Shown piece after piece: positions 1 to 64,000 of a stretch of 64,000 nt of DNA. The notes under the pieces were generated by a model. That model saw only the letters and a list, made by a program, of their open reading frames with translations. It was not told where the DNA came from and did no database searches. Positions within the stretch are counted from its first letter, which is position 1, and each line of letters opens with the position of its first letter. The stretch spans positions 744,001 to 808,000 of the forward strand of contig JAYWIR010000028.1 in assembly GCA_036172245.1 (NCBI GenBank), written 5' to 3'. Both the position numbers and the translations under genes were made by a program. This DNA comes from Raillietiella orientalis. Its lineage: Eukaryota.

Positions 1-1149
1 CAGGCGCTCCGGGGTTCCGCGCACGCATTCGCATTACGCATTTCGCCAAATTCCTCGAGCCTCAAGAAGAATGCATGCATGCACGCGGTCCAGCGGCTGG
101 ATGTGTAGCTTCGCATGCTTCGGAATCTACGCTTTGCCTGGGGCAGCTACCGCAGGAGCTCCCGGTAGTATCCCTCAAACTTAAAACTCTTCCGGGGAAA
201 CAGTTCTCGGGATCCCAGCCTCCGAGCAGCTTATCAGTGAGAGTTCTTCTCAGGCATCGCTCCTCGTTTCTTGTTCAACACGCGAGACACTCGATATCGT
301 TTCTGCTGGAACACTTCCTATGTCGCGTGCAGGAAGCAGCAGTTCGCAGGTTGGTTCCTCCTGTCCTCTCCTTTCGAAGGACCCACAGATTTTCCCGCAC
401 GTCTCGAATGAAGCGGAAGAACTTTCGTACAGCTTTCCAAGTCCTGGGATCTTTCTGCTGTATTCAGAGGGCTTCCCGGAACTCGGGGAAAATTTTTTTT
501 TTTAGCCCCCAGAACTCAATTTCACCCTCGTGGCTTCGTGGCATGTGCCACGCGAAGAGAACGCGAAGCAAGATGCCTCTAGTGCCACTGGAACAGTTCG
601 TTTCGATCGGAACTTCTTTTCCCCTTAATGAATGCGTCAGTCGATCACGTTGGAAACAGTCTCGTCAGATCGTTTCCTATGGCAACAACGTGAGGATCGC
701 AGACGCGAGATCTCATTCGCAACCCATGTGCAAACCCGCATATTGCATGTTGGGTCATGCATGTTGTCTGTGTGCATTCTTATTCGTCCATGTTGAATAC
801 CTTTGTAAATGTACGCGAGCATAATTTGCATCTGCATGTACACGAAGTGCTATACATATTTATGCTGAGAAACACAAAGCAATCATCTGGGAAGTAATGA
901 AACATTTGAGACAACGATCAAGTCATCCAACAAAAAAACTTCCGCGCAAAGATTAGTGGGAACAACCGATTCCCAGATGAGGCTGTGATGCTCTATGAGA
1001 CCCAAAGACACGGAGGTTCTTAAACTCGGATTTACTTCTAGAGAAAGGAGCTTTCGGTTCCCGTTGGAATTCCACCGATCACTACAGTTGATTTTATCCT
1101 TCCCATCCAAGCGAAGCTGTCCGCAGGAATCCGGTGGGTGAGTCTGCAT

Positions 1150-2750
1150 GCGTCTTCGCTCCACCTATCCGGACCCAATAGGTCCGATGAGGAAGCAAAA
1201 TCATGAAGCTAGGAGTATTCTGAATTGGTCACTTTGCTCAGCTGGTTTTATTTAACTGCATTGCCCTCCCTCGCATGGCGAAGACCTCCCGAGGTCCTTT
1301 GAAAAGGAGCCTGTAAATTCTGTTGGAATTCATGGAGCTCCACTTCAGCTTGAAGGCTGCCTGTGCACGAAAGCCCGACGGACCAGGCTGAAAGAATTGA
1401 GGACGTCCACCACAAGGATTTTCTCTCGTGAGACGAGCGAGGTTCCTTTCTACTCCAAAGTGACAAATTTCTCCACGTGGACTGCTTCGTGACTGTCGAA
1501 ATGCAGCACGTCCTCAGCTCCAGAAAGAGAACTGAAGTTCATTGGTCGGAAGGCGGTTCGTAGAAGATTCCTTCTATTGGGAATCAGGACAAGAGCTCGG
1601 GGATTCACGATCAGCATGAAATGAACGCGGCGAAATGATTTCACGAGGAACGGAAAAGCTGAACCCACAGGCATCCTCGTTATCACTGAGCTGAGACGCG
1701 TGGAAAAAATTCTCATCCTGGTTTTCCAGGAGAGGAAAAGTTGAAAATGGAAAGGTCAGCCCCTCCCCGTTAGGAAGGGGGTATGGGTGTCCCTCCGGAG
1801 AGAATGAGGAAGGAGATTCCCTTCGGGGTTCCCCTTCGGAGACAACCAGGGGGGGAGGCGCGATCCCCCCCGGACGGGGGGGATCTCTCCCCAAGTGTGA
1901 GAGGAACGGACTCCGAGCCCTTCCTGACCCTTCATAGGGCGGACCCAAAGCATGTAGGGGTGATGGAAATCGCCCCCAAATCCACCATTGTCCTCAGCTT
2001 CGGAGTCGTGATTTCGTGGATTAATGGGTGCATGATGGCCGCGCGGAAGAAAAGCGGCGGTTGACTTTGCATCGGGAAAATGTGTCGTAGAACGGACGAT
2101 GCACGTTTTTGCAAGGGTTTTTTCTGATAAGCTAAGATGACCGATGACTTTTCCTTCCTTCTTCCAGCTGTAGTCTCGACCCATTCGACCCACAATGAAA
2201 ACGAAGCCACAATGAGACGGTCAGAGCAACAAAGCTAAAGTTAGCTTCAGCACGTTTAAGATGTCCTTAGAGCCTTGAGGCAACTTGTGGTTTCCATCCA
2301 ATAGATAAAACGACTTGCTACATGTATTCGGGGTGCAGAGCAGCATCCAAGACAGTTCTGGAGATCTTGAATGAGACAGACAAGTGGGATCTAGTCTGAC
2401 GCTGATAGATAAGGGAGATTGAGGAGAATGAAACGAGGATGATTGCTAATGTAACGGGAAAGAATCACGGGAAAAGGCATGAGCCTGGAAGATTAAGTAT
2501 CACGAAGAATAGGAGGTGGAAGATATGAGTGCTTCCTTTTTGGAAGAGCATCTGAATGTATACATCTGAATGTATTTAAGAAGTAGATAATTAGATTGCT
2601 TTGAGATTCTCAGATGTACACCCTCTGTTTGCGTCTGATGTGACATGAACGGAAAGTAAAAAGAACAGGAAGGGTCCCCAGAGTGAAGGGTGCACGGAAG
2701 ACCAAATCTGTTCACAGAACAAGTGACTTCCCGACCAGCACCACGTCCAG
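1150..2750 (+). mobile_element. Degenerate RTE-like LINE remnant (endonuclease fragment plus C-terminal fragment)
   Basis: Hand translation with stops and frameshifts: NERGEMISRGTEKLN..KKFSSWFS resembles the RTE endonuclease N.RGE.L..F..NT.F..K.TW motif. FGVVISWING..ATKLKL..LEILNETDKWDLV..IRE resembles the post-RT region. Boundaries approximate. Confidence 0.35.
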
Positions 2751-3099
2751 TCGCAGCCTCTTTCGAAACAGTATTTTGAAAGTGGGAAGTCGAGGACAGA
2801 AAGGACCATCAAGTGTGCATTTCTTGTGATCTTCTAGTTTGACATGAGCTTCAAAAGGGATCCGGTAATCTGCTCTGAATGCTTGTAGTAGCCGCAGGGC
2901 ATTTCTCGCCGCGAGTCAAGAAGCGCGCGAATCCCCCCCTCCTTTGTCTTCTACTCAAGCTCCTCAGACGAATCCCCTTCCATCCCACAAAGAGTTTTGC
3001 GAAGAGAATCGTGTCTCATGAGACCATAAGGAGCGATTTGAAATCTTGAATGGCAAGCGCGCTCATGAGGCTCCGATAGTGTTTGGGAGTGAAAGCAAA

Positions 3100-3800
3100 G
3101 CGGTAAATCAGGACAATTTCATCCAGAAATGCGTGCACAAATATCGGCCACCGGCGTGGGAAGTGGCAAAGGGGACGAACCCAAGTTTCCTACGCAGCTC
3201 ATTTTCCCTAATTTCAGCTACTCGGCTCTCTGGATTTCGATCCGAAGGGCACTTCACTCGAATTGGGGCGAAGCCGTGGAGGAGGAGGAACACCTGCCGC
3301 TTGCGGTGGCTGAGATCGCGTGCTCCGGGAGGTTAGCTAAAGACTCCCCACACTTGAAGATGGCGCGGAACGTGGTTTCCCGAAAATGGAATCCGCAGTA
3401 ACCACTTCTTCCGGCACGTGAGGCGACCGAACGAAGTGGGCGCGCGGAAACGTAGGCCAAGAGCTGGAGCATCTCAAGAGGCAAGCAATAAATCGGCTTG
3501 CAATGACATCCTCTAAGCTCCAAGGCACCACTCTGCGACCCGCCTACGCGGACCAACTTGGTCCTTGGCGCCCAGATTTTTCTTAGACATGTGTCCAAAA
3601 CATGATGGCGACATCAGACTTTAGAGCAGGAGAGTGTTACGTGGCACTTGATGAAAGCCGCATCTCCTGAAAGGTGGAATAGCCGGAGGATCCAAAGTCG
3701 GAATCCATGCCACTGGCCATCGCGACTGCCATTGGTGCCTTCCGCCACTCAAGCAAGCCCAGTGGCTCCCGTTTCTCTGCTTTCAGGCGACATGATGCTT
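3100..3800 (-). mobile_element. Degenerate non-LTR reverse transcriptase fragment
   Basis: LRKIWAPRTKLVRVGGSQSGALELRG..GFHFRETTFRAIF resembles the LINE RT region V.VGG..S....L..G..QG followed by a degenerate FADD region. Confidence 0.35.
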
Positions 3801-4068
3801 GCAAACGTTCCCAGCTTATAGGTATCTATGGAAGGGAACGCTTTTCAAGGTATTTTGGGTTTTGTCGTTCTCCTGGAAACTGGAGCTGAAAACACCGCTG
3901 GAAGAGATCGCAGTGGCCAATCGTGAATACCGATATTACCTTTCCTTCGCATGGTGCACACAAGATCAAACGCTCAGCATCACCCTAGCTTTTCAGTAAA
4001 GTGTATCACGTTATTATTCAGACATGACCTGCCAACTCCAAGCGGTAGACACCACTCAGTCGCGTAGG

Positions 4069-7000
4069 TTACAACTGCACGTGCTTGTTAATCTTGAGAG
4101 TGAGGTTTCCCATACCACCTAAGCCACTCAGAATCCCGAATGGCTTGATGAAACCTGAGGATTCTATGGTGGCGTTCAAGGAAATGTCCTTTTTCGGTAC
4201 TTGGGTGGAGCTCGCGGTTTCATCGGTGGGTTCCGTAGGAGGTGTTTCGGTGTCATCGGTGGGTTCCGTAGGAGGTGTTTCGGTGTCATCGGTGGGTTCC
4301 GTAGGAGGTGTTTCGGTGTCATCCGTGGGTTCCGTAGGAGGTGTTTCGGTGTCATCGGTGGGTTCCGTAGGAGGTGTTTCGGTGTCATCGGTGGGTTCCG
4401 TAGGAGGTGTTTCGGTGTCATCGGTGGGTTCCGTAGGAGGTGTTTCGGTGTCATCGGTGGGTTCCGTAGGAGGTGTTTCGGTGTCATCGGTGGGTACCGT
4501 AGGAGGTGTTTCGGTGTCATCGGTGGGTTCCGTAGGAGGTGTTTCGGTGTCATCGGTGGGTTTCGTGGGAGGAGTTACCGTTGGACATTCAGTTGGCGAG
4601 GTATCGTCCGTGGGTTTCGTGGGATGTGTTCCCGGAGTCGACTTCGTGGGCGGAGTTACCGTTGGACATTCAGTTGGTGAGGTATCGTCCGTGGGTTTCG
4701 TGGGATGTGTTCCCGGAGTCGACTTCGTGGGCGGAGTTACCGTTGGACATTCAGTTGGCGAGGTATCGTCCGTGGGTTTCGTGGGATGTGTTCCCGGAGT
4801 CGACTTCGTGGGCGGAGTTACCGTTGGACATTCAGTTGGCGAGGTATCGTCCGTGGGTTTCGTGGGATGTGTTCCCGGAGTCGACTTCGTGGGCGGAGTT
4901 ACCGTTGGACATTCAGTTGGCGAGGTATCGTCCGTGGGTTTCGTGGGATGTGTTCCCGGAGTCGACTTCGTGGGCGGAGTTACCGTTGGACATTCAGTTG
5001 GCGAGGTATCGTCCGTGGGTTTCGTGGGATGTGTTCCCGGAGTCGACTTCGTGGGCGGAGTTACCGTTGGACATTCAGTTGGCGAGGTATCGTCCGTGGG
5101 TTTCGTAGGAGGTGTTCCGGGAGTCGGTTTCGTGGGAGGTGTTCCGGGAGTCGGTTTCGTGGGAGGTGTTCCGGGAGTCGGTTTCGTGGGAGGAGTTCCG
5201 GGAGTCGGTTTCGTGGGAGGAGTTCCGGGAGTCGGTTTCGTGGGAGGAGTTCCGGGAGTCGGTTTCGTGGGAGGTGTTCCCGGAGTCGGTTTCGTGGGAG
5301 GTGTTCCCGGAGTCGGCTTCGTGGGAGGTGTTCCCGGAGTCGGCTTCGTGGGAGGTGTTCCGGGAGTCGGTTTCGTGGGAGGAGTTCCGGGAGTCGGTTT
5401 CGTGGGAGGTGTTCCGGGAGTCGGTTTCGTGGGAGGAGTTCCGGGAGTCGGTTTCGTGGGAGGTGTTCCCGGAGTCGGTTTCGTGGGAGGTGTTCCCGGA
5501 GTCGGCTTCGTGGGAGGTGTTCCCGGAGTCGGCTTCGTGGGAGGTGTTCCGGGAGTCGGTTTCGTGGGAGGAGTTCCGGGAGTCGGTTTCGTGGGAGGTG
5601 TTCCGGGAGTCGGTTTCGTGGGAGGAGTTCCGGGAGTCGGTTTCGTGGGAGGTGTTCCCGGAGTCGGTTTCGTGGGAGGTGTTCCCGGAGTCGGCTTCGT
5701 GGGAGGTGTTCCCGGAGTCGGCTTCGTGGGAGGTGTTCCGGGAGTCGGTTTCGTGGGAGGAGTTCCGGGAGTCGGCTTCGTGGGAGGTGTTCCCGGAGTC
5801 GGCTTCGTGGGAGGCGTTCCCGGAGTCGGTTTCGTAGGAGGAGTTACCGTTGGACATTCAGTTGACGTGGTTTCGTCCGTGGGTTTCGTGGGAGGTGTTC
5901 CCGGAGTCGGCTTCGTGGGAGGCGTTCCCGGAGTCGGTTTCGTAGGAGGAGTTACCGTTGGACATTCAGTTGACGTGGTTTCGTCCGTGGGTTTCGTGGG
6001 AGGTGTTCCCGGAGTCGGCTTCGTGGGAGGCGTTCCCGGAGTCGGTTTCGTAGGAGGAGTTACCGTTGGACATTCAGTTGACGTGGTTTCGTCCGTGGGT
6101 TTCGTGGGAGGTGTTCCCGGAGTCGGCTTCGTGGGAGGTGTTCCCGAAGTCGACTCCGTGGGAGTTATGGTTGGACATTCTGTCGAAGTGGTTTCTGAGG
6201 ATTCTGTGGGAGAGCTTGAAGATGGCTGCGTGGTGCTTTTTTGCGGCGTCGTGCATGGGTGTTTTATGCAAAAAATCTTTTTGCCTATTTCTATGGAGGT
6301 GTTTAGCAGTTTGGTTATTCCAGGAATTATTCTTTTTGTGCTGCTGATTTCCACGTTGAGGATTCCTGTGAGGCTCCTTAGGGCTTTGTTGTACCAAACA
6401 GTTTTAAATTTCTTGTTTAGTGTGTGCTTTATATCTCGTAGGAGTGCAGTGAGGGACGATGATGTGATCTGAGCTTGTTTCCCGATGTCCCGATTTATGG
6501 ATTCCACGGATGTGATCAAAGGTCTTAGGTGCTGGAGGTACTGACTCTGCTCTCCGGTAGGTTTGGATGTTCCGCGTGGGCAGTCAAATTGGTAAGGCGA
6601 CCTGCAAACTCTCAAATCCTTGTCGAAATTTAGGTCAAGTGGACAACTAAAGTTGTATTTTTTTTCTCCGTAGCATTGGTAGAAGGTTTTGCAATCTTCG
6701 TGAACCCTTGAAAACTGAATGGTTTCTTCCTTGCTGCACTGGGTATTGCGTTTCTTCCGTACTCCTTCTTGAGGATACCTGAAAGTCAAAGAGAGCTCTT
6801 AATTCGAAGACATTTCAGAGAAAGTTCGCAGCGGAAGCTGCGTGACTGCCAATCTTATGGTTGTTCCACTTCCTTTCTATTGCTCCAATACATTTTCTGA
6901 CAAGACCCTTATCCATTTCTACTTTTCTTGCTGTCTCCATTGCTGGCTGCTTACGGAGCTCCTCTTTATTCTTTGATCATTGATCGCATACCTTCAAAGA

Positions 7001-8714
7001 TTTTGAGGAACCGCAAATTGGGATCGGTTGGATGCAGCTGGCAGGAAGAAATCGGAACTGTCGGTGGAGGGGCGCAATTCGCCCATTTGGCTCGCTGATG
7101 CTTCGAAAATCCATGCCTTCAAAGAGGAACTGCATCCGTGGCTCGTCTGAGGTCTGAGGCAGGAGCTGCTGGGCAAAAAGAGAAAACGCAAAAGATGCCC
7201 ATCACAAGCACGTGAACGAGGAAGATTAAATTGAAGGTCTCTTGCGCCGGCATGGCATTGAACTTTTATGTGACTCAGGACTGGTTAGAACGAGTGATTG
7301 GTCACTTTGATCGATCATTCTGCGCTCACAGGTCGCTGCTTATGTTTCCTGAGCAATCCAAATCTTTCAGAACAGAGGCATTGCCTGTGGGAATGGTTTC
7401 CTTCCTTTTCACTGCCGCTCAGTGGATGCTTCACGGACCTTTCACTCACACACCACCTTTTTTTTGTCAGAAAAGGATCAGAGCGCGGAAGAAGATGTTT
7501 TTTTCTCCCAGAGCTGCTACCAGAAAACGATCGCAACTTCCGGCTGTGAGCCAAGCTCAAGGGGCGAGTTCTAGGACTCGTAGAGGGAACGCCCTCGCCG
7601 AAGGGGTATTTTGCAAGGGCCGCAGTAGCTGCCTTCCTACCTCTTTTGTTCCACGGAACACAGAGTTTCCTCGGCATCTTTACAGGTCGAGGATCTGACG
7701 TCGAACAGTTTGAGCGACGGGCACACGAACCGCGACGCCCTGCCATCTCGACAGGCGTAGAATTCTGCGCACGACTCGAGGCTCGGGACGAAGGTGGGCT
7801 CGGTGCTCCGGTATTGCGAGCATGTCTCGTAGATGTGTGGGTCAATGCCGCGCTCCTTCTGGGAGCTGGCTTCACCCTCTTTCAAGGGCGATTCCCGATG
7901 CCTGAGGTCCTTTTCTGCATTGAGAGTAAGCACTGACGAAAATGCGGCTGCGAAGAGCGCTGCATATGTGAGGATTCTGGAAAGCACAAACGTCAAGGGA
8001 CACGAGCGCCTGACCACCTCTGCGGGTGAATCGCGGGTGCTCGTACGGAGAACTACATTACAATCCATCGCCCTTTGTGTAAGGGAGCGCCTTTGCAGCT
8101 CCATCTCTTCAGGGAGACACACTGTCTTGACCGATGCTTGCAATACTCATCTGTCTGAATTTTCACGTTACTCCCCCCCACCTCCCCACCGGGACACCAA
8201 CACGCACCCTCGTTATGAGGCAGCTGTGCTTCCGCTTGTTTGGACTTTGGCAGCGAAACGACCGCCCTGTACCAACTCATTAGGCATACCGAACGCTTTT
8301 CACTTTATCCTTTTTGTAGCGAATTTGTGGCAGATCAGAGGTCACACCTTCATTCCGTTTCTTTATGAAACTATCTCGGATGTGTGTGTCCCTCCACCAC
8401 TCTGGACCCGAGCTCTAATAAAACACCGGAGAGCTACACGCAAATCCTCGATGCCAGCAAAGTGGCTGCTACTTAAGAGAATGTAGCAGCTCTCCCGGCC
8501 GGGCACGTACGTGTCATGACCGATCAATAAAAATACCATTTCCGAAAATACCTTTGGTTAAGTGGCAGCTAATTAGAAAATCGGGCTCTTTTGTTTTCGA
8601 ATTAACTGCTGTCCGATCCGGGAACTTGATTCAAGAATCAATTACAATTCGGAGCTCAATTATTAGTCACGAACTGCTTACTAATCAAAGGGAATGCTTA
8701 GACTCTTACCCCAT
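4069..8714 (-). CDS. Secreted chitin-binding (2x peritrophin-A/CBM14) mucin-like repeat protein, paralogue A (~1016 aa, 3 coding exons)
   Basis: Exons 8714-8710 (ATG GG|GTAAGA), 7976-7641 (TTTCCAG| ... AAGAG|GTAGG) and 6778-4069 (TTTCAG| ... TAA). Both introns are phase 2 and the total of 3051 nt is in frame. The spliced N-terminus MGILTYAALFAAAFSSVLTLNA looks like a signal peptide. Two canonical 6-Cys CBM14 domains (CSQY..CAEFYAC..CPSLKLFD..C..C; CSKE..CKTFYQC..CPLDLNFD..C..C) precede a helical region, ~680 aa of Pro/Thr repeats and a non-repetitive C-terminus. Exon 1 is less certain than exons 2-3. Confidence 0.88.
4210..6200 (-). repeat. Coding tandem repeat array in paralogue A (27-, 81-, 108- and 33-nt units)
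   Basis: About 27 copies of a 27-nt unit (PPTKPTPGT) at ~5100-5835; 7 copies of an 81-nt unit containing TECPT (anchors at 4583, 4664 ... 5069); 108-nt units (anchors 5852, 5960); about 10 copies of a 33-nt unit (PPTEPTDDTET) at ~4215-4560. Confidence 0.95.
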
Positions 8715-9699
8715 ATAACAGGATTGGAAGGCCAAAAGTTCGGGACAACTCGGCAAGCAATACTGTTTTAGCTGCCACACCAGTGCTCACTGGCTCCTCG
8801 TTGGTTCTTGTGAAGACAGGTGACTGTGCCTTTGAACTTTACGGGATTTTTCTTCAAATCACGGATTCGGGAAAGGTAACTGAACGCTGCTTCATCCCAG
8901 TCAAGAAGCGAAAAGTAAAAGAACGCGCCTTTTTTTCCCGTTAAGTTGGCATTTCCTTCGCAAGTAACGAAAATTCTTCCTCGTGTGATTCTTCCGCACC
9001 CATATGGCACTCTGAGAGTCAGAGACAGGGAAACTTCCGCATGCGGTGGGGAGTCGATTAAGCCGAGGTGGAGCACGAAGAGGAAGAAGAAGGGGGAAAA
9101 AAAAACGGAGAGTGACACCGTCAGTCTGAACGAGAAGCGTCCGTTTCTTTAGCTGTTCTCCTATTTCGGAGTTTTTCGCACCAACTGGCCGAGTTGTTTG
9201 CAAATCAGCGCCGAGAAAGTGAATTTCGCTTTCAGAAGGTGAGGGAAAATTCATGCATCTCGAAGAACGTGGGGTAACCTCATGGAGAGGAGAAAAAAAA
9301 AAAAAAAAAAAAAAAAAACGGAAGCATCGAAATCTCAAAGCTCATCGAGCAAGGTCGTCGATGGGTCACGCCGTATGGGGAAAAGGGGAAAGTATCAAAG
9401 GACTGCACAAAAGGAAATCTGCTGCCTCATCACCGTGCCACTGATCTCAGCTGGAATGCACTTTGACGAAAAGGAATGGAGCATTCCAGGATGCCTCGAG
9501 AGGCGCATCATGGATGATCAGTGGGCTTCGTGCGTAATGAAGGATTAGGCCGAATGCAAATCGCTCCAGAAAGCGGCACTGGACGTCGCAACGGCACAGC
9601 TCCGATTCCGGAAGCATCGGAAACCTCGCGAGATAAGGATAACGATATCTGCACGTAAATCGGCATGTCTTGAACGATGCAAACCGACTGTTCCGTCAT

Positions 9700-12600
9700 A
9701 CAGGAATAAAAACACGCACTGAGGTCTTGAAGGTGCGTTTGCAACTCTGTCCTATAGGGACCAAGGAACAGCCAACAACGAGCAGCACTCTCAGTAGCGC
9801 TTGAGGTTCCGTACGCATGTACACGACGTCAAAAGCATAGGCGAGTGCTCAAAGAACTCACGCTGCAGAAGAACAAGACAGTTTCCCGGTATGCATAAAC
9901 CCAAGTCCTCCGAGACGCCAGATGATCGCCGTCCCTGGTGATTGGAGCCATGGAAAGATGCAAAAAGAAATCATGCCAGAAATTAGGCTCCGTCGCTTGT
10001 TTCCTTTCCAGGTGTACCAGATTATGGTACACCGCATCACGAATTTGGTTTCGTGAAGGGAAGCGGAGCAGGTTCCGGTTTCACGCTGAAAACAAGCCTG
10101 CTGGCCGAGGTGACACCCTCAAACATACTCCGCGGCATTCATATTTTCCAGAAAGTTCGAGAGAAAACTGGAATTTGCAGCGCGCCCAATTTCACGGACG
10201 AACGGAAGCGGAAAGAGATGCAGGCGCACCCGAACGCGCACATCTGCGCAAGAACGTACACAATGCACTTCTTATACACAATGTACAAATTCGAACAAGA
10301 GCATCTCGGAAAAAAAAAAAAAAAAAATGCTCAAGAATTGGATTCCTGGAGTTGAAAATGGATCAACCCATCCAGAAATCAGGAAGTCCAATGGAGAAAG
10401 CAAAACCTGTTGGGAGCAGGCAGGAGCACTGCTGTTGAAAAAGCAAAGGGACTTGAAGTTGAATGGGGCCCCTGAGGATGCTGGACAAGGACACCATAGA
10501 AAGTGTCGATCACCATAAAGAAAAACCGCGCTCAATTCATTGACCAATGAGGCAATTCGTCTTATGGTGTTCTTCGAGCATCGGACAACACTCGAAAGAT
10601 AAAGCCCGAATCGAATCTTCATCCATAGCACCCAACTTCTTTAACGCGAATTTGGGTTGTAGGCGTACCCATACCTACACAAACATCGTTGTTTTGATGA
10701 AGAAGGTCGAAGCTTCCCATTTCCTGCAACGTCATGTTCATCCGACACTTTCCTTAGCACCTCCGAGCTACATCGTATGTAATGGAATCTTGTGAGCACT
10801 AGCCAAATAACGTGAAAAAGAAAAGCACGGGACCTACCAGTGGCGATGAGGACAGCAGCGATCGGCACAAAGGGAATAAGAATGAATCCGGAAGAGTAGG
10901 TAGGATTTTCGTTCAAATTCAGTTAGGCCCATGAGTTACGTCATGCCGAATCATTGGGAGAATAGTTTTAGGATCTTTCGAAAAGTTGGAAAAGCAGAAG
11001 GAGCATTTTATGAGTTTGCCTGATCTCCTGAAAGTGAAAGGGATTGCTTTAAAAGCACTCGAAACTTCAGTTTCAGCACATATGGGCACATCTTCACGTC
11101 TTGAGATGGTGCATCAGCATTTATTAGATTACCAGCAGCCCTGGGCATCTGCTGCAGTTGCGTCGGATGCCAGGGGACCTAGCAACGAAGAATGAGAGCG
11201 GTGTACACGGTACACGATCAACGTTGCATCTCTCTATCGCACTATTGCGTCGCATTGGTTCCATCCATACCGGAAAGTTGCTTTCATTCAAGAGGCGAGG
11301 GGCTTCATTGGATTCGCACCCACTGAAAGTTCGTAAACCCACGAAAGCACAGGAAAACATAGTAACTTCGTTCTATGTGTCCGTATTCTTGGACGAAGGC
11401 GCATCTCAGACGAAGTTCTTGTGGAGCCCTCACTGCCCGTCAGGTTCCTCCGAGGTGCCTGCGGTTCCACTCCCCGATCACGAGAATGTAAAAGTGTACT
11501 CAGAGCTGTGTACACATCATCCGCCCAATCGATGGTTCGTCTTCGGATCGGGAACTGCTCACGCCACACAGTAAGCAGTGGCTCGATCGAGTACGGAGTT
11601 GTACATGAGTATTCTTTGATCCGTACAGGCTTTTAAAAGAGTTAAAGTGTGGCGCTTGCTGAAGTTTGGGATTTGTAGGTTCTTTCAGCGGGCACTTTTA
11701 TTTGAATATCCGAAAGCTCTCAAGGTAGACCTTCCGTCATGTATTAGTTGAACTCGTGGCGTAGTACACAAAAAAAAAAAAGACTTTTCTTTGCTCACGA
11801 TCTCTACAAACCGAAGAGGAAAACAGATTTCGATCAAGAGCATGAAGCATTGATGAATGTCAGTCGATATGTATGAACTCCGTGACGTGCAAAACTGCAA
11901 ATTGGCGTGAATTTTTGCAAACAGATCTCGAGTGCTGCAACTTCAGCCTCATCTGTGATGGAGATGTTCCACGTGTTGCGTCAGAGCACTCCTCGGCGGA
12001 TCTTCAGTATTCGCCATAGGAGGCGTTTCACGGGCTCCTGCTCCGATTATCTAAAGTGTCCTCAGGGTGACTTGGGTGACAGTGTTCATCTGTGGAAAAG
12101 CGAAAATAAAGGATTCGTGGAAAGGGACTTGCAAGCTGACAAATGTGGGTGTCAGGTCGGTCACCACAAATGACATTTCGTTCCACATGCTGATCCTCGC
12201 TCCTCCAAGTTTGCTTTTATTCAGCATCAGGTAGCAATCTTCTCTGTGAACTTGAGAGGGAGGTTTAGAAACCTCTCGCACGATTTAAAGCTACGAGCGT
12301 AACCAAGGAAACTGAGGCCGGATCTCCTCAGGAATCGTTGCTTGATCTTTCCTGTCGTTCCCGTATGCCTTCCTGCTGTCTGCCTTTTTGTTGGAAAATG
12401 GAAGTCACATGCAGTGAGATTTCAAATGATGCATTTTGAACATGTGCGCGTGATGCACGCGTGGAAAGGAAGGTACATATCACTTCGTGGCTGAAAAAAG
12501 TCCTGGCGAAAAGGGCTTTGATGAGGGAGAGAGGGAAGCAGGCTTGCGGACAGGTTTAACCCTTCTAGCCTAACTAACTTCAAGGTGCAAGAAGTTTCCA

Positions 12601-12750
12601 GTCTGCTCTTCCTCTTTTGCCTGTTATCCCAGTGTGGAACAGAGCCTCTGTGCCACCTGGAAATCAGCGATTGCTCCACCCGTTGCGATTCTGGACAGAG
12701 TTCGTCAAGCCCACACAAACGTGCACCAGATGAAGGCACTTTAACGAGTT
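9700..12750 (-). mobile_element. Degenerate hAT-superfamily transposase remnant
   Basis: Decayed motifs across several frames: ISTDIHQCFMLLIEICFPLRF (DESTD..L.I..R catalytic region), MKPLAS..ATFRY (K.L....TRW), then FW..G..LSCSSAA (dimerisation-domain LP.SSA..ER). Confidence 0.45.
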
Positions 12751-14829
12751 GACGATGCTGGTTGCGAAGTTACGGAGAAGAGAATTGCCGTTGTTCGTGG
12801 GAAGAAGACTCCGTTGGGTCTCAGCCGTGCTTGGGAAACTTTCCCCCGATTCCCCCTATCCATTCTCTGTCTTCAACCGGCCCCAGTGTTCTTGAAATAT
12901 CCCTTAGTGATTGCTTTTTACTCTTACAGCAACAGACTTGAAGCTTAGGAACGATGATGGGATTTTAAAAACTGAATCAAAAAAAAAAACAAATGGCGGA
13001 AAGCAGGAGACCTCGTCCTATTCCTGGGAAGTTGATCGATTATGAGTAAGTGGATCTCAGCTTCAGGGTTTATTCCGAAGAAGCAGCAGCTTCTCCCCTT
13101 CATCAGAAGAGCGTGAGAATGACGTGGCACCTATGAAGGATTTCTGTCGATTCGCAACACGTTCGAGGTTAAGAAGTTACCATTCCACTTTGCTCAATGT
13201 GTGCGGCGAGGATGTTCTGCACGTTCGAGATGACGTCATTCCAGAGGAGCGGTCCCCTCAAACGCTCCCGGGCTTAGAATGAATTTTCTTCGAGATCCCA
13301 ATGATAGAGTTGAGGCTTCCGCGAGAATTTAGGAGTTATTTTTATTGTGGGTTTCAAAAGAATCACATTCTGAGTGTGTGTGTGTGTGTTCTTTTTTTCT
13401 TCTTCTGATTTTCCTCTCAAACTCCTATTGGAAACGAGGTGCGAGCGATCTTCTACTTCGGATGCCAATCAAAGTCTGATGAGAAGATCATTCTCTTGAA
13501 ATTCCTGCGTTCCCAATCCTTCCACAAACCGGGAACGTATTTATCCTTTTCTTCGTTTCATTAATACGTACTCTCTGATGAACCTATCCAGGTTCGTCGT
13601 AAAAGTTCACGGTGAAACCCATGGTGTCTTTCGTTCAGCGCGCACACTTATTTTGAAGGTCAACGCTTTGATGCATCAGCCTGTAATGCTTTCCCCCCAA
13701 AGAGACCTCAGGTCGAATTTGGGTTTCGAAACGAAAACCTCTCTTCTGGTTGCCTTGCTCATGAACATCGAATCCGCATCCCAGACGAAGGTGGTCACTG
13801 CCTTCCGAAAGCTCCCTCTTCTTCTTCTAAGCATCTCCTTTAGTGGGTTTAGCCTCATCTTGTGAAATCTATAAAGTGGCTTCCATCTCTTCCACCAAGA
13901 ATCGTACTGATGCTGGTTAAATTTTTCGGACAGAAGGGCCATTTCTTTCCTCATTATGTCATTTCGGATAAGAATCTTCCTGCTCCTGCCTCGCCATTCC
14001 ATACATCGTCGTTGCCCTCCAGATTGACCCGACCTTTTTCCAAACAAACACTACTACTCTTGTCTCGTGGCTTCCGGTGCAGCCATCGCCATCGAATCAG
14101 CAGGAGATAACAAGTGTCTACTCTTCTCGTGAAAGGATCCTGGAATTGCCACAGACACAGATGTGCATCTCTGTAAGGGCACGCCGAATACGTGCCCGCT
14201 TCGTGCCTTTTATGGCGAATAGCATTTTAATCGCGTGAGGTTTGGTCCGCAAAGATTCGGGAGATTCGTGATGCAGACTTCCGGAGATCTGCCGAAAAGG
14301 AAGCGCTGCCATCATTCCGTGGCGAAAGCAGCATCTTCCTCCCGGATCGCAATGCAATGACATTTTTCGCGGGCTGCTTGCCTCGTGGAGGGAGGGCGGG
14401 GGATGTGGTGGTGCCTTTTTCATGTGGTGCCTTCTTTTGGAAAAATTGCTGCATCTGTGCGTAGAGAAACGGTTTCGCTTCCAGAATTCTGCTTCCAAGA
14501 GATAGAAAACAGACGGCACACCGAAACATCTTCGTTGCCACGCGATGCCGAAAAACCGTCCCTGCACCTCTCTCCTGGATTTCTCATCCTCATGGATCTT
14601 TTTTTGTCCGTCACGTGATTAACTCGAACTTCCATGGAGGTCAAGCAAATTCAGTCAGTCAAAGCTTTCTACTAACCAATTACTCGCTATTCTACTTCTA
14701 CGGGATAAAAAACTGCTCTCGGAGAACTTCATAAAGCAAACACTCTCGCGAGGAGATTTCGATGGGATACAAAAGGAGGGCTTCAAAATACAGAACACGG
14801 AAACACCGAGCGATGACGATCCCGAAGGA

Positions 14830-15090
14830 TTCTAAAAATAAACGCATGTACTTATTGGATATATTAATGCATATATTTATACATAGATTGATGTATGGAT
14901 TAATATTTTTTAATGGACATTATAATATATATATGCTTATTAAGTATACATATAAATTAATATGATTTATTTTAACATATATATTTATTAATATTCCTTA
15001 GCATGCATGTTATTAATATATTTTACACTATATTCATTACATATAAATGAATGTAAATTTGTATATAGATTATAAAAATTAATAAAGGAA
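14830..15090. other. Very AT-rich low-complexity island
   Basis: An abrupt ~260-nt stretch made almost entirely of A/T (TATA/ATAT runs) within sequence of otherwise balanced GC. Confidence 0.85.
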
Positions 15091-15099
15091 TTCTGATGG

Positions 15100-16880
15100 T
15101 TCAGGATTTACCGCAGAAAGGAAGTCCTCGAATCAGAAGACAACGGTAAACCTGAAGTTGGTGAAGTGACTTCTTACTCTGAAAAGGCGATTCTCCTGAA
15201 GAAGAAAGAAAGATGAAAAGTTACTTCCCATCCTCCTTCTGGAACTGGCCACTCGGACACCCCAGCATGGTCTCGTGAGAACCTGAGGAAATGAGTAAGC
15301 GAGACGCAAGGAAAGGGTTTGGAGGAAAGCGTGTGAGGTCATCTTGTGACCCGGAAGAGACTCCAGGAGGCGAGGTCTCAGGAGCAGCGTCTCTGCAGCA
15401 GCATTTAGAAGACTCCCCACAGACGATGCATGAATCCCCAGACTCCCTCTGGGAGTTTTCAGATTTGTCTTGAGGACTACCGATTTCTGCACTGAGAAAG
15501 GGTTTCGTCTGCAGCCAAGGAAAGTGATGCGGCTGCGCAGCAGTAGGCACCGCAGGCACTCTTAGACCGAGTGGTCGTTCCAACTGCTTCCAGTAACAGT
15601 CAGTTGTGTGAGTTCAGTCCCGCTTGTCCATTTCACATCCCTCTTTTGCCTCTTTCAGGAGGTTCAGGACGGGACGTCCGCGTTCCTCTGAGAGTCCAGA
15701 AGGACGGTTCGCAAACCTGCCAGGGCCACTACTCAGCCAGCAGAAGGCTTCTGGTTTCCGCCGACCACACTGGAAAATGCTCGTTTGGCGGCACCTGACG
15801 ACACAACCGTTTGTGGACGAAACCCATCTCTCTTCCAGGAGGAGCTTCTGTGAGCAGCTGCGAGCCCAAAGGGGATCGGCGAGAGGATGGCAAGCCAAGC
15901 CGTTTTTCCTCTTTTTTGTTCTCTGTAGAAGGAACCCAACAAAGAAATTCAAAGCCGTTGAATCTGATTCCTCTTGAATCATTAGTGCAGGAGCTACTAA
16001 TCAGAGGATGAGGTGCAGCGGAAGAAAAATCGGTATTTCCTTTACAAAGAGGGAAAATGCTTTGGAACGGAGGCTGGAGACGAGCACAGCCATACAGCCA
16101 ATAAAGAGGAATTTTCCTCCCTTGGGGAGGAAAGGGCGAGAGCGTTCTCTCGTGAGATCGGAAAGCGTGGGATCTCGAAAGAAGAATAAACGCGAGCAAA
16201 AGATTAATTTGAAAGCAAAAGGAACTCGTCAAATCGAGGTCTACTATCTCGAACACAGACGTGTGGATTCAGGATCGACCACGAGAGGCTCCCTAATCCC
16301 TGGGGAATGATAGTTCCGAACTCGAAGCACCGACTATGGAAGGAGCCGGTGCGCTCCTTATGTGGGTGTTGATCCGTGCGCGTGCAGGAACCGGAAGGAA
16401 CCTAAGGAAGCGAACCCCAGCTCAGCGTGGCTTTCTAGAAAGCCTCCTCAGCTGGACCCAGATGGAGCCTCTCCCAGACGCGGGGACCGATGCCATTCGC
16501 TTACTTTTTTTCAACATACGTACCGCAACATGCGAGGCGGTCCGCGGCCATCAGAGCACGGTCCAACCTGAGTCATCTCTGCATTCCGTCAGTCTCGAAG
16601 AAAGTGCTTCCCCTGAAAGAGTCCAAATCACAGGAAACCGAACTCCTAGGAGACGATGATTTTCTGTGCGCTTGGCTTCCGGACCATGGCCGCCTTTCCC
16701 TTCTTCCGAGGTTTGGCGGAGAACCTTGAAGAGCTAAGGTGGAATCGTAAGAAGATTTCGGGATTTCTCCCAGAGATCACTGCATATCATTTCGGCATTT
16801 TTGAAGCGCCCGAACTTTATCAGCAGCGTCCCATGCTGCTGTGCACTACTTTCTCTCTGGTCCATTTCACCCTAGAATAA
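15100..16880 (+). mobile_element. Degenerate Bel/Pao LTR-retrotransposon pol remnant (RNase H to integrase)
   Basis: IPRLPL (IPRLEL), VWRHLTTQPFVDETHLSSR (WRHV....NPAD..SRG), C.CR..K...P followed by PLPDAGTDA (PF...G.D), and PFFRGLAENL (PWWGG.WERL), in the expected order. Confidence 0.45.
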
Positions 16881-16942
16881 CTGCTGTTGTCCTTGATGCA
16901 AAACAAAAACAAACATCAAAGGAGGACCAGTAAAACTATCCA

Positions 16943-19900
16943 TCATATTTTCACACGCTTGTTGAATGCCAAGGTGAAATTACCGCCGCCTCCTAGGGAA
17001 TTCATAAAACCGAACGGTCTGAAAAAACCGATGCTTTTTATCGTGACGTTGAGATCCACATCATGACCAGGTTTGGTCGTGGTGGTTTTGCAATTATTTG
17101 TGATTATCGTTCCGTCAGATTCTGTTTTTGAGGTGCATCCCGGACCTTCGCTGGTCCACTCGGGTTCCGTGGTCCACTCGGGTTCCGTGGTCCACTCGGG
17201 TTCCGTGGTCCACTCGGGTTCCGTGGTCCACTCGGGTTCCGTGGTCCACTCGGGTTCCGTGGTCCACTCGGGTTCCGTGGTCCACTCCGGTTCCGTGGTC
17301 CACTCTGGTTCCGTGGTCCACTCGGGTTCCGTGGTCCACTCCGGTTCCGTGGTCCACTCCGGTTCCGTGGTCCACTCCGGTTCCGTGGTCCACTCAGACT
17401 CCGTGGTCCACTCAGACTCCGTGGTCTCTGTTGTTTCTTCTGTCTCCGTTGTCATGGAGGTTTCATTTCCTGGAATCTGCGTTGTTTTCGTTTGATTCAT
17501 GGTTACAGGGGGTTTAGTAGTTGCAGGCCGTCTGGTAGTCACGCTCTCGTTCTTTTGTGAAGAGTACACAAACCAAGCGTCCAAACTGCTGTTAAGACGT
17601 ATCAGGAGCTGCTGAGCTGCCTGCAGCTGTGCTCTCAAAGTGTTCCTCAATCTCCAGGATATTCTTTCTCGCAGGGAATCCCTCATTACTTCCTTGATTG
17701 ATGCCCTTTTGATGTCTCTTATAACAGAGTCGAGGGCTTCTTCTGCAGCGCCAGTAGCTCCTTGAAGCTGTTCCCTGAGGACTTGGATGCGAGAAAGCAT
17801 CTTTCTTTTAAACAAGGGAGCTTTTCTAGAGCTGAAGTTCCCAGAGTCGTTTCTCAGTCTAAGGGCCACCGTGCACAGTTGGGCAGCCTCATCGAAGGAA
17901 AAAGGAGGAGGGCATTCGAATGCATACACTCTACCGCCGTGACACTGATAGAACACTCTAAGTTTATCAGGATCACCGTAGAAACGAGGGAGTTTATGTG
18001 ATGAGCACGTATGTTTTCCTTCTGCAGTAGAAACCGCTCTGGCTTTCCTAAATAACAAGACAAAATGAGCTCCTCAACAGTGATTCAAGATGTTCGAAAT
18101 GAATGCTAGAAGGTGATTTTTTTTTTTTTTTTTACATGTTTCCATGATGGTCCCCTTTGACCAGATCTCAATAGAAGACTTGTCTCAGTGCGTTTGTAGC
18201 AGCGACTATTCACAGCTTTTCAACAGCTGTTTCATAAGATCATGGGAGAGTGCAAACGACCCGCGTCCCTCAAGTGGTGGGTAAGAATGTAAAAGTGATA
18301 GAAAGGAAATCCTATTAAAGCGTGAAGGCTGGCAACGAACTGGACCGACGGACAGAACTGTCACAGTTTGGACGATACCCGCCGCAGATAGGATGTAAAC
18401 AAACCAGGGGTCATCATCTATAAAGTTAGTTCTGACGTAATCTGGCCACGCAAGAAGGTAGAAGAAGATGGAAAGAGAGCAAACCCGGAAAATTAGTCTT
18501 CCCGTTCAGCTTCCTGGGGATAAAAGAGTGAATCGGTAGGGATGGATATCCAATCCATCCAACCTTCTTAATTCGCGGAGTTTTTTCAAAAGTGTCGGCA
18601 TCCATAGAAGACAAATTTTGGAGTTCCAGGATAGTAGGAACATCATGGATTAACTCTTTGCGCACTGTAGATAACAGGAAGATTAAAGTTAAAATCCAGC
18701 ATACATTCAAATGTTCTTGCTTCTCATACATGTACTCCTCATACATTCTACTGAATGAAAATGATAATAATCATGTTTCCACATCTGCAAAATAATATTA
18801 TATTGTGTTCCCGTGATGGTTTATTCCTAGATGTTGGTGCCGATAGTTTACAATCGCATTGTAAGAAACGGACAAAATATTCTACGTTCCTTCCTTAGGC
18901 CGCAGATCACTACGGCAACAGAGTGTACGCTAATCCTGTTCTCTCTATCAGCAGCACGCCCAAGGGATAGAGCTCGTTTAAATCGCAATGCTGAGGTCCC
19001 GAATTCTAGGCGGACCGATTTGGAGCAGAGGTTCGCGTCACGGGACTATTTCTTCCACGAGGCGGTTTAGAAGAGACCCTTCCCCGTCCCTGCAGCTTAA
19101 GAGTACCTACTCTTAAGCTGTATAGCGAAGCGAGCAAATGGAAAGCCCTCGGAAACACTCCATCCGGCCCAATCTAAGACGGCGCCCTCCAAGAAACCAG
19201 AAGATTCGAAACCTTGCCACCAAGTATTTTTGGAGCACTGAATTCTCCTGTGCACGGAAGCGAGCATCATCATGATGCCTCCACAAAGTTCACCACCCAG
19301 CAGTTGGACAACTGACCCAGGAGTAACCGACTCACCTTTCAGGTGCGACGCATCCCGCCTTGGGATCCAGCTCGCAGACTTTTTTCTCGCGGTTGAAGTA
19401 CATGGGAGTGGGGCAGGTCAACAAGGAGAACTTCCCTCGGGAACACACCACGTACTCATTGCACAGAAGGTACTCGGACAGGATCTCGGGGTCGAACTCC
19501 GGACAATCTCCCTGGGAGTCTGGATGACCAGCCGATTGCGCTGACCCCGACTTCGCCTCTTGTTGACATGTCCTGTTACATTCTTCACTGAAGGAAAACT
19601 TACCGCTGGAAACCCGGATGGCTCCTAGGGCGCGTGATGGGATGAGCACGCTTATGGAAACCAGGAAAACGCAGCCGCACCTGAAACTACGACAAAAGAG
19701 GTCAGCAGAAGATTGCGAGAACGTTGGCTAGAGACAACTCCTTCTCAGAAGAAAACTACTTCAGTTCTCACAGAGGAAAAGAGAACAGAGTGGTTCGAAG
19801 TGGAATTTAGACTTTTGAAGGAAACTCTATCCCATTTCTACGGATTATTCTAGTCAGGGAGGCGCCTTTAGTGATGCTTTCCATCGCGTCACGGACGAAT

Positions 19901-20089
19901 GGAGTGAAAGTTTGTACTTGTAAAGGCTCGGGCACGGAAGAGATGCTCTTCCTTTTTGTAGGGTGGATGGAGATTTTGCTCGTTGATACGGATCGATGCC
20001 GGAAGAAGATTTCCGCATCCTTCTTTTGCATCCCACTTTAGAATCGCAAACGCTCACTTTCTGCATCCCTGTTTCTGAGAACGCTTCAT
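16943..20089 (-). CDS. Secreted chitin-binding (2x peritrophin-A/CBM14) repeat protein, paralogue B (~493 aa)
   Basis: Exons 19680-19336 (TTTCAG| ... GAAAG|GTGAG) and 18047-16943 (TATTTAG| ... TGA) have the same phase-2 junctions as paralogue A. Tentative first exon 20089-20058 (ATG AAG ... AGA AA|GTGAGC), total 1482 nt in frame. Hydrophobic leader CVFLVSISVLIPSRALG; 6-Cys CBM14 (CPEF..CNEYVVC..CPTPMYFN..C..C); a second 4-Cys CBM14-like domain; helical region; (WTTEPE)n; C-terminus homologous to paralogue A. Confidence 0.85.
17152..17422 (-). repeat. 18-nt coding tandem repeat (WTTEPE-type, 15 units)
   Basis: GTCCACT recurs every 18 nt from 17154 to 17406 (15 copies), in frame in the 16943-18058 ORF. 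Confidence 0.95.
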
Positions 20090-21079
20090 CTGTGGACTGC
20101 CCATTCATTTGGGCCCAACGGACACTGTGTAAAGAGAGTGCAGTCGGTTTGGATCCTCGTGCTCCGATCCTAGGAAATCACCTGAATTCTCGTCTCTGCC
20201 GTCGCCATTAAACAGTATGGAACTCGATCGTCCTTTTCTGCAGTACCGTGCTCGAGGTCACGGAATCGGTTGCTGCCGGTTCCCGTTTATGGGGACTCGG
20301 AAAGGAGGAGGAAATGCTTTCAAGGACTTTCAAAACACGATTTCTTGAACTCTTTCTTTCTCCACATATATGAAGGACCACTGGGACATTCTGCACTACC
20401 GGACACTCTAAGCCTCCAGAGAACGCGATCCCCCCATTCGACACTTTCAAAGCAATCCAGATCAAGGAGGGAAACCGAGCAAAGCACATCAGGACACATC
20501 AATCCAGAACAAGAAGGATCAGCATCATCCTCTGGCGTCAGAGGCGCATCCCTGATGGCAGGAAGGGGTGCAGGAGACGAAAGGAACAGTGGGGGGAAAC
20601 CGCACATGCAGAATGGCTCCACAACTAACCTCATCCTTTTCGGCAGAAGGGTGAAAATGTGTCTTCTGAATCTTCCAGGCTAATGGGTCATACCACCAGC
20701 ACTTGGAAACCACCAGAGTTTTTGGAAGAACAGATTCTCTTAGCCCCTCATGAGACCTAGATTTCGAAAGACCTACTTTTTGACACCATTTTTTTTTGTC
20801 TTTCGCGTTTGCATACTCGAGTTCCAGACGAGGTCGTTGAACCGAGGATCAGTGTTAGGGAAACAGTTATCTTTTTCCAAGTTTTTTTCTCTCTTCCTAA
20901 TGAGCAATCTCCTCCTTATTATTTTTCTCATTCCTTTATTTTTTTTCCTCTTCCCGCAAAGATTCCCACGAAGGCCTCGCCTGAATCGGGCGGGAAGCTG
21001 CCTTGATTCTATCTCCACCCTCAGGGAATGTCCCCAGAACGGCGATTCCCTTCGTTCTCATTCGAGGCATCCGATGGGA

Positions 21080-21083
<4 letters not shown>

Positions 21084-21118
<35 letters not shown>

Positions 21119-21129
21119 GTCTCTGTCTC
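21084..21129. repeat. (CT)n microsatellite
   Basis: About 15 perfect CT units followed by imperfect CTGT/CTCT units. Confidence 0.95.
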
Positions 21130-22099
21130 CCTGGTTCGCGACCACATATTGTGTTTACCAGGAGAGGTCACTCAGGAGCCCGCCGACCCGCGGTACTCTT
21201 TTGAGCAAGGAAGCACCGAGAATCGATCGAGCTGAGCTCTCATTAGCGAGAGAGCCGAAGCGGCTGCTCGGCGAGGGGACGCGCGCATTCCGGGGTCCTG
21301 GAATTTCGAAAACGTGCTTGTCTCAAGGCTGCACATCCGAAAGAAGGCTGAGAAGAACCGGGATTGCGTACGTCAGGAAGGGCAAGCGCCGTACATGGTA
21401 GAGACGGCTTGCTCCTCTGGAAAATGGCCGTGCTGTGAGAGGACGTCATTCTTTCCCTCAGGGAAGAGGTGGTCCTCGCCGCACTACTCTGTCTCATCGG
21501 CTTCCTCACTCAGTTCCGACGGTGGGTGTGGTCTGACACTAAGTTCATAGTCCTAGCAGAGAAAACGGGGAAAATGTCCCACTGTTTGTTTCACCTCTGC
21601 ATGCGTGAATCACTTGGTCGGTGACAACAGCAGCTGATGCCAGTCGAAACTCCAGCAGCTTCCGGACAGAGCACCAACCGGAAGCACAGGGATGGTGCTC
21701 AAGGGAACTGCTCTGGAGCTGCAGAAGGGAAAATCGACAGCTGCCATGACCGAGGGCTGAGGAGGACACTTGTGTTCAGGGATTCCTGCTGTGGCTGCGG
21801 GAATCCCTGAACTCCGTATGCTTGCTGGCTTGCCGCTGCTTGGGAAACATGCGACCCGCAAAACAAGGTTCCGGAATCCGCAGCGTCGCCTTGACTCCTG
21901 GCGAGAAAAACGGCATCTGTTTCGGCTGCAAAAGATGACAGCGAATGTGTTTTCAGAACAGAATTTTCTAGAGAGAAAAAAACTGCTATCCCTGAGGAGT
22001 GTTCAGGAGAGCAAACGCCGTCCTGATGGAGAGACGTATGGCGCTTGAGTCTGCTGGCCCTCGATGCTCATACATGAGGCACGGTTTACTTATCGAAAA

Positions 22100-25000
22100 A
22101 AAAATATATTCACAATAGTCTACAATAGCCTGTTATTACTTGAGTACAAAAACACTGCCAGCATTCAAACGCTTTCTGCTCGTATGACCTGTTCTAACTG
22201 GTCTCACTATTTGTTGTAGTTTGTTTCAGCTTCGGGTACTGCTCCAGATTCCGCATGAGTTGCATTGGTGCCTTCCTGCTGGAACAACGGTTTGCAGACT
22301 TCCTGACGGATCTTTCCCTTCTCTCCAGGCCTTTAGGGATCCCTTGAACATCGATCAATTAGAGGAGATTAGAGTTCTTTTTGAAACGTATTCTGTTTTC
22401 AGTTCTCAAAGAACAAGAAGACGCAGATTCAGTGCCAGAAACTCATTTACCTTGACACTGACAGAAGCTCATTTACCTTAGCTTCAGTGCTTCACTGACA
22501 TCTTCCACGATTCTGGAGCCTTCGTGATTTCCGTAATCCAATCTACATCAGTTATTCAGTTGCAGCAAGATGCAAGAAGATTCTGCTTTGAAGATAGAAC
22601 ATACAAATGGCATGAGGAAGAAACTCTCATTAGTAAAGATAGTGGCAATCCTTGGAAACGCTTTTTTGAGCGTGCTGCATCCCCTTCTCTGTTCACTTTT
22701 TAAACAAGATCTGATAAACTTTGCTTTCAAGTGCAGCTTTGGTACTCTTCGAAGAATATCCCATCTTACCTTCTGGATAATCCATCCCCTGTAGATGACC
22801 TATGTATGCAATCTCATTTTTGATTTCAGTTAGCAATACTCACTATAGTGCTGAATGATGTGCCGGAGAAAGTGGACTGTGCTGCTCTCAGTTCACGTGA
22901 ATCTCTTCTCTGCTTCTCTTCTAAGGAAGTAGAGATGTTTTGAACATTTTTTAAGCGAGATGACTTTGAGACTGGTCTTCTCTATCGCATTCACGTGTCG
23001 AACTTGAATGCTCATCACATTCCTGGAGTATCGTGATCTTTTCCCTTGGGTCTTCATTGCCATCGCTCTGTCGCTACAGCTCTCCGTGGCCTTCATTTTC
23101 GATTCCGTTTTGGCCATCCTAATAGGCAGCTCAGCCCTCATCATGCCATTTTCCCTTCTGTTTTGTTTTTCTATCGTGTTGAACTCCGCATGACCGTCTT
23201 CCACAGCATCTGGAAGATTGCCTTTACTGAACTCTTCGTGATTGATCCCTCTTGTCTCCGTTGCAATATGAGAGTAATCCAAAAGCAAGAGTATTCTCAG
23301 GATCATTATTCCTAAACAGTGAAGTGCACTCCATGTGTTACTTTCTCTTCCTTATTAGGCAGACTGAGAACAGAAGTGCCCTCATTGAAACATCCGGTAA
23401 TCACAGAAAAAATCAGCAGCTGACTTTTTGCATGCATCCCTGTCTCTTAAAGGTGTTTCTTTCTGTACCTACCCTACTGCCTTCCCTATTTACTGAGTCA
23501 GCAATAATCTATGCAGGCAGACCACTCTGCTGCACTTTGTGGGACCGGAAGGTCAAACGAATGGGAAGTTTCAGTGGAAGCTTTTTTCGTTGCCTTTTGA
23601 GATGCTTGGTCTTCGAAGCACCTGGTAATGGGACGGTTATAATCTTCCTATGAACAATCCTAATTGGTTCTTCTGAGGGAAGACATGCAGCAATAATCCC
23701 CATTCCTGGGTAAAATGACAAACACATCCAAATTCGCAATAAACATATTTATTCCCTTAGAAATCTCAATTGATGGTCCTTCTACGCCTCTTATATTACG
23801 CCTACAGAATAACGCTACAGAAGTACCACTTTTCAACAGCATCCATCTTTTAAAATCAGTAAATAAATTCGCTTTCAAAAACGAAGATTGTCTTCCAAAT
23901 CTTCTGCTTCGACCATCACAATTATTGTCGGCCTTCTCTTCGTTGTAACTCGACTCCTTCTACTCCATTGCAGTTCTCCATTGCAAACTCCATCTTCTGC
24001 TCTACATTATTCATCTCTGACGGTTTCCATGCTTCCTTCGGTCCAGTCAGTTCGGCCCTATGTTGCAGGAGGTTTCGTATGTCGTCATTGGCATCACTGT
24101 GGCACCTGAAATCACTTCCACCTTCCTTGACTACCACTTGTGCACGTTGCCTGATCGAGAGCAGCAGCGATCGGTTACCTGTCGTCCTCTCTTCATGGAG
24201 AGCTCCCGGATGCTTGGTCGCTCATTCTGCTCTTCTGAGCGAGTTGTCCCTCCTGCCTCCAGGAAAAAGCTTGCGAGTGATTCATCAGCCCTAAGCGCGC
24301 TCTTCCTGGTCCTGAACGGCATGCGGTCCCGACCAAAGGAGATAAGGGAGTCCCCGAGTGGATGGGAATCACCAGACAATACATGGAAATTCAAAACATG
24401 GAAATTCCGAGCTCGGAATATTCGTTGAGAATCTCATTCCCATTTGCAATTAATTTGGTGATTGTTCCAACGAATTATCCGTGGCAACACACTCGGCCTT
24501 TGAGCTCTTGCAATCTCGAATTTTGTCCTTGTTACTCAACAGCCTCTACCGTCTTTCATTTGGAGTTTTCCTATGAGGTCAATGCTTCGCAGGGGTTGCG
24601 CGGGCTATTCCTCTTTCTGCTTGCGTTTTTATGATCGTACACTTTTTTTTACTTTTCGCTATTCAGCGTGAACAACTTTCGATTTTTAAGAAATAAAAAG
24701 TGGTCTTCTTGGTGCGAGTATACTTCAACACACCATCCTTTCTAGACTAAAATCTTGAGAATAGTCCATCATCGAGTTTAGCTCACGCTGTTAATGATAC
24801 TTCTTCCGGCAGCTCGAATTCTTCTTCATCGAACTTAAATTATATCGTATTGCTGTCCACCATCCTCCTAACCATTCTCAAAGCTTCGCTCTATGTAAAC
24901 TAAAAGGGGCCAATCCATTTTCCTTCAACTACCACCATTGAAGTTGAAATCGTATTTAAAAGGATGACGTTTGTTTGTGCAACCAATCTTACATTCACTG

Positions 25001-25330
25001 ATTCTTAACTGATGGCAACTGCTAAGTACTGCCCATAACAACCAGATGCCCATCAATCCAATTGGTAAGATACAGCCAACGACTTCCATTCCTTAAGTAA
25101 TGGCTTTCGCCACTCCATGCCCACGCCGAAAGACAGAAAGGAAACAGTGCTCCTCTTCATCCTTCCTACTTCTTTATCTCTCTAATTCTCCCCTTCATCG
25201 TACTCACAAAACCTTTTCCATCATTCAGCTTGATCTGTCTCCGAATGAACTTGCTTGGACTCACAGACCAAAGCACGCTTCCCATTCACCATCCAACTTT
25301 TCTCCATTTTCATCCTCTTTCAAACTTTGA
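22100..25330 (-). mobile_element. Degenerate Helitron/Helentron remnant (PIF1-like helicase followed by putative AP endonuclease)
   Basis: In order on the minus strand: FLSVFRRGHGVAKAI (Walker A, F.SG.AG.GK), RLQELKG, GINMFIANLDV..NGD (ML..NLDV..L.NG) and KRQ..LPLKLPIRLT..HKVQQSGL (R.Q.PL.LA.A.T.HK.QG.TL), then weaker endonuclease-like fragments. Many stops. Confidence 0.55.
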
Positions 25331-27450
25331 TATCGAAACTGCATAAGAAAACCGGGAAGGATGGATGCAGAAGTTTCCGTAAGGCCATTCCTGTCCGCTT
25401 GCAGGAAATGAATGGATGAGCTCGGAGCTGTTGTGCGAAGCTTATGACATGGCCGGCAGGACGCGTAAATGGTACACCAACGAGTGGCACAAGCAAACTC
25501 ATCCTTCTGAACATCCTTGAAAGGGAAAACTCGAAATCCCCAACAGACAAAGACGACTTCAAACCATCGGCGAATCCCTCAGAATCGCTCCTGACCTCGC
25601 GGTTCCTCTCGGTGCAAAGACTCTCCTGGAGTCCCTTTCCATTGCCGGCACGACAAATCTTCCTTCAGGGTTCCCAGGACTGAGAGACATGAATTATTTC
25701 GAACGCAGCCCACTTTCTGGGAAGTCACTGGCTGGAAATTCAGGACCAGTAACCAGAAAGGATCGGCATAGAGCTCATTCCGTGTCCTTCAACCGCGTCT
25801 CGTCTGCAACCCTTAATCAGTACGCCTACAGATTGCTTTCGTCTTCCTGATAGAGAAATCCATGAGATCAATCAGACACACACATACACATATCGTGTGT
25901 GCCACACACATTCCATTGCACGTGTAGCACCCGCCCCTAGCAAACGGTGAGCATCCCAAAGAGATCAGCGAGGCACACAAAGACTTTTGGATCCCTGCGC
26001 CATCCCAAAAGCGTAACAGAGGAAGACACGGAGAACGTCAGCTTCTTTGCCTACAGCTGAAAGTTTCCATCATGTTTCCCGACTTCACGAGGTGTCCATG
26101 GGAAACATTTCCTCCTGAGAGACTAGGATCTGAAGCAGCATTCCAACCCGACGCCCTCGTCCAGCATGAGCGGCAGTCGCGCAAGTTCCGCCGTCCGACT
26201 GCGTGAGGTGGCCAAACCCAGAACCGCTAGTCGACATTCCGGTTCGGAGTCTGCTCGTGTTTATGAAACAGGTGGGGGAAACAGGATCGCTGATAGAACT
26301 GACGGAATCACTCCTGTACCCATGACGCTTGTTGGATCGTTGAGGGAATGCACGTCTCTTCCACCTCGGAGGTGGAGACATGCAGATGTGTCTACGAAAC
26401 GTCCAAGAAGAAAGCAGACAAGAGGAGGCGTGCCGCGAAGGATTAGATCCGGTCACGTGACCCGGACAGAGGAGCCTTCGCCGAGAGACTTGCCTCGAAA
26501 CGCGAGGAGCAAACTTTCGGAATAGCTATATGGGGAGCGCTCTACGTTCACAACTAGGAAATTCTCCAGGAGGACAACCCTGGGCGGAAGCTGCAGGAAA
26601 GCGAGCCCTCGAATTCAGAAAGCAGCTTCTTTGCTGAGAGAGCACGCGTCTCCCTTGACTACCGACGTGGAGGCGAACTCTCTCCTGTTCTTCCCGCTCC
26701 AGATCCCTAATTCCGGCACGTCGGCACGGCGTTGCAGTACGACGCAAAGGGTCGCGACTACGGAATCCACAGATGCGAGAAGGCAGGGAAGGTGGGTTCT
26801 TCTGAAGCGTTTTGCGAAGCTCTTTCAAGTAGCATATCTTGACTTGGAGACGAAGGTGGAAGAGCCGCGCGGAGCGACTCTCTGGATCCAGGGCATTTGG
26901 TGCTCAGAGAGGACTCCAAACTAGAGACTAGGGGGGTCCCTGTTTTTACCGAGACATGCAGGAGGAGTTTTAGCAACTGCCGATGCCTGCTCCTGATTGG
27001 ATTCTTGGAGCAACCGCTACTGGCACGAGTGAGAGAGGTAGGTTGCGCTCCTCTAGGCGGTTGGCGTCGTTCCGCCCTTGGCTTTGACCGTTTTTGAGAC
27101 ACATGGTGGTGGTTCGCATTCACTTCTTTCTCTCTGCGGGCAGAAGAGAGCATTCTGACCACTTTATTCTGTGCAGCTGGTTCACACTGTGCGTCAGAAT
27201 GGCGCTCCAGGGACAGCCGCAACTCCGGACCCGGAGTTGTCAAATTAAATTCTGAAGAGTGCATTTCTTAGGATTCCCTACGAATTTCGAATCATTGTGG
27301 GTTTCCACACGTCCTGGTGCTCTTATTTTGGCTCTGTCTTTGAAGATGCTTGAAGTATTGTATCCAGGCGTCTCTGTTTGCGTGGCATTTATCCTGCTGA
27401 CAGTGCGTGCCACGTCGCTTCTGTTGCTAAGAAACGGATCCCAATCGCAT
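25330..27450 (+). mobile_element. Degenerate LINE reverse transcriptase fragments
   Basis: NRIADRTDGITP..SLRECTSLPPRRWRHADV (K.A.G.DGI...G..P..W..A.V) and VEEPRGATL (GVPQGS.L) at 26200-26950. A separate K...D.RP...RL-like piece lies at 25450-25700. Confidence 0.4.
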
Positions 27451-30400
27451 AAGATTCTTTAGCGCGCATCGCCTTCTCATTTGCTTGGCACCTGGCGTTG
27501 CCGACTCATCGGGAGAAGACATCACCACCTCGCGGGAAGAAAGCTTGATTGAGCAGGCGAACGCGGAAGGCAGAGACAGCCAACCTGATTTCGCGATGCG
27601 AGTTGGCGTCCTTGGCCATCAGCGCACCAGAAGGAGGCAGTGCGTTTCCCCTCTCAACGGGTGGGTTTACAAGGGGATGCCGCAAGTTCTGAGCGACCTC
27701 AAAGTCGGACGAGGGCAGCTCCGCTTAGGATGGACCCTGCATCTTCCTTCCTAGCTTGTTTCACTTGGACAGGATCTCACACGTGCAGTCGTCGGCAGTG
27801 TGCTGCTCATCCCAAGGTGCTGGAGCGCGGAAAAACAAATTCTTCTAAACCAGAGGCATTCTGGAATCCTCGCTTAATGCTCTCTCCTCTATCCGAATAG
27901 GTGGAGAGAAAAAGCACCAAGGAATTCCCACGCCCGTCCAGCTTCAGTTGGCGCCACCTTGCTCATAGAATCCTTTAATTAGAACGGCTCGAAGATGCCC
28001 TTCCGCAAACCCACGCCATTGACTCAGGGCAATCAACCCCCTGAGGATCCCTCCTCAGGTCACTGACCGAGAGGTCAGAGGGTCTCCCGCTCCTGCGGGA
28101 ATGCTCCGCGTTGAGTCTTTCTTCCTATTCCATCTTCCTCCCCCAGGTGACCCTTCGCGACCCGGCCTTCGACGAGCGACCGCATTCGCTCCTACCGCGC
28201 TCATCTGCGCGGTCTCCCGCGCGCACAGGAGGAATAGGTCGACCGAGGAGAGAGATCCCTCTCTGAGGAGGAGCTGGCGATCCCAGGGAAGGCTTTCCAG
28301 GGTGCCGTGGAAGGGGAAAGTCGAGATCCTTCCCAAAAACGGAGGAGTGGATGCAGTCACGCCTCTTCGGGATAGTTCGCGTCGGGAGCGCCGGCTGCAC
28401 GCTGGCGCCATGGAGCATTTATGCTGGAGGCGCGCGCTCAGGAACAGAAAGGAGTGCATATCTCTTGACAAGAGGGAAGTCTCTTTGCAGACACCTCCGT
28501 CGCCAATGGGGCTGGCAAGCATAGGCTGGGGGTCGCTCGGAGTCAACCAGGTCTGGCTGTTATCATAGGCAGGGCGGAGCAGGTTCAAACTGCAGGTCGG
28601 CTTTCAGCCAAATTCTCCGGGACGACCACGCGTCTCTGCACGGCCGGTTGTCATCGGGAACGGTTGCTTCTGGCACCTGCTCACTCTGGCATCAGCTTCC
28701 GGAAGTAGGAAAAAAGAAAAAGAAAAGCGACTCTGGGAATCTTTTGAGGCGGACACGTCTGCTTTCGGAAACCCCCTCCTCCCAATCGCTTTCTTCCGTT
28801 GGCTCTTCTGCAGCCTACCGAATGTCCCGTTCCTCCTGTTCCTTCATCCAAGAGTGAGGTGGGCTTCTCCTCTGAGAGGAAGGGGATGCTGACTACAGAG
28901 CTCTCGTCTTCCTTGCATGAAGTGCTTTGTCATGAGGCAACTCGCTGAGCCGCCGGCTCTCAGCCTCCCCTTTCTTTTCTCCACCGCTAAGATGCTCGGA
29001 AAGCGGTCCATCGGCCGCTCAGAGATGCCTCGCTACCGCAGGATCAGAGTGGCTCGTCCAGGGAGGAGTCCAGGGTGGAACGGAAGAGCGAAGAGTCACC
29101 GCAGGCAGCGCGGGTGGGCAGTGAACTCCCTGCCACCACCTTTGCTTCCTGCGGTCCGTAGGGATCCGCAGCAACCCCAAGGGAAAAAAAGCTTTTAAGT
29201 GAAGGGGATCCTCCCTTCTCCCTCCGCCCTTGCTCGGGCACTTCCTCGGTTTGGAAGTCCAGTGAAGAGGCTTGATCCCCCTTCTTCGCCCGGAACGGCT
29301 CCCGGAGTCTCCTGGAATGAGCGCGTTCTTCTTTGACCCCTGGGACGTTCAACTTTGCTCTTCGGCGACTTCTCTTGCCCACGGGGGAGGGCTGTCGCCC
29401 TTTTTTGCCCAGAGACGGAGACACGGAGCTAACGGTACTTTGCCCTCCCTTCCCTTCTTCCTTCTTTTGTTGCCAAGGAGACCCGAGGAGCCAAGAGAAG
29501 AGAGGGAGAGAGACGGAGTTCGACAACAATGGTGAGCGTTCATTCCGCCTGCCCCTTCCCTTTCGGAGTCACGGCAACCTCCTCCTTGAATCCCTGGTCC
29601 TATCTGGGGTTAGCAAACTTTCAGCAGTGACCTCCCTTTGTTGCCGTTTCCCCAGAAACCCCGACAGGCAGCGGGAGAGGAAAGGGAAGGGAAGAGAGAG
29701 GGAGCGCGGAGGAACGGCCGCGCTTTTCCCCCTTCCCCGCTCTCGCTCTTTGCGGCTCCCCAAAGAGATCCGCGCCGGTTGCCCCAATCACGATCCTGCC
29801 TCCTCCCGGGAAAGCTTGGCCCCCGCGCCCCGCCCACCGGGAAGGCCCATTAGCGGAGCGGGGAGAGCAAAAGGGAGACTCTCTCTCTCTCCAGCGGGCT
29901 GCCTCCCCGAGATGCCGTTCCCGCATCCCCTGATTCGCCGGTCCCGTGGGCGAGGTCGTCACCTGCGCGCGTCAGCTCCCTCTCCGCGTGCCCTCCTGGA
30001 ATGCGAGAAGGGCGACATCCTCCGTCGGGCGGAGGGAGGAGGGGGAGCAGAGATGCCTCCGCGGTCTTTTCCTCGGGGACGGCAGGACCTCCTGACCCTG
30101 CAGCCACTCGGTGAAGGCAGCGCCCCAAGCGGAAGACTCCTGAACAACCTTTCTCCTCCTTTCCGCTTCCCCATCCCCCTCCGGCTCCTATTGAAGGATG
30201 CTTCCCACCCCATGTCCCTCCTGGGTTCCATCGCGGTTTCCTGGAAACAAGCACATCCTTCGGCCTTTGCTATGAGGACTCTTCCCACCCCCACCTCCTT
30301 CCCCCTTTCTCCCACTGGATTCCCAAGGTTCTTCTGAGGAGTGGGCTAAAGAGGGGTGATCGGAGGACCTCCTCCAGGTATTGGGAGCGGTTCCCACGAC

Positions 30401-31500
30401 ATCCCACTGCATCCTTTTTTACTTGCCCACTCCCTACCCCCCGAGGGTTTCCCGAGGTCTTTTTTCCTGTGAGGGCTACCTGCAGGCAAAGGAGAATTCC
30501 AGATCTGCCCTTGTGGGGACGCACTTCTCGTAGGACTCTCCTTAGACGTTTCTCCCCTCCCTCATACGCGGCTTCTTCCCCTCAGGAATGGGGGAACACA
30601 CCCCAGGCACCCTTGGCTCTTCCAGGATTCGAGCTTCCCTTGCCGTGGGAACTCCTGGCTGTCCTGGTTCCCCCTTTGGGACTCTGAGGTCTCCTCTGGA
30701 ACCAGGAAAACTCGTCGTGGCAAGGAATTTGGCGGAGAAGGGAGCAGGGAGTTCCCGTATGCTCCTGGAGATGAGGCGAGATTGCGCAGAAGAGGAGCGA
30801 TGAAGATCCGAGGATATCTCTGGGAGAGTCCGTTGACGACGAGCGACGAGCCGCAGGGGACGCTGGTGTGTACCGGGGTTCTCCCTGATTCGCGACGTCG
30901 ACGCCCTCTAGGTCACCGAGGAATTCACTCCAGGAGCACCGCACCCCATTGCAGGGATGGGACGGGGGGAGAGAGAGGGTACCGGGAGACGGAAAATCTC
31001 CTATCGGAGTGAAAGGTGTGAGAGCGGAGATAGGGAAGCGCGCGACGCTGTTGGCTGTGCCATCGGACCTCGCTCCTGAGCTCCGAGGACGTTGGCGATG
31101 GTTTTCCGTAGGGGTCAGCGGCGGCCCTACACCGAGGGCTGCTTTCCAGATCCTCAGCTCGTGTCTTCCTCTGCTCCTCTCCTTCCCAGAAGAATTTTCC
31201 TACTCCCTCTATCTGTTTTTCCCAGCATCTTCCCCTGAGAGCAAAAAGCCTGAACCAAGCTGAAACCTTCGGGTTCTAGTGATGGCGAGGAAGAACTCGC
31301 CATCACGAGAACGCGCTTCGGGAGGTCGTCCTTGCCATCGTCCTCTCCGACTGCCCTTCGCACCTCCCTCGCTTGCTAAGGGAGCAGAGAAGAGTGGATT
31401 CTTCTTATCCAACATACAGCATCTCTGTCGGCAGCTGGGGTGGCCACGTCTCGTGGCCTGCGGGCGACCTCTCGCGACAAGGAGGAGAAAGAGAGAGTTT
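27450..31500 (-). mobile_element. Degenerate R2/NeSL-like non-LTR retrotransposon
   Basis: GC-rich block. In order: PQEAKVVAGSSLPTRAACGDS (P.T..EV....APG.DG), GGFRKQTC (Q.GF...GC), LLRPAYDNSQTWL..IGDGGVCKETSLLS (L...Y.N....I..GV.QG.PLS) and LEEFVFPR (L..F..PR, typical of R2-like post-RT regions). Confidence 0.45.
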
Positions 31501-31549
31501 CTGCCAGCTGCTAACCGATGACGCTGCATGCTACAGGTCTGTGTGAATT

Positions 31550-32600
31550 GAGCCTTGCAGACGCAACGTCGGATGGCGCGTCTAGCTTCTAGGGCGTGAC
31601 TGTTCCATGGGAGCAGGATGGGAAGTGGTGGAAGTGCATCAGAGAGGAACTCTGTGTTCCCACTGGGATTCTTTAGGATGAAACCTAGTCAAGGCTTCCT
31701 CTCTCGTTGCCTCAAGGGGAAGTGAGCTCTCCTGAGTTCGTAACATGTACTTTAGCTTAGAACCTACAGGTCGAGTTTGCACGGTGCTTGATGAGTGCTC
31801 CTTCCCAGAAAGGTCCATCTTATTACCATTCAGTGACTATATGATTCCCGTTGAGGGAGTCTCTGGACCTAGCTCTCGATCGGTGGACCCCACTTAGTGT
31901 ACCAAGCTCAACCAGGAGATGATGGTACAGCGACCTTTACGTATTCCGCTCATTTTGGGAGATCCTTACCGTGGTGGACTACTTTTAGATGTTCTCATCT
32001 ACGGGACTTAGTAAAAGGCGAAAGAATCATATACTAGAATAGGGGCTACTAGTTCAGACCTGAGCGGCATGCCCCCAACTCTCCAGGGCTGCCGGTTGAT
32101 ATCGGCCAGTAGCCACGCGCCTCGAACCGCTAAACGGGATTCGATACCGTGCGCAGCGGACTCACAGCGGTGGAGCTCACCACGGTGAGCGAGCAAGGTG
32201 GACGGCGCAGCCTCCCGCCTCTATGGCATGCGATGCGAGGGGTCACCTTGAAGAAATGTCCCCTCCGTCTAGCGCTTACAATGTAGACAGGCGTCAGGCA
32301 CGTCTGTCCGCAGGTGGAACCCGTGCACGGCTCTCGATCAGAGACCACACGTGACCAGGAGTGACTGAACATGGGACTCCGCACGCCGCTTCACATGCAC
32401 GCTTGAAAAAACAGCGTGAACCCCCTCAGTCGAGGGAGAATTCTGGAAACGAAGCCTCAGATTTAGTGAACCCAAGCCATCGAACTGCCCCCAATATGAG
32501 GGTGGACAAATTGTTCACCCTTTGGTCACCCTTGCTTCCTGACTCTTCGAAATAGAATCGGGATGCATGTTTGACGACGGAGTCAGACATACAAGACAAG
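31550..32600 (+). mobile_element. Degenerate Ty3/Gypsy integrase fragment
   Basis: WEILTVVDYF*MF at ~31955-31995 (L.VVDY.S.F) followed by PGLPVDIG (G.P..I.SD). Confidence 0.45.
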
Positions 32601-33179
32601 GAAACGGCATGTGGTCAAGAGGTTTCCCACTGAGGATGCTCCTGCTACACTGGAGGCTTCGCGTGCAGCCAGCTTCCTGACTACCGGACGTAGGGCAGCG
32701 TGTCTCCCGACTGTGCTACGTGTAAGGAGTTCGAATTGCATCCCGTACCTCTTGCTATCCATCCTAGGCATGTGACGACGCCTAGCCATCCCCAATGGGC
32801 ACGCGGGGGAGACTCCGATGGACTTGCCGCGCCGCTGCCTGAGTGGAGCTTCTCCGGTGCGTCCGGACAGTCGACATGGTCAATAGCGGACGGCATACAG
32901 TGTGGGACAGATTTCCTTTTTCTGCGTTAGCATCGGAGGCAGCTGTGATCCCCCTGGCATGCGGAACGGTGCGATGACCTCAGCTCTTTTCGGGAACGAA
33001 AACGACATCACGCGTATTGCCCAGTATACACAACGGAACGAACGTTCTCTGAAACGCTTCCTTACCTTCTTCCCTCTTCCCCTGGGAGAGAAAAAAAAGC
33101 AAGTACGGGATTCTCACTTACGTTTTTATGTCTGCTGTCATCCGCGCTGCCCTACCCTTTGATTCCGTTTCCCGACCAG

Positions 33180-34930
33180 TGAATTGGAGGACTCTGGGGC
33201 CGTTCCTAAAGACTGAAGGTCCAGAATGAATGTTTATTGAATCGCTTCCCTCTTCATTTGGTCTAATGAAGTTCCAGAGTGGCCTTCTCACCCCAGCTCG
33301 CCGGGTCCTTTATTTAAAATAAATAAATGGGATTTTTACAACGAGGAAGATGCCGACATGGACCGGTCCGAAATGAAAAGGGACCAAATCTACTGGGACA
33401 GAACTAGGAAAGGAGCTGAGGATAAAAGAGGAAAGGAATTTAATAAATGAATGAATGAACAGGCAGTCGGAATGGATAGACTTCAAACGACGTTATCCTG
33501 GTCAGTGCAGTCCCTCGGACCTGCTTCGAATAGGGATAGGAGAAGGAGAAGGAATGCTGTCATTGGTTTTCAGATTGGCTGACCAAAATTATCCGAAGGA
33601 TCCCTTTTATTGAACAGAGACGTTTGGTCCCTGTTCAATAACAGGGATCTATCCCTGTTTGGTCCATTGCGCCATACTCTACATGAGGACGACGAGAGAA
33701 TGATAATGAGTCCCTGGGATGACGGCCACACTCCCACTCTCCTGCTGCTCGCACATGGCAGAGGCTGCGAGGAATCAACTGGTGATTACAGAGAGATTAC
33801 CTTCTTCGATCTGGTCCTGGAGGTCTGGGCCTGAGATGAGAATCCTTTGATCCAACACTGATGAATGTGCTCGTGTTATCAGCCCGACACATTCAGAAAT
33901 CAAAGTCCATCTTCATGTAAGCGGCATCCTCCAGGTTCTCCAACTGGACTTAGGACCAGCTCGTGTACTACTTCCCTGTTCACCAGGTAGGGAATCGCAG
34001 CTCTCACGTCCACCATCAGCCAATGGGAGGGTGCCGACAGGACCAAAAGAGATCGAGTGAGGCAACAGGGAAGATGCTTCGTGCCTGAACATTCCGTGAG
34101 AGGGAAGCACGGATCCGTGAGGGTTCCTCCGTACGTGACTTGCTTTGTGGCGGGCCCATCGGTGCTCGTCGAACGGGAGCGATCCGGAAGGAACGATACC
34201 GCTCCCTACAGGGACATTGGGGACGTGTCTGGATTCGAAGGACCCTCTCTGTCCCCGAGCTCTTGCTTTCTTGCCGCTTCCCAACTCCCAAGATGCTACG
34301 CTCTCATCTACTTCCTGAGGGATGCTGTTGGTCCTGGAGCTCACAGACAACGCGGGGTGAGAGGTCCTGGTGATTTTCTCATCTTGAAAGAAGCTGAATG
34401 GTCAATTTGATTACCTTGCCTTCCCCATTCCTCCCCTTCCCTTCCTCTCACGCGGTGATGCCGGGGTGTTTTCCTGTAAACAATAAACATGCAACATTAC
34501 TAGGCACCAAGTCCTAGCTACTAGAGGGTAGATGCCGTGTGACCCGCCGGCTGACCAGAGAGTTTTTCTGGAAAGGTGGAAGGGGAAAAGAAAAAAACAA
34601 ATACATACGTAGAAGCCCGACGGAGGGTTCATCACGTGAGGGCTTGGAAGGGGTTCGCACCTGGTCACAGTTTTCCCTTTCGCATGCTTTTAGCTCTCGA
34701 AGATTCCACGCAAGCCAGGGTCTCCACCAACCACTTCTTGCTTTTTCTCCCTTCGTGTTTCCTCCTCCACAGAAGACTTGCCCGCTAGGGACTTGCTTGC
34801 TCTCCCTGTAACTTTCGCTACGCGCATATTCTCTTCTGCGAAGGAAGGCGTGCACGCTGCACGGGAGCTTCTGCCAAGACTGCAGTAGTCGTCCTCTAAC
34901 TGCTTCTTTCCGTTCGGAAGGATGATGGTG
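33180..34930 (+). mobile_element. Degenerate piggyBac transposase
   Basis: RDVWSLFNN..FGP..LHEDDERMI (first catalytic DE.MI), a GT.R.NR-like segment, TIPLPTGTLGTCLDSKDPL (I..YN..MG.VD..D.L), LIYFLRDAV (LF..L.D.A) and a terminal Cys-rich CPLGTC..FCQDC region, all in piggyBac order. Confidence 0.6.
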
Positions 34931-36299
34931 TGCGATGTTCTCCCGCGACCAGAATTCTCCTCCCCCTCTCCTTAATAAATGACTGAGTACGAGACCAGCT
35001 CAGGCGGATGAGCGAAGAACATTCGATACATGTCAAAGCACCGAAACCCCGAAAATATTTTCGGAAAGGAAAAAGAAAAAAGATACAATCAGATGAATAG
35101 ATGGATCATGAAGATGGGATGTCTTCGCCCTCGCATCCATAAAGGGGGCCGAAAACACCGGAGAAAGGTATCGCGAGCGACCGTCTCTCTTGCCTCCGGC
35201 AGCGGAGGCGAGGAGGACCTCTTCCTCAAAAGATTCCGACCAACTCGGGCACTGTCTGAGAGAATTCGAAGCTAGTGCCAACGGAGAATGTGGTTCCAGT
35301 GCGTCTTTGGTGAGCTGCCAGCAAGTGCTGAGTCAAGCTTTGTACGGGCGCAAGCGCGCATACCGGCAGAAAGGCCTGCATCCCTGATGTTTTTGTTTTT
35401 TTTCCCGGAAAAACAGAAAAGGAAGCCACTCTCATCTCTTTCAGTTAGGAAATACAACTCTCGTGCTGACACGAATCTCCTGTCTCCCTGCTTCTTCGCC
35501 TTGGTGTTGGATATCCTCTTCCCACGAAATGCCTCTTCCTCCGAGGCCGTTCCAGCACCCCTTGCACACGATCAAGGTGCACCAGGCAGCACACCCCTGT
35601 CATTGCTGATCTCCCCACTTCTCTTCTTCCTCCATTTTATTCTCTTTCCCTTTAAGCCCCCCGAAAGTGCCCATTTCAGATCCTTCAGCTGGAAATTCGA
35701 AGCCGATGCTGTCACTTCCGCTTCCTGCTAAAGGAAGAGCTCCTCTTGAGACCTCGTTCATGAGTCTCGCTTAAAAACCCCCCAGGGGCGATCCAAGGAT
35801 ACCAGGATGTTTTCCGAATCAATTCTTCTTACTCAACTGATAACGTGAGGAACACCCTTTCTTCTCCTGTTTTTCCTTCCCCCCCCCCCCTTTTTTTTTT
35901 TCTTCACGTTTTAAGGAAGTACAGATCCACGGTGCGGGTTGCCATGTTTTTTTTTCAGAAAATTTTGGGGATGGCTTCTGACGTAGGTCCAAAGAAGCGC
36001 CCTTCCAGTCTTGCCGATCTCGTCGAAAGAGGACGACTCGTTTCCGGGGACACGGTGGTTCAGTGGTCGGTCTGATGACGGCGGCATTGGAAAAGATGGA
36101 AGAAAAAGAGGAATCGAGATGTCACCTCCAAGAATCTCCCCCTCGCCTCCGCCTCCGCGTGCACGCCGCTCGCCAGCGTGTTGCTCCTCGGATCTTTGCG
36201 GTATCACAAAGGGAAAAACAAATCGCTGCCGAGTTTCGCGTGAACCAAAATCACCTGAAGATTCTTCCGATGCGACCTCAGCGACGAGGACTGTGGGCA

Positions 36300-36850
36300 G
36301 GGGGAAGGAATAAGCAACCTTCATTTAAGGAGCGCGAGATTAGATGCAATGAGCTTTCCGGAAACCAAATGCGGGGAGGGCAATCGATGCGTTTTTGGAG
36401 GGAATTTCGTTGGGAAAGAAAAGGACCATTCTGGCGCTGAGAAAGTCTACATGAAGCAGGGCAGGCAGAGAAGGTGCAATTCTTTTATTTTCTGATTATA
36501 TGGTGATTTGTAATCCGCCTGCTGGAATGAAAAAGGAAGAGCAATTCTACAGTGCTGGGAGGGAGGTGTTAGGTGACCCGAATGGGGAGGAGAGAGACTC
36601 GATAAAAATGGGAAGCACAGAAAGTGGGAGCGGGAGCTCTGGAGCGTTGGAAACGGAACGAAAGAAGGTATCGGGAGCTTATAAATTCCTCCGGAGTGGC
36701 ACGCGAGGAGAAACGACGAAAGGATAAAGAAGAGGAAGTGGTAGTGAAATTCGGAAATGGAAAGGTCTTGGTTCCGAAATGAAGCCATAAAACTTTCGAG
36801 GTGAAAAAACCGTAGAAGTCCCTTCCGGCGTTTTCCCGCGATGGGAATGC
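36300..36850 (+). mobile_element. RTE-type LINE endonuclease fragment
   Basis: MVICNPPAGMKKEEQFYSAGREVL..DSIKMGS..G matches I.VYAP......E.FY..L...L......I.MGDFNA. Confidence 0.45.
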
Positions 36851-36979
36851 GCGGAAAGTATCTTGAAGGTAAATGTTTTTCGCAGAAGAGAGGGCACGGA
36901 AGCGCCTACACCCTTGAGATCGTCCATTTTTTATTACATTTTGTTCCCGATTCAAATAGGAAGAAGGGGAACAAGAGAG

Positions 36980-38400
36980 CAGGGCGTAGAACTTCTTGCC
37001 ATCTCTGAATGTCCACCTTCCTCATCTGGTCGTCAGAAAAAGACTGCGGTTTTAGGAGGACGTCCTCCGGTAGCTCAACCCATTCTTACTGCAGGGCTCT
37101 GTATGCCGGAGCACATCATCCTTCTCCCGAAATGCTTCGCATGTTGCCTAGGGATCTTCAGGTCTTTCGGCACCTCGCCGTCCCAAGGATCCCAGAACAA
37201 ATGCTCGTACTGCGGTCAAAAGTCTTTACGTGGTGAAGTCGGTTCCCGACTTTCTCTTTCCTCGAGCCATCTTGAACGCTTCGAAGTCGTTGCCAAGTTT
37301 GGAAGTTGAACATGATGCACTGGTCCACCTCTGTATTGCACCAGGTCGTTCAGAGCTCCGAGTCGGTTCCATGGCTGGATGGGGACCATCAGCTCCCAAC
37401 GTTTTCCGGGTCATCCTTTTGATCCAGCATACCAGATCGTCGTCGTGTCTGCAGGCGATGAGTGAGATCGGAGTTTCTGCTGATGAAGTCACTGATAATG
37501 TGCGACAAGGAATCTTCCCATACCACACGCTTCCCACAGATCCCTTACACGCCATTCGCGGTGACTTTTGCTCTCCCGGACAGTATGGGGAGCTGCGACC
37601 CGTGGGCAGATTAATAATCGGAAACACCCTCCACCGTATGGCAAGTGTCGCAACGCATGATGCTGGCCAGCAAAAGGCGCGGCTTTTCCTTGTTCTGAAG
37701 ATCTTCCTGCAGGAGGAAGAGATCTGTGGTTTCCTGAATAGGGTCTGCAGTCCACGCAAGCTCTATGCAGGAAAGCACAGATCTTAGATTACGGTCGAAC
37801 GTCAAACCTTCGTCAGTACTTATGGGCGCATCGCGCCCATCAATGCCTATGCCACCCTTCGTCTGGACGGCCACCTGCCCGTCCAATATTCAGTTGCTTC
37901 TTATGTCACTGCTGAATTTATTAGGCTTCTTCGTGATTTCTCTAGACACAAACTGAACCAGCTTTTCTTCCGTCGGTGGAGCTTGAAGCCTCTCTTTCTT
38001 ACCACATTTTTCGTTTCTTTCCGGATGTCAATTGGATCCCTTTCAAGATTGCAATGACCGCCTCTGGGCTTCAGCTGCTAGACGTTTCTCTTAAAACTCC
38101 ACAGTGGAACCCACCCACCCCTGTTCTGTGGAACTTCAGATGCCGATTATCGGAAGGATTTCCAATGCACGGTTCTGCTGCCCAGGAGGCTTTCTCTGGA
38201 ATGCAGTCTCTGAGATGGTTCCCCATCGGCTCGGGTAGCCTCGAAGGAAGTTCCCAAGCTCCTAGAAGGGGAGTAAAGGGAACAGCTGGTCGGCAGAAAT
38301 GCCCTCTTCTTCCTCTTCGAGGAAACCGAGCAGGACAGGAGTTTGATTGATAGCCACGCGTCAGAGAGAGTTCCTGCTGGACACTCAAAGAGCTCTAAAA
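36980..38400 (-). mobile_element. Possible degenerate Transib/RAG1-like transposase
   Basis: Fragments TPVLLGFLEEEEEGISADQL, EKASWAAEPCIGNPS..LKF, VQTKGGIGIDG (K.G.DG, first catalytic Asp context), QNKEKPRLLL and SLGNMRSI (GN..R). Recognised from memory only. Confidence 0.3.
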
Positions 38401-38590
38401 CAAACACCCCGATCTCTTCTTATCTCACGTCTCCAAGGTACGGGAGCATCCTCCACCGCTAACTAGAGTCTGGAAAAGATCTAAAGACATCTTTTATTCC
38501 AAGTAAGAGTAACCATAAATGAAAAAAAAAAAAGATGGGAAGGCAGCTTTGCCTAGTCTTCACTAACAGCCCAGGAGAGCTGCTCTTCCT

Positions 38591-41500
38591 TCAAGGGCGA
38601 TCATCTATGAAGTATTCTTCTTTCTTGCGGGAAGCCCTAGAGTCTCCCTGAAGTCTGTAGACTCCGACATTGGCCGAGGCCCTAACTTCCCCGTTGCTGT
38701 TGCTGGCGAGACAGATGTATGTTCCCGACATGCGCGGTTCCAAGCGCGTGATCTGGACCCATGAAGAAGTCATGTGCGATTCGGGACCTCCGCGATGCTG
38801 GACCGAGACGTGTGGGTAATCTCCTGAAAGGAAAAAGCGATAGAGGGCAGCATTGAATGACTCTATGCAGGGATGACCAGCTTGCCAGCAGCCGATCATT
38901 TACACCTTCCTTCTCCTTGCCTTCGTTCCCACTTTTTCCTCCTCACCTACTCTCCCTTGCTTCTTGAAATGCCTGAATGCAGTCCGACAGGGAAGGAAAA
39001 ACCTTCTCCACATGGCTGACAGATTTCAAATTTGCTCATGCTTTTTCTCTCCTGCTCCTGCCAGCTCATGGATTACCACTGACTTTGCTCTTCCGTGCTT
39101 GCTGTGGCTACCGATCGCGTGTTCTTTCACTTGCGAAGCTCCCTCACAAGAACGCACCCTCTCGAGAATCCCTCACACCATTGCCCCGCCACCCTGACCA
39201 CCTCAGCAGCGACAGCGTCGGAGCGATTCCGTTGAATCAGCATTAAAAAATTGCCGTCATATCCATCACCGTCACAGCATAAGCCGTCTTTGTGGCTATA
39301 CCACTGGTAGTGGCAGAGCAGGATGGTGGTGAAGATGCTCTCAATGGTGTCACGCGACTACTGGTGATATCAAAATGGCGTGATGACTATTCATATGAAT
39401 TCGAGCACTGTCGCGGATGGACTTGAGAATTCTCGAAGGAACAGAGTTTTCCGTGACTAGCAGCACTACGGAGGCAAATAAGATTGCTATTCCTTTAACC
39501 GGTGAGGGCATTGGAAACAGATCTTTGGAACTACCTCATAGGCGCATTAATTCGAGAAAGAATCACTGTCCAGTTGCTCAGGAAACACTGGAGGCAGGTC
39601 CAGCAGAAGAGAGGGTATGAAGCTGTTGCAGCAGCAAGAGCGAGTTTTCCCGCGCTTGCACTAGGAACGAATCTCGTCTCCTGAGAGCCAGAAAGAAGGT
39701 AACTGAGGCATCCGCGAAACGAATTCCAAGTTTTCGAGAAGAGCTAATCGGAAGAATAGGATGGCGGTCCGGGAAGACGGGTGAGAGGAATGGTATCCGG
39801 AAAAAGTTTCGGATGCACTAGACGAAATGCGCTTGGACGGTTGCATATGGGTGGACAGCAGAGAACGAAGCTTCTCTTATGGAAGTCACTCGAAGTTTCG
39901 AGAAGAAAAGAGAACTGGAATGAACTAGGTAGGAGCCGATTAGAACGTGAACGGCCTTGAACGCGTGAAAAATCCGAGACCCGTCGAAAAGAACGGGTCA
40001 CGCCCTAGCGCGGCCGTTGAAAAATTCGAAAAGCAACAACTACGACAGCAGCCGTTCTCGAATTTACCTGGAAGCTGAACTAATTCTCCATTCTCTTTGA
40101 TCAGTTCCCAAAAAATAACTGGGGTAGGATTCCCAACTGCTTCACAGGGGAGGCTGAAGTTGCCGTAGAATGGTTCGTATGTATCTTCAGGAGAAGTGAT
40201 GATCTTAGGCTCTGTTGGAAAGCTCATCAATCCCCCCCAAAATTGAGCTCAGTTCGAAGCAACGTACCACTTTTACAGGGTCCCCAATTATGAATTTGCG
40301 GATTCTTGTCACCTCTAAGAATAACCGCTTCTTTCCAAGCGCAAACTGTTGGGAACGTCTGATTGTCCATTCCGCAAACTTCGTATTTGTCCTTACAAGT
40401 GCAGTACGCTTCTGCAGGATCCTATTTAATGTATTCTGTTAGTTAATTGTGTTACATTTTGTGCTACAAGTGAAAAGGCCATCCAAGAGTTTTTTTTTTT
40501 TTTCTGTCTCTCTCTACGGGGATGGCAACACTGACACGGGCGTCCCAATTTAGATCAAGAATTATGCATCTTCCAAGAACGGTGGAGGAATGGGTGGGAA
40601 GGGTGTGGAAATTCGATAATGACCGAAAACAAACTTGAACTGGTAGGTTTTGCCTCTGTGCACCTAACCCCGCCTTCCCCCATCGCAGTGAGCAGGGAAA
40701 CACTTAAAGCGTACCCAGGCAGAGCAAGCGCGGTGTCAGCAGCTACCCAGACCTGACCAAACGCTGCAGCAGAACTTTGCTGCCGGCGGCCTCCCGCACC
40801 CCTTTCGCCCCCTGTCTTCTCAGACATCGACCGTTCCACAGCGGGGTCCCCGTGATTCTCACCAGGTGGAGCACGGAAGAAACGGTCGCAGGCACCGGAG
40901 AACCTCACCTCGAGACTCGGATGCTGCTGTTTCCGTCCCGTTCGAGATTTCACAAGCGGGGAAAAAAATAGAGGGCATGTTGCGAGCCTTTGGTCCGCAG
41001 CATGATTTTCAATTGGATTTTACGCCACGGGGTAGCTACGAGGCAGCTCCAGCGAGGACTGCAGCGACAGCAAAGTTGACAGGGAGGGAATGCTTTTTAT
41101 AGGACGGGAAAAATCGGCAACCACGCAGCACTCCTGGAATAAGAAAACCATCAGTAGAAAATTCAAGTTGCCGCTTCAAATAATTCCCATTCGGAATTGT
41201 GTGCAATTCGTGCAGGGTATGGCGTTTCGGATACCGGAAGCGCGATGCCCTGCCATACCTAAGAGCCAGAATGAAAACAGACACATCAGAGTTCAGGGCA
41301 CCATGGGAGAGGGAGCTCCCTAGCATTAACCTCGGATGACAAGGGAAGCAGAAGGGAAGATTTCGACCCTGTCCTCTCTGCCTTTCGTTCCCTAAGGCTG
41401 CCGCGAACGGAGGGAACGCGCACTCTGTTTACCGAGTGAGGCATCGCCGTACAACAAGCAGTTCCGCTCTATCGCAGCATCTGCATCCTCTGTCTCCATA

Positions 41501-44500
41501 GGCTGCTCGGTGTAAGGGTCGTAGGTTGGCGCACCCCGTAAGTATTCCCCCATGCGAGGCGCGCCAACTTGCCCACCTCACGTCATTCCCATCAGCCAAC
41601 AGCGACGCGAGCTTTCACGTTCGCGTCACGATAATTTATTCTGGCAAATTCCCTTCTAGAGGATTCTGGAACCTCAGTCGGCGAAAATTACAGCTTCCTG
41701 TGCAAAATTCGGAGGCGCTGCGCGGAGAAAAGCTGAGAAATGCGACGCGTCATCCGAATGCAATGTTTTCTTCGTCTGCCACATCCCTGCGAGATCCTTC
41801 CACCGTGCCAAAACGGGATGATTGCTTGTCGGCAGCTCGAAACGACGGGATGCTTCAAAGCGCTTTGATGATGCTCTTCTGGATGCATCATCTGCAGAAA
41901 TTGGAATAAACAAACCGAACGGCCATCGTGAGCACAGAGTCAGTCATCCACAAATGTATAGGTATTTATTTGTGCATGCGTATACGTGACGTGCCTAATT
42001 TTTCGATTGGAATTTTTCTTTCTTCATTACCATGTAGTGCTTCAACAAGGAGAGGTGCCACTGCACGTAGTGATTACGCGTGTTCTTCTAAGAATTGCCA
42101 ATAGTGTACCAAAAAATTCAGTTCACTTTAAGGTACAAGAGTTCGGGGAACTTGGACAAATGCCCTTCCTGCGGATCCTATCCTTCGAACCTACTTTTTG
42201 GTTACTTTGGCCATCCGCCTTAACCTCTCGGATGACGCAGCGGCTCCGTTGCACGAAACTGGATAACCTTGCTGTCGGCACTTTTTTGGTCACAACGGAC
42301 CTCAGGTAGCCCACAGCTGCTCTACAGTGTAACGTAGGCACTGTGCCTTCTAAGAGCCAGAATGAAAACGAAGACTCATCAGAGTTCAGGGCACCATGGG
42401 AGAGGGAGCTCGCTAGCATTAACCTCGGATGGCAAGGGAAGCAGAAGGGAAGATTTCGACCCTGTCCTCTCTGCCTTTCGTTCCCTAAGGCTGCCGCGAA
42501 CGGAGGGCAGCTTTCACCGTTTCTGGAACTCCTCCTTCAAGAACAGGAAGCAGGAATGTGATCCAAATGATGTTTCGAATGAATCGTGGGAGAACTCTTC
42601 CGTCCCCTTTCTTTCTGATAAATAGCTTGCTGCAGGGGCCTCACGAAGGGTGTGGGGTCGACTTTTCTCTTTCGCAAGTCTCGAACGAAGCTTCTCGCAG
42701 TTCGAGGATCTGAAATTCGCACACAGAGTCACACGTCGGTCAATCCTAGAGAAGTGACATGTCTGGTAGCCTTTGACACACCCGGAGTGTGCGGGGGCGC
42801 ACAGAGCCGGCTGAGACGGGAAACTGCTGAGCAAGGCCATCCTCGTGAGGCTCCGCAGCCAGGAAACGAAACTCTGTTGCTCTTCTGTTTATTTACGAAT
42901 ATGTGCTTTCACTTTGCTTGCAGCCAAAATATCCAAAAGGGAGATGGCAATCCGCCAAGACGTGGGAACTTCCGATGCACGCAACACATCGCCGGCGAAA
43001 GCATATCGCTATGAGCACCGACAGTTTGGCTTCCTTTATGAGCTTTATGAGCGGAACTTGGCGGGGATGCGCGAGTGAAGACGCAAAAAGATCCAGCGCC
43101 ACGGGATGGTCTTATCTCTCGAAGACACGGTATGCTTCCCTGAGCACGCCTTCGATTTGATGCCCTTAGATGTTTCTCCGTCGTCGCAAAGCGGGAAAAG
43201 GGCGAAGAGATTTGCGAAGGGAAACTCTCGCTCGTCACGTGGTAATCAAAGAGCGGTCTTCCGCTATCTGAAAGCACTAACAGCGAAGTCTTTTGCCTGA
43301 GAAGAATGCGCGAGCACCTTCGAGATCCTCAAGAAGGATGCAAAGAAGAGCGGAAGTGTTGGCAAAGTTCTCTCAAATGAAGGGCGGCGTAGCGTTCGAT
43401 TCACGGGGCAAGCAGCGAAAGATGGAAACACAGCAGAGAAGAAAGGATATCACAGCTAATTTTTCAGGGGAATTTTTCAAGGAATCGAGACTCCAAGTCC
43501 TTAAACTCATACCAAGGGTCAAAGGGAACGGAATCAGACCGGAGGAGGAGGAATTTACTGAGCTGCTTCGTGTGCAATCTTGAAACTTCCTCCTGTGAGC
43601 TGAAGCAGAGTATCTCAGAAACGCTGGGCAGGGGTTTCGAAGGCATTCCATTCAGTGGACGCTGCGCTGGACCACTGGAGCCTTGTCGACTTCGTCAGCG
43701 TTCTCGAACGTCGATTCCTAAGGAGCGAGAGAGCTTCTCACAGCTCGCAGGGGAACGGGCTACTTCTTGAATCGCCTCATTCAACCCGGGGACCACCGGC
43801 AATTTCGAGCGTACAGAACCCACAGAGCATACCTACGTGGTACGGGGGCAAGAAGAGCTCGCGGGCGAGGAAAGACCAAAGGGTCCTCGTAGGGCGGTTC
43901 GATTGCTCAGGGCGAAAGGGGCCGACTCCCGCTTCGTGCTGGCTGCTCCGGCTGCAGCAGAAGGTGCAAGCCTTTTCCTTGCGCGTTAGCGATAAATGAT
44001 TTCCGACGATTGTGGGCTCCGCGGTGAGCAGCCTGACCATCGGCGACTACACTTTGACCTTAGAACCAAAAGGCCGAGAAGCGATGAGCAGCCTGACCAT
44101 CGGCGAGAGGAGTAGAAACGGATACCGACGACGGGAACGACGAAACTCTCGCAGCCGAAGATCAGCTCTGGAAGATCCACAGCTGCACACCCGTGTCATG
44201 CACGCGGCGTGCATACGAAGCGCACACCTCTGAACGCTGGTCACAAGGTCCACCCGCGTGATGGCCGCGTCCCCTCCCGAGCTGTGAGATCACGGAGGCC
44301 GAGCTCCTGCGCACGGACCGTTTTCCTATGGAGAGAGCCGAGTCGATCTTCCCAAAACTTTCGACAAAGGGAAGGACGCTTTCGTAGAGGGGACCAATCA
44401 GTGATGATTTTCCAAGAGTCGGGCAGGCAGTCGGAAGCTGGGGCTCATCGCCAGCTGGCGCCTCCCCATAGGGTCTCCTGGATCCGCTGCGGGGATCGGA

Positions 44501-47500
44501 AGAGGAGAGCCGCACGTGCTGGCAGCAAGAACCGGCGGAGAGCCTCACGCAAAATGGTCTTCCGTCGCGAATCATCTTCTCCGGATCACATCCCTTCGGA
44601 GCCTACTCACGCTCGCTTCACAGACGATTCTTTTCTGATGCTGCTGACTGGTGGCAGCAAGAAAGGGGAGCGACACAGGAATAGCCCCCCCCCAAAATGC
44701 CTCAGCCTGCGATGGAGGGATAGCTCATCCTCCTTTTGCGCTCCCTAATGCACGCGTCAGCGCTCAAATCGACGCTGCAGCATTCGCGAAAAAGATCGGA
44801 AAGCGAGCGATGGGTGTCAACGCCGCGGGGGAGAGGAGGCATCCCTGCAACCTTTCTCCGAAACGAACCACGCAGGAAGGAATTTCAGTGAACCGAAGGG
44901 ATGTACTTCTTGGGGCTGCGGGTGGGTTGCGTGTTCGACAGAACAGCCTCCCACGGAGTTCCGGTCCGGAAAGCATTGAGCGAAGCGGAAAGGGGGGGAG
45001 AGGGAGCTGAGGAGAATGATCAGGAATCGTTGACCTTCCGGGATCATCTGCTTGCCCTCCCCCTTCAGGAATCCCAAGTAAAGTTCTTGGAGGAGCGCAA
45101 CGTTCTCAAGGAGGCATCTGAATCACCGGATCCTCAGTAGCTCTTCGACACCATCACAGATGCTGCTTTTCGGCTCCTCTTTGACTGTTTTTTTTTTTTT
45201 TTTCGGAAGGGAGAAAGGGGCCTTGCGAAAGAAAAAAAAAGTCTTTTGCCCTTCCTTGCAAATACAAATTTTGGGCACGAAAGAGACGGATGGCTTCAGG
45301 CAAACCAGCCCGGGGTAACGCTTTCCCCCCCCCCCTTTCCGATCCGGGGATGGGGGGAGGACATTTTCGCTGGCTGCGATGAAAACGGAAGAGGACTTCG
45401 CGTTTTTTTTTTTTTTTTTTTTCATCCCGGCTCCCCCTCTCCTCCCCTTCCTCCCGAAACCCGCATCCACAAAGGGCAGCATAAATTACGACTCCCGAGA
45501 AGCACGCAACGAGGGCTCGGGAAATGCAGGGAGTTGCGTGTCGTTCGGCACAGAGCACGGCGGCGGCGGGGGTGCGCGCGCTCGCGTGCACGACAAGGCT
45601 GGGTGGGATCAGCGGAGGACGGAGCCATCCCGAAAGGGAGCGGGGGACCGATTCCTGGTTCTCCCCATCAAGGGAAGCTGGAAAAAAAAAGGGTGGTGGA
45701 GAGGGGTCCCCGGAACAACAACAACAACAAAAAAAAAGCGCACGAGCTGGCAGCCGCCGCCTTCGCGCTCTCCGCTGCAGCAGATTGTTCTCGTGACCTT
45801 GAAATCCATCCCGCATTCCGGGTAAGCTTACCATCGCTGTACACGAGTTGGCCACCCCCTGCGGAGAGGCTTCAACCTGTTGGTTGCAGGGGGGTCACTC
45901 CCCCCCCCCCGTCCCCGGCACTTCCTCCGTGCGTAAGACGCAACGCACTCCATGGGCCGCCTCCGCTCCCGTCCGCAAGGAGGGGCTCCCTCGCCTGTTC
46001 CTACGCCAACCTCGACCCGTCCACATCAGCAGCAAAACGGGGGGGAGGGGAGGGAGGGGAAAAAAGTACTAGACGGAGGCTGGTCACAGCAGATGACCGG
46101 AGGCGCTCAAAATTGGGCCGCCCTTTCCTGCTCGGGGAGTAGCCGCGACTGCCGACCCCGATGGAGAGTCCCTCCCCTCTTGTTTACCGCGTGATGGAGA
46201 GGAGGAACCTGTGCCAAGAGAAGATACCAGAACACGCCGTCTCAGGTTACCGCTCCTGGCTGGCGGCAGCAGATGCACGCCGCCACCGTCGGGGCGGGAG
46301 GATCGGGTAACAGAGATGCGGATACGTCCCCGTTTCGGAAAGGGAGGATGCTGAGGGTCGCTTCGCAGCGACCCGCATGCCCTGTTCCATAGGCGCACGG
46401 AGGGGGGTGGGGGCTGCCCGCGTCCCCGCTGCGCGCGCGAACGGAAGCGACCTCGCGAGGCGACGGGGGCGTCCCTAGGCACCGACTCTGCGCGCCGCAG
46501 GCGTGGAATCCCGGGCCCCACGTGATGCGCAGGATGGCGCTTCCCTTCCGGCAGACTTTGGGAGAGGCAGATGAGACCTTGGGAGCGCCTACCGCGCTCC
46601 CCTCCGAGCGCGTCGGACCACACCTTCCCGAGACATCACGGCCCCTCTCGAAAAAGAGCACGGGAGGAGCTCGAGCAGAAATTTCGGCTCCTACGAGAGC
46701 AGACTCCGGAGACGGAAAGGGTTCGGGGGCCACCGAGGCCACGCTGGAAATGAATCCCGCACTTGAAAGGAGAGGTACGCGATCACCCTGACTAGAGTTG
46801 ACCCCTCAATCCCCCTGCCCCCTGCCCCCCTCGTTTCGCGTCTTTTCGCGCGTGCTCGCAAGCAGAACGCATGCGGCCTTATTCTCCGCTGGATCCAGAC
46901 CTTCGCCGGCCGATCGTCACGCAGGTGGGCAGGGAAAAGGGGGACAAAAGAGGGGAAAGGGGGGGAGAAGGAGAGAGGGGGGAAGAGGTGGACGCGCTCC
47001 GGAAAGCTTCATTGTTTTGTTTCGGCAAGAAACAGGGAACGTAGGAAGAGCGAGCTGAGCCTGGAGACGCGGCTGGAGGCTCCTCCCGCTCGTGAGGATG
47101 CGCGGCGGGACCCGCACATCCTCAGGGGTGAGGGTGAATGAGGGGGGTCTCGGGGCGATCATCGGTATTCGGAAAGCAGGCGGGGACGGCAAAGGCCTGC
47201 TGCCCCTTTCGACGCTCACACGAGCAGGAAGGGCGCTTTCCTCGCATAGACAGCAGTGGCATTTCCGGGACCTCTAGGCGTGGCACGCTTGTGGGCGCCC
47301 TTCCCGCCCACGATCACGCCGTTCGCCTGGACGAAAGTGGTGGAGCCGGGATCACGTATGGAATTCCACAGGTCCGGACCCCTTCTCCTACCCCTTCCCG
47401 CCCTCCTGAACTGATCACCGTTCGCCACAAAGACGGGGGAGGGGAGGGAGCAAGGAGGCTGGAGAAGGAATTGTGTAAGAGGTGCTCCCTCAGAGATCAC

Positions 47501-48153
47501 ACTATGTCGACCCCCCTGACCTCCTCTTTCTCCTCCTCTTTGACTTCCCTTCGGGTTACCGGAGCTGGACTCTCCAGCGTGAAGAGAGGGAGGGTGTCGA
47601 ACAAGCAGGGGAAGGATGACTCGGCGAGCATCCCAATCCCCTAGCCCCCTCAAAAAAAAAAAAAAGGCACTCCCAACAAGTCCCCCCGTTAGATCCTTAC
47701 ACTGTCGCTGCTTTCCAGGCGCTCGCGGCATTCCAGGTGCTCCCCGCACGACCCGTGCCGGCCCTTGCGGCTTGGCTCGGAGTCTGAAACGTCGCACTTT
47801 TCGCCTTCCCTCCGGCCGCACACCTCGCAGCAGCCACACAGGTCAGTGACCACTCCCGCCGGACAGATCTCCTCGAGAGCCGGGCACGCCCACGGCACGC
47901 AGGGTCCGCAGGCCAGCGTCTCCCCTTCCTCCTCCTCCTCTTCCTCCCTAGGCTTTAAGACTCTGTCATCTTCGCGCTGTTGCTGCTGCTTTCCGAAGTT
48001 CGCGCCGTTGAGGCCCGGGTCGTCCACGCCGTCCCAGTACTCCTGGGCGTCGTCGGTCAGATCCCCTCGCTTGTGGATCCACACCAAGCACAGAGCCGTC
48101 GACAAAACGGAAGCGAAGCACAGCAGGCGCGTCACGCAGCAAAGGACCGCCAT
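38591..48153 (-). CDS. Insulin-like growth factor-binding protein-related protein (IGFBP7/IGFBP-rP1-like; IB-Kazal-Ig), 327 aa
   Basis: Exon 1 48153-47701: signal peptide MAVLCCVTRLLCFASVLSTALC, IB domain CGPC..C..CPAGVVTDLCGCCEVC..C..CGEHLEC, donor GTAAGG. Exon 2 40421-40268: Kazal CTCKDKYEVCGMDNQTFPTVCAW..WGPC, absent from the ORF track. Exon 3 40211-40068: Ig first half PKIITSP..LPCEAVGNPTPVIFW. Exon 4 38823-38591: Ig second half VQHRGGP..WVQI..SGTYICLASNSNG. Phases 0, 1, 1 join to 984 nt. Confidence 0.93.
41259..41414 (+). repeat. ~156-bp direct repeat, copy 1 (IGFBP intron 1)
   Basis: CTAAGAGCCAGAATGAAAAC...CCGCGAACGGAGGG is nearly identical to 42350-42507. Confidence 0.95.
42350..42507 (+). 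repeat. ~158-bp direct repeat, copy 2
   Basis: Differs from copy 1 by a small indel and a few substitutions. Confidence 0.95.
43050..44480 (+). mobile_element. Degenerate RTE-like LINE RT remnant in IGFBP intron 1
   Basis: RKGPTPASCWLLRLQQKVQAFSLRV..DDCGLRGEQPD..FDLR (KGD...C.NYR.ISLL....KV....RL..Q.GFR.GR...D..F.LR), followed by DQLWKI. Confidence 0.45.
44480..47620 (-). mobile_element. Degenerate DIRS-type (tyrosine recombinase) retrotransposon in IGFBP intron 1
   Basis: Ordered remnants: RT (GAP..SPVFVANGD..R..DLWNS; FTLTPEDVRVPPRILTS), RNase H (VWSDA..; LRITW..FHA), the methyltransferase-like YFFPSLPPPVL (Y.FPP..I..VL) and recombinase-like ELLRIR / LSLHRRLR. This order is characteristic of DIRS. 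Confidence 0.5.
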
Positions 48154-48999
48154 CCCGCTCGTCCGACCGCCGCTGCGCTTCTGCCTGGAAGCGCGCAGCT
48201 CCTCCGCTCCCGTGGTCTCGCACGGTGAGGAGGTTAAAAATAGTCGTCGCTTTCGCACGCGCCTCCGCCGCCATCTTGTTCTGTTGTCGCCACGGTTGCT
48301 GTTGGGGCTGCCGGCTCTGTCCTGGCTTCCTTCTCTTGTGACGTCGCTCTTTCTCTGTTTCCCCTCCTCCTCCTTCTGCCCACCTCCGGATGACGCGGAA
48401 AGGCAAGGAGAAGGGCAAGCCGAGGTGTGGGGGGGGGGGAGGGAGGGAGGGAGTGGAACCTTCCTTCCTCCTCATCTCGCTGCAGCATCTCTCTTTCCCG
48501 CCCTCCGAAGAGAGACTTCGTCCGAAAGACCCGCTTTCCAGCGCATGCTTCCTCCCTCCCTCCACCTCCTCCTTTCCCACCATTCGCCGCGCTGGGAGGG
48601 AGAGAGGACAATCGGCGAGAATTCTCGGAAGGGAACCTGGGACTCGTCCGTTACGGGGAAACTCCCCAAGAAGGGAGGAGATCGGGAGGAATCTCTCTCC
48701 CCAAGCCAGAGAGATTCCGGGAACCGACGCGGAGCGCATGAGAGCGGGCACTGGAAGAAAAGCTGCGAGCGGACTGCTTCCAAAGAGCAGGTCCGGAGGA
48801 CTCTCCCGTCTCCTCCACCAGATCTTAATTGGACAGATCCTCTTCCCTCCGGTCTTCTCCTCGCCCTTGCCATGGGAGGGCGTTTCTAGCAGAAAAAGTC
48901 GCTTTCCCCTTTTCCTTCGATTCCTTCTCCCCTGCCTGGACTCCTGACTTCCTTCCCGAAGAGACAGAGTTCTCCCGCCAACTGCCTCCTCCCCTCCTC

Positions 49000-50300
49000 C
49001 GAACAGGGGGGGCGGAATCGGAACTCACGAGAGAAGATGGTGTTTTGGAGAATGAGGGATTCCACCCTCGCTCTCGTGTCCGCCGAAAGGCACAAACATC
49101 CAACGGAGAATGCTTTCCTCTCCCTGCGCCCACCCACCCTCTTCCCCAGCAGAGGATGGGCGCACCACCCAATTCAGGGAGGGTACTTCTCGCTGAAACT
49201 TTGCGGTATTTCCATGAAGGATCAGGCGTAATGAGGAGTAGAAGAGAAGGGGGAGAGAGAGGATGCTCGCAAATCGCTGGCAGGAGAGAAGGAGGGGACT
49301 TTCAGAGGTTCAGAGCGCATCATCTTGCGTTCGATCAGCTGTGAATTGAAATTTGGGGTTCTATTCGTCGAGTGCTGTAAAGAGTGTCTGCATCCGCTCA
49401 TTATTCTGCTTGATACTTGAGAAAACCTTCGCCTGGAGGATGGAGGATGCTGTGGACCTCGACGACTGCCGCGATGCATGCCGAGCCCAGAGGGAATCCC
49501 TCAGGGTGCTCCCTCGTTCGCCCTCACTTCCTTACCTTCTTCTCCTCTCCTTGTTTCCTCTTCCAGGTTCATTTCACAGTCATCGCTCAAGAGAGAAGTC
49601 TCCCGTCTGCAGCCTCTCCTCAGGAAGGACCTCAGGGACGAACGATACCGAATGAGAGAGACGGCATGCAAAGGCGGAACTCTTTACGAGGGCGCAGAGT
49701 GCAAGGCAGAATCCTCGATGGAGTCTGTTGGTAAGCGACTGAGCTTTCCGGACAGAGCTGAAGAATCGAAGAGGGCGGTGGACGAATAGGGGATTTCCTT
49801 GCGAGAGAGAGAATCCAGAGGAAGAAAAAAGGGAGAAAGGATCCACTACTCTGTCCAACCTACCAGGAATGGATCTGGGAAGTGTGTGCAAGGAAAGAGG
49901 GTACCCCAACTTGGAGATCGGAGAGCGCAGCCCCAAGGTCATTCTGCCGCCGGGTTTCCGTTAGTTTCAGATGATACCCCTCCGGTCTGGACCTGCCTTC
50001 GCATATGCACGCGCCGCTGCCTGCCGTAATATCCATTACTTCCCCACGATTTCTCTGAAGTGCTATAGGATCCATTTCTGCTGTAAGAGCTTATATGTAT
50101 AAAATCTCATAGCAGAAATGAGCGACTTTTGCTCTGGTTCTGCTTTTGTTCAGCTTGAAACAGGTAAATTGATGGAGTGAACAGATGGAGAGGAAGCAAG
50201 TACCAAACGATAGCAATAGGCTTGCTGCACTTGAAAACTAAGAAAGGTGATAAACGGAATCTCCATCGTCACATCCGAATGCACAGGACGAGGACGAGAA
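49000..50300 (+). mobile_element. Degenerate non-LTR RT fragment
   Basis: LAFDQL..IRRVL followed by EGIPQGAPS (KAFD.V ... GIPQG.PLS). Confidence 0.4.
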
Positions 50301-50999
50301 AGCTAATGTCATATACCATAGTCGGAATGCTATTTATTGTGTGAGGTCAGATGCCAATATTTAACAGTTTTGGAGACAATTCTTAGAAAAGCAGGAAAAT
50401 TCGAGCACTCCCTTATTATTTGTTACCCGGTCATGATGGGAATAATGCTGAGTACCGTGTGGTCGGTACACTCCCTTCCCTACTTATTTATTCATTGTCC
50501 CTCCCTCCGTTTGTCCCTAGCTCTGTTCCCGCAATGGTAGTTCCTTTGGGAACGGACCGACACATCTTGGTCTCTAACTGTATTTTATTTTTTTTAAACG
50601 TATTTATTTTAAATAAATGGCGCAGATATCCGAGATGAGAAGGTCACGGCAGGGATGTTCATTTGCATGCATATGAAATACTTAAACCAGCTAGCAGGAA
50701 GGCTCGCAACACAGCCACGCATCCACTACGGGAAGGGATTGGTTTCAAACCGCTCGAGCAGGGACACTTATTCAAAAATAAAAACATACATTCACATGCC
50801 CTAGAGGCGCGAGCCCGGGAACACCGACATGCAGGTCTGTAGTCGAGAGAAACATGCGCTCAGTAAAGGGGGATTAAAGGGGCAGTTGGGAACGGGAAGG
50901 GGTGGTCGAGGGAACGGAAAGATGAAGCAATAAGAAAATGAACAAATAAATAAAAAATATGTGGTGGAGGAGTGAGGAAAGCCCCGGGATCGCAGATCG

Positions 51000-53900
51000 T
51001 GGCCTGGAGAGCTGACGCGCGATGAGGAAGATTCCATCCCTAGCTTCCTGCGCCAGACGGGGTCAATTGCGGATCCCAAGTAGCGAGGAACTAGAAGGAC
51101 AGCAGCCTCGTTGTCCTGCTCCCAGTTGTTGGCGTGATGCCTCTACTATCGCGGTTCCACAGAATGTGGCACCGAATGGCCGCAAGCTGAGATCTTGGTT
51201 CAGGACGGAAAACCTTCTCAGCAGGTTTCTTGCCTCACTCTAGAGATTCGAAAGATCTCCGACTAGGCATATCCACCCAGATTCTCCGGTACTGCAGCTC
51301 GGGGTAATGAATGCGGAAACGATTCTATCTTCCAGCTTCAGTTTGGAGAGGAACTCTGTCTCGACACGCGGTATCGGTGCTCGCTGCTCAAAATGACACA
51401 CCGCATTTCCTATTACCGATGCTTAGAGAAAAACACCTCCTCAGCGAGTGTTTGTCAGGCAGACAGAATACCTACTCAATATCATGCTCAAGATGGCACC
51501 AAGAGTGGCAGTAAAGACGAGGGCCGTGGCTAGTTCAAGGGTCTTTAAACTAGCCATGGCCCTCGCTTTGGCAGTTGGCAAGAAGACCGCCTCTCCCCCA
51601 AATGAAACCCAGACCATCAAAATCTTCCTCCGCAGAACAGCATTCAACTCATTAAATGCTCTTTTTAGACCGTACTCAGCGCACATGGTGGAGTTCCTAG
51701 AAGGTCTGTCACACTCAGTGATGGACTCAGCCTCGTGGTTCACACTCGGTGAACCACGAGACTAATCGCGAATCGGAAGAGTGATCCCGATCTCTGTAGA
51801 TTGCGAGCTTTCGAGATGTCAACTCATCAATGCAGATGCACCGCTGATGCATTCGGTTCCAAATTTTTGGTCAAATCGCCAATTTTCAGAAAGTGACTTT
51901 CTACAAGGTAGCAGTCCAAATCTCATTCTTCTATCTCTTGGTGCTGCAGGCGAAATGGAAGGAATTCATCGAAACCATTTGTTTCTTGAAAGCTTAGACA
52001 GAAAACGATGGAACCAGAGATCGTAGCATAAATCTTTCAAATATCCCAACGCAGGAATCGCACAATGAAATGCAGCCACCGAGCTCACTGTCTGCACATT
52101 GCTCTCTTCATGTACATGCTTAAGATGACATTTGTTTGAGGAATTAGGCTCTACTTCGGATCAAGGGGATCAAATGAGAGCTATTTGCCTCATCTTTGTT
52201 GAGGAACCGTGGACCATGGGACACAAATCGCTCAGCACTTCACGGAAGACATGTATTGAAGCAGGGTAGATGGGATGACTCCTTCCTAGCGTTGCCGCGT
52301 AAGAAGAATCTCGGATCGATGTGGTTCCAATGTCGGCAAGCCGTTTGCTTGCCACCGTACCTTCACGAGGGATCTCCATGAACGGAAAAGAGCTGTTCGC
52401 AGATTTCCTGGATTATTCTATCTTTGTTTAGAACGATAGCGAAGATGGAGATACTCTCTTTTTTCCTTCTTGAGTGGGAGTTTTCCTTACCCATCGTGCT
52501 AATGAAGGATTTCTTTTCGCATGAGTCTCACTGTCAACAGACACGATCAGAATCTTCAAAATCTTTCAGAGCGACTAAGCAAACATACGCACTCTCCTCT
52601 CGGACTTCACAGATGCAAAGATGCCTCTCGTTTAGCCCTTTTTCTTTCTAGGAAATGCTGACAGATGCGCACCTTCGATCCACTCAGAACCGAGCAGAGT
52701 AAACGACAGAACGTAGATGGAAGTGGCTGAGATACACTATGACTAGCTGCAGTGTGCATCTGTGATTTTCTGCATCCTCCGATCCTCTCATCCCGGTGAA
52801 GGAAACAACGTAGAAATCCGATCAATCTTCTAAAAGTTCGGTTAGGTACGGTTCTTCCCCTTGCTCACTCGAACTCGGGATCGTAGTTCAAGAGGTTCTC
52901 GAACCGCCTGTGAGGAAAAGTTTCCTTCGGATTCTATGATGCAAAGATGAAACTAAGAATCTCTTGGATGCTTTCTCTCAGCCCCCTTATCACCTCTGAA
53001 GTGCTGAAGACTGCTTGAAAAACGTATCGAAGGATATGCCATTCCCTTCGGTTTGCAAAGATATCCACACCATGCCCATGGAGATTAAGAAAGGTAACTC
53101 TCCTTTTTCTTGAGATCGCAAGTATCTGGAAACCGATAACATTGGCATTTTGGACTCAAAAAGAACTTCATTTTCGAACTTCTTAGCCTCCATCTTGCAT
53201 GCTCCTAGCTCCTAGGAAGATTTCGATTCTCTATCGAGGAGAGAAAATTTCATCATCCAAATTGAGATCGCTTCTTGTGAGTAATTAATTCGTTTCGCTC
53301 ATACCATCATTTTTCTAATGAGACGGGCGGTGGAGCGCAATAAAAGTTCGTTTCTAGTGACCACCTCAGGTTAAGATTACTGGATGTTTACCCTTTTTGC
53401 TTTTCAGCTCCCATTCTTGGAAGCCGGAAAATTGCATTTGATTGAGCTGAAATAAATTTCATTCCTACTTAACAATCTTTTAAAAGGACTGCCATAGATG
53501 GATGGGACTTTTCTACAGTATTCTGCACGCTGTTGTAAATGAAGAGAACCTGATTGCAGTCACAAAAACACTATTAGTTATCACATCATCTTTTAGGATG
53601 CTTTCTCTGGAATAAGTGGAATAAACGGAAGCAGAAAGTTTCTTATGAGTTTTTACTTTGAATGTTCCTTATCGATAAGCCTCTACAGAGGAAAGCTGCT
53701 TTTTTACTGACCTATTGACTGTCTGTTAATGATTGAATAGGGTATATCTGCTGAAGGCTATGCATCTCTTGACTGAATGGTGGATATCTGTTACATTTAT
53801 AGGTTTCAGACATCCAATTCGATGAGTTCCACATCTCCATCAGAACAAGATAAAGCTGCTTAGCTTCACCGCATATAAATGTGAATCCATTGTGATAGCG

Positions 53901-54100
53901 ATTTAGGACGCCTTTTATGAACTACTACGCTTATCATCGTAATAACAAAAAAATCCACAAAAGTATCTTTCATAACCTTGAATGAAGGAAAACATCGAAT
54001 GCAAAAGTCTACCCAAAAAGTGAACAAAATAAAGGGAATGAAAGCACTTTGTTGTTTCCATGGGTGAATTGAACCAATTTCATCCATTAAAGAAAAAAAG
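51000..54100 (-). mobile_element. Degenerate Bel/Pao LTR-retrotransposon pol remnant
   Basis: EAKKFENEVLF..GELPF (pre-RT), SSFPF (SSPF) and AEYG..VFLPTAKARAMASLKTLELATAL (AYG...V.L..AK.R.AP.K..IPRLEL.AA; Pao RNase H/A17 region). Confidence 0.55.
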
Positions 54101-55830
54101 CCATTGGATGAAAACACCTCCACCGCAACCGTGATTCAAGAGAAAAGCAGAAGCAGAAGCCCTGTTCACTTTCTCAAGGCGAGCCACCCTGGTCAGTGAG
54201 TGATTTTGCTAGACCTGAGGCTTCGACCAAGCTTCCCTTGAAAACACGAGCAAACTTTCAAGGTGGGATGTTTTGACCGAAAATGCCTAAGGTTACAATA
54301 GAGGAATCTTGCTGTTCGAGTGCAAATCTATACACAAAGGAAATTGATGTAAGGAATGGAAAGGATAATTTAGGTTTTATTATAGTTAGGCTTTTTCTTT
54401 CCCATCAGCACGGCAGCTACCAAGCGGGATACGTACTTCTAAGAATTCGTCTTCAAGTCGTTTCTGGCAACGGTTGGTAGGAATGGGAAAGGTTCCTTGC
54501 TTTCAGGAAAACGCTTCTAACGTTGCACCACTAAGATTCGAGTGCTCCTTAAAACGTGTTAGTATTTCCTCTTAGAGATTGCACACTAAAGGAATGCGTT
54601 TGAATCTTTCGAGATACCAGGTATCTGCAACCACGCAGAATGATACACGAGATAAGTCATCTTGTTTCCATCAACTTTTATCTTTAGCAGCATGATGAAG
54701 TTCCTAAATAATTGAGATTGAGATGTTTAAGGTTAGGATTTGCTTACTCCAAGCACCATGTTCTTGTGTTCCCAATAAAGAATGACTGCCTTTCTGTTGG
54801 ACTACTCCAAATGTAAAACATACCAATTTTCTGATTATTGCAATTGCCTCTTGCAACGATGCAAGTTCTTCCTGGTAATTTGAATCAATGCTTTACATTT
54901 TTTTTTGAAAAAAATATTTGCTTCTAAAAAAAACTTGATGGGAGACCCAATCACGATCTTCCCTTTTCTCTTGTTTCTCCACAGAACACGAAGTCTGGTG
55001 ACAAAGAGTAATCTGAAAAGCATCTCCTTATCGTTGGCGAGGATCTAAAATCACCATTCAGATAGCAACGAATTGAGAGAGCAAAAATACCATCATTTGC
55101 AAAATGTTTGAAAACCGATTTCACCTTGTTGGCCAAGGATGGCATTCCTTTAGTTGGCCAGACATCATTCCGAAGATGATGAGATAAAAACGTATACAGT
55201 ATGTCAGTGAAGATTTACAAATCTAAATTCCACACGACCGATCTCGTAAGTGAAAGCCAGGCAGTTTTATGTACAGAAAATTCTCTTGAAATTCGATTAT
55301 GTATTCCCTTTATCATCCCTGAGCATAGGGAGCAGCGCTTAAAGATGATGCTGGGGATCTCAAGTTATTGGGGAGAAGAAACAGGAAATCATGAAAGAAC
55401 TTGAAAATGTTTAAAGATAATCTTGTCTCGATTCTTTGGGGAAAAAAAATCATCATTCTAATAAGTTGTCTCTTTTTTCTTTCGGATCAAGCAGAACTCT
55501 AGTAGCACAGGAACTGGAAAATCAATTGTAAAAGCGAAAAAAATAATAATAATGCATTTACAATAGAACGCAGCCCACAAAAATCGAACGGGTGGCAAAA
55601 GGTACCAACGTGTGGGCAAGAAAAAAAAAAACGGAAAAATAGGTCTCCTACGTAATTTCGTATCTCTCGATAACCTGAGAGATCAAGGAACTGTCCGAGA
55701 CACTTAAGAACGAAGCCAAAATTCTCCCAAGTCGGATTTAGGTGGCAGTTCCGTGCGTTGTAAACAAAACCGTCGATAACGTTTAGCCCACATGCCGCCA
55801 ACTGGATGCGTTGAAATCTGTACAAATAAC

Positions 55831-58800
55831 ATGGAATCTGCCGTCTCTTTTAAATTCATTTCAGACTTCGATTCGGGAAATTTAGCCAGAGTAGAATTTG
55901 AGAAAAGTAAATCAAATTTTACTAGAGGTAAGAAATTCAACTTCAGTTAATTAACTCCTTATGCGATCTCAGGATGCGGACTTCAGTGTTTTGTAGCGCT
56001 GATACGATTAATAAAGTAGCATTAGTACATTTTTGGTCATAAGTATTTTTGGTACTTTCTTGGTAGTGGAGTAATGCAGACAGATGCACTTTCTCTCTGG
56101 AAGATTATTCACGTACACGTAGTTGGTAGTTCTTAAATGCTGATGGGTTAATGTATGGCACCATTGCATGTATGAAATTGATTGTAGTCGATTCATTTGA
56201 GCATCAGGGGGGAATGCCGACCTAATGAACATGAAAAAACCGTTGAGTTTTATTACTTAAATGGGTATTCGGCAGTTTATTGCTTCCAACAGTCCTGTAA
56301 TCAAAGATTGTACATTGATGTGAAGTGTTATCACAGATTTCCTTCAGCTAGTAATCTGTGTGTTGGTAAAAGCCTACTTCTGTATGGGAATCTTTGTTTC
56401 TGTTCTGAGTATTCCCAATTCGTAAAACTTGAATTTTGACTCTTCTCATGTAAGTTCCAGGGCCTTTATTGCAAGCAAATCTTATGGTTGTTATTAACAC
56501 ATTTTACTCATCTTGAGAGTAGTTTGTGTGCAAAGATATATATGATTTGTTGTTTCTGGGGGGTTCATTTCTGTTTGGATTGTTTATTATGCTACCATCC
56601 TCCCCTAATTAGTATCTTAGCAAGGCACCATAGACTAAAAAACTAAGCTTGTAAAATAGTTAATTTATGCCCACATTTTGAAAATTCTTCTGGCATTGAG
56701 ATTGCACTGGATTAGATCCATGGCATTTGCATCTCCTAGCAAAGGATTCTCACTTATTCCGTTTTCGGATGAATCAGCAGAGTTTCAGTTAAGAGGGTCT
56801 ACTTCTAGCAAAGCATCTGTATGCTAGTCCAATGTGCATTACTGATTATTTTTTCTATTATGTATTCCACAGATTTTTGGGTTGTGAGGGCGGGCATCTT
56901 AAAGCAGTCTGTTCAAAAACCTCATTTAGTTTAATTTATTCATCTTGGTGGAAATTGCACCACTGTTTGTAACTGCACTGCTGAGGGCCAGTGTTCTCCT
57001 CAGTGAAAAATGAAATACAGCTTTATTCTGCTGTTGTGCATGCCTGAAGTGTAGAAGACCAAAAATCATGTGGCAGCATAATTGCAAAGGAAAATTTGTT
57101 TCAAAAATGTATGATCAAAATTATAAGCTAGAGATTTACCTTCAATGCATTCAAAATTTTCGCAGTATTTCGATATGTTTTTCGCAATGGTCGCACAGGC
57201 AGGTTTTGCCTCAGATGAAACATTTAATATGACACATAAATCTGTCATGAAGCGCTCAGTAGACTGACTTGGCTTCCCTGAAGAGGAGTTCTTCCAAAGA
57301 TGTTTAAGAACGAGCATGTCCACCTAGGAACACGGTATTGATGGATGAGTTGATTCGTCTGTTCTTCAATGCAAGAAAATCAGCACAAAACCCCCATTAT
57401 CGGTATCCTCACATATGTATATTCGGCAGTATTTAGCGAGATTTTGCAAAAATTCACTTCGTAGTGAGTACTTTTGCGTTATTTCACTGTAATTGTCCCT
57501 TTTAGGCGCACTTCCTTTACACCTTGGTTTCCGGACATAAATAATTTTACATTGGACGTGAATGGAGTGAATGGGACTGGGGGCGACGGGAAGGGGGGAG
57601 GGGAAGTCTTTTGTTGTAGCGGCGGGTTTGAAGGCACCCCCAGTCCAGATGTTTGCAATCATTTGTCTCGGTATTCAGCATCTTAATAAATAAGGGAGAA
57701 GTACACCTGGATGTTGAATGGGAAGCATCAAGGAACCCAACTGGAAAGTTGAAGCACGTCCACGTTTTGATGTGATTCTGTATGCTATTAGGAACCTCAA
57801 TCTCGAAAGCAATCTATATAAGAACCATGAGAGCAAGAAAATAGTTTTGCACGAAAACGTGCACAGGAGGACGCCGTTTTATTTTATGCCTTCATATACC
57901 TGATAAAAATTCTTTCAAGGAATCGTGGCTCTTGTGACATTACGTCCTTCTCTTGAGTTCAGGAATTTGTTAGTTTTTCCTTTTTTTTTTTTTTTCCTCT
58001 TTGGCAATGCTATGTCGGACAAGAATCAACAGAGTTTCTTAAAATTAGTCTCCCACCTATTTCATGAGAACTGGATATTACAGTCAGTAAGAGCAAAAGA
58101 CAATGTATAATGGAAACCTCGAGATCAGCTCTTGAGGTCAGGAATGCGAGCTTGCCATTTTTCCGGTAGCAGAAGCCTCGACACCCCTCGGTTGATGTCT
58201 TCGTGCCTTTTTGAGGATGTTCACATCGGCATGTTCATCAGCTAAACGATCTCCATCCCGTTGATCCTGGCATGATCTCCTCTCCTCCATCCAATTTTCG
58301 AGTGTCGAGTCCTTAGCGTGTACGTGAAGCTGAAAAGTGGAAAATTTTGGAATGGTTCGCCATCTTTCCAGTGATTTCCAAAAGAGGCGTGGCCCTAAGA
58401 GGAACCATTCTTTGAATTCCTTCTGATGAGGACTGGTTACGGGAGTTTGCCTCCTCCTTCATCAACGTGTCGTTTTCTTCGAACGCAGGCTTTGTGGTTG
58501 TTTGCTTAGGAAGAACGCATTGACTTTGCCGTGCTAGTGTTGCTGGGAATGTCTACACGAATCCACATAACCGTGTTCGTGATCTATTTGAGGGGCAGCC
58601 GTGTTTCCCTTCGAGGCGCGGTAGCTCTTTTCCGGAACATGCCGGTGAGAAATCTGAGATCGTGTAATGTGCTGTGGAAAGTGGATCGAAAACCCATCTG
58701 ACAAGCCTTGCCAGAGTGCTGCGACCAAACTGTGGCCAAGAGGAATTCCCAGAGAGAATTCGGTCGTATCGTTCGAGCAGAGAAAGCGTTCCAGACCCCA

Positions 58801-61800
58801 AATACTAAGGATAGATGTGGTCGGTTATGAGCAGAAGTCAGATGCCAGGAGGAGGTGATTACAATCATTCATCACACACGTGGAATCAGTTGAAGCACTG
58901 TGTTGTATCAGCTCGCCGTGTAATTTTTCTTCTGATCGAGCCAACTCTAGAATTCTTAATTGCAGTGATGTACAGAGCAATGCCAAATTTGGGAACTAGC
59001 AGCTCCTCTCAGGGCTTATTTCATCGAGAGGCACTAACACGAGTGGGTGCTTACGGAATTTCGTTTACCTCCGCGTACACTCTGCCGGAGAACGAAAGTG
59101 TTCTCAGACTGTCCTTTCTCTAATTTAGAAAGGTAGAAAATTCTCTCAGCGAAACAGCATACGAAATTGGTCTTTCTTAGATTAGAAAGTAGCAAATAGA
59201 GTATAGCGAAAGCAACGTAGTCGTGGAATGTGTCAAAAAAAGCATTCCCATTCTCATAGGAGAATGACGCTATTCTGTGGCTGCTGAGGTTTGCTTTACG
59301 TCCCTCTGCGAAAATTGTCGCTTCCTCGGTTTCTTTCTTCCCCTGAATGAGAATTAGAAAGAGAGCGTTCGAAAAACCCTAACCGGAACAGTTAGTGTCC
59401 TTTTTTTTCTTTTCCTTTCATACACTTTCTTGTGATGCACTTATTTTGCAAAATGAAGGTGGCACTTTCCTGCACTCGGAAAATTATTCTATTGCCGTGA
59501 ATCCTGGTACCTCAATTTCCATGAATTCTATTACCTGTACACAGTACTCTGATCTCGAAGAGATCGAGATCTTTTCTTTCCTTGCAATGCAAAGTACACG
59601 CAAATTCCTTGCATCTATGGATCTTTGTTTTTATAAGGATCGTGCAGGAGCACACGGACAAAATCACTCTTTTCAGCTTGTGTTCAAGGTCTCTCAATCC
59701 TTGAGAAAAATTCTTTTCTACGTATCGCTCTGCATTTTCCTTCCATAGGGAACAGATTTTTGATCTGGGGAGGTGGGACCAGAATGACCATCGCATGGCA
59801 TCATCTACATCTTTCCATAAGAAAAAAGACAGATGAACTTTGTGGTCCTCAGTCGAGACCGGGTGTACCTGGGCAAAGGGAAGAGCCCCAACTGTAAGAT
59901 GAATCGACCTAATGAGTGCGAAATGGATGGCGCCTCTGAACCCAAGTAAACTGATAGGCCTCAGAAAGTCGAATTCGCAATGGCGCACGGAGTTTGTTTT
60001 TCACGAAAGACATGGTTCAGGAGTGCTCTTATTCACGGTGCTGCCGAGAAGATCAAGAGCCTGCAAGGATAGGCAGGCTCCATCGTTTCTCCTACGTTGC
60101 CGAGCAATCCAGCTGGCAAAGGGATCTTTTGTTAACGGCACGGTGATTACGTAAAGGCTCGTTTCCGCAGAAAGACTCTCGCCTGGAGATGGACATCCAT
60201 CGCAGACTGCCGGCTGCAAGGAATGGAACAGGAATGATGGTGTCTTCCTTGTTTCCCAGTGAATGATGTGTCTTCTCTGGGAAACAAGTGTTTTGTAGTT
60301 CCAGCTTTGCATGTTGAGGAAATGGCAGCTGATCGTTCGTACGCCCGCATGCGGCAATTTTTTTTTTTTCTCTCTCTCTCTCTCTCCTGTTTGGCATTAC
60401 TCTCACTATTGTTTTTTTTTTTGCAAGTTGCGAGTCATGTGTGTGCTTGCCTGCTTTGTGTCGGCCTGTTGTTTCAATGTGGGCGTTTTCTCCGGTTCCA
60501 ATCGAGATCTTGGAACCATTCGACAACTTGCAGCAGCTATTTTTGTGGTTCCAAGCCGTCGTTTGCCGCCCATTGCTGTTGGAGCGCGAAATTTGCAAGG
60601 CAGAAATGAATCCCAACTCCTTACAGAGGAATCACGCGCGTTTTTCGAATCGGAAACCCCATTGCTTCGTCGAAAGAAAAGCTTATGTGTGTAATTGCTT
60701 CGCGTACTCGTTGAAAGCTGGTGATATAGCTTTTTAACGTCTCTGATTCCGAAGGGAACTCATGGTTTGATCTTCGGTTGTGGTTCAGCTGCATCGAATT
60801 CCTCCTTCACGTGACTCCACTCCGTATGATGACGATCCTCTTTTTCCTTGCTGCTTCTAAGACGACTTCAGGGCGCTAGCTGCAGATGCCTTTCAAGGAT
60901 GCGATTCATCTCCATCATTTCGCGCGAACCCAAAGCTGAACTCTTTAGGAGGTCATAATTTTTACCCAACTTTCAACCCTCCTATCACAATAGATACGTG
61001 GTTCTGGTAATGCATGCGACTTACGTAATGCGGGGTCTCCTATGAATGGAAGCTACTCGTGAATTGCGAGTTTTCAGGTATTCTTTTTGAACGTTGAATT
61101 TATGTGCTGTGTGACTTGGCAGAAAGCTGGAAAACCAAGACAGAAGCCCATCCGGACGGTGGCTCGCTTGGAAACGCCGTGACCCCCAATTATGAGTTCA
61201 ATCTGTGGATCAGTCCGGACTGCTACCAAACTTGTTTTGCTAATGCATACAAAACGTGGTTTTACTTCGGTGTGAAAGGTATTGCACACATACCCATCTA
61301 TGTTTTTATCTCTAACGCATTCTGGCAGGTGGTTGGCCAGGTTGTTGGCTTAAGTTCAATATGATGAATTCGAACAAACAAGTCAAACTGTACAAACAAG
61401 GAATGTGTCCAGTTTATAAGGTTGTACCAAATAAGAGACAGTGGCAAAGAATTAACCTGAAGCCTACCTTTTATGTAAGCCCATCTCATGTATTTTGAGC
61501 GTACCAACTGTGTTTTCTTCGATGTGAATGATGATTTCCCTCCTCCCCTGTTCGCTTTTGTCATGTGCCCTATTCTGTTTCCATGTGCGTTTGCCAGTAA
61601 AGCCCCGGAAAATGCGGAAGGAATTTGAGTTTGCGGAAAATTTTCAGAGATCAAACGCTGTAAATAAATCGATATACTTTGTGTTATACCGATTCACTGG
61701 TTGACAAACCCATTTCCCAAAAAGAAAAATTGGTTTCTCTTCATCGTAGCATGGATTTGTTTTTACTCACAGATAAATAGGACTTTCTTAATCGCAACCG

Positions 61801-64000
61801 AGCCGAGAGAGTTGAATGAGTTTGTGTTATGCGGTGTTTTATATACATTTGTGTTGTGTACATGTTTTTTTTTTTTTTTTTTTGGACAGTAGATATGGTT
61901 AGTCGTGTACGTGAGGAGGGTATGGCAGTATCTAACAGATTTTGTTTGATTATGGGTGTGCTCGCAACAGATTCGATCATTTTTTGCCGGTCGTCATCAT
62001 ACTTTTCGTGGTCTCCTCCCCTTTATCTCTGCAAAGATTAAAGATCCCGCGTAACGTGTTCACGTTTCTCCAAGCATGCTTCTTTTTTTCTTTTCTTTTT
62101 TTTCCCCCAATGGTTTCGGTTGATCCTTTACTGGCAAATTTTGCTCTTCGTAGAGCTTTGCTAATAAGAGGATCTCTGCAAACGATGTTTCATTTGTTCT
62201 TTGCAGCTTTGCATGTTAAACCCCTTGTAGACAACTCCGAGGCAGTTTTTCCTTTGCCTTTGTTTTGTGTACTCCATCAGTGTGTGAGATCAGAGAAATT
62301 ACATGGTCCAGACGTGTGTGTCCCGCATTCATTGCATGCATTGATGCTTTTCTTCTTCTTCTTCTTTTTTTTGGGGGGATATCCACTAATTCTCATGTGA
62401 TCACTTACCATATTAAGTCTTATGATCTTTTGCTTCTATTTTCGAGCATTGACTTTCCTCTGATGGTGAATGTATTCTGTTGGATTTTAACTCGTGAGAA
62501 TCGATCGCCTCGCCTGTATTTTGAAGGCCGTTAGGAGAATTTAATTCCATTTTCCATTCTTTTCTTTTGTCTCATCTGTGGCCTCTGGAAAGTCTGCTGT
62601 CATTTTCGCCCATCTTCCGCTCGTTTACTCGGTTGGTGTACCATAAGGAAAGTACCGACTATTTGTCCGAAACTTGTCGAATCCTCCGACTTAACGGGTG
62701 CCATCTCACTATGTTTCCTTTATCTGCATGATGTTCTTCAAACACATGACACCACCTCACGGGTCAAATGCGCAACTGTCCACAGTTGAATGAATGAATC
62801 TCAGCGTTCCCCCATTTCGATATCTTGAGAATTTAATTCATTAAAGATGCTGATTTTACATAGATAAATTTTCATTCCATGTGCAGGTGCCTAAGCATTC
62901 ATCTATCTATTGAAATTCTCTTTTGTATGTGTTTGTTTGTGTGTAATATGATAGCACATAGGAAAGGAAGTTTTTTGAACTCCAGATGAAGGAAAACAGG
63001 TTCGTCGTTTCCTTCGTGCACCAGATTTGCTGTTCGTCGTCTTCCATTACATATTTTGCGCTTACTTATCCATACAGTTACAAAAAATTGCAAAAGTTCT
63101 TGTGCAAACTGGATCAGAGAGTCAGCAAGCTCAAGATCCATCCAGATATTATGCACTCTCCCATTTACTATCACAGCGAGGTTCTGTGCTATTCTTTACA
63201 AGGACGAAGCATTAATCTGTTGACCATTAGTTCTCCCGACGGCATGATTTCCGAGCGAGAACCAAAATTTATCAATCTTTTTCCCACGTCGACTCTGAGG
63301 CCGCACCGATTTCCAACCAAGAAGATCATTTTCATAAGCTCTCGCGTACACCCAGGAGAGACACCCTCGAGTTTCATATTGGAGAGCTTCCTGGACTACA
63401 TCTGCAGACCTGATGATTTCTGCGCCAGAGAGCTGAGGAGGAAATACGTCTTCAAGATCATCCCCATGTTGAATCCAGACGGAGTGTTCTGTGGTCACTA
63501 CCGCACGGACACCCGCGGCGTGAATTTGAATAGGGTTTACGACAATCCGTGCCCCATCCACCATCCTTCGATATTTGCAGCAAAAATGCTTATTTTGTAT
63601 TTTCATAAACCTCAGAGGAGCTTGCGGGTTCTCTACGATAGCTTGCATCTTTGGAAGAACAATCGCCGTAGTCTGGACAATTTAGAGTTTTGTAAAAGCG
63701 TGACATCCCTTAGAAAGTGCACTTCCTGTCCTTCATTCACATTAAAAGATCTGCTTCGGACACGGGACAGCGTGGAGCACAGAACTTCTGTGTGTGCGAA
63801 AGAGTCAGTTGGAAAGAACGGCATCTGCTTGAGGAACCGCTTGATTCGCGTCCGTTCCTCTTCCGTGGGCGATGCCGAAGGATTGCAGAGGTCCCCCAAC
63901 AGCCCCAGTTCATTTCGTGAACTGGAATGTTCTTGTTCAACCTTGACTGAATCCGAGCAGAGCAGCGAAGATTCCAGCCGTTGGACAAGGAGTTGTGATT
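55831..64000 (+). CDS. AGBL5: Cytosolic carboxypeptidase-like protein 5 (tubulin deglutamylase, peptidase M14D), 5' part
   Basis: Exons 55831-55927 (MESAVSFKFISDFDSGNLARVE), 61123-61278 (YEFNLWISPDC..YKTWFYFGV), 61329-61474 (FNMMNSNKQVKLYKQGMCPVYK..WQRI) and 62986 to window end (YFALTYPYSY..YYHSEVLCYSLQGRSINLLTIS..SRVHPGETPSSF..KIIPMLNPDGVFCGHYRTDTRGVNLNRVY). The first three exons total 399 nt in frame. The HPGE zinc motif and NR motif are intact. Confidence 0.93.
56050..57500 (-). mobile_element. Degenerate hAT (Buster/Charlie-like) transposase in AGBL5 intron 1
   Basis: FVLIFLH*RTDESTHPS..GKPSQSTE..DL (F.L..DESTD.S...KPL..T...DI), then an LYFIFH segment like HC.IHRE. Confidence 0.45.
58100..59100 (-). 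mobile_element. Bel/Pao RT C-terminal fragment in AGBL5 intron 1
   Basis: FGVWN..; GRSTLARLVRWVFDPLSTAHYTI (LG..W...TKR......FDPLG...P). Confidence 0.45.
59400..60300 (-). mobile_element. Degenerate LINE (I/Jockey-like) RT fragment in AGBL5 intron 1
   Basis: ORF 59512-59988 contains FLRPISLL..AQ..STEDH (YRPISLL...Q.GF...ST.DH). Confidence 0.5.

Follow-up and report, generated by a model that had tools for sequence, protein, structure and literature searches.

Two tandem genes for putative chitin-binding mucins with a predicted helical hairpin and a conserved 39-residue tail

The DNA stretch of 64,000 nucleotides analysed here (the window) carries two minus-strand genes, A and B, whose products are best read as a lineage-specific variant of the peritrophin-type intestinal mucins. 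In both, a putative signal peptide is followed by two CBM14 domains, a predicted two-helix hairpin, a mucin-like repeat and a 39-residue tail; this order had been put forward in a first-pass annotation, and the two CBM14 domains per gene, the repeats and the tail were all recovered as described there. In the explanation that we favour, and to which we would give an even chance, A and B are secreted chitin-binding peritrophins or invertebrate intestinal mucins that coat a chitin surface and are linked into a mesh through their tails. In character they appear closer to mucins that coat gut or cuticle than to silk.

Gene models and chitin-binding domains

Both genes lie where the first-pass annotation had placed them, and each was spliced in silico into a single open frame of three exons, in which both introns are GT..AG and in phase 2, in agreement with the exon layout proposed earlier (Table 1). 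The splice models derive from sequence alone and the start exons of both genes are inferred: of the two candidates for gene A, the chosen one encodes only the methionine plus two bases, and gene B has another in-frame ATG at 20104. Read from these inferred start exons, the proteins carry a hydrophobic N-terminal stretch (KD11 maximum 2.09 in A and 2.99 in B), and a hydropathy scan for a transmembrane anchor found no later 19-residue window above 1.01 in either protein. An additional exon near 6990-7170 in the region of gene A was rejected, as entry in phase 2 meets an in-frame stop. Long antisense open reading frames (elastin-like, with GVPGVG, in A) were also discarded as true genes, because the sense frame carries the CBM14 domains and the tail common to A and B.

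Table 1. Positions of genes A and B and of their modules in the window.
Feature	Position	Strand	Basis
Gene A coding sequence, product 1016 aa	8714-8710 + 7976-7641 + 6778-4069	-	in silico splicing
A start exon, inferred (ATG + 2 nt, donor GTAAGA, phase 2)	8710..8714	-	in silico splicing
A alternative candidate start exon	8511-8539	-	
A exon 2: hydrophobic signal-peptide-like stretch, linker, CBM14 #1; phase-2 donor at end	7641..7976	-	
A CBM14 #1, six Cys, spacing 16-5-9-12-7	7658..7822	-	Pfam PF01607, E 5.2e-8
A exon 3: CBM14 #2, hairpin, repeat, tail, stop	4069..6778	-	
A CBM14 #2, six Cys, spacing 14-5-9-12-7	6580..6738	-	Pfam, E 3.8e-8
A orphan helical module, predicted antiparallel two-helix hairpin (46 + 47 residues)	6262..6555	-	AlphaFold2, family alignment
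A mucin-like core, 685 aa, Thr 34%, Pro 33%	4198..6252	-	
A tail, 39 aa, two N-x-T sequons, predicted beta-hairpin	4072..4188	-	
Gene B coding sequence, product 493 aa	20089-20058 + 19680-19336 + 18047-16943	-	in silico splicing
B start exon, inferred (donor GTGAGC, phase 2)	20058..20089	-	in silico splicing
B exon 2: hydrophobic signal-peptide-like stretch, linker, CBM14 #1; phase-2 donor	19336..19680	-	
B CBM14 #1, spacing 13-5-9-12-7	19350-19505	-	Pfam, E 2e-7
B exon 3: CBM14 #2, hairpin, repeat, tail, stop	16943..18047	-	
B CBM14 #2, four Cys (without Cys2 and Cys6)	17849..18007	-	Pfam, E 1e-5
B orphan helical module	17567..17812	-	family alignment
B mucin-like core, 158 aa, Thr 34%, Glu 24%, 15 Trp	17075..17548	-	
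B tail, 39 aa, two N-x-T sequons, positions as in A	16946..17062	-	

Pfam CBM_14 (PF01607) exceeds its curated cut-off twice per gene (E 5e-8, 4e-8, 2e-7 and 1e-5) and is the only family to do so in the non-repetitive parts of A and B, where neither the VWD and cystine-knot domains of gel-forming mucins nor a spidroin family gave a match. Three of the four domains show the full ChtBD2 cysteine spacing; the second domain of B deviates, yet lies above the cut-off. Cys2 and Cys6 are missing jointly from three different CBM14 domains of the family (the second of B, the first of the neighbouring gene C and the second of a paralogue D), as expected if the two form one disulfide, and Cys2-Cys6 is a disulfide pair of CBM14. 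A dibasic RKKR motif precedes the second domain of A. Following entry into the ER by way of the putative signal peptide, the CBM14 disulfides would form, as the hydrophobic N-termini and the cysteine spacing suggest. CBM14 domains are known to anchor proteins on chitin, and the two copies would hold the N-terminus on chitin fibrils of a peritrophic matrix or cuticular lining.

Repeat cores and end modules

The repeats of the two genes had been described as unrelated, and a recount agreed, with 32 PPTKPTPGT, 11 TECPT and 8 PPTEPTDDTET units in A and 13 WTTEPE units in B. The tandem arrays span 4215-6164 in A and 17152-17426 in B (WTTEPE), with a unit match of 83-98%. Pro, Thr and Ser together account for 71% of the A core (685 aa) and 49% of the B core (158 aa), Gly plus Ala for 5.8% in A, 3.2% in B and 0.2% in C, and Tyr is absent from all three cores, as are Gly/Ala-rich beta-crystal, Gly-X-Y and Tyr-rich motifs. 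Judged by sequence composition, the cores are of the Pro/Thr/Ser/Glu mucin type and not of the fibroin type. O-glycosylation would extend such a core into a brush that is hydrated and resists proteases, and the precise sequence of the repeats would be free to turn over. The A core shifts from basic to acidic toward its C-terminus and contains 11 cysteines, located in the TECPT units; the total of 25 in protein A is odd and would permit extra intermolecular disulfides.

Conservation between A and B is highest in the tail, with 21 of 39 residues identical (z = 16.7 against shuffles) as compared to 12/52 and 15/53 in the CBM14 domains and 9/80 in the hairpin. Eight of its ten four-fold sites differ between the two genes, that is, silent sites are saturated while the protein is kept, which indicates that the tail is maintained by selection. 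Conservation is strongest in a central F-x-x-P-F-G and a Gly-rich loop; cysteines are absent from both tails, and a C-terminal cystine knot is thus not matched. The two N-glycosylation sequons occupy matching positions in both tails, on the polar face, and the hydrophobic residues alternate. A low-confidence AlphaFold2 model from two sequences (pLDDT 62, pTM 0.28) places strands at 4-14 and 31-41, weakly suggesting a beta-hairpin. Such an amphipathic predicted beta-hairpin would suit oligomerisation, which on this model is probably the role of the tail: its hydrophobic face, opposite the two N-glycans, would pair with other tails, so that a mesh of chains results. Gene C, the third mucin gene of the tandem, lacks this tail, so the tail is dispensable for the mucin design as such.

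The hairpin fold was predicted by AlphaFold2 on an alignment of nine sequences (mean pLDDT 73). The helical segments of A and B are identical at 9 of 80 positions (z 3.0) and are convincingly linked through paralogues only; a paralogue withheld from the hairpin profile was recovered by that same profile with E 1e-12. In the favoured reading, the predicted hairpin would act as a rigid spacer or dimerisation arm common to the short paralogues.

Neither end module has a detectable relative. For the tail, a protein search returned none of 180 candidates at E<=10, the Atlas gave no match, PDB sequences reached E 0.36 at best, and a fold search yielded a single row (Z 2.0). Genome searches with the tails of A and B recovered only these two, and the 5437 ORFs in the loci retrieved contain no further tail; degenerate tails considered in paralogue D (z 1.2 / 0.0) and gene C (z 0.2 / -0.6) were rejected. 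Searched against 1.84 billion representatives, the hairpin profile hit one protein, a 2740-aa repeat protein (E 3.5e-4) that we judge spurious, as it covers only half of the profile and has no CBM14 context. A word-indexed search of longer proteins scored none of 8000, which is weak evidence, the ESM Atlas held no usable match to the hairpin, its best match to PDB sequences had E 0.096 (no non-repetitive module fell below E 0.09 there), and no Pfam family occurs in more than one of nine hairpin-family members. The best hit in the hairpin fold search, among many ties, was a de novo designed helical protein (Z 11.0, rmsd 3.8, 101 aligned); overall, nothing but CBM14 structures and helical hairpins of a generic kind came out of the fold searches. 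Novelty does not follow from these blanks, because the collection contains no close relative of the animal (best COI 73%). The first-pass annotation had proposed a secreted chitin-binding family with further modules, and this is supported: the CBM14 domains are present, the other modules match nothing known in Pfam, PDB and profile searches, and the tail is under purifying selection.

The paralogue family and alternative readings

Although A and B form the tandem pair that had been proposed, they are not isolated. Gene C, a third tandem gene with another repeat and an unrelated tail, adjoins just outside the window, and seven further members lie elsewhere in the genome, giving a family of at least ten paralogues including A and B. 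Ten loci carry the CBM14-hairpin exon, and the phase-2 donor after the first CBM14 is kept in 9/9 paralogues examined. Six of the ten stop shortly after the hairpin, with neither repeat core nor tail, and two others have unrelated C-termini. Sequence comparison and searches show paralogues that are highly divergent from one another in a lineage-restricted family; in a tree of the ten, none of seven branches is well supported. No DNA motif common to the flanks of A, B and C was found. A and B may have originated in one crustacean lineage, probably Pentastomida, in which short proteins of two CBM14 domains and a helical hairpin would have gained a mucin stalk.

The mitochondrial data suggest a pancrustacean, most likely a pentastomid. 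COI, the single gene on which this placement is based, is closest to three pentastomids (72-73%), with insects at 68-71%, in a set that lacked ostracods, branchiurans, remipedes and mystacocarids. At otherwise conserved COI sites, 19 are common to all three pentastomids versus 11 with insects; convergence through long branches or composition is possible. A COI tree comprising insects and pentastomids alone was disregarded, since this sampling forces its grouping. The mitochondrial GC skew is -0.62 and the protein-gene order standard, a pattern reported for Pentastomida (10.1101/2020.05.09.085712); the tRNA order is unlike that described for Armillifer.

The divergence and lineage restriction of the family would also agree with a role of A, B and C as scaffold of a glandular cuticle coat or sticky egg envelope of an endoparasitic pentastomid, a reading we consider possible but rather unlikely, in which the CBM14 domains would fix the coat on the cuticle and fast-changing glycosylated cores would shield the animal from host immunity or make eggs stick. 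Pentastomes are reported to secrete surfactants as a possible aid to immune evasion; however, the cited secretion is a surfactant and not a mucin (PMC4681768). That the three are the first candidates for a pentastomid surface or egg coat, as mucin brushes bound to chitin at the contact with the host, polymerised via a novel glycosylated beta-hairpin and a novel helical hairpin and with cores rapidly exchanged among paralogues, is in our estimate unlikely.

The variable C-termini of the paralogues imply that hairpin and tail are no obligatory pair. Together with the six members that stop after the hairpin, this would fit ordinary monomeric peritrophin-mucins without self-assembly, in which tail and hairpin are small binding or trafficking modules directed at a partner protein, a glycan or secretion control; the F-x-x-P-F-G and Gly-rich loop of the tail could then be a binding epitope. 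We hold this to be decidedly unlikely: a two-stranded sheet with a single hydrophobic face would hardly be stable alone, and long two-helix hairpins usually pack against a partner.

We know of no silk spinning in pentastomids, and a silk or glue role is unlikely. The proposal of the first-pass annotation, that A and B assemble together into a secreted thread, glue or cement and have spidroin-like termini, appears very improbable to us, for although a conserved non-repetitive tail after homogenised, unrelated repeats, spare cysteines in A for cross-links and the mucin-like and chitin-binding proteins of dipteran mucus web and cocoon (PMC13728221) speak for it, the core composition and the Pfam results given above do not, the hairpin occurs mostly in repeat-less proteins, and a spider precedent discussed below was reassigned from glue to peritrophic mucin. 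As six paralogues end soon after the hairpin and the tail of C is unrelated, the hairpin is not a repeat-dedicated terminus, and the analogy with spidroins and fibroins is not supported; among the options offered earlier, a peritrophic gel fits best.

Proteins combining CBM14 and mucin domains are common; A and B add two modules without detectable relatives, with the tail held more tightly by selection than the CBM14 domains. If the tail polymerises chains, it would be a new 39-residue mucin cross-linker on chitin that is independent of the VWD/cystine-knot system, and one that might serve in the design of hydrogels. Should the animal be a pentastomid, the family would offer concrete candidates, open to testing, for the coat of these lung parasites, which is poorly understood; should the proteins be peritrophins of the midgut whose ends are peculiar to the lineage, they would add modestly to a known family.

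Comparison with known systems

No paper on this architecture or on pentastomid coat proteins was found in the literature outside subscription journals. Obstructor/CPAP3 proteins, which by reading of translations are separately present on contigs C2, C23 and C31, are likewise secreted CBM14 proteins of chitinous matrices, but have three CBM14 domains where A and B have two, and neither hairpin nor mucin core. The short paralogues on contig C4 share exon phases and the CBM14-hairpin exon with A and B, but their chain ends just past the hairpin. Spidroins and fibroins resemble A and B in that a homogenised tandem repeat, different from one paralogue to the next, is followed by a conserved, non-repetitive C-terminus; in this family such a design is confined to A and B and found neither in C nor in the short paralogues. 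A and B differ from spidroins and fibroins in their N-terminus, which is a putative chitin anchor, and repeats are missing from most members of the family; no spidroin or fibroin terminal-domain family appeared in Pfam at E<=1 in the non-repetitive parts.

According to the available excerpts, PMP/IIM proteins are characterised by a signal peptide, ChtBD2 domains and a Thr/Ser/Pro-rich mucin domain (PMC7379184, PMC4753498, PMC9655413), with a ChtBD2 spacing of CX11-30CX5-6CX9-24CX12-17CX6-12C and a PMP definition that partly rests on midgut expression (PMC7379184). A and B have a hydrophobic, signal-peptide-like N-terminus and share several ChtBD2 domains with canonical spacing and the mucin domain, but add an orphan hairpin of about 95 residues after the second CBM14 and the orphan 39-residue C-terminal tail, and their CBM14 domains lie solely N-terminal to the core. 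End modules of this kind are not described for known insect intestinal mucins in these excerpts. Spider ASG1, formerly 'aggregate spider glue 1' and since reassigned from glue to peritrophic mucin, differs in that its mucin repeat immediately precedes a C-terminal ChtBD2, and the excerpted text describes no such hairpin or tail (PMC4753498). By analogy it is nevertheless the closest documented architecture to A and B: in the same excerpts, it is a multi-locus protein that combines ChtBD2 with a Glu/Thr/Pro repeat, and its antisense strand likewise reads as a Ser/Gly/Val-rich silk-like frame (PMC4753498).

Gene models and their neighbourhood

The two minus-strand genes A and B lie where the first-pass annotation had placed them. 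Start exons (ATG to phase-2 donor) were sought in the 1.5 kb preceding either exon 2; A has two candidates, and for B two donors are available. Using the strongest nearby donors, both genes splice in silico into a single frame, and all introns of these predicted models are GT..AG and of phase 2, in line with the proposed common exon layout. Each N-terminus starts with a hydrophobic, signal-peptide-like stretch, with no membrane-length stretch afterwards. A Pfam scan of the non-repetitive parts places two CBM_14 matches above the cut-off in both genes, one in exon 2 and the other where exon 3 begins, as expected from the earlier proposal of two chitin-binding domains per gene. The repeat arrays likewise match their earlier description and are strongly homogenised.

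Coordinates of the genes, exons and domain matches (bare positions, window; C28 and C4, assembly contigs)
Feature	Position	Strand	Remarks
A exons, predicted	8714-8710, 7976-7641, 6778-4069	-	single frame, 1016 aa
B exons, predicted	20089-20058, 19680-19336, 18047-16943	-	single frame, 493 aa
Gene C	C28:733086-739790		left of the window, about 5 kb from its edge; found with exon query of A
Gene D	C28:458516-460465		about 290 kb away; two CBM14, hairpin
C4 cluster	C4:328-370 kb		six short CBM14-hairpin genes; found with exon query of A
IGFBP-domain exon	47692-48201	-	probably part of one gene, 38594-48140
Ig-domain exons	39943-40248, 38594-38899	-	probably part of one gene, 38594-48140
Bax inhibitor-1 (PF01027) match	51444-51761	-	weak, E 0.004, below cut-off

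The six-cysteine CBM14 domains of A and B show the spacings 16-5-9-12-7, 14-5-9-12-7 and 13-5-9-12-7, and the second CBM14 of B has four cysteines only. Cys2 and Cys6 are jointly lost in three separate CBM14 domains (the second of B, the first of paralogue C and the second of paralogue D), as expected if a single disulfide joins the two when the domain is folded and oxidised. Basic motifs lie between the CBM14 domains: RKKR in A (6748-6759, minus strand), RKAR across the splice in B (about 18040-18050, minus strand) and RNRR in D. These putative proprotein-convertase sites could release the first CBM14.

Elsewhere in the window, the IGFBP and Ig exons probably constitute one IGFBP-rP1/IGFBP7-like gene, of which the Kazal exon was not located; a near-identical segment of ~140 bp occurs twice in its intron (about 41290-41430 and 42380-42520, minus strand). 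The Bax inhibitor-1 match probably represents a TMBIM exon.

The paralogue family

In the 210-Mb assembly, where the window occupies C28:744001-808000, a search with the exon of A encoding CBM14 and the hairpin (the helical module after the second CBM14) found a third tandem gene, C, and the C4 cluster. With the further member D, this makes A and B, first described as a tandem pair, part of a ten-locus family. Gene C has the exon layout and phases of A and B, two CBM14 domains and the hairpin; its core comprises 213 copies of SSPSSPTV, encoded by 24-bp units over about 5.3 kb, and its C-terminus, with three cysteines and a Trp-rich end, is unrelated to the 39-aa C-terminal tail of A and B. The hairpin of D is nearest in sequence to those of the C4 members and is followed by a non-repetitive extension rich in Ser, Thr, Glu and Asn. 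In the six C4 members, the protein stops at most about 15 residues after the hairpin. Homology of the C and D C-termini to the A/B tail was rejected by sequence comparison. The phase-2 donor after the first CBM14 is present in 9/9 members where that domain was located; in the tenth, no CBM14 was found up to 1.9 kb upstream. The region C4:328000-373400 also carries one gene with a Thr/Ala-rich repeat followed by a single CBM14 and no hairpin.

When the surroundings of all 49 CBM14 matches in the genome were scanned with the hairpin profile, only ten loci were returned; all ten have the hairpin, three a long tandem repeat and two the A/B tail. The helical segment said to be common to A and B is identical at only 9/80 positions (z 3.0), but a nine-member profile built without D finds D at E 1e-12, which shows the module to be real. 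Its AlphaFold2 model (165 aa, mean pLDDT 73) has two antiparallel helices, 65-110 and 116-162, that form a hairpin. An N-x-S/T sequon lies near the end of helix 2 in A, B, C, D and three of the six C4 members.

Mitochondrial sequences of the assembly

Two partial mitochondrial contigs (C282 and C285, 9.2 and 9.1 kb) have rearranged tRNAs, in the order G-E-N-F-A-S1-nad3-R, which differs from that described for Armillifer. About 500 bp between tRNA-Leu and cox2 are unassigned; an extra non-coding region is reported for the remipede too (PMC3041745). With a relaxed tRNA threshold only, tRNA-Leu(UAA) is found after cox1, the pancrustacean state (PMC1590035). The base composition (A 36, C 29, G 7, T 28%; GC skew -0.62) resembles that of Armillifer agkistrodontis (34, 27, 7, 31%; PMC5266366), and standard protein-gene order with extreme negative skew is reported for Pentastomida, not Argulus (10.1101/2020.05.09.085712). 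The best COI matches are Armillifer and Linguatula (72-73%), then insects (68-71%), none being close. Among sites with at least 90% conservation in the 116 other matches, a set containing no ostracod, remipede, branchiuran or mystacocarid, 19 derived residues are common to the query and all three pentastomids, 11 are common to the query and insects against pentastomids, and 19 are query-only. On balance, the animal is probably a pentastomid or close relative; compositional convergence, which could be the source of this signal, the tRNA order and the non-coding region of the remipede count against such a placement. The assembly has 54 COX1 matches, a sign of many nuclear copies.

The tail and comparison with known systems

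The conserved C-terminal module claimed for A and B is borne out: the tail is identical at 21/39 positions (z 16.7) and is the most conserved part of the two proteins, above the chitin-binding domains (12/52 and 15/53). Over the last 42 codons, 15/22 identical residues use different codons and 8/10 four-fold sites differ, and no DNA similarity was found between the gene flanks beyond the tail, which argues against recent copying. At the sequence level, the tail is under purifying selection. A profile search of 1.84 billion representatives gave no convincing match for the hairpin, and neither hairpin nor tail found anything convincing in a word-indexed collection, the ESM Atlas, Pfam or PDB; these blanks weigh little, as nothing in the collection is closely related to this animal. 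Fold searches led from the N-terminal part to CBM14 structures and from the remainder to generic helical hairpins only. No description of the architecture was found in the literature searched, and PMC10355681, PMC5856267 and PMC12856591 do not deal with such proteins.

Two N-x-T sequons occupy matching positions in both tails; shuffling tail A gives two or more in 5% of cases. Hydrophobic and polar residues alternate at both tail ends, and the sequons fall on the polar side. The AlphaFold2 model, of low confidence (pLDDT 62, pTM 0.28), consists of strands 4-14 and 31-41 with a long loop between them.

Pro, Thr and Ser make up 71% of the core in A, 49% in B and 87% in C; Gly and Ala account for 6, 3 and 0.2%, and Tyr is absent from all three. 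CBM14 binds chitin, and such mucin-like cores are O-glycosylated and extended. We consider the chances about even that A and B are peritrophin-type mucins, in which the N-terminus would anchor on chitin, the core would make a hydrated brush and pairing between amphipathic tails would join the chains in a mesh. As A has 25 cysteines, at least one is unpaired and disulfide cross-links are possible. A coat on the parasite surface or egg, built to the same molecular design, is rather unlikely, although pentastomes reportedly secrete surfactants, perhaps as an aid to immune evasion (PMC4681768). It is also quite unlikely that the proteins are monomeric mucins with ends that do not self-assemble. 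Silk or glue is improbable: mucin-like and chitin-binding proteins occur in a fly mucus web and cocoon (PMC13728221), so that composition leaves room for a secretion role, but A and B lack the sequence and repeat features of spidroins and fibroins, and a similar glue claim, for spider ASG1, was later overturned (PMC4753498).

The first-pass comparison with spidroins, fibroins and gel-forming mucins fails on sequence and repeats, as does one with obstructors. A and B instead have the sequence features of peritrophins and intestinal mucins (PMC7379184, PMC9655413) and may work like them; we avoid "is", since the class criteria include expression. The nearest precedent, ASG1, is a cautionary one: with CBM14 and a Glu/Thr/Pro repeat it was initially called a glue, but later work identified it as a peritrophic mucin with higher expression outside silk glands (PMC4753498). 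Long stop-free antisense frames over the repeats (4049-6472 and 17067-17495, plus strand), that of A reading as elastin-like GVPGVG units, are an expected by-product of repeats poor in Tyr, His and Gln codons and set a similar trap for silk-like annotation, as with ASG1 and ASG2. The A/B family is a real, lineage-restricted version of a known mucin type, its unexpected element being a 39-aa tail conserved beyond even the chitin-binding domains.
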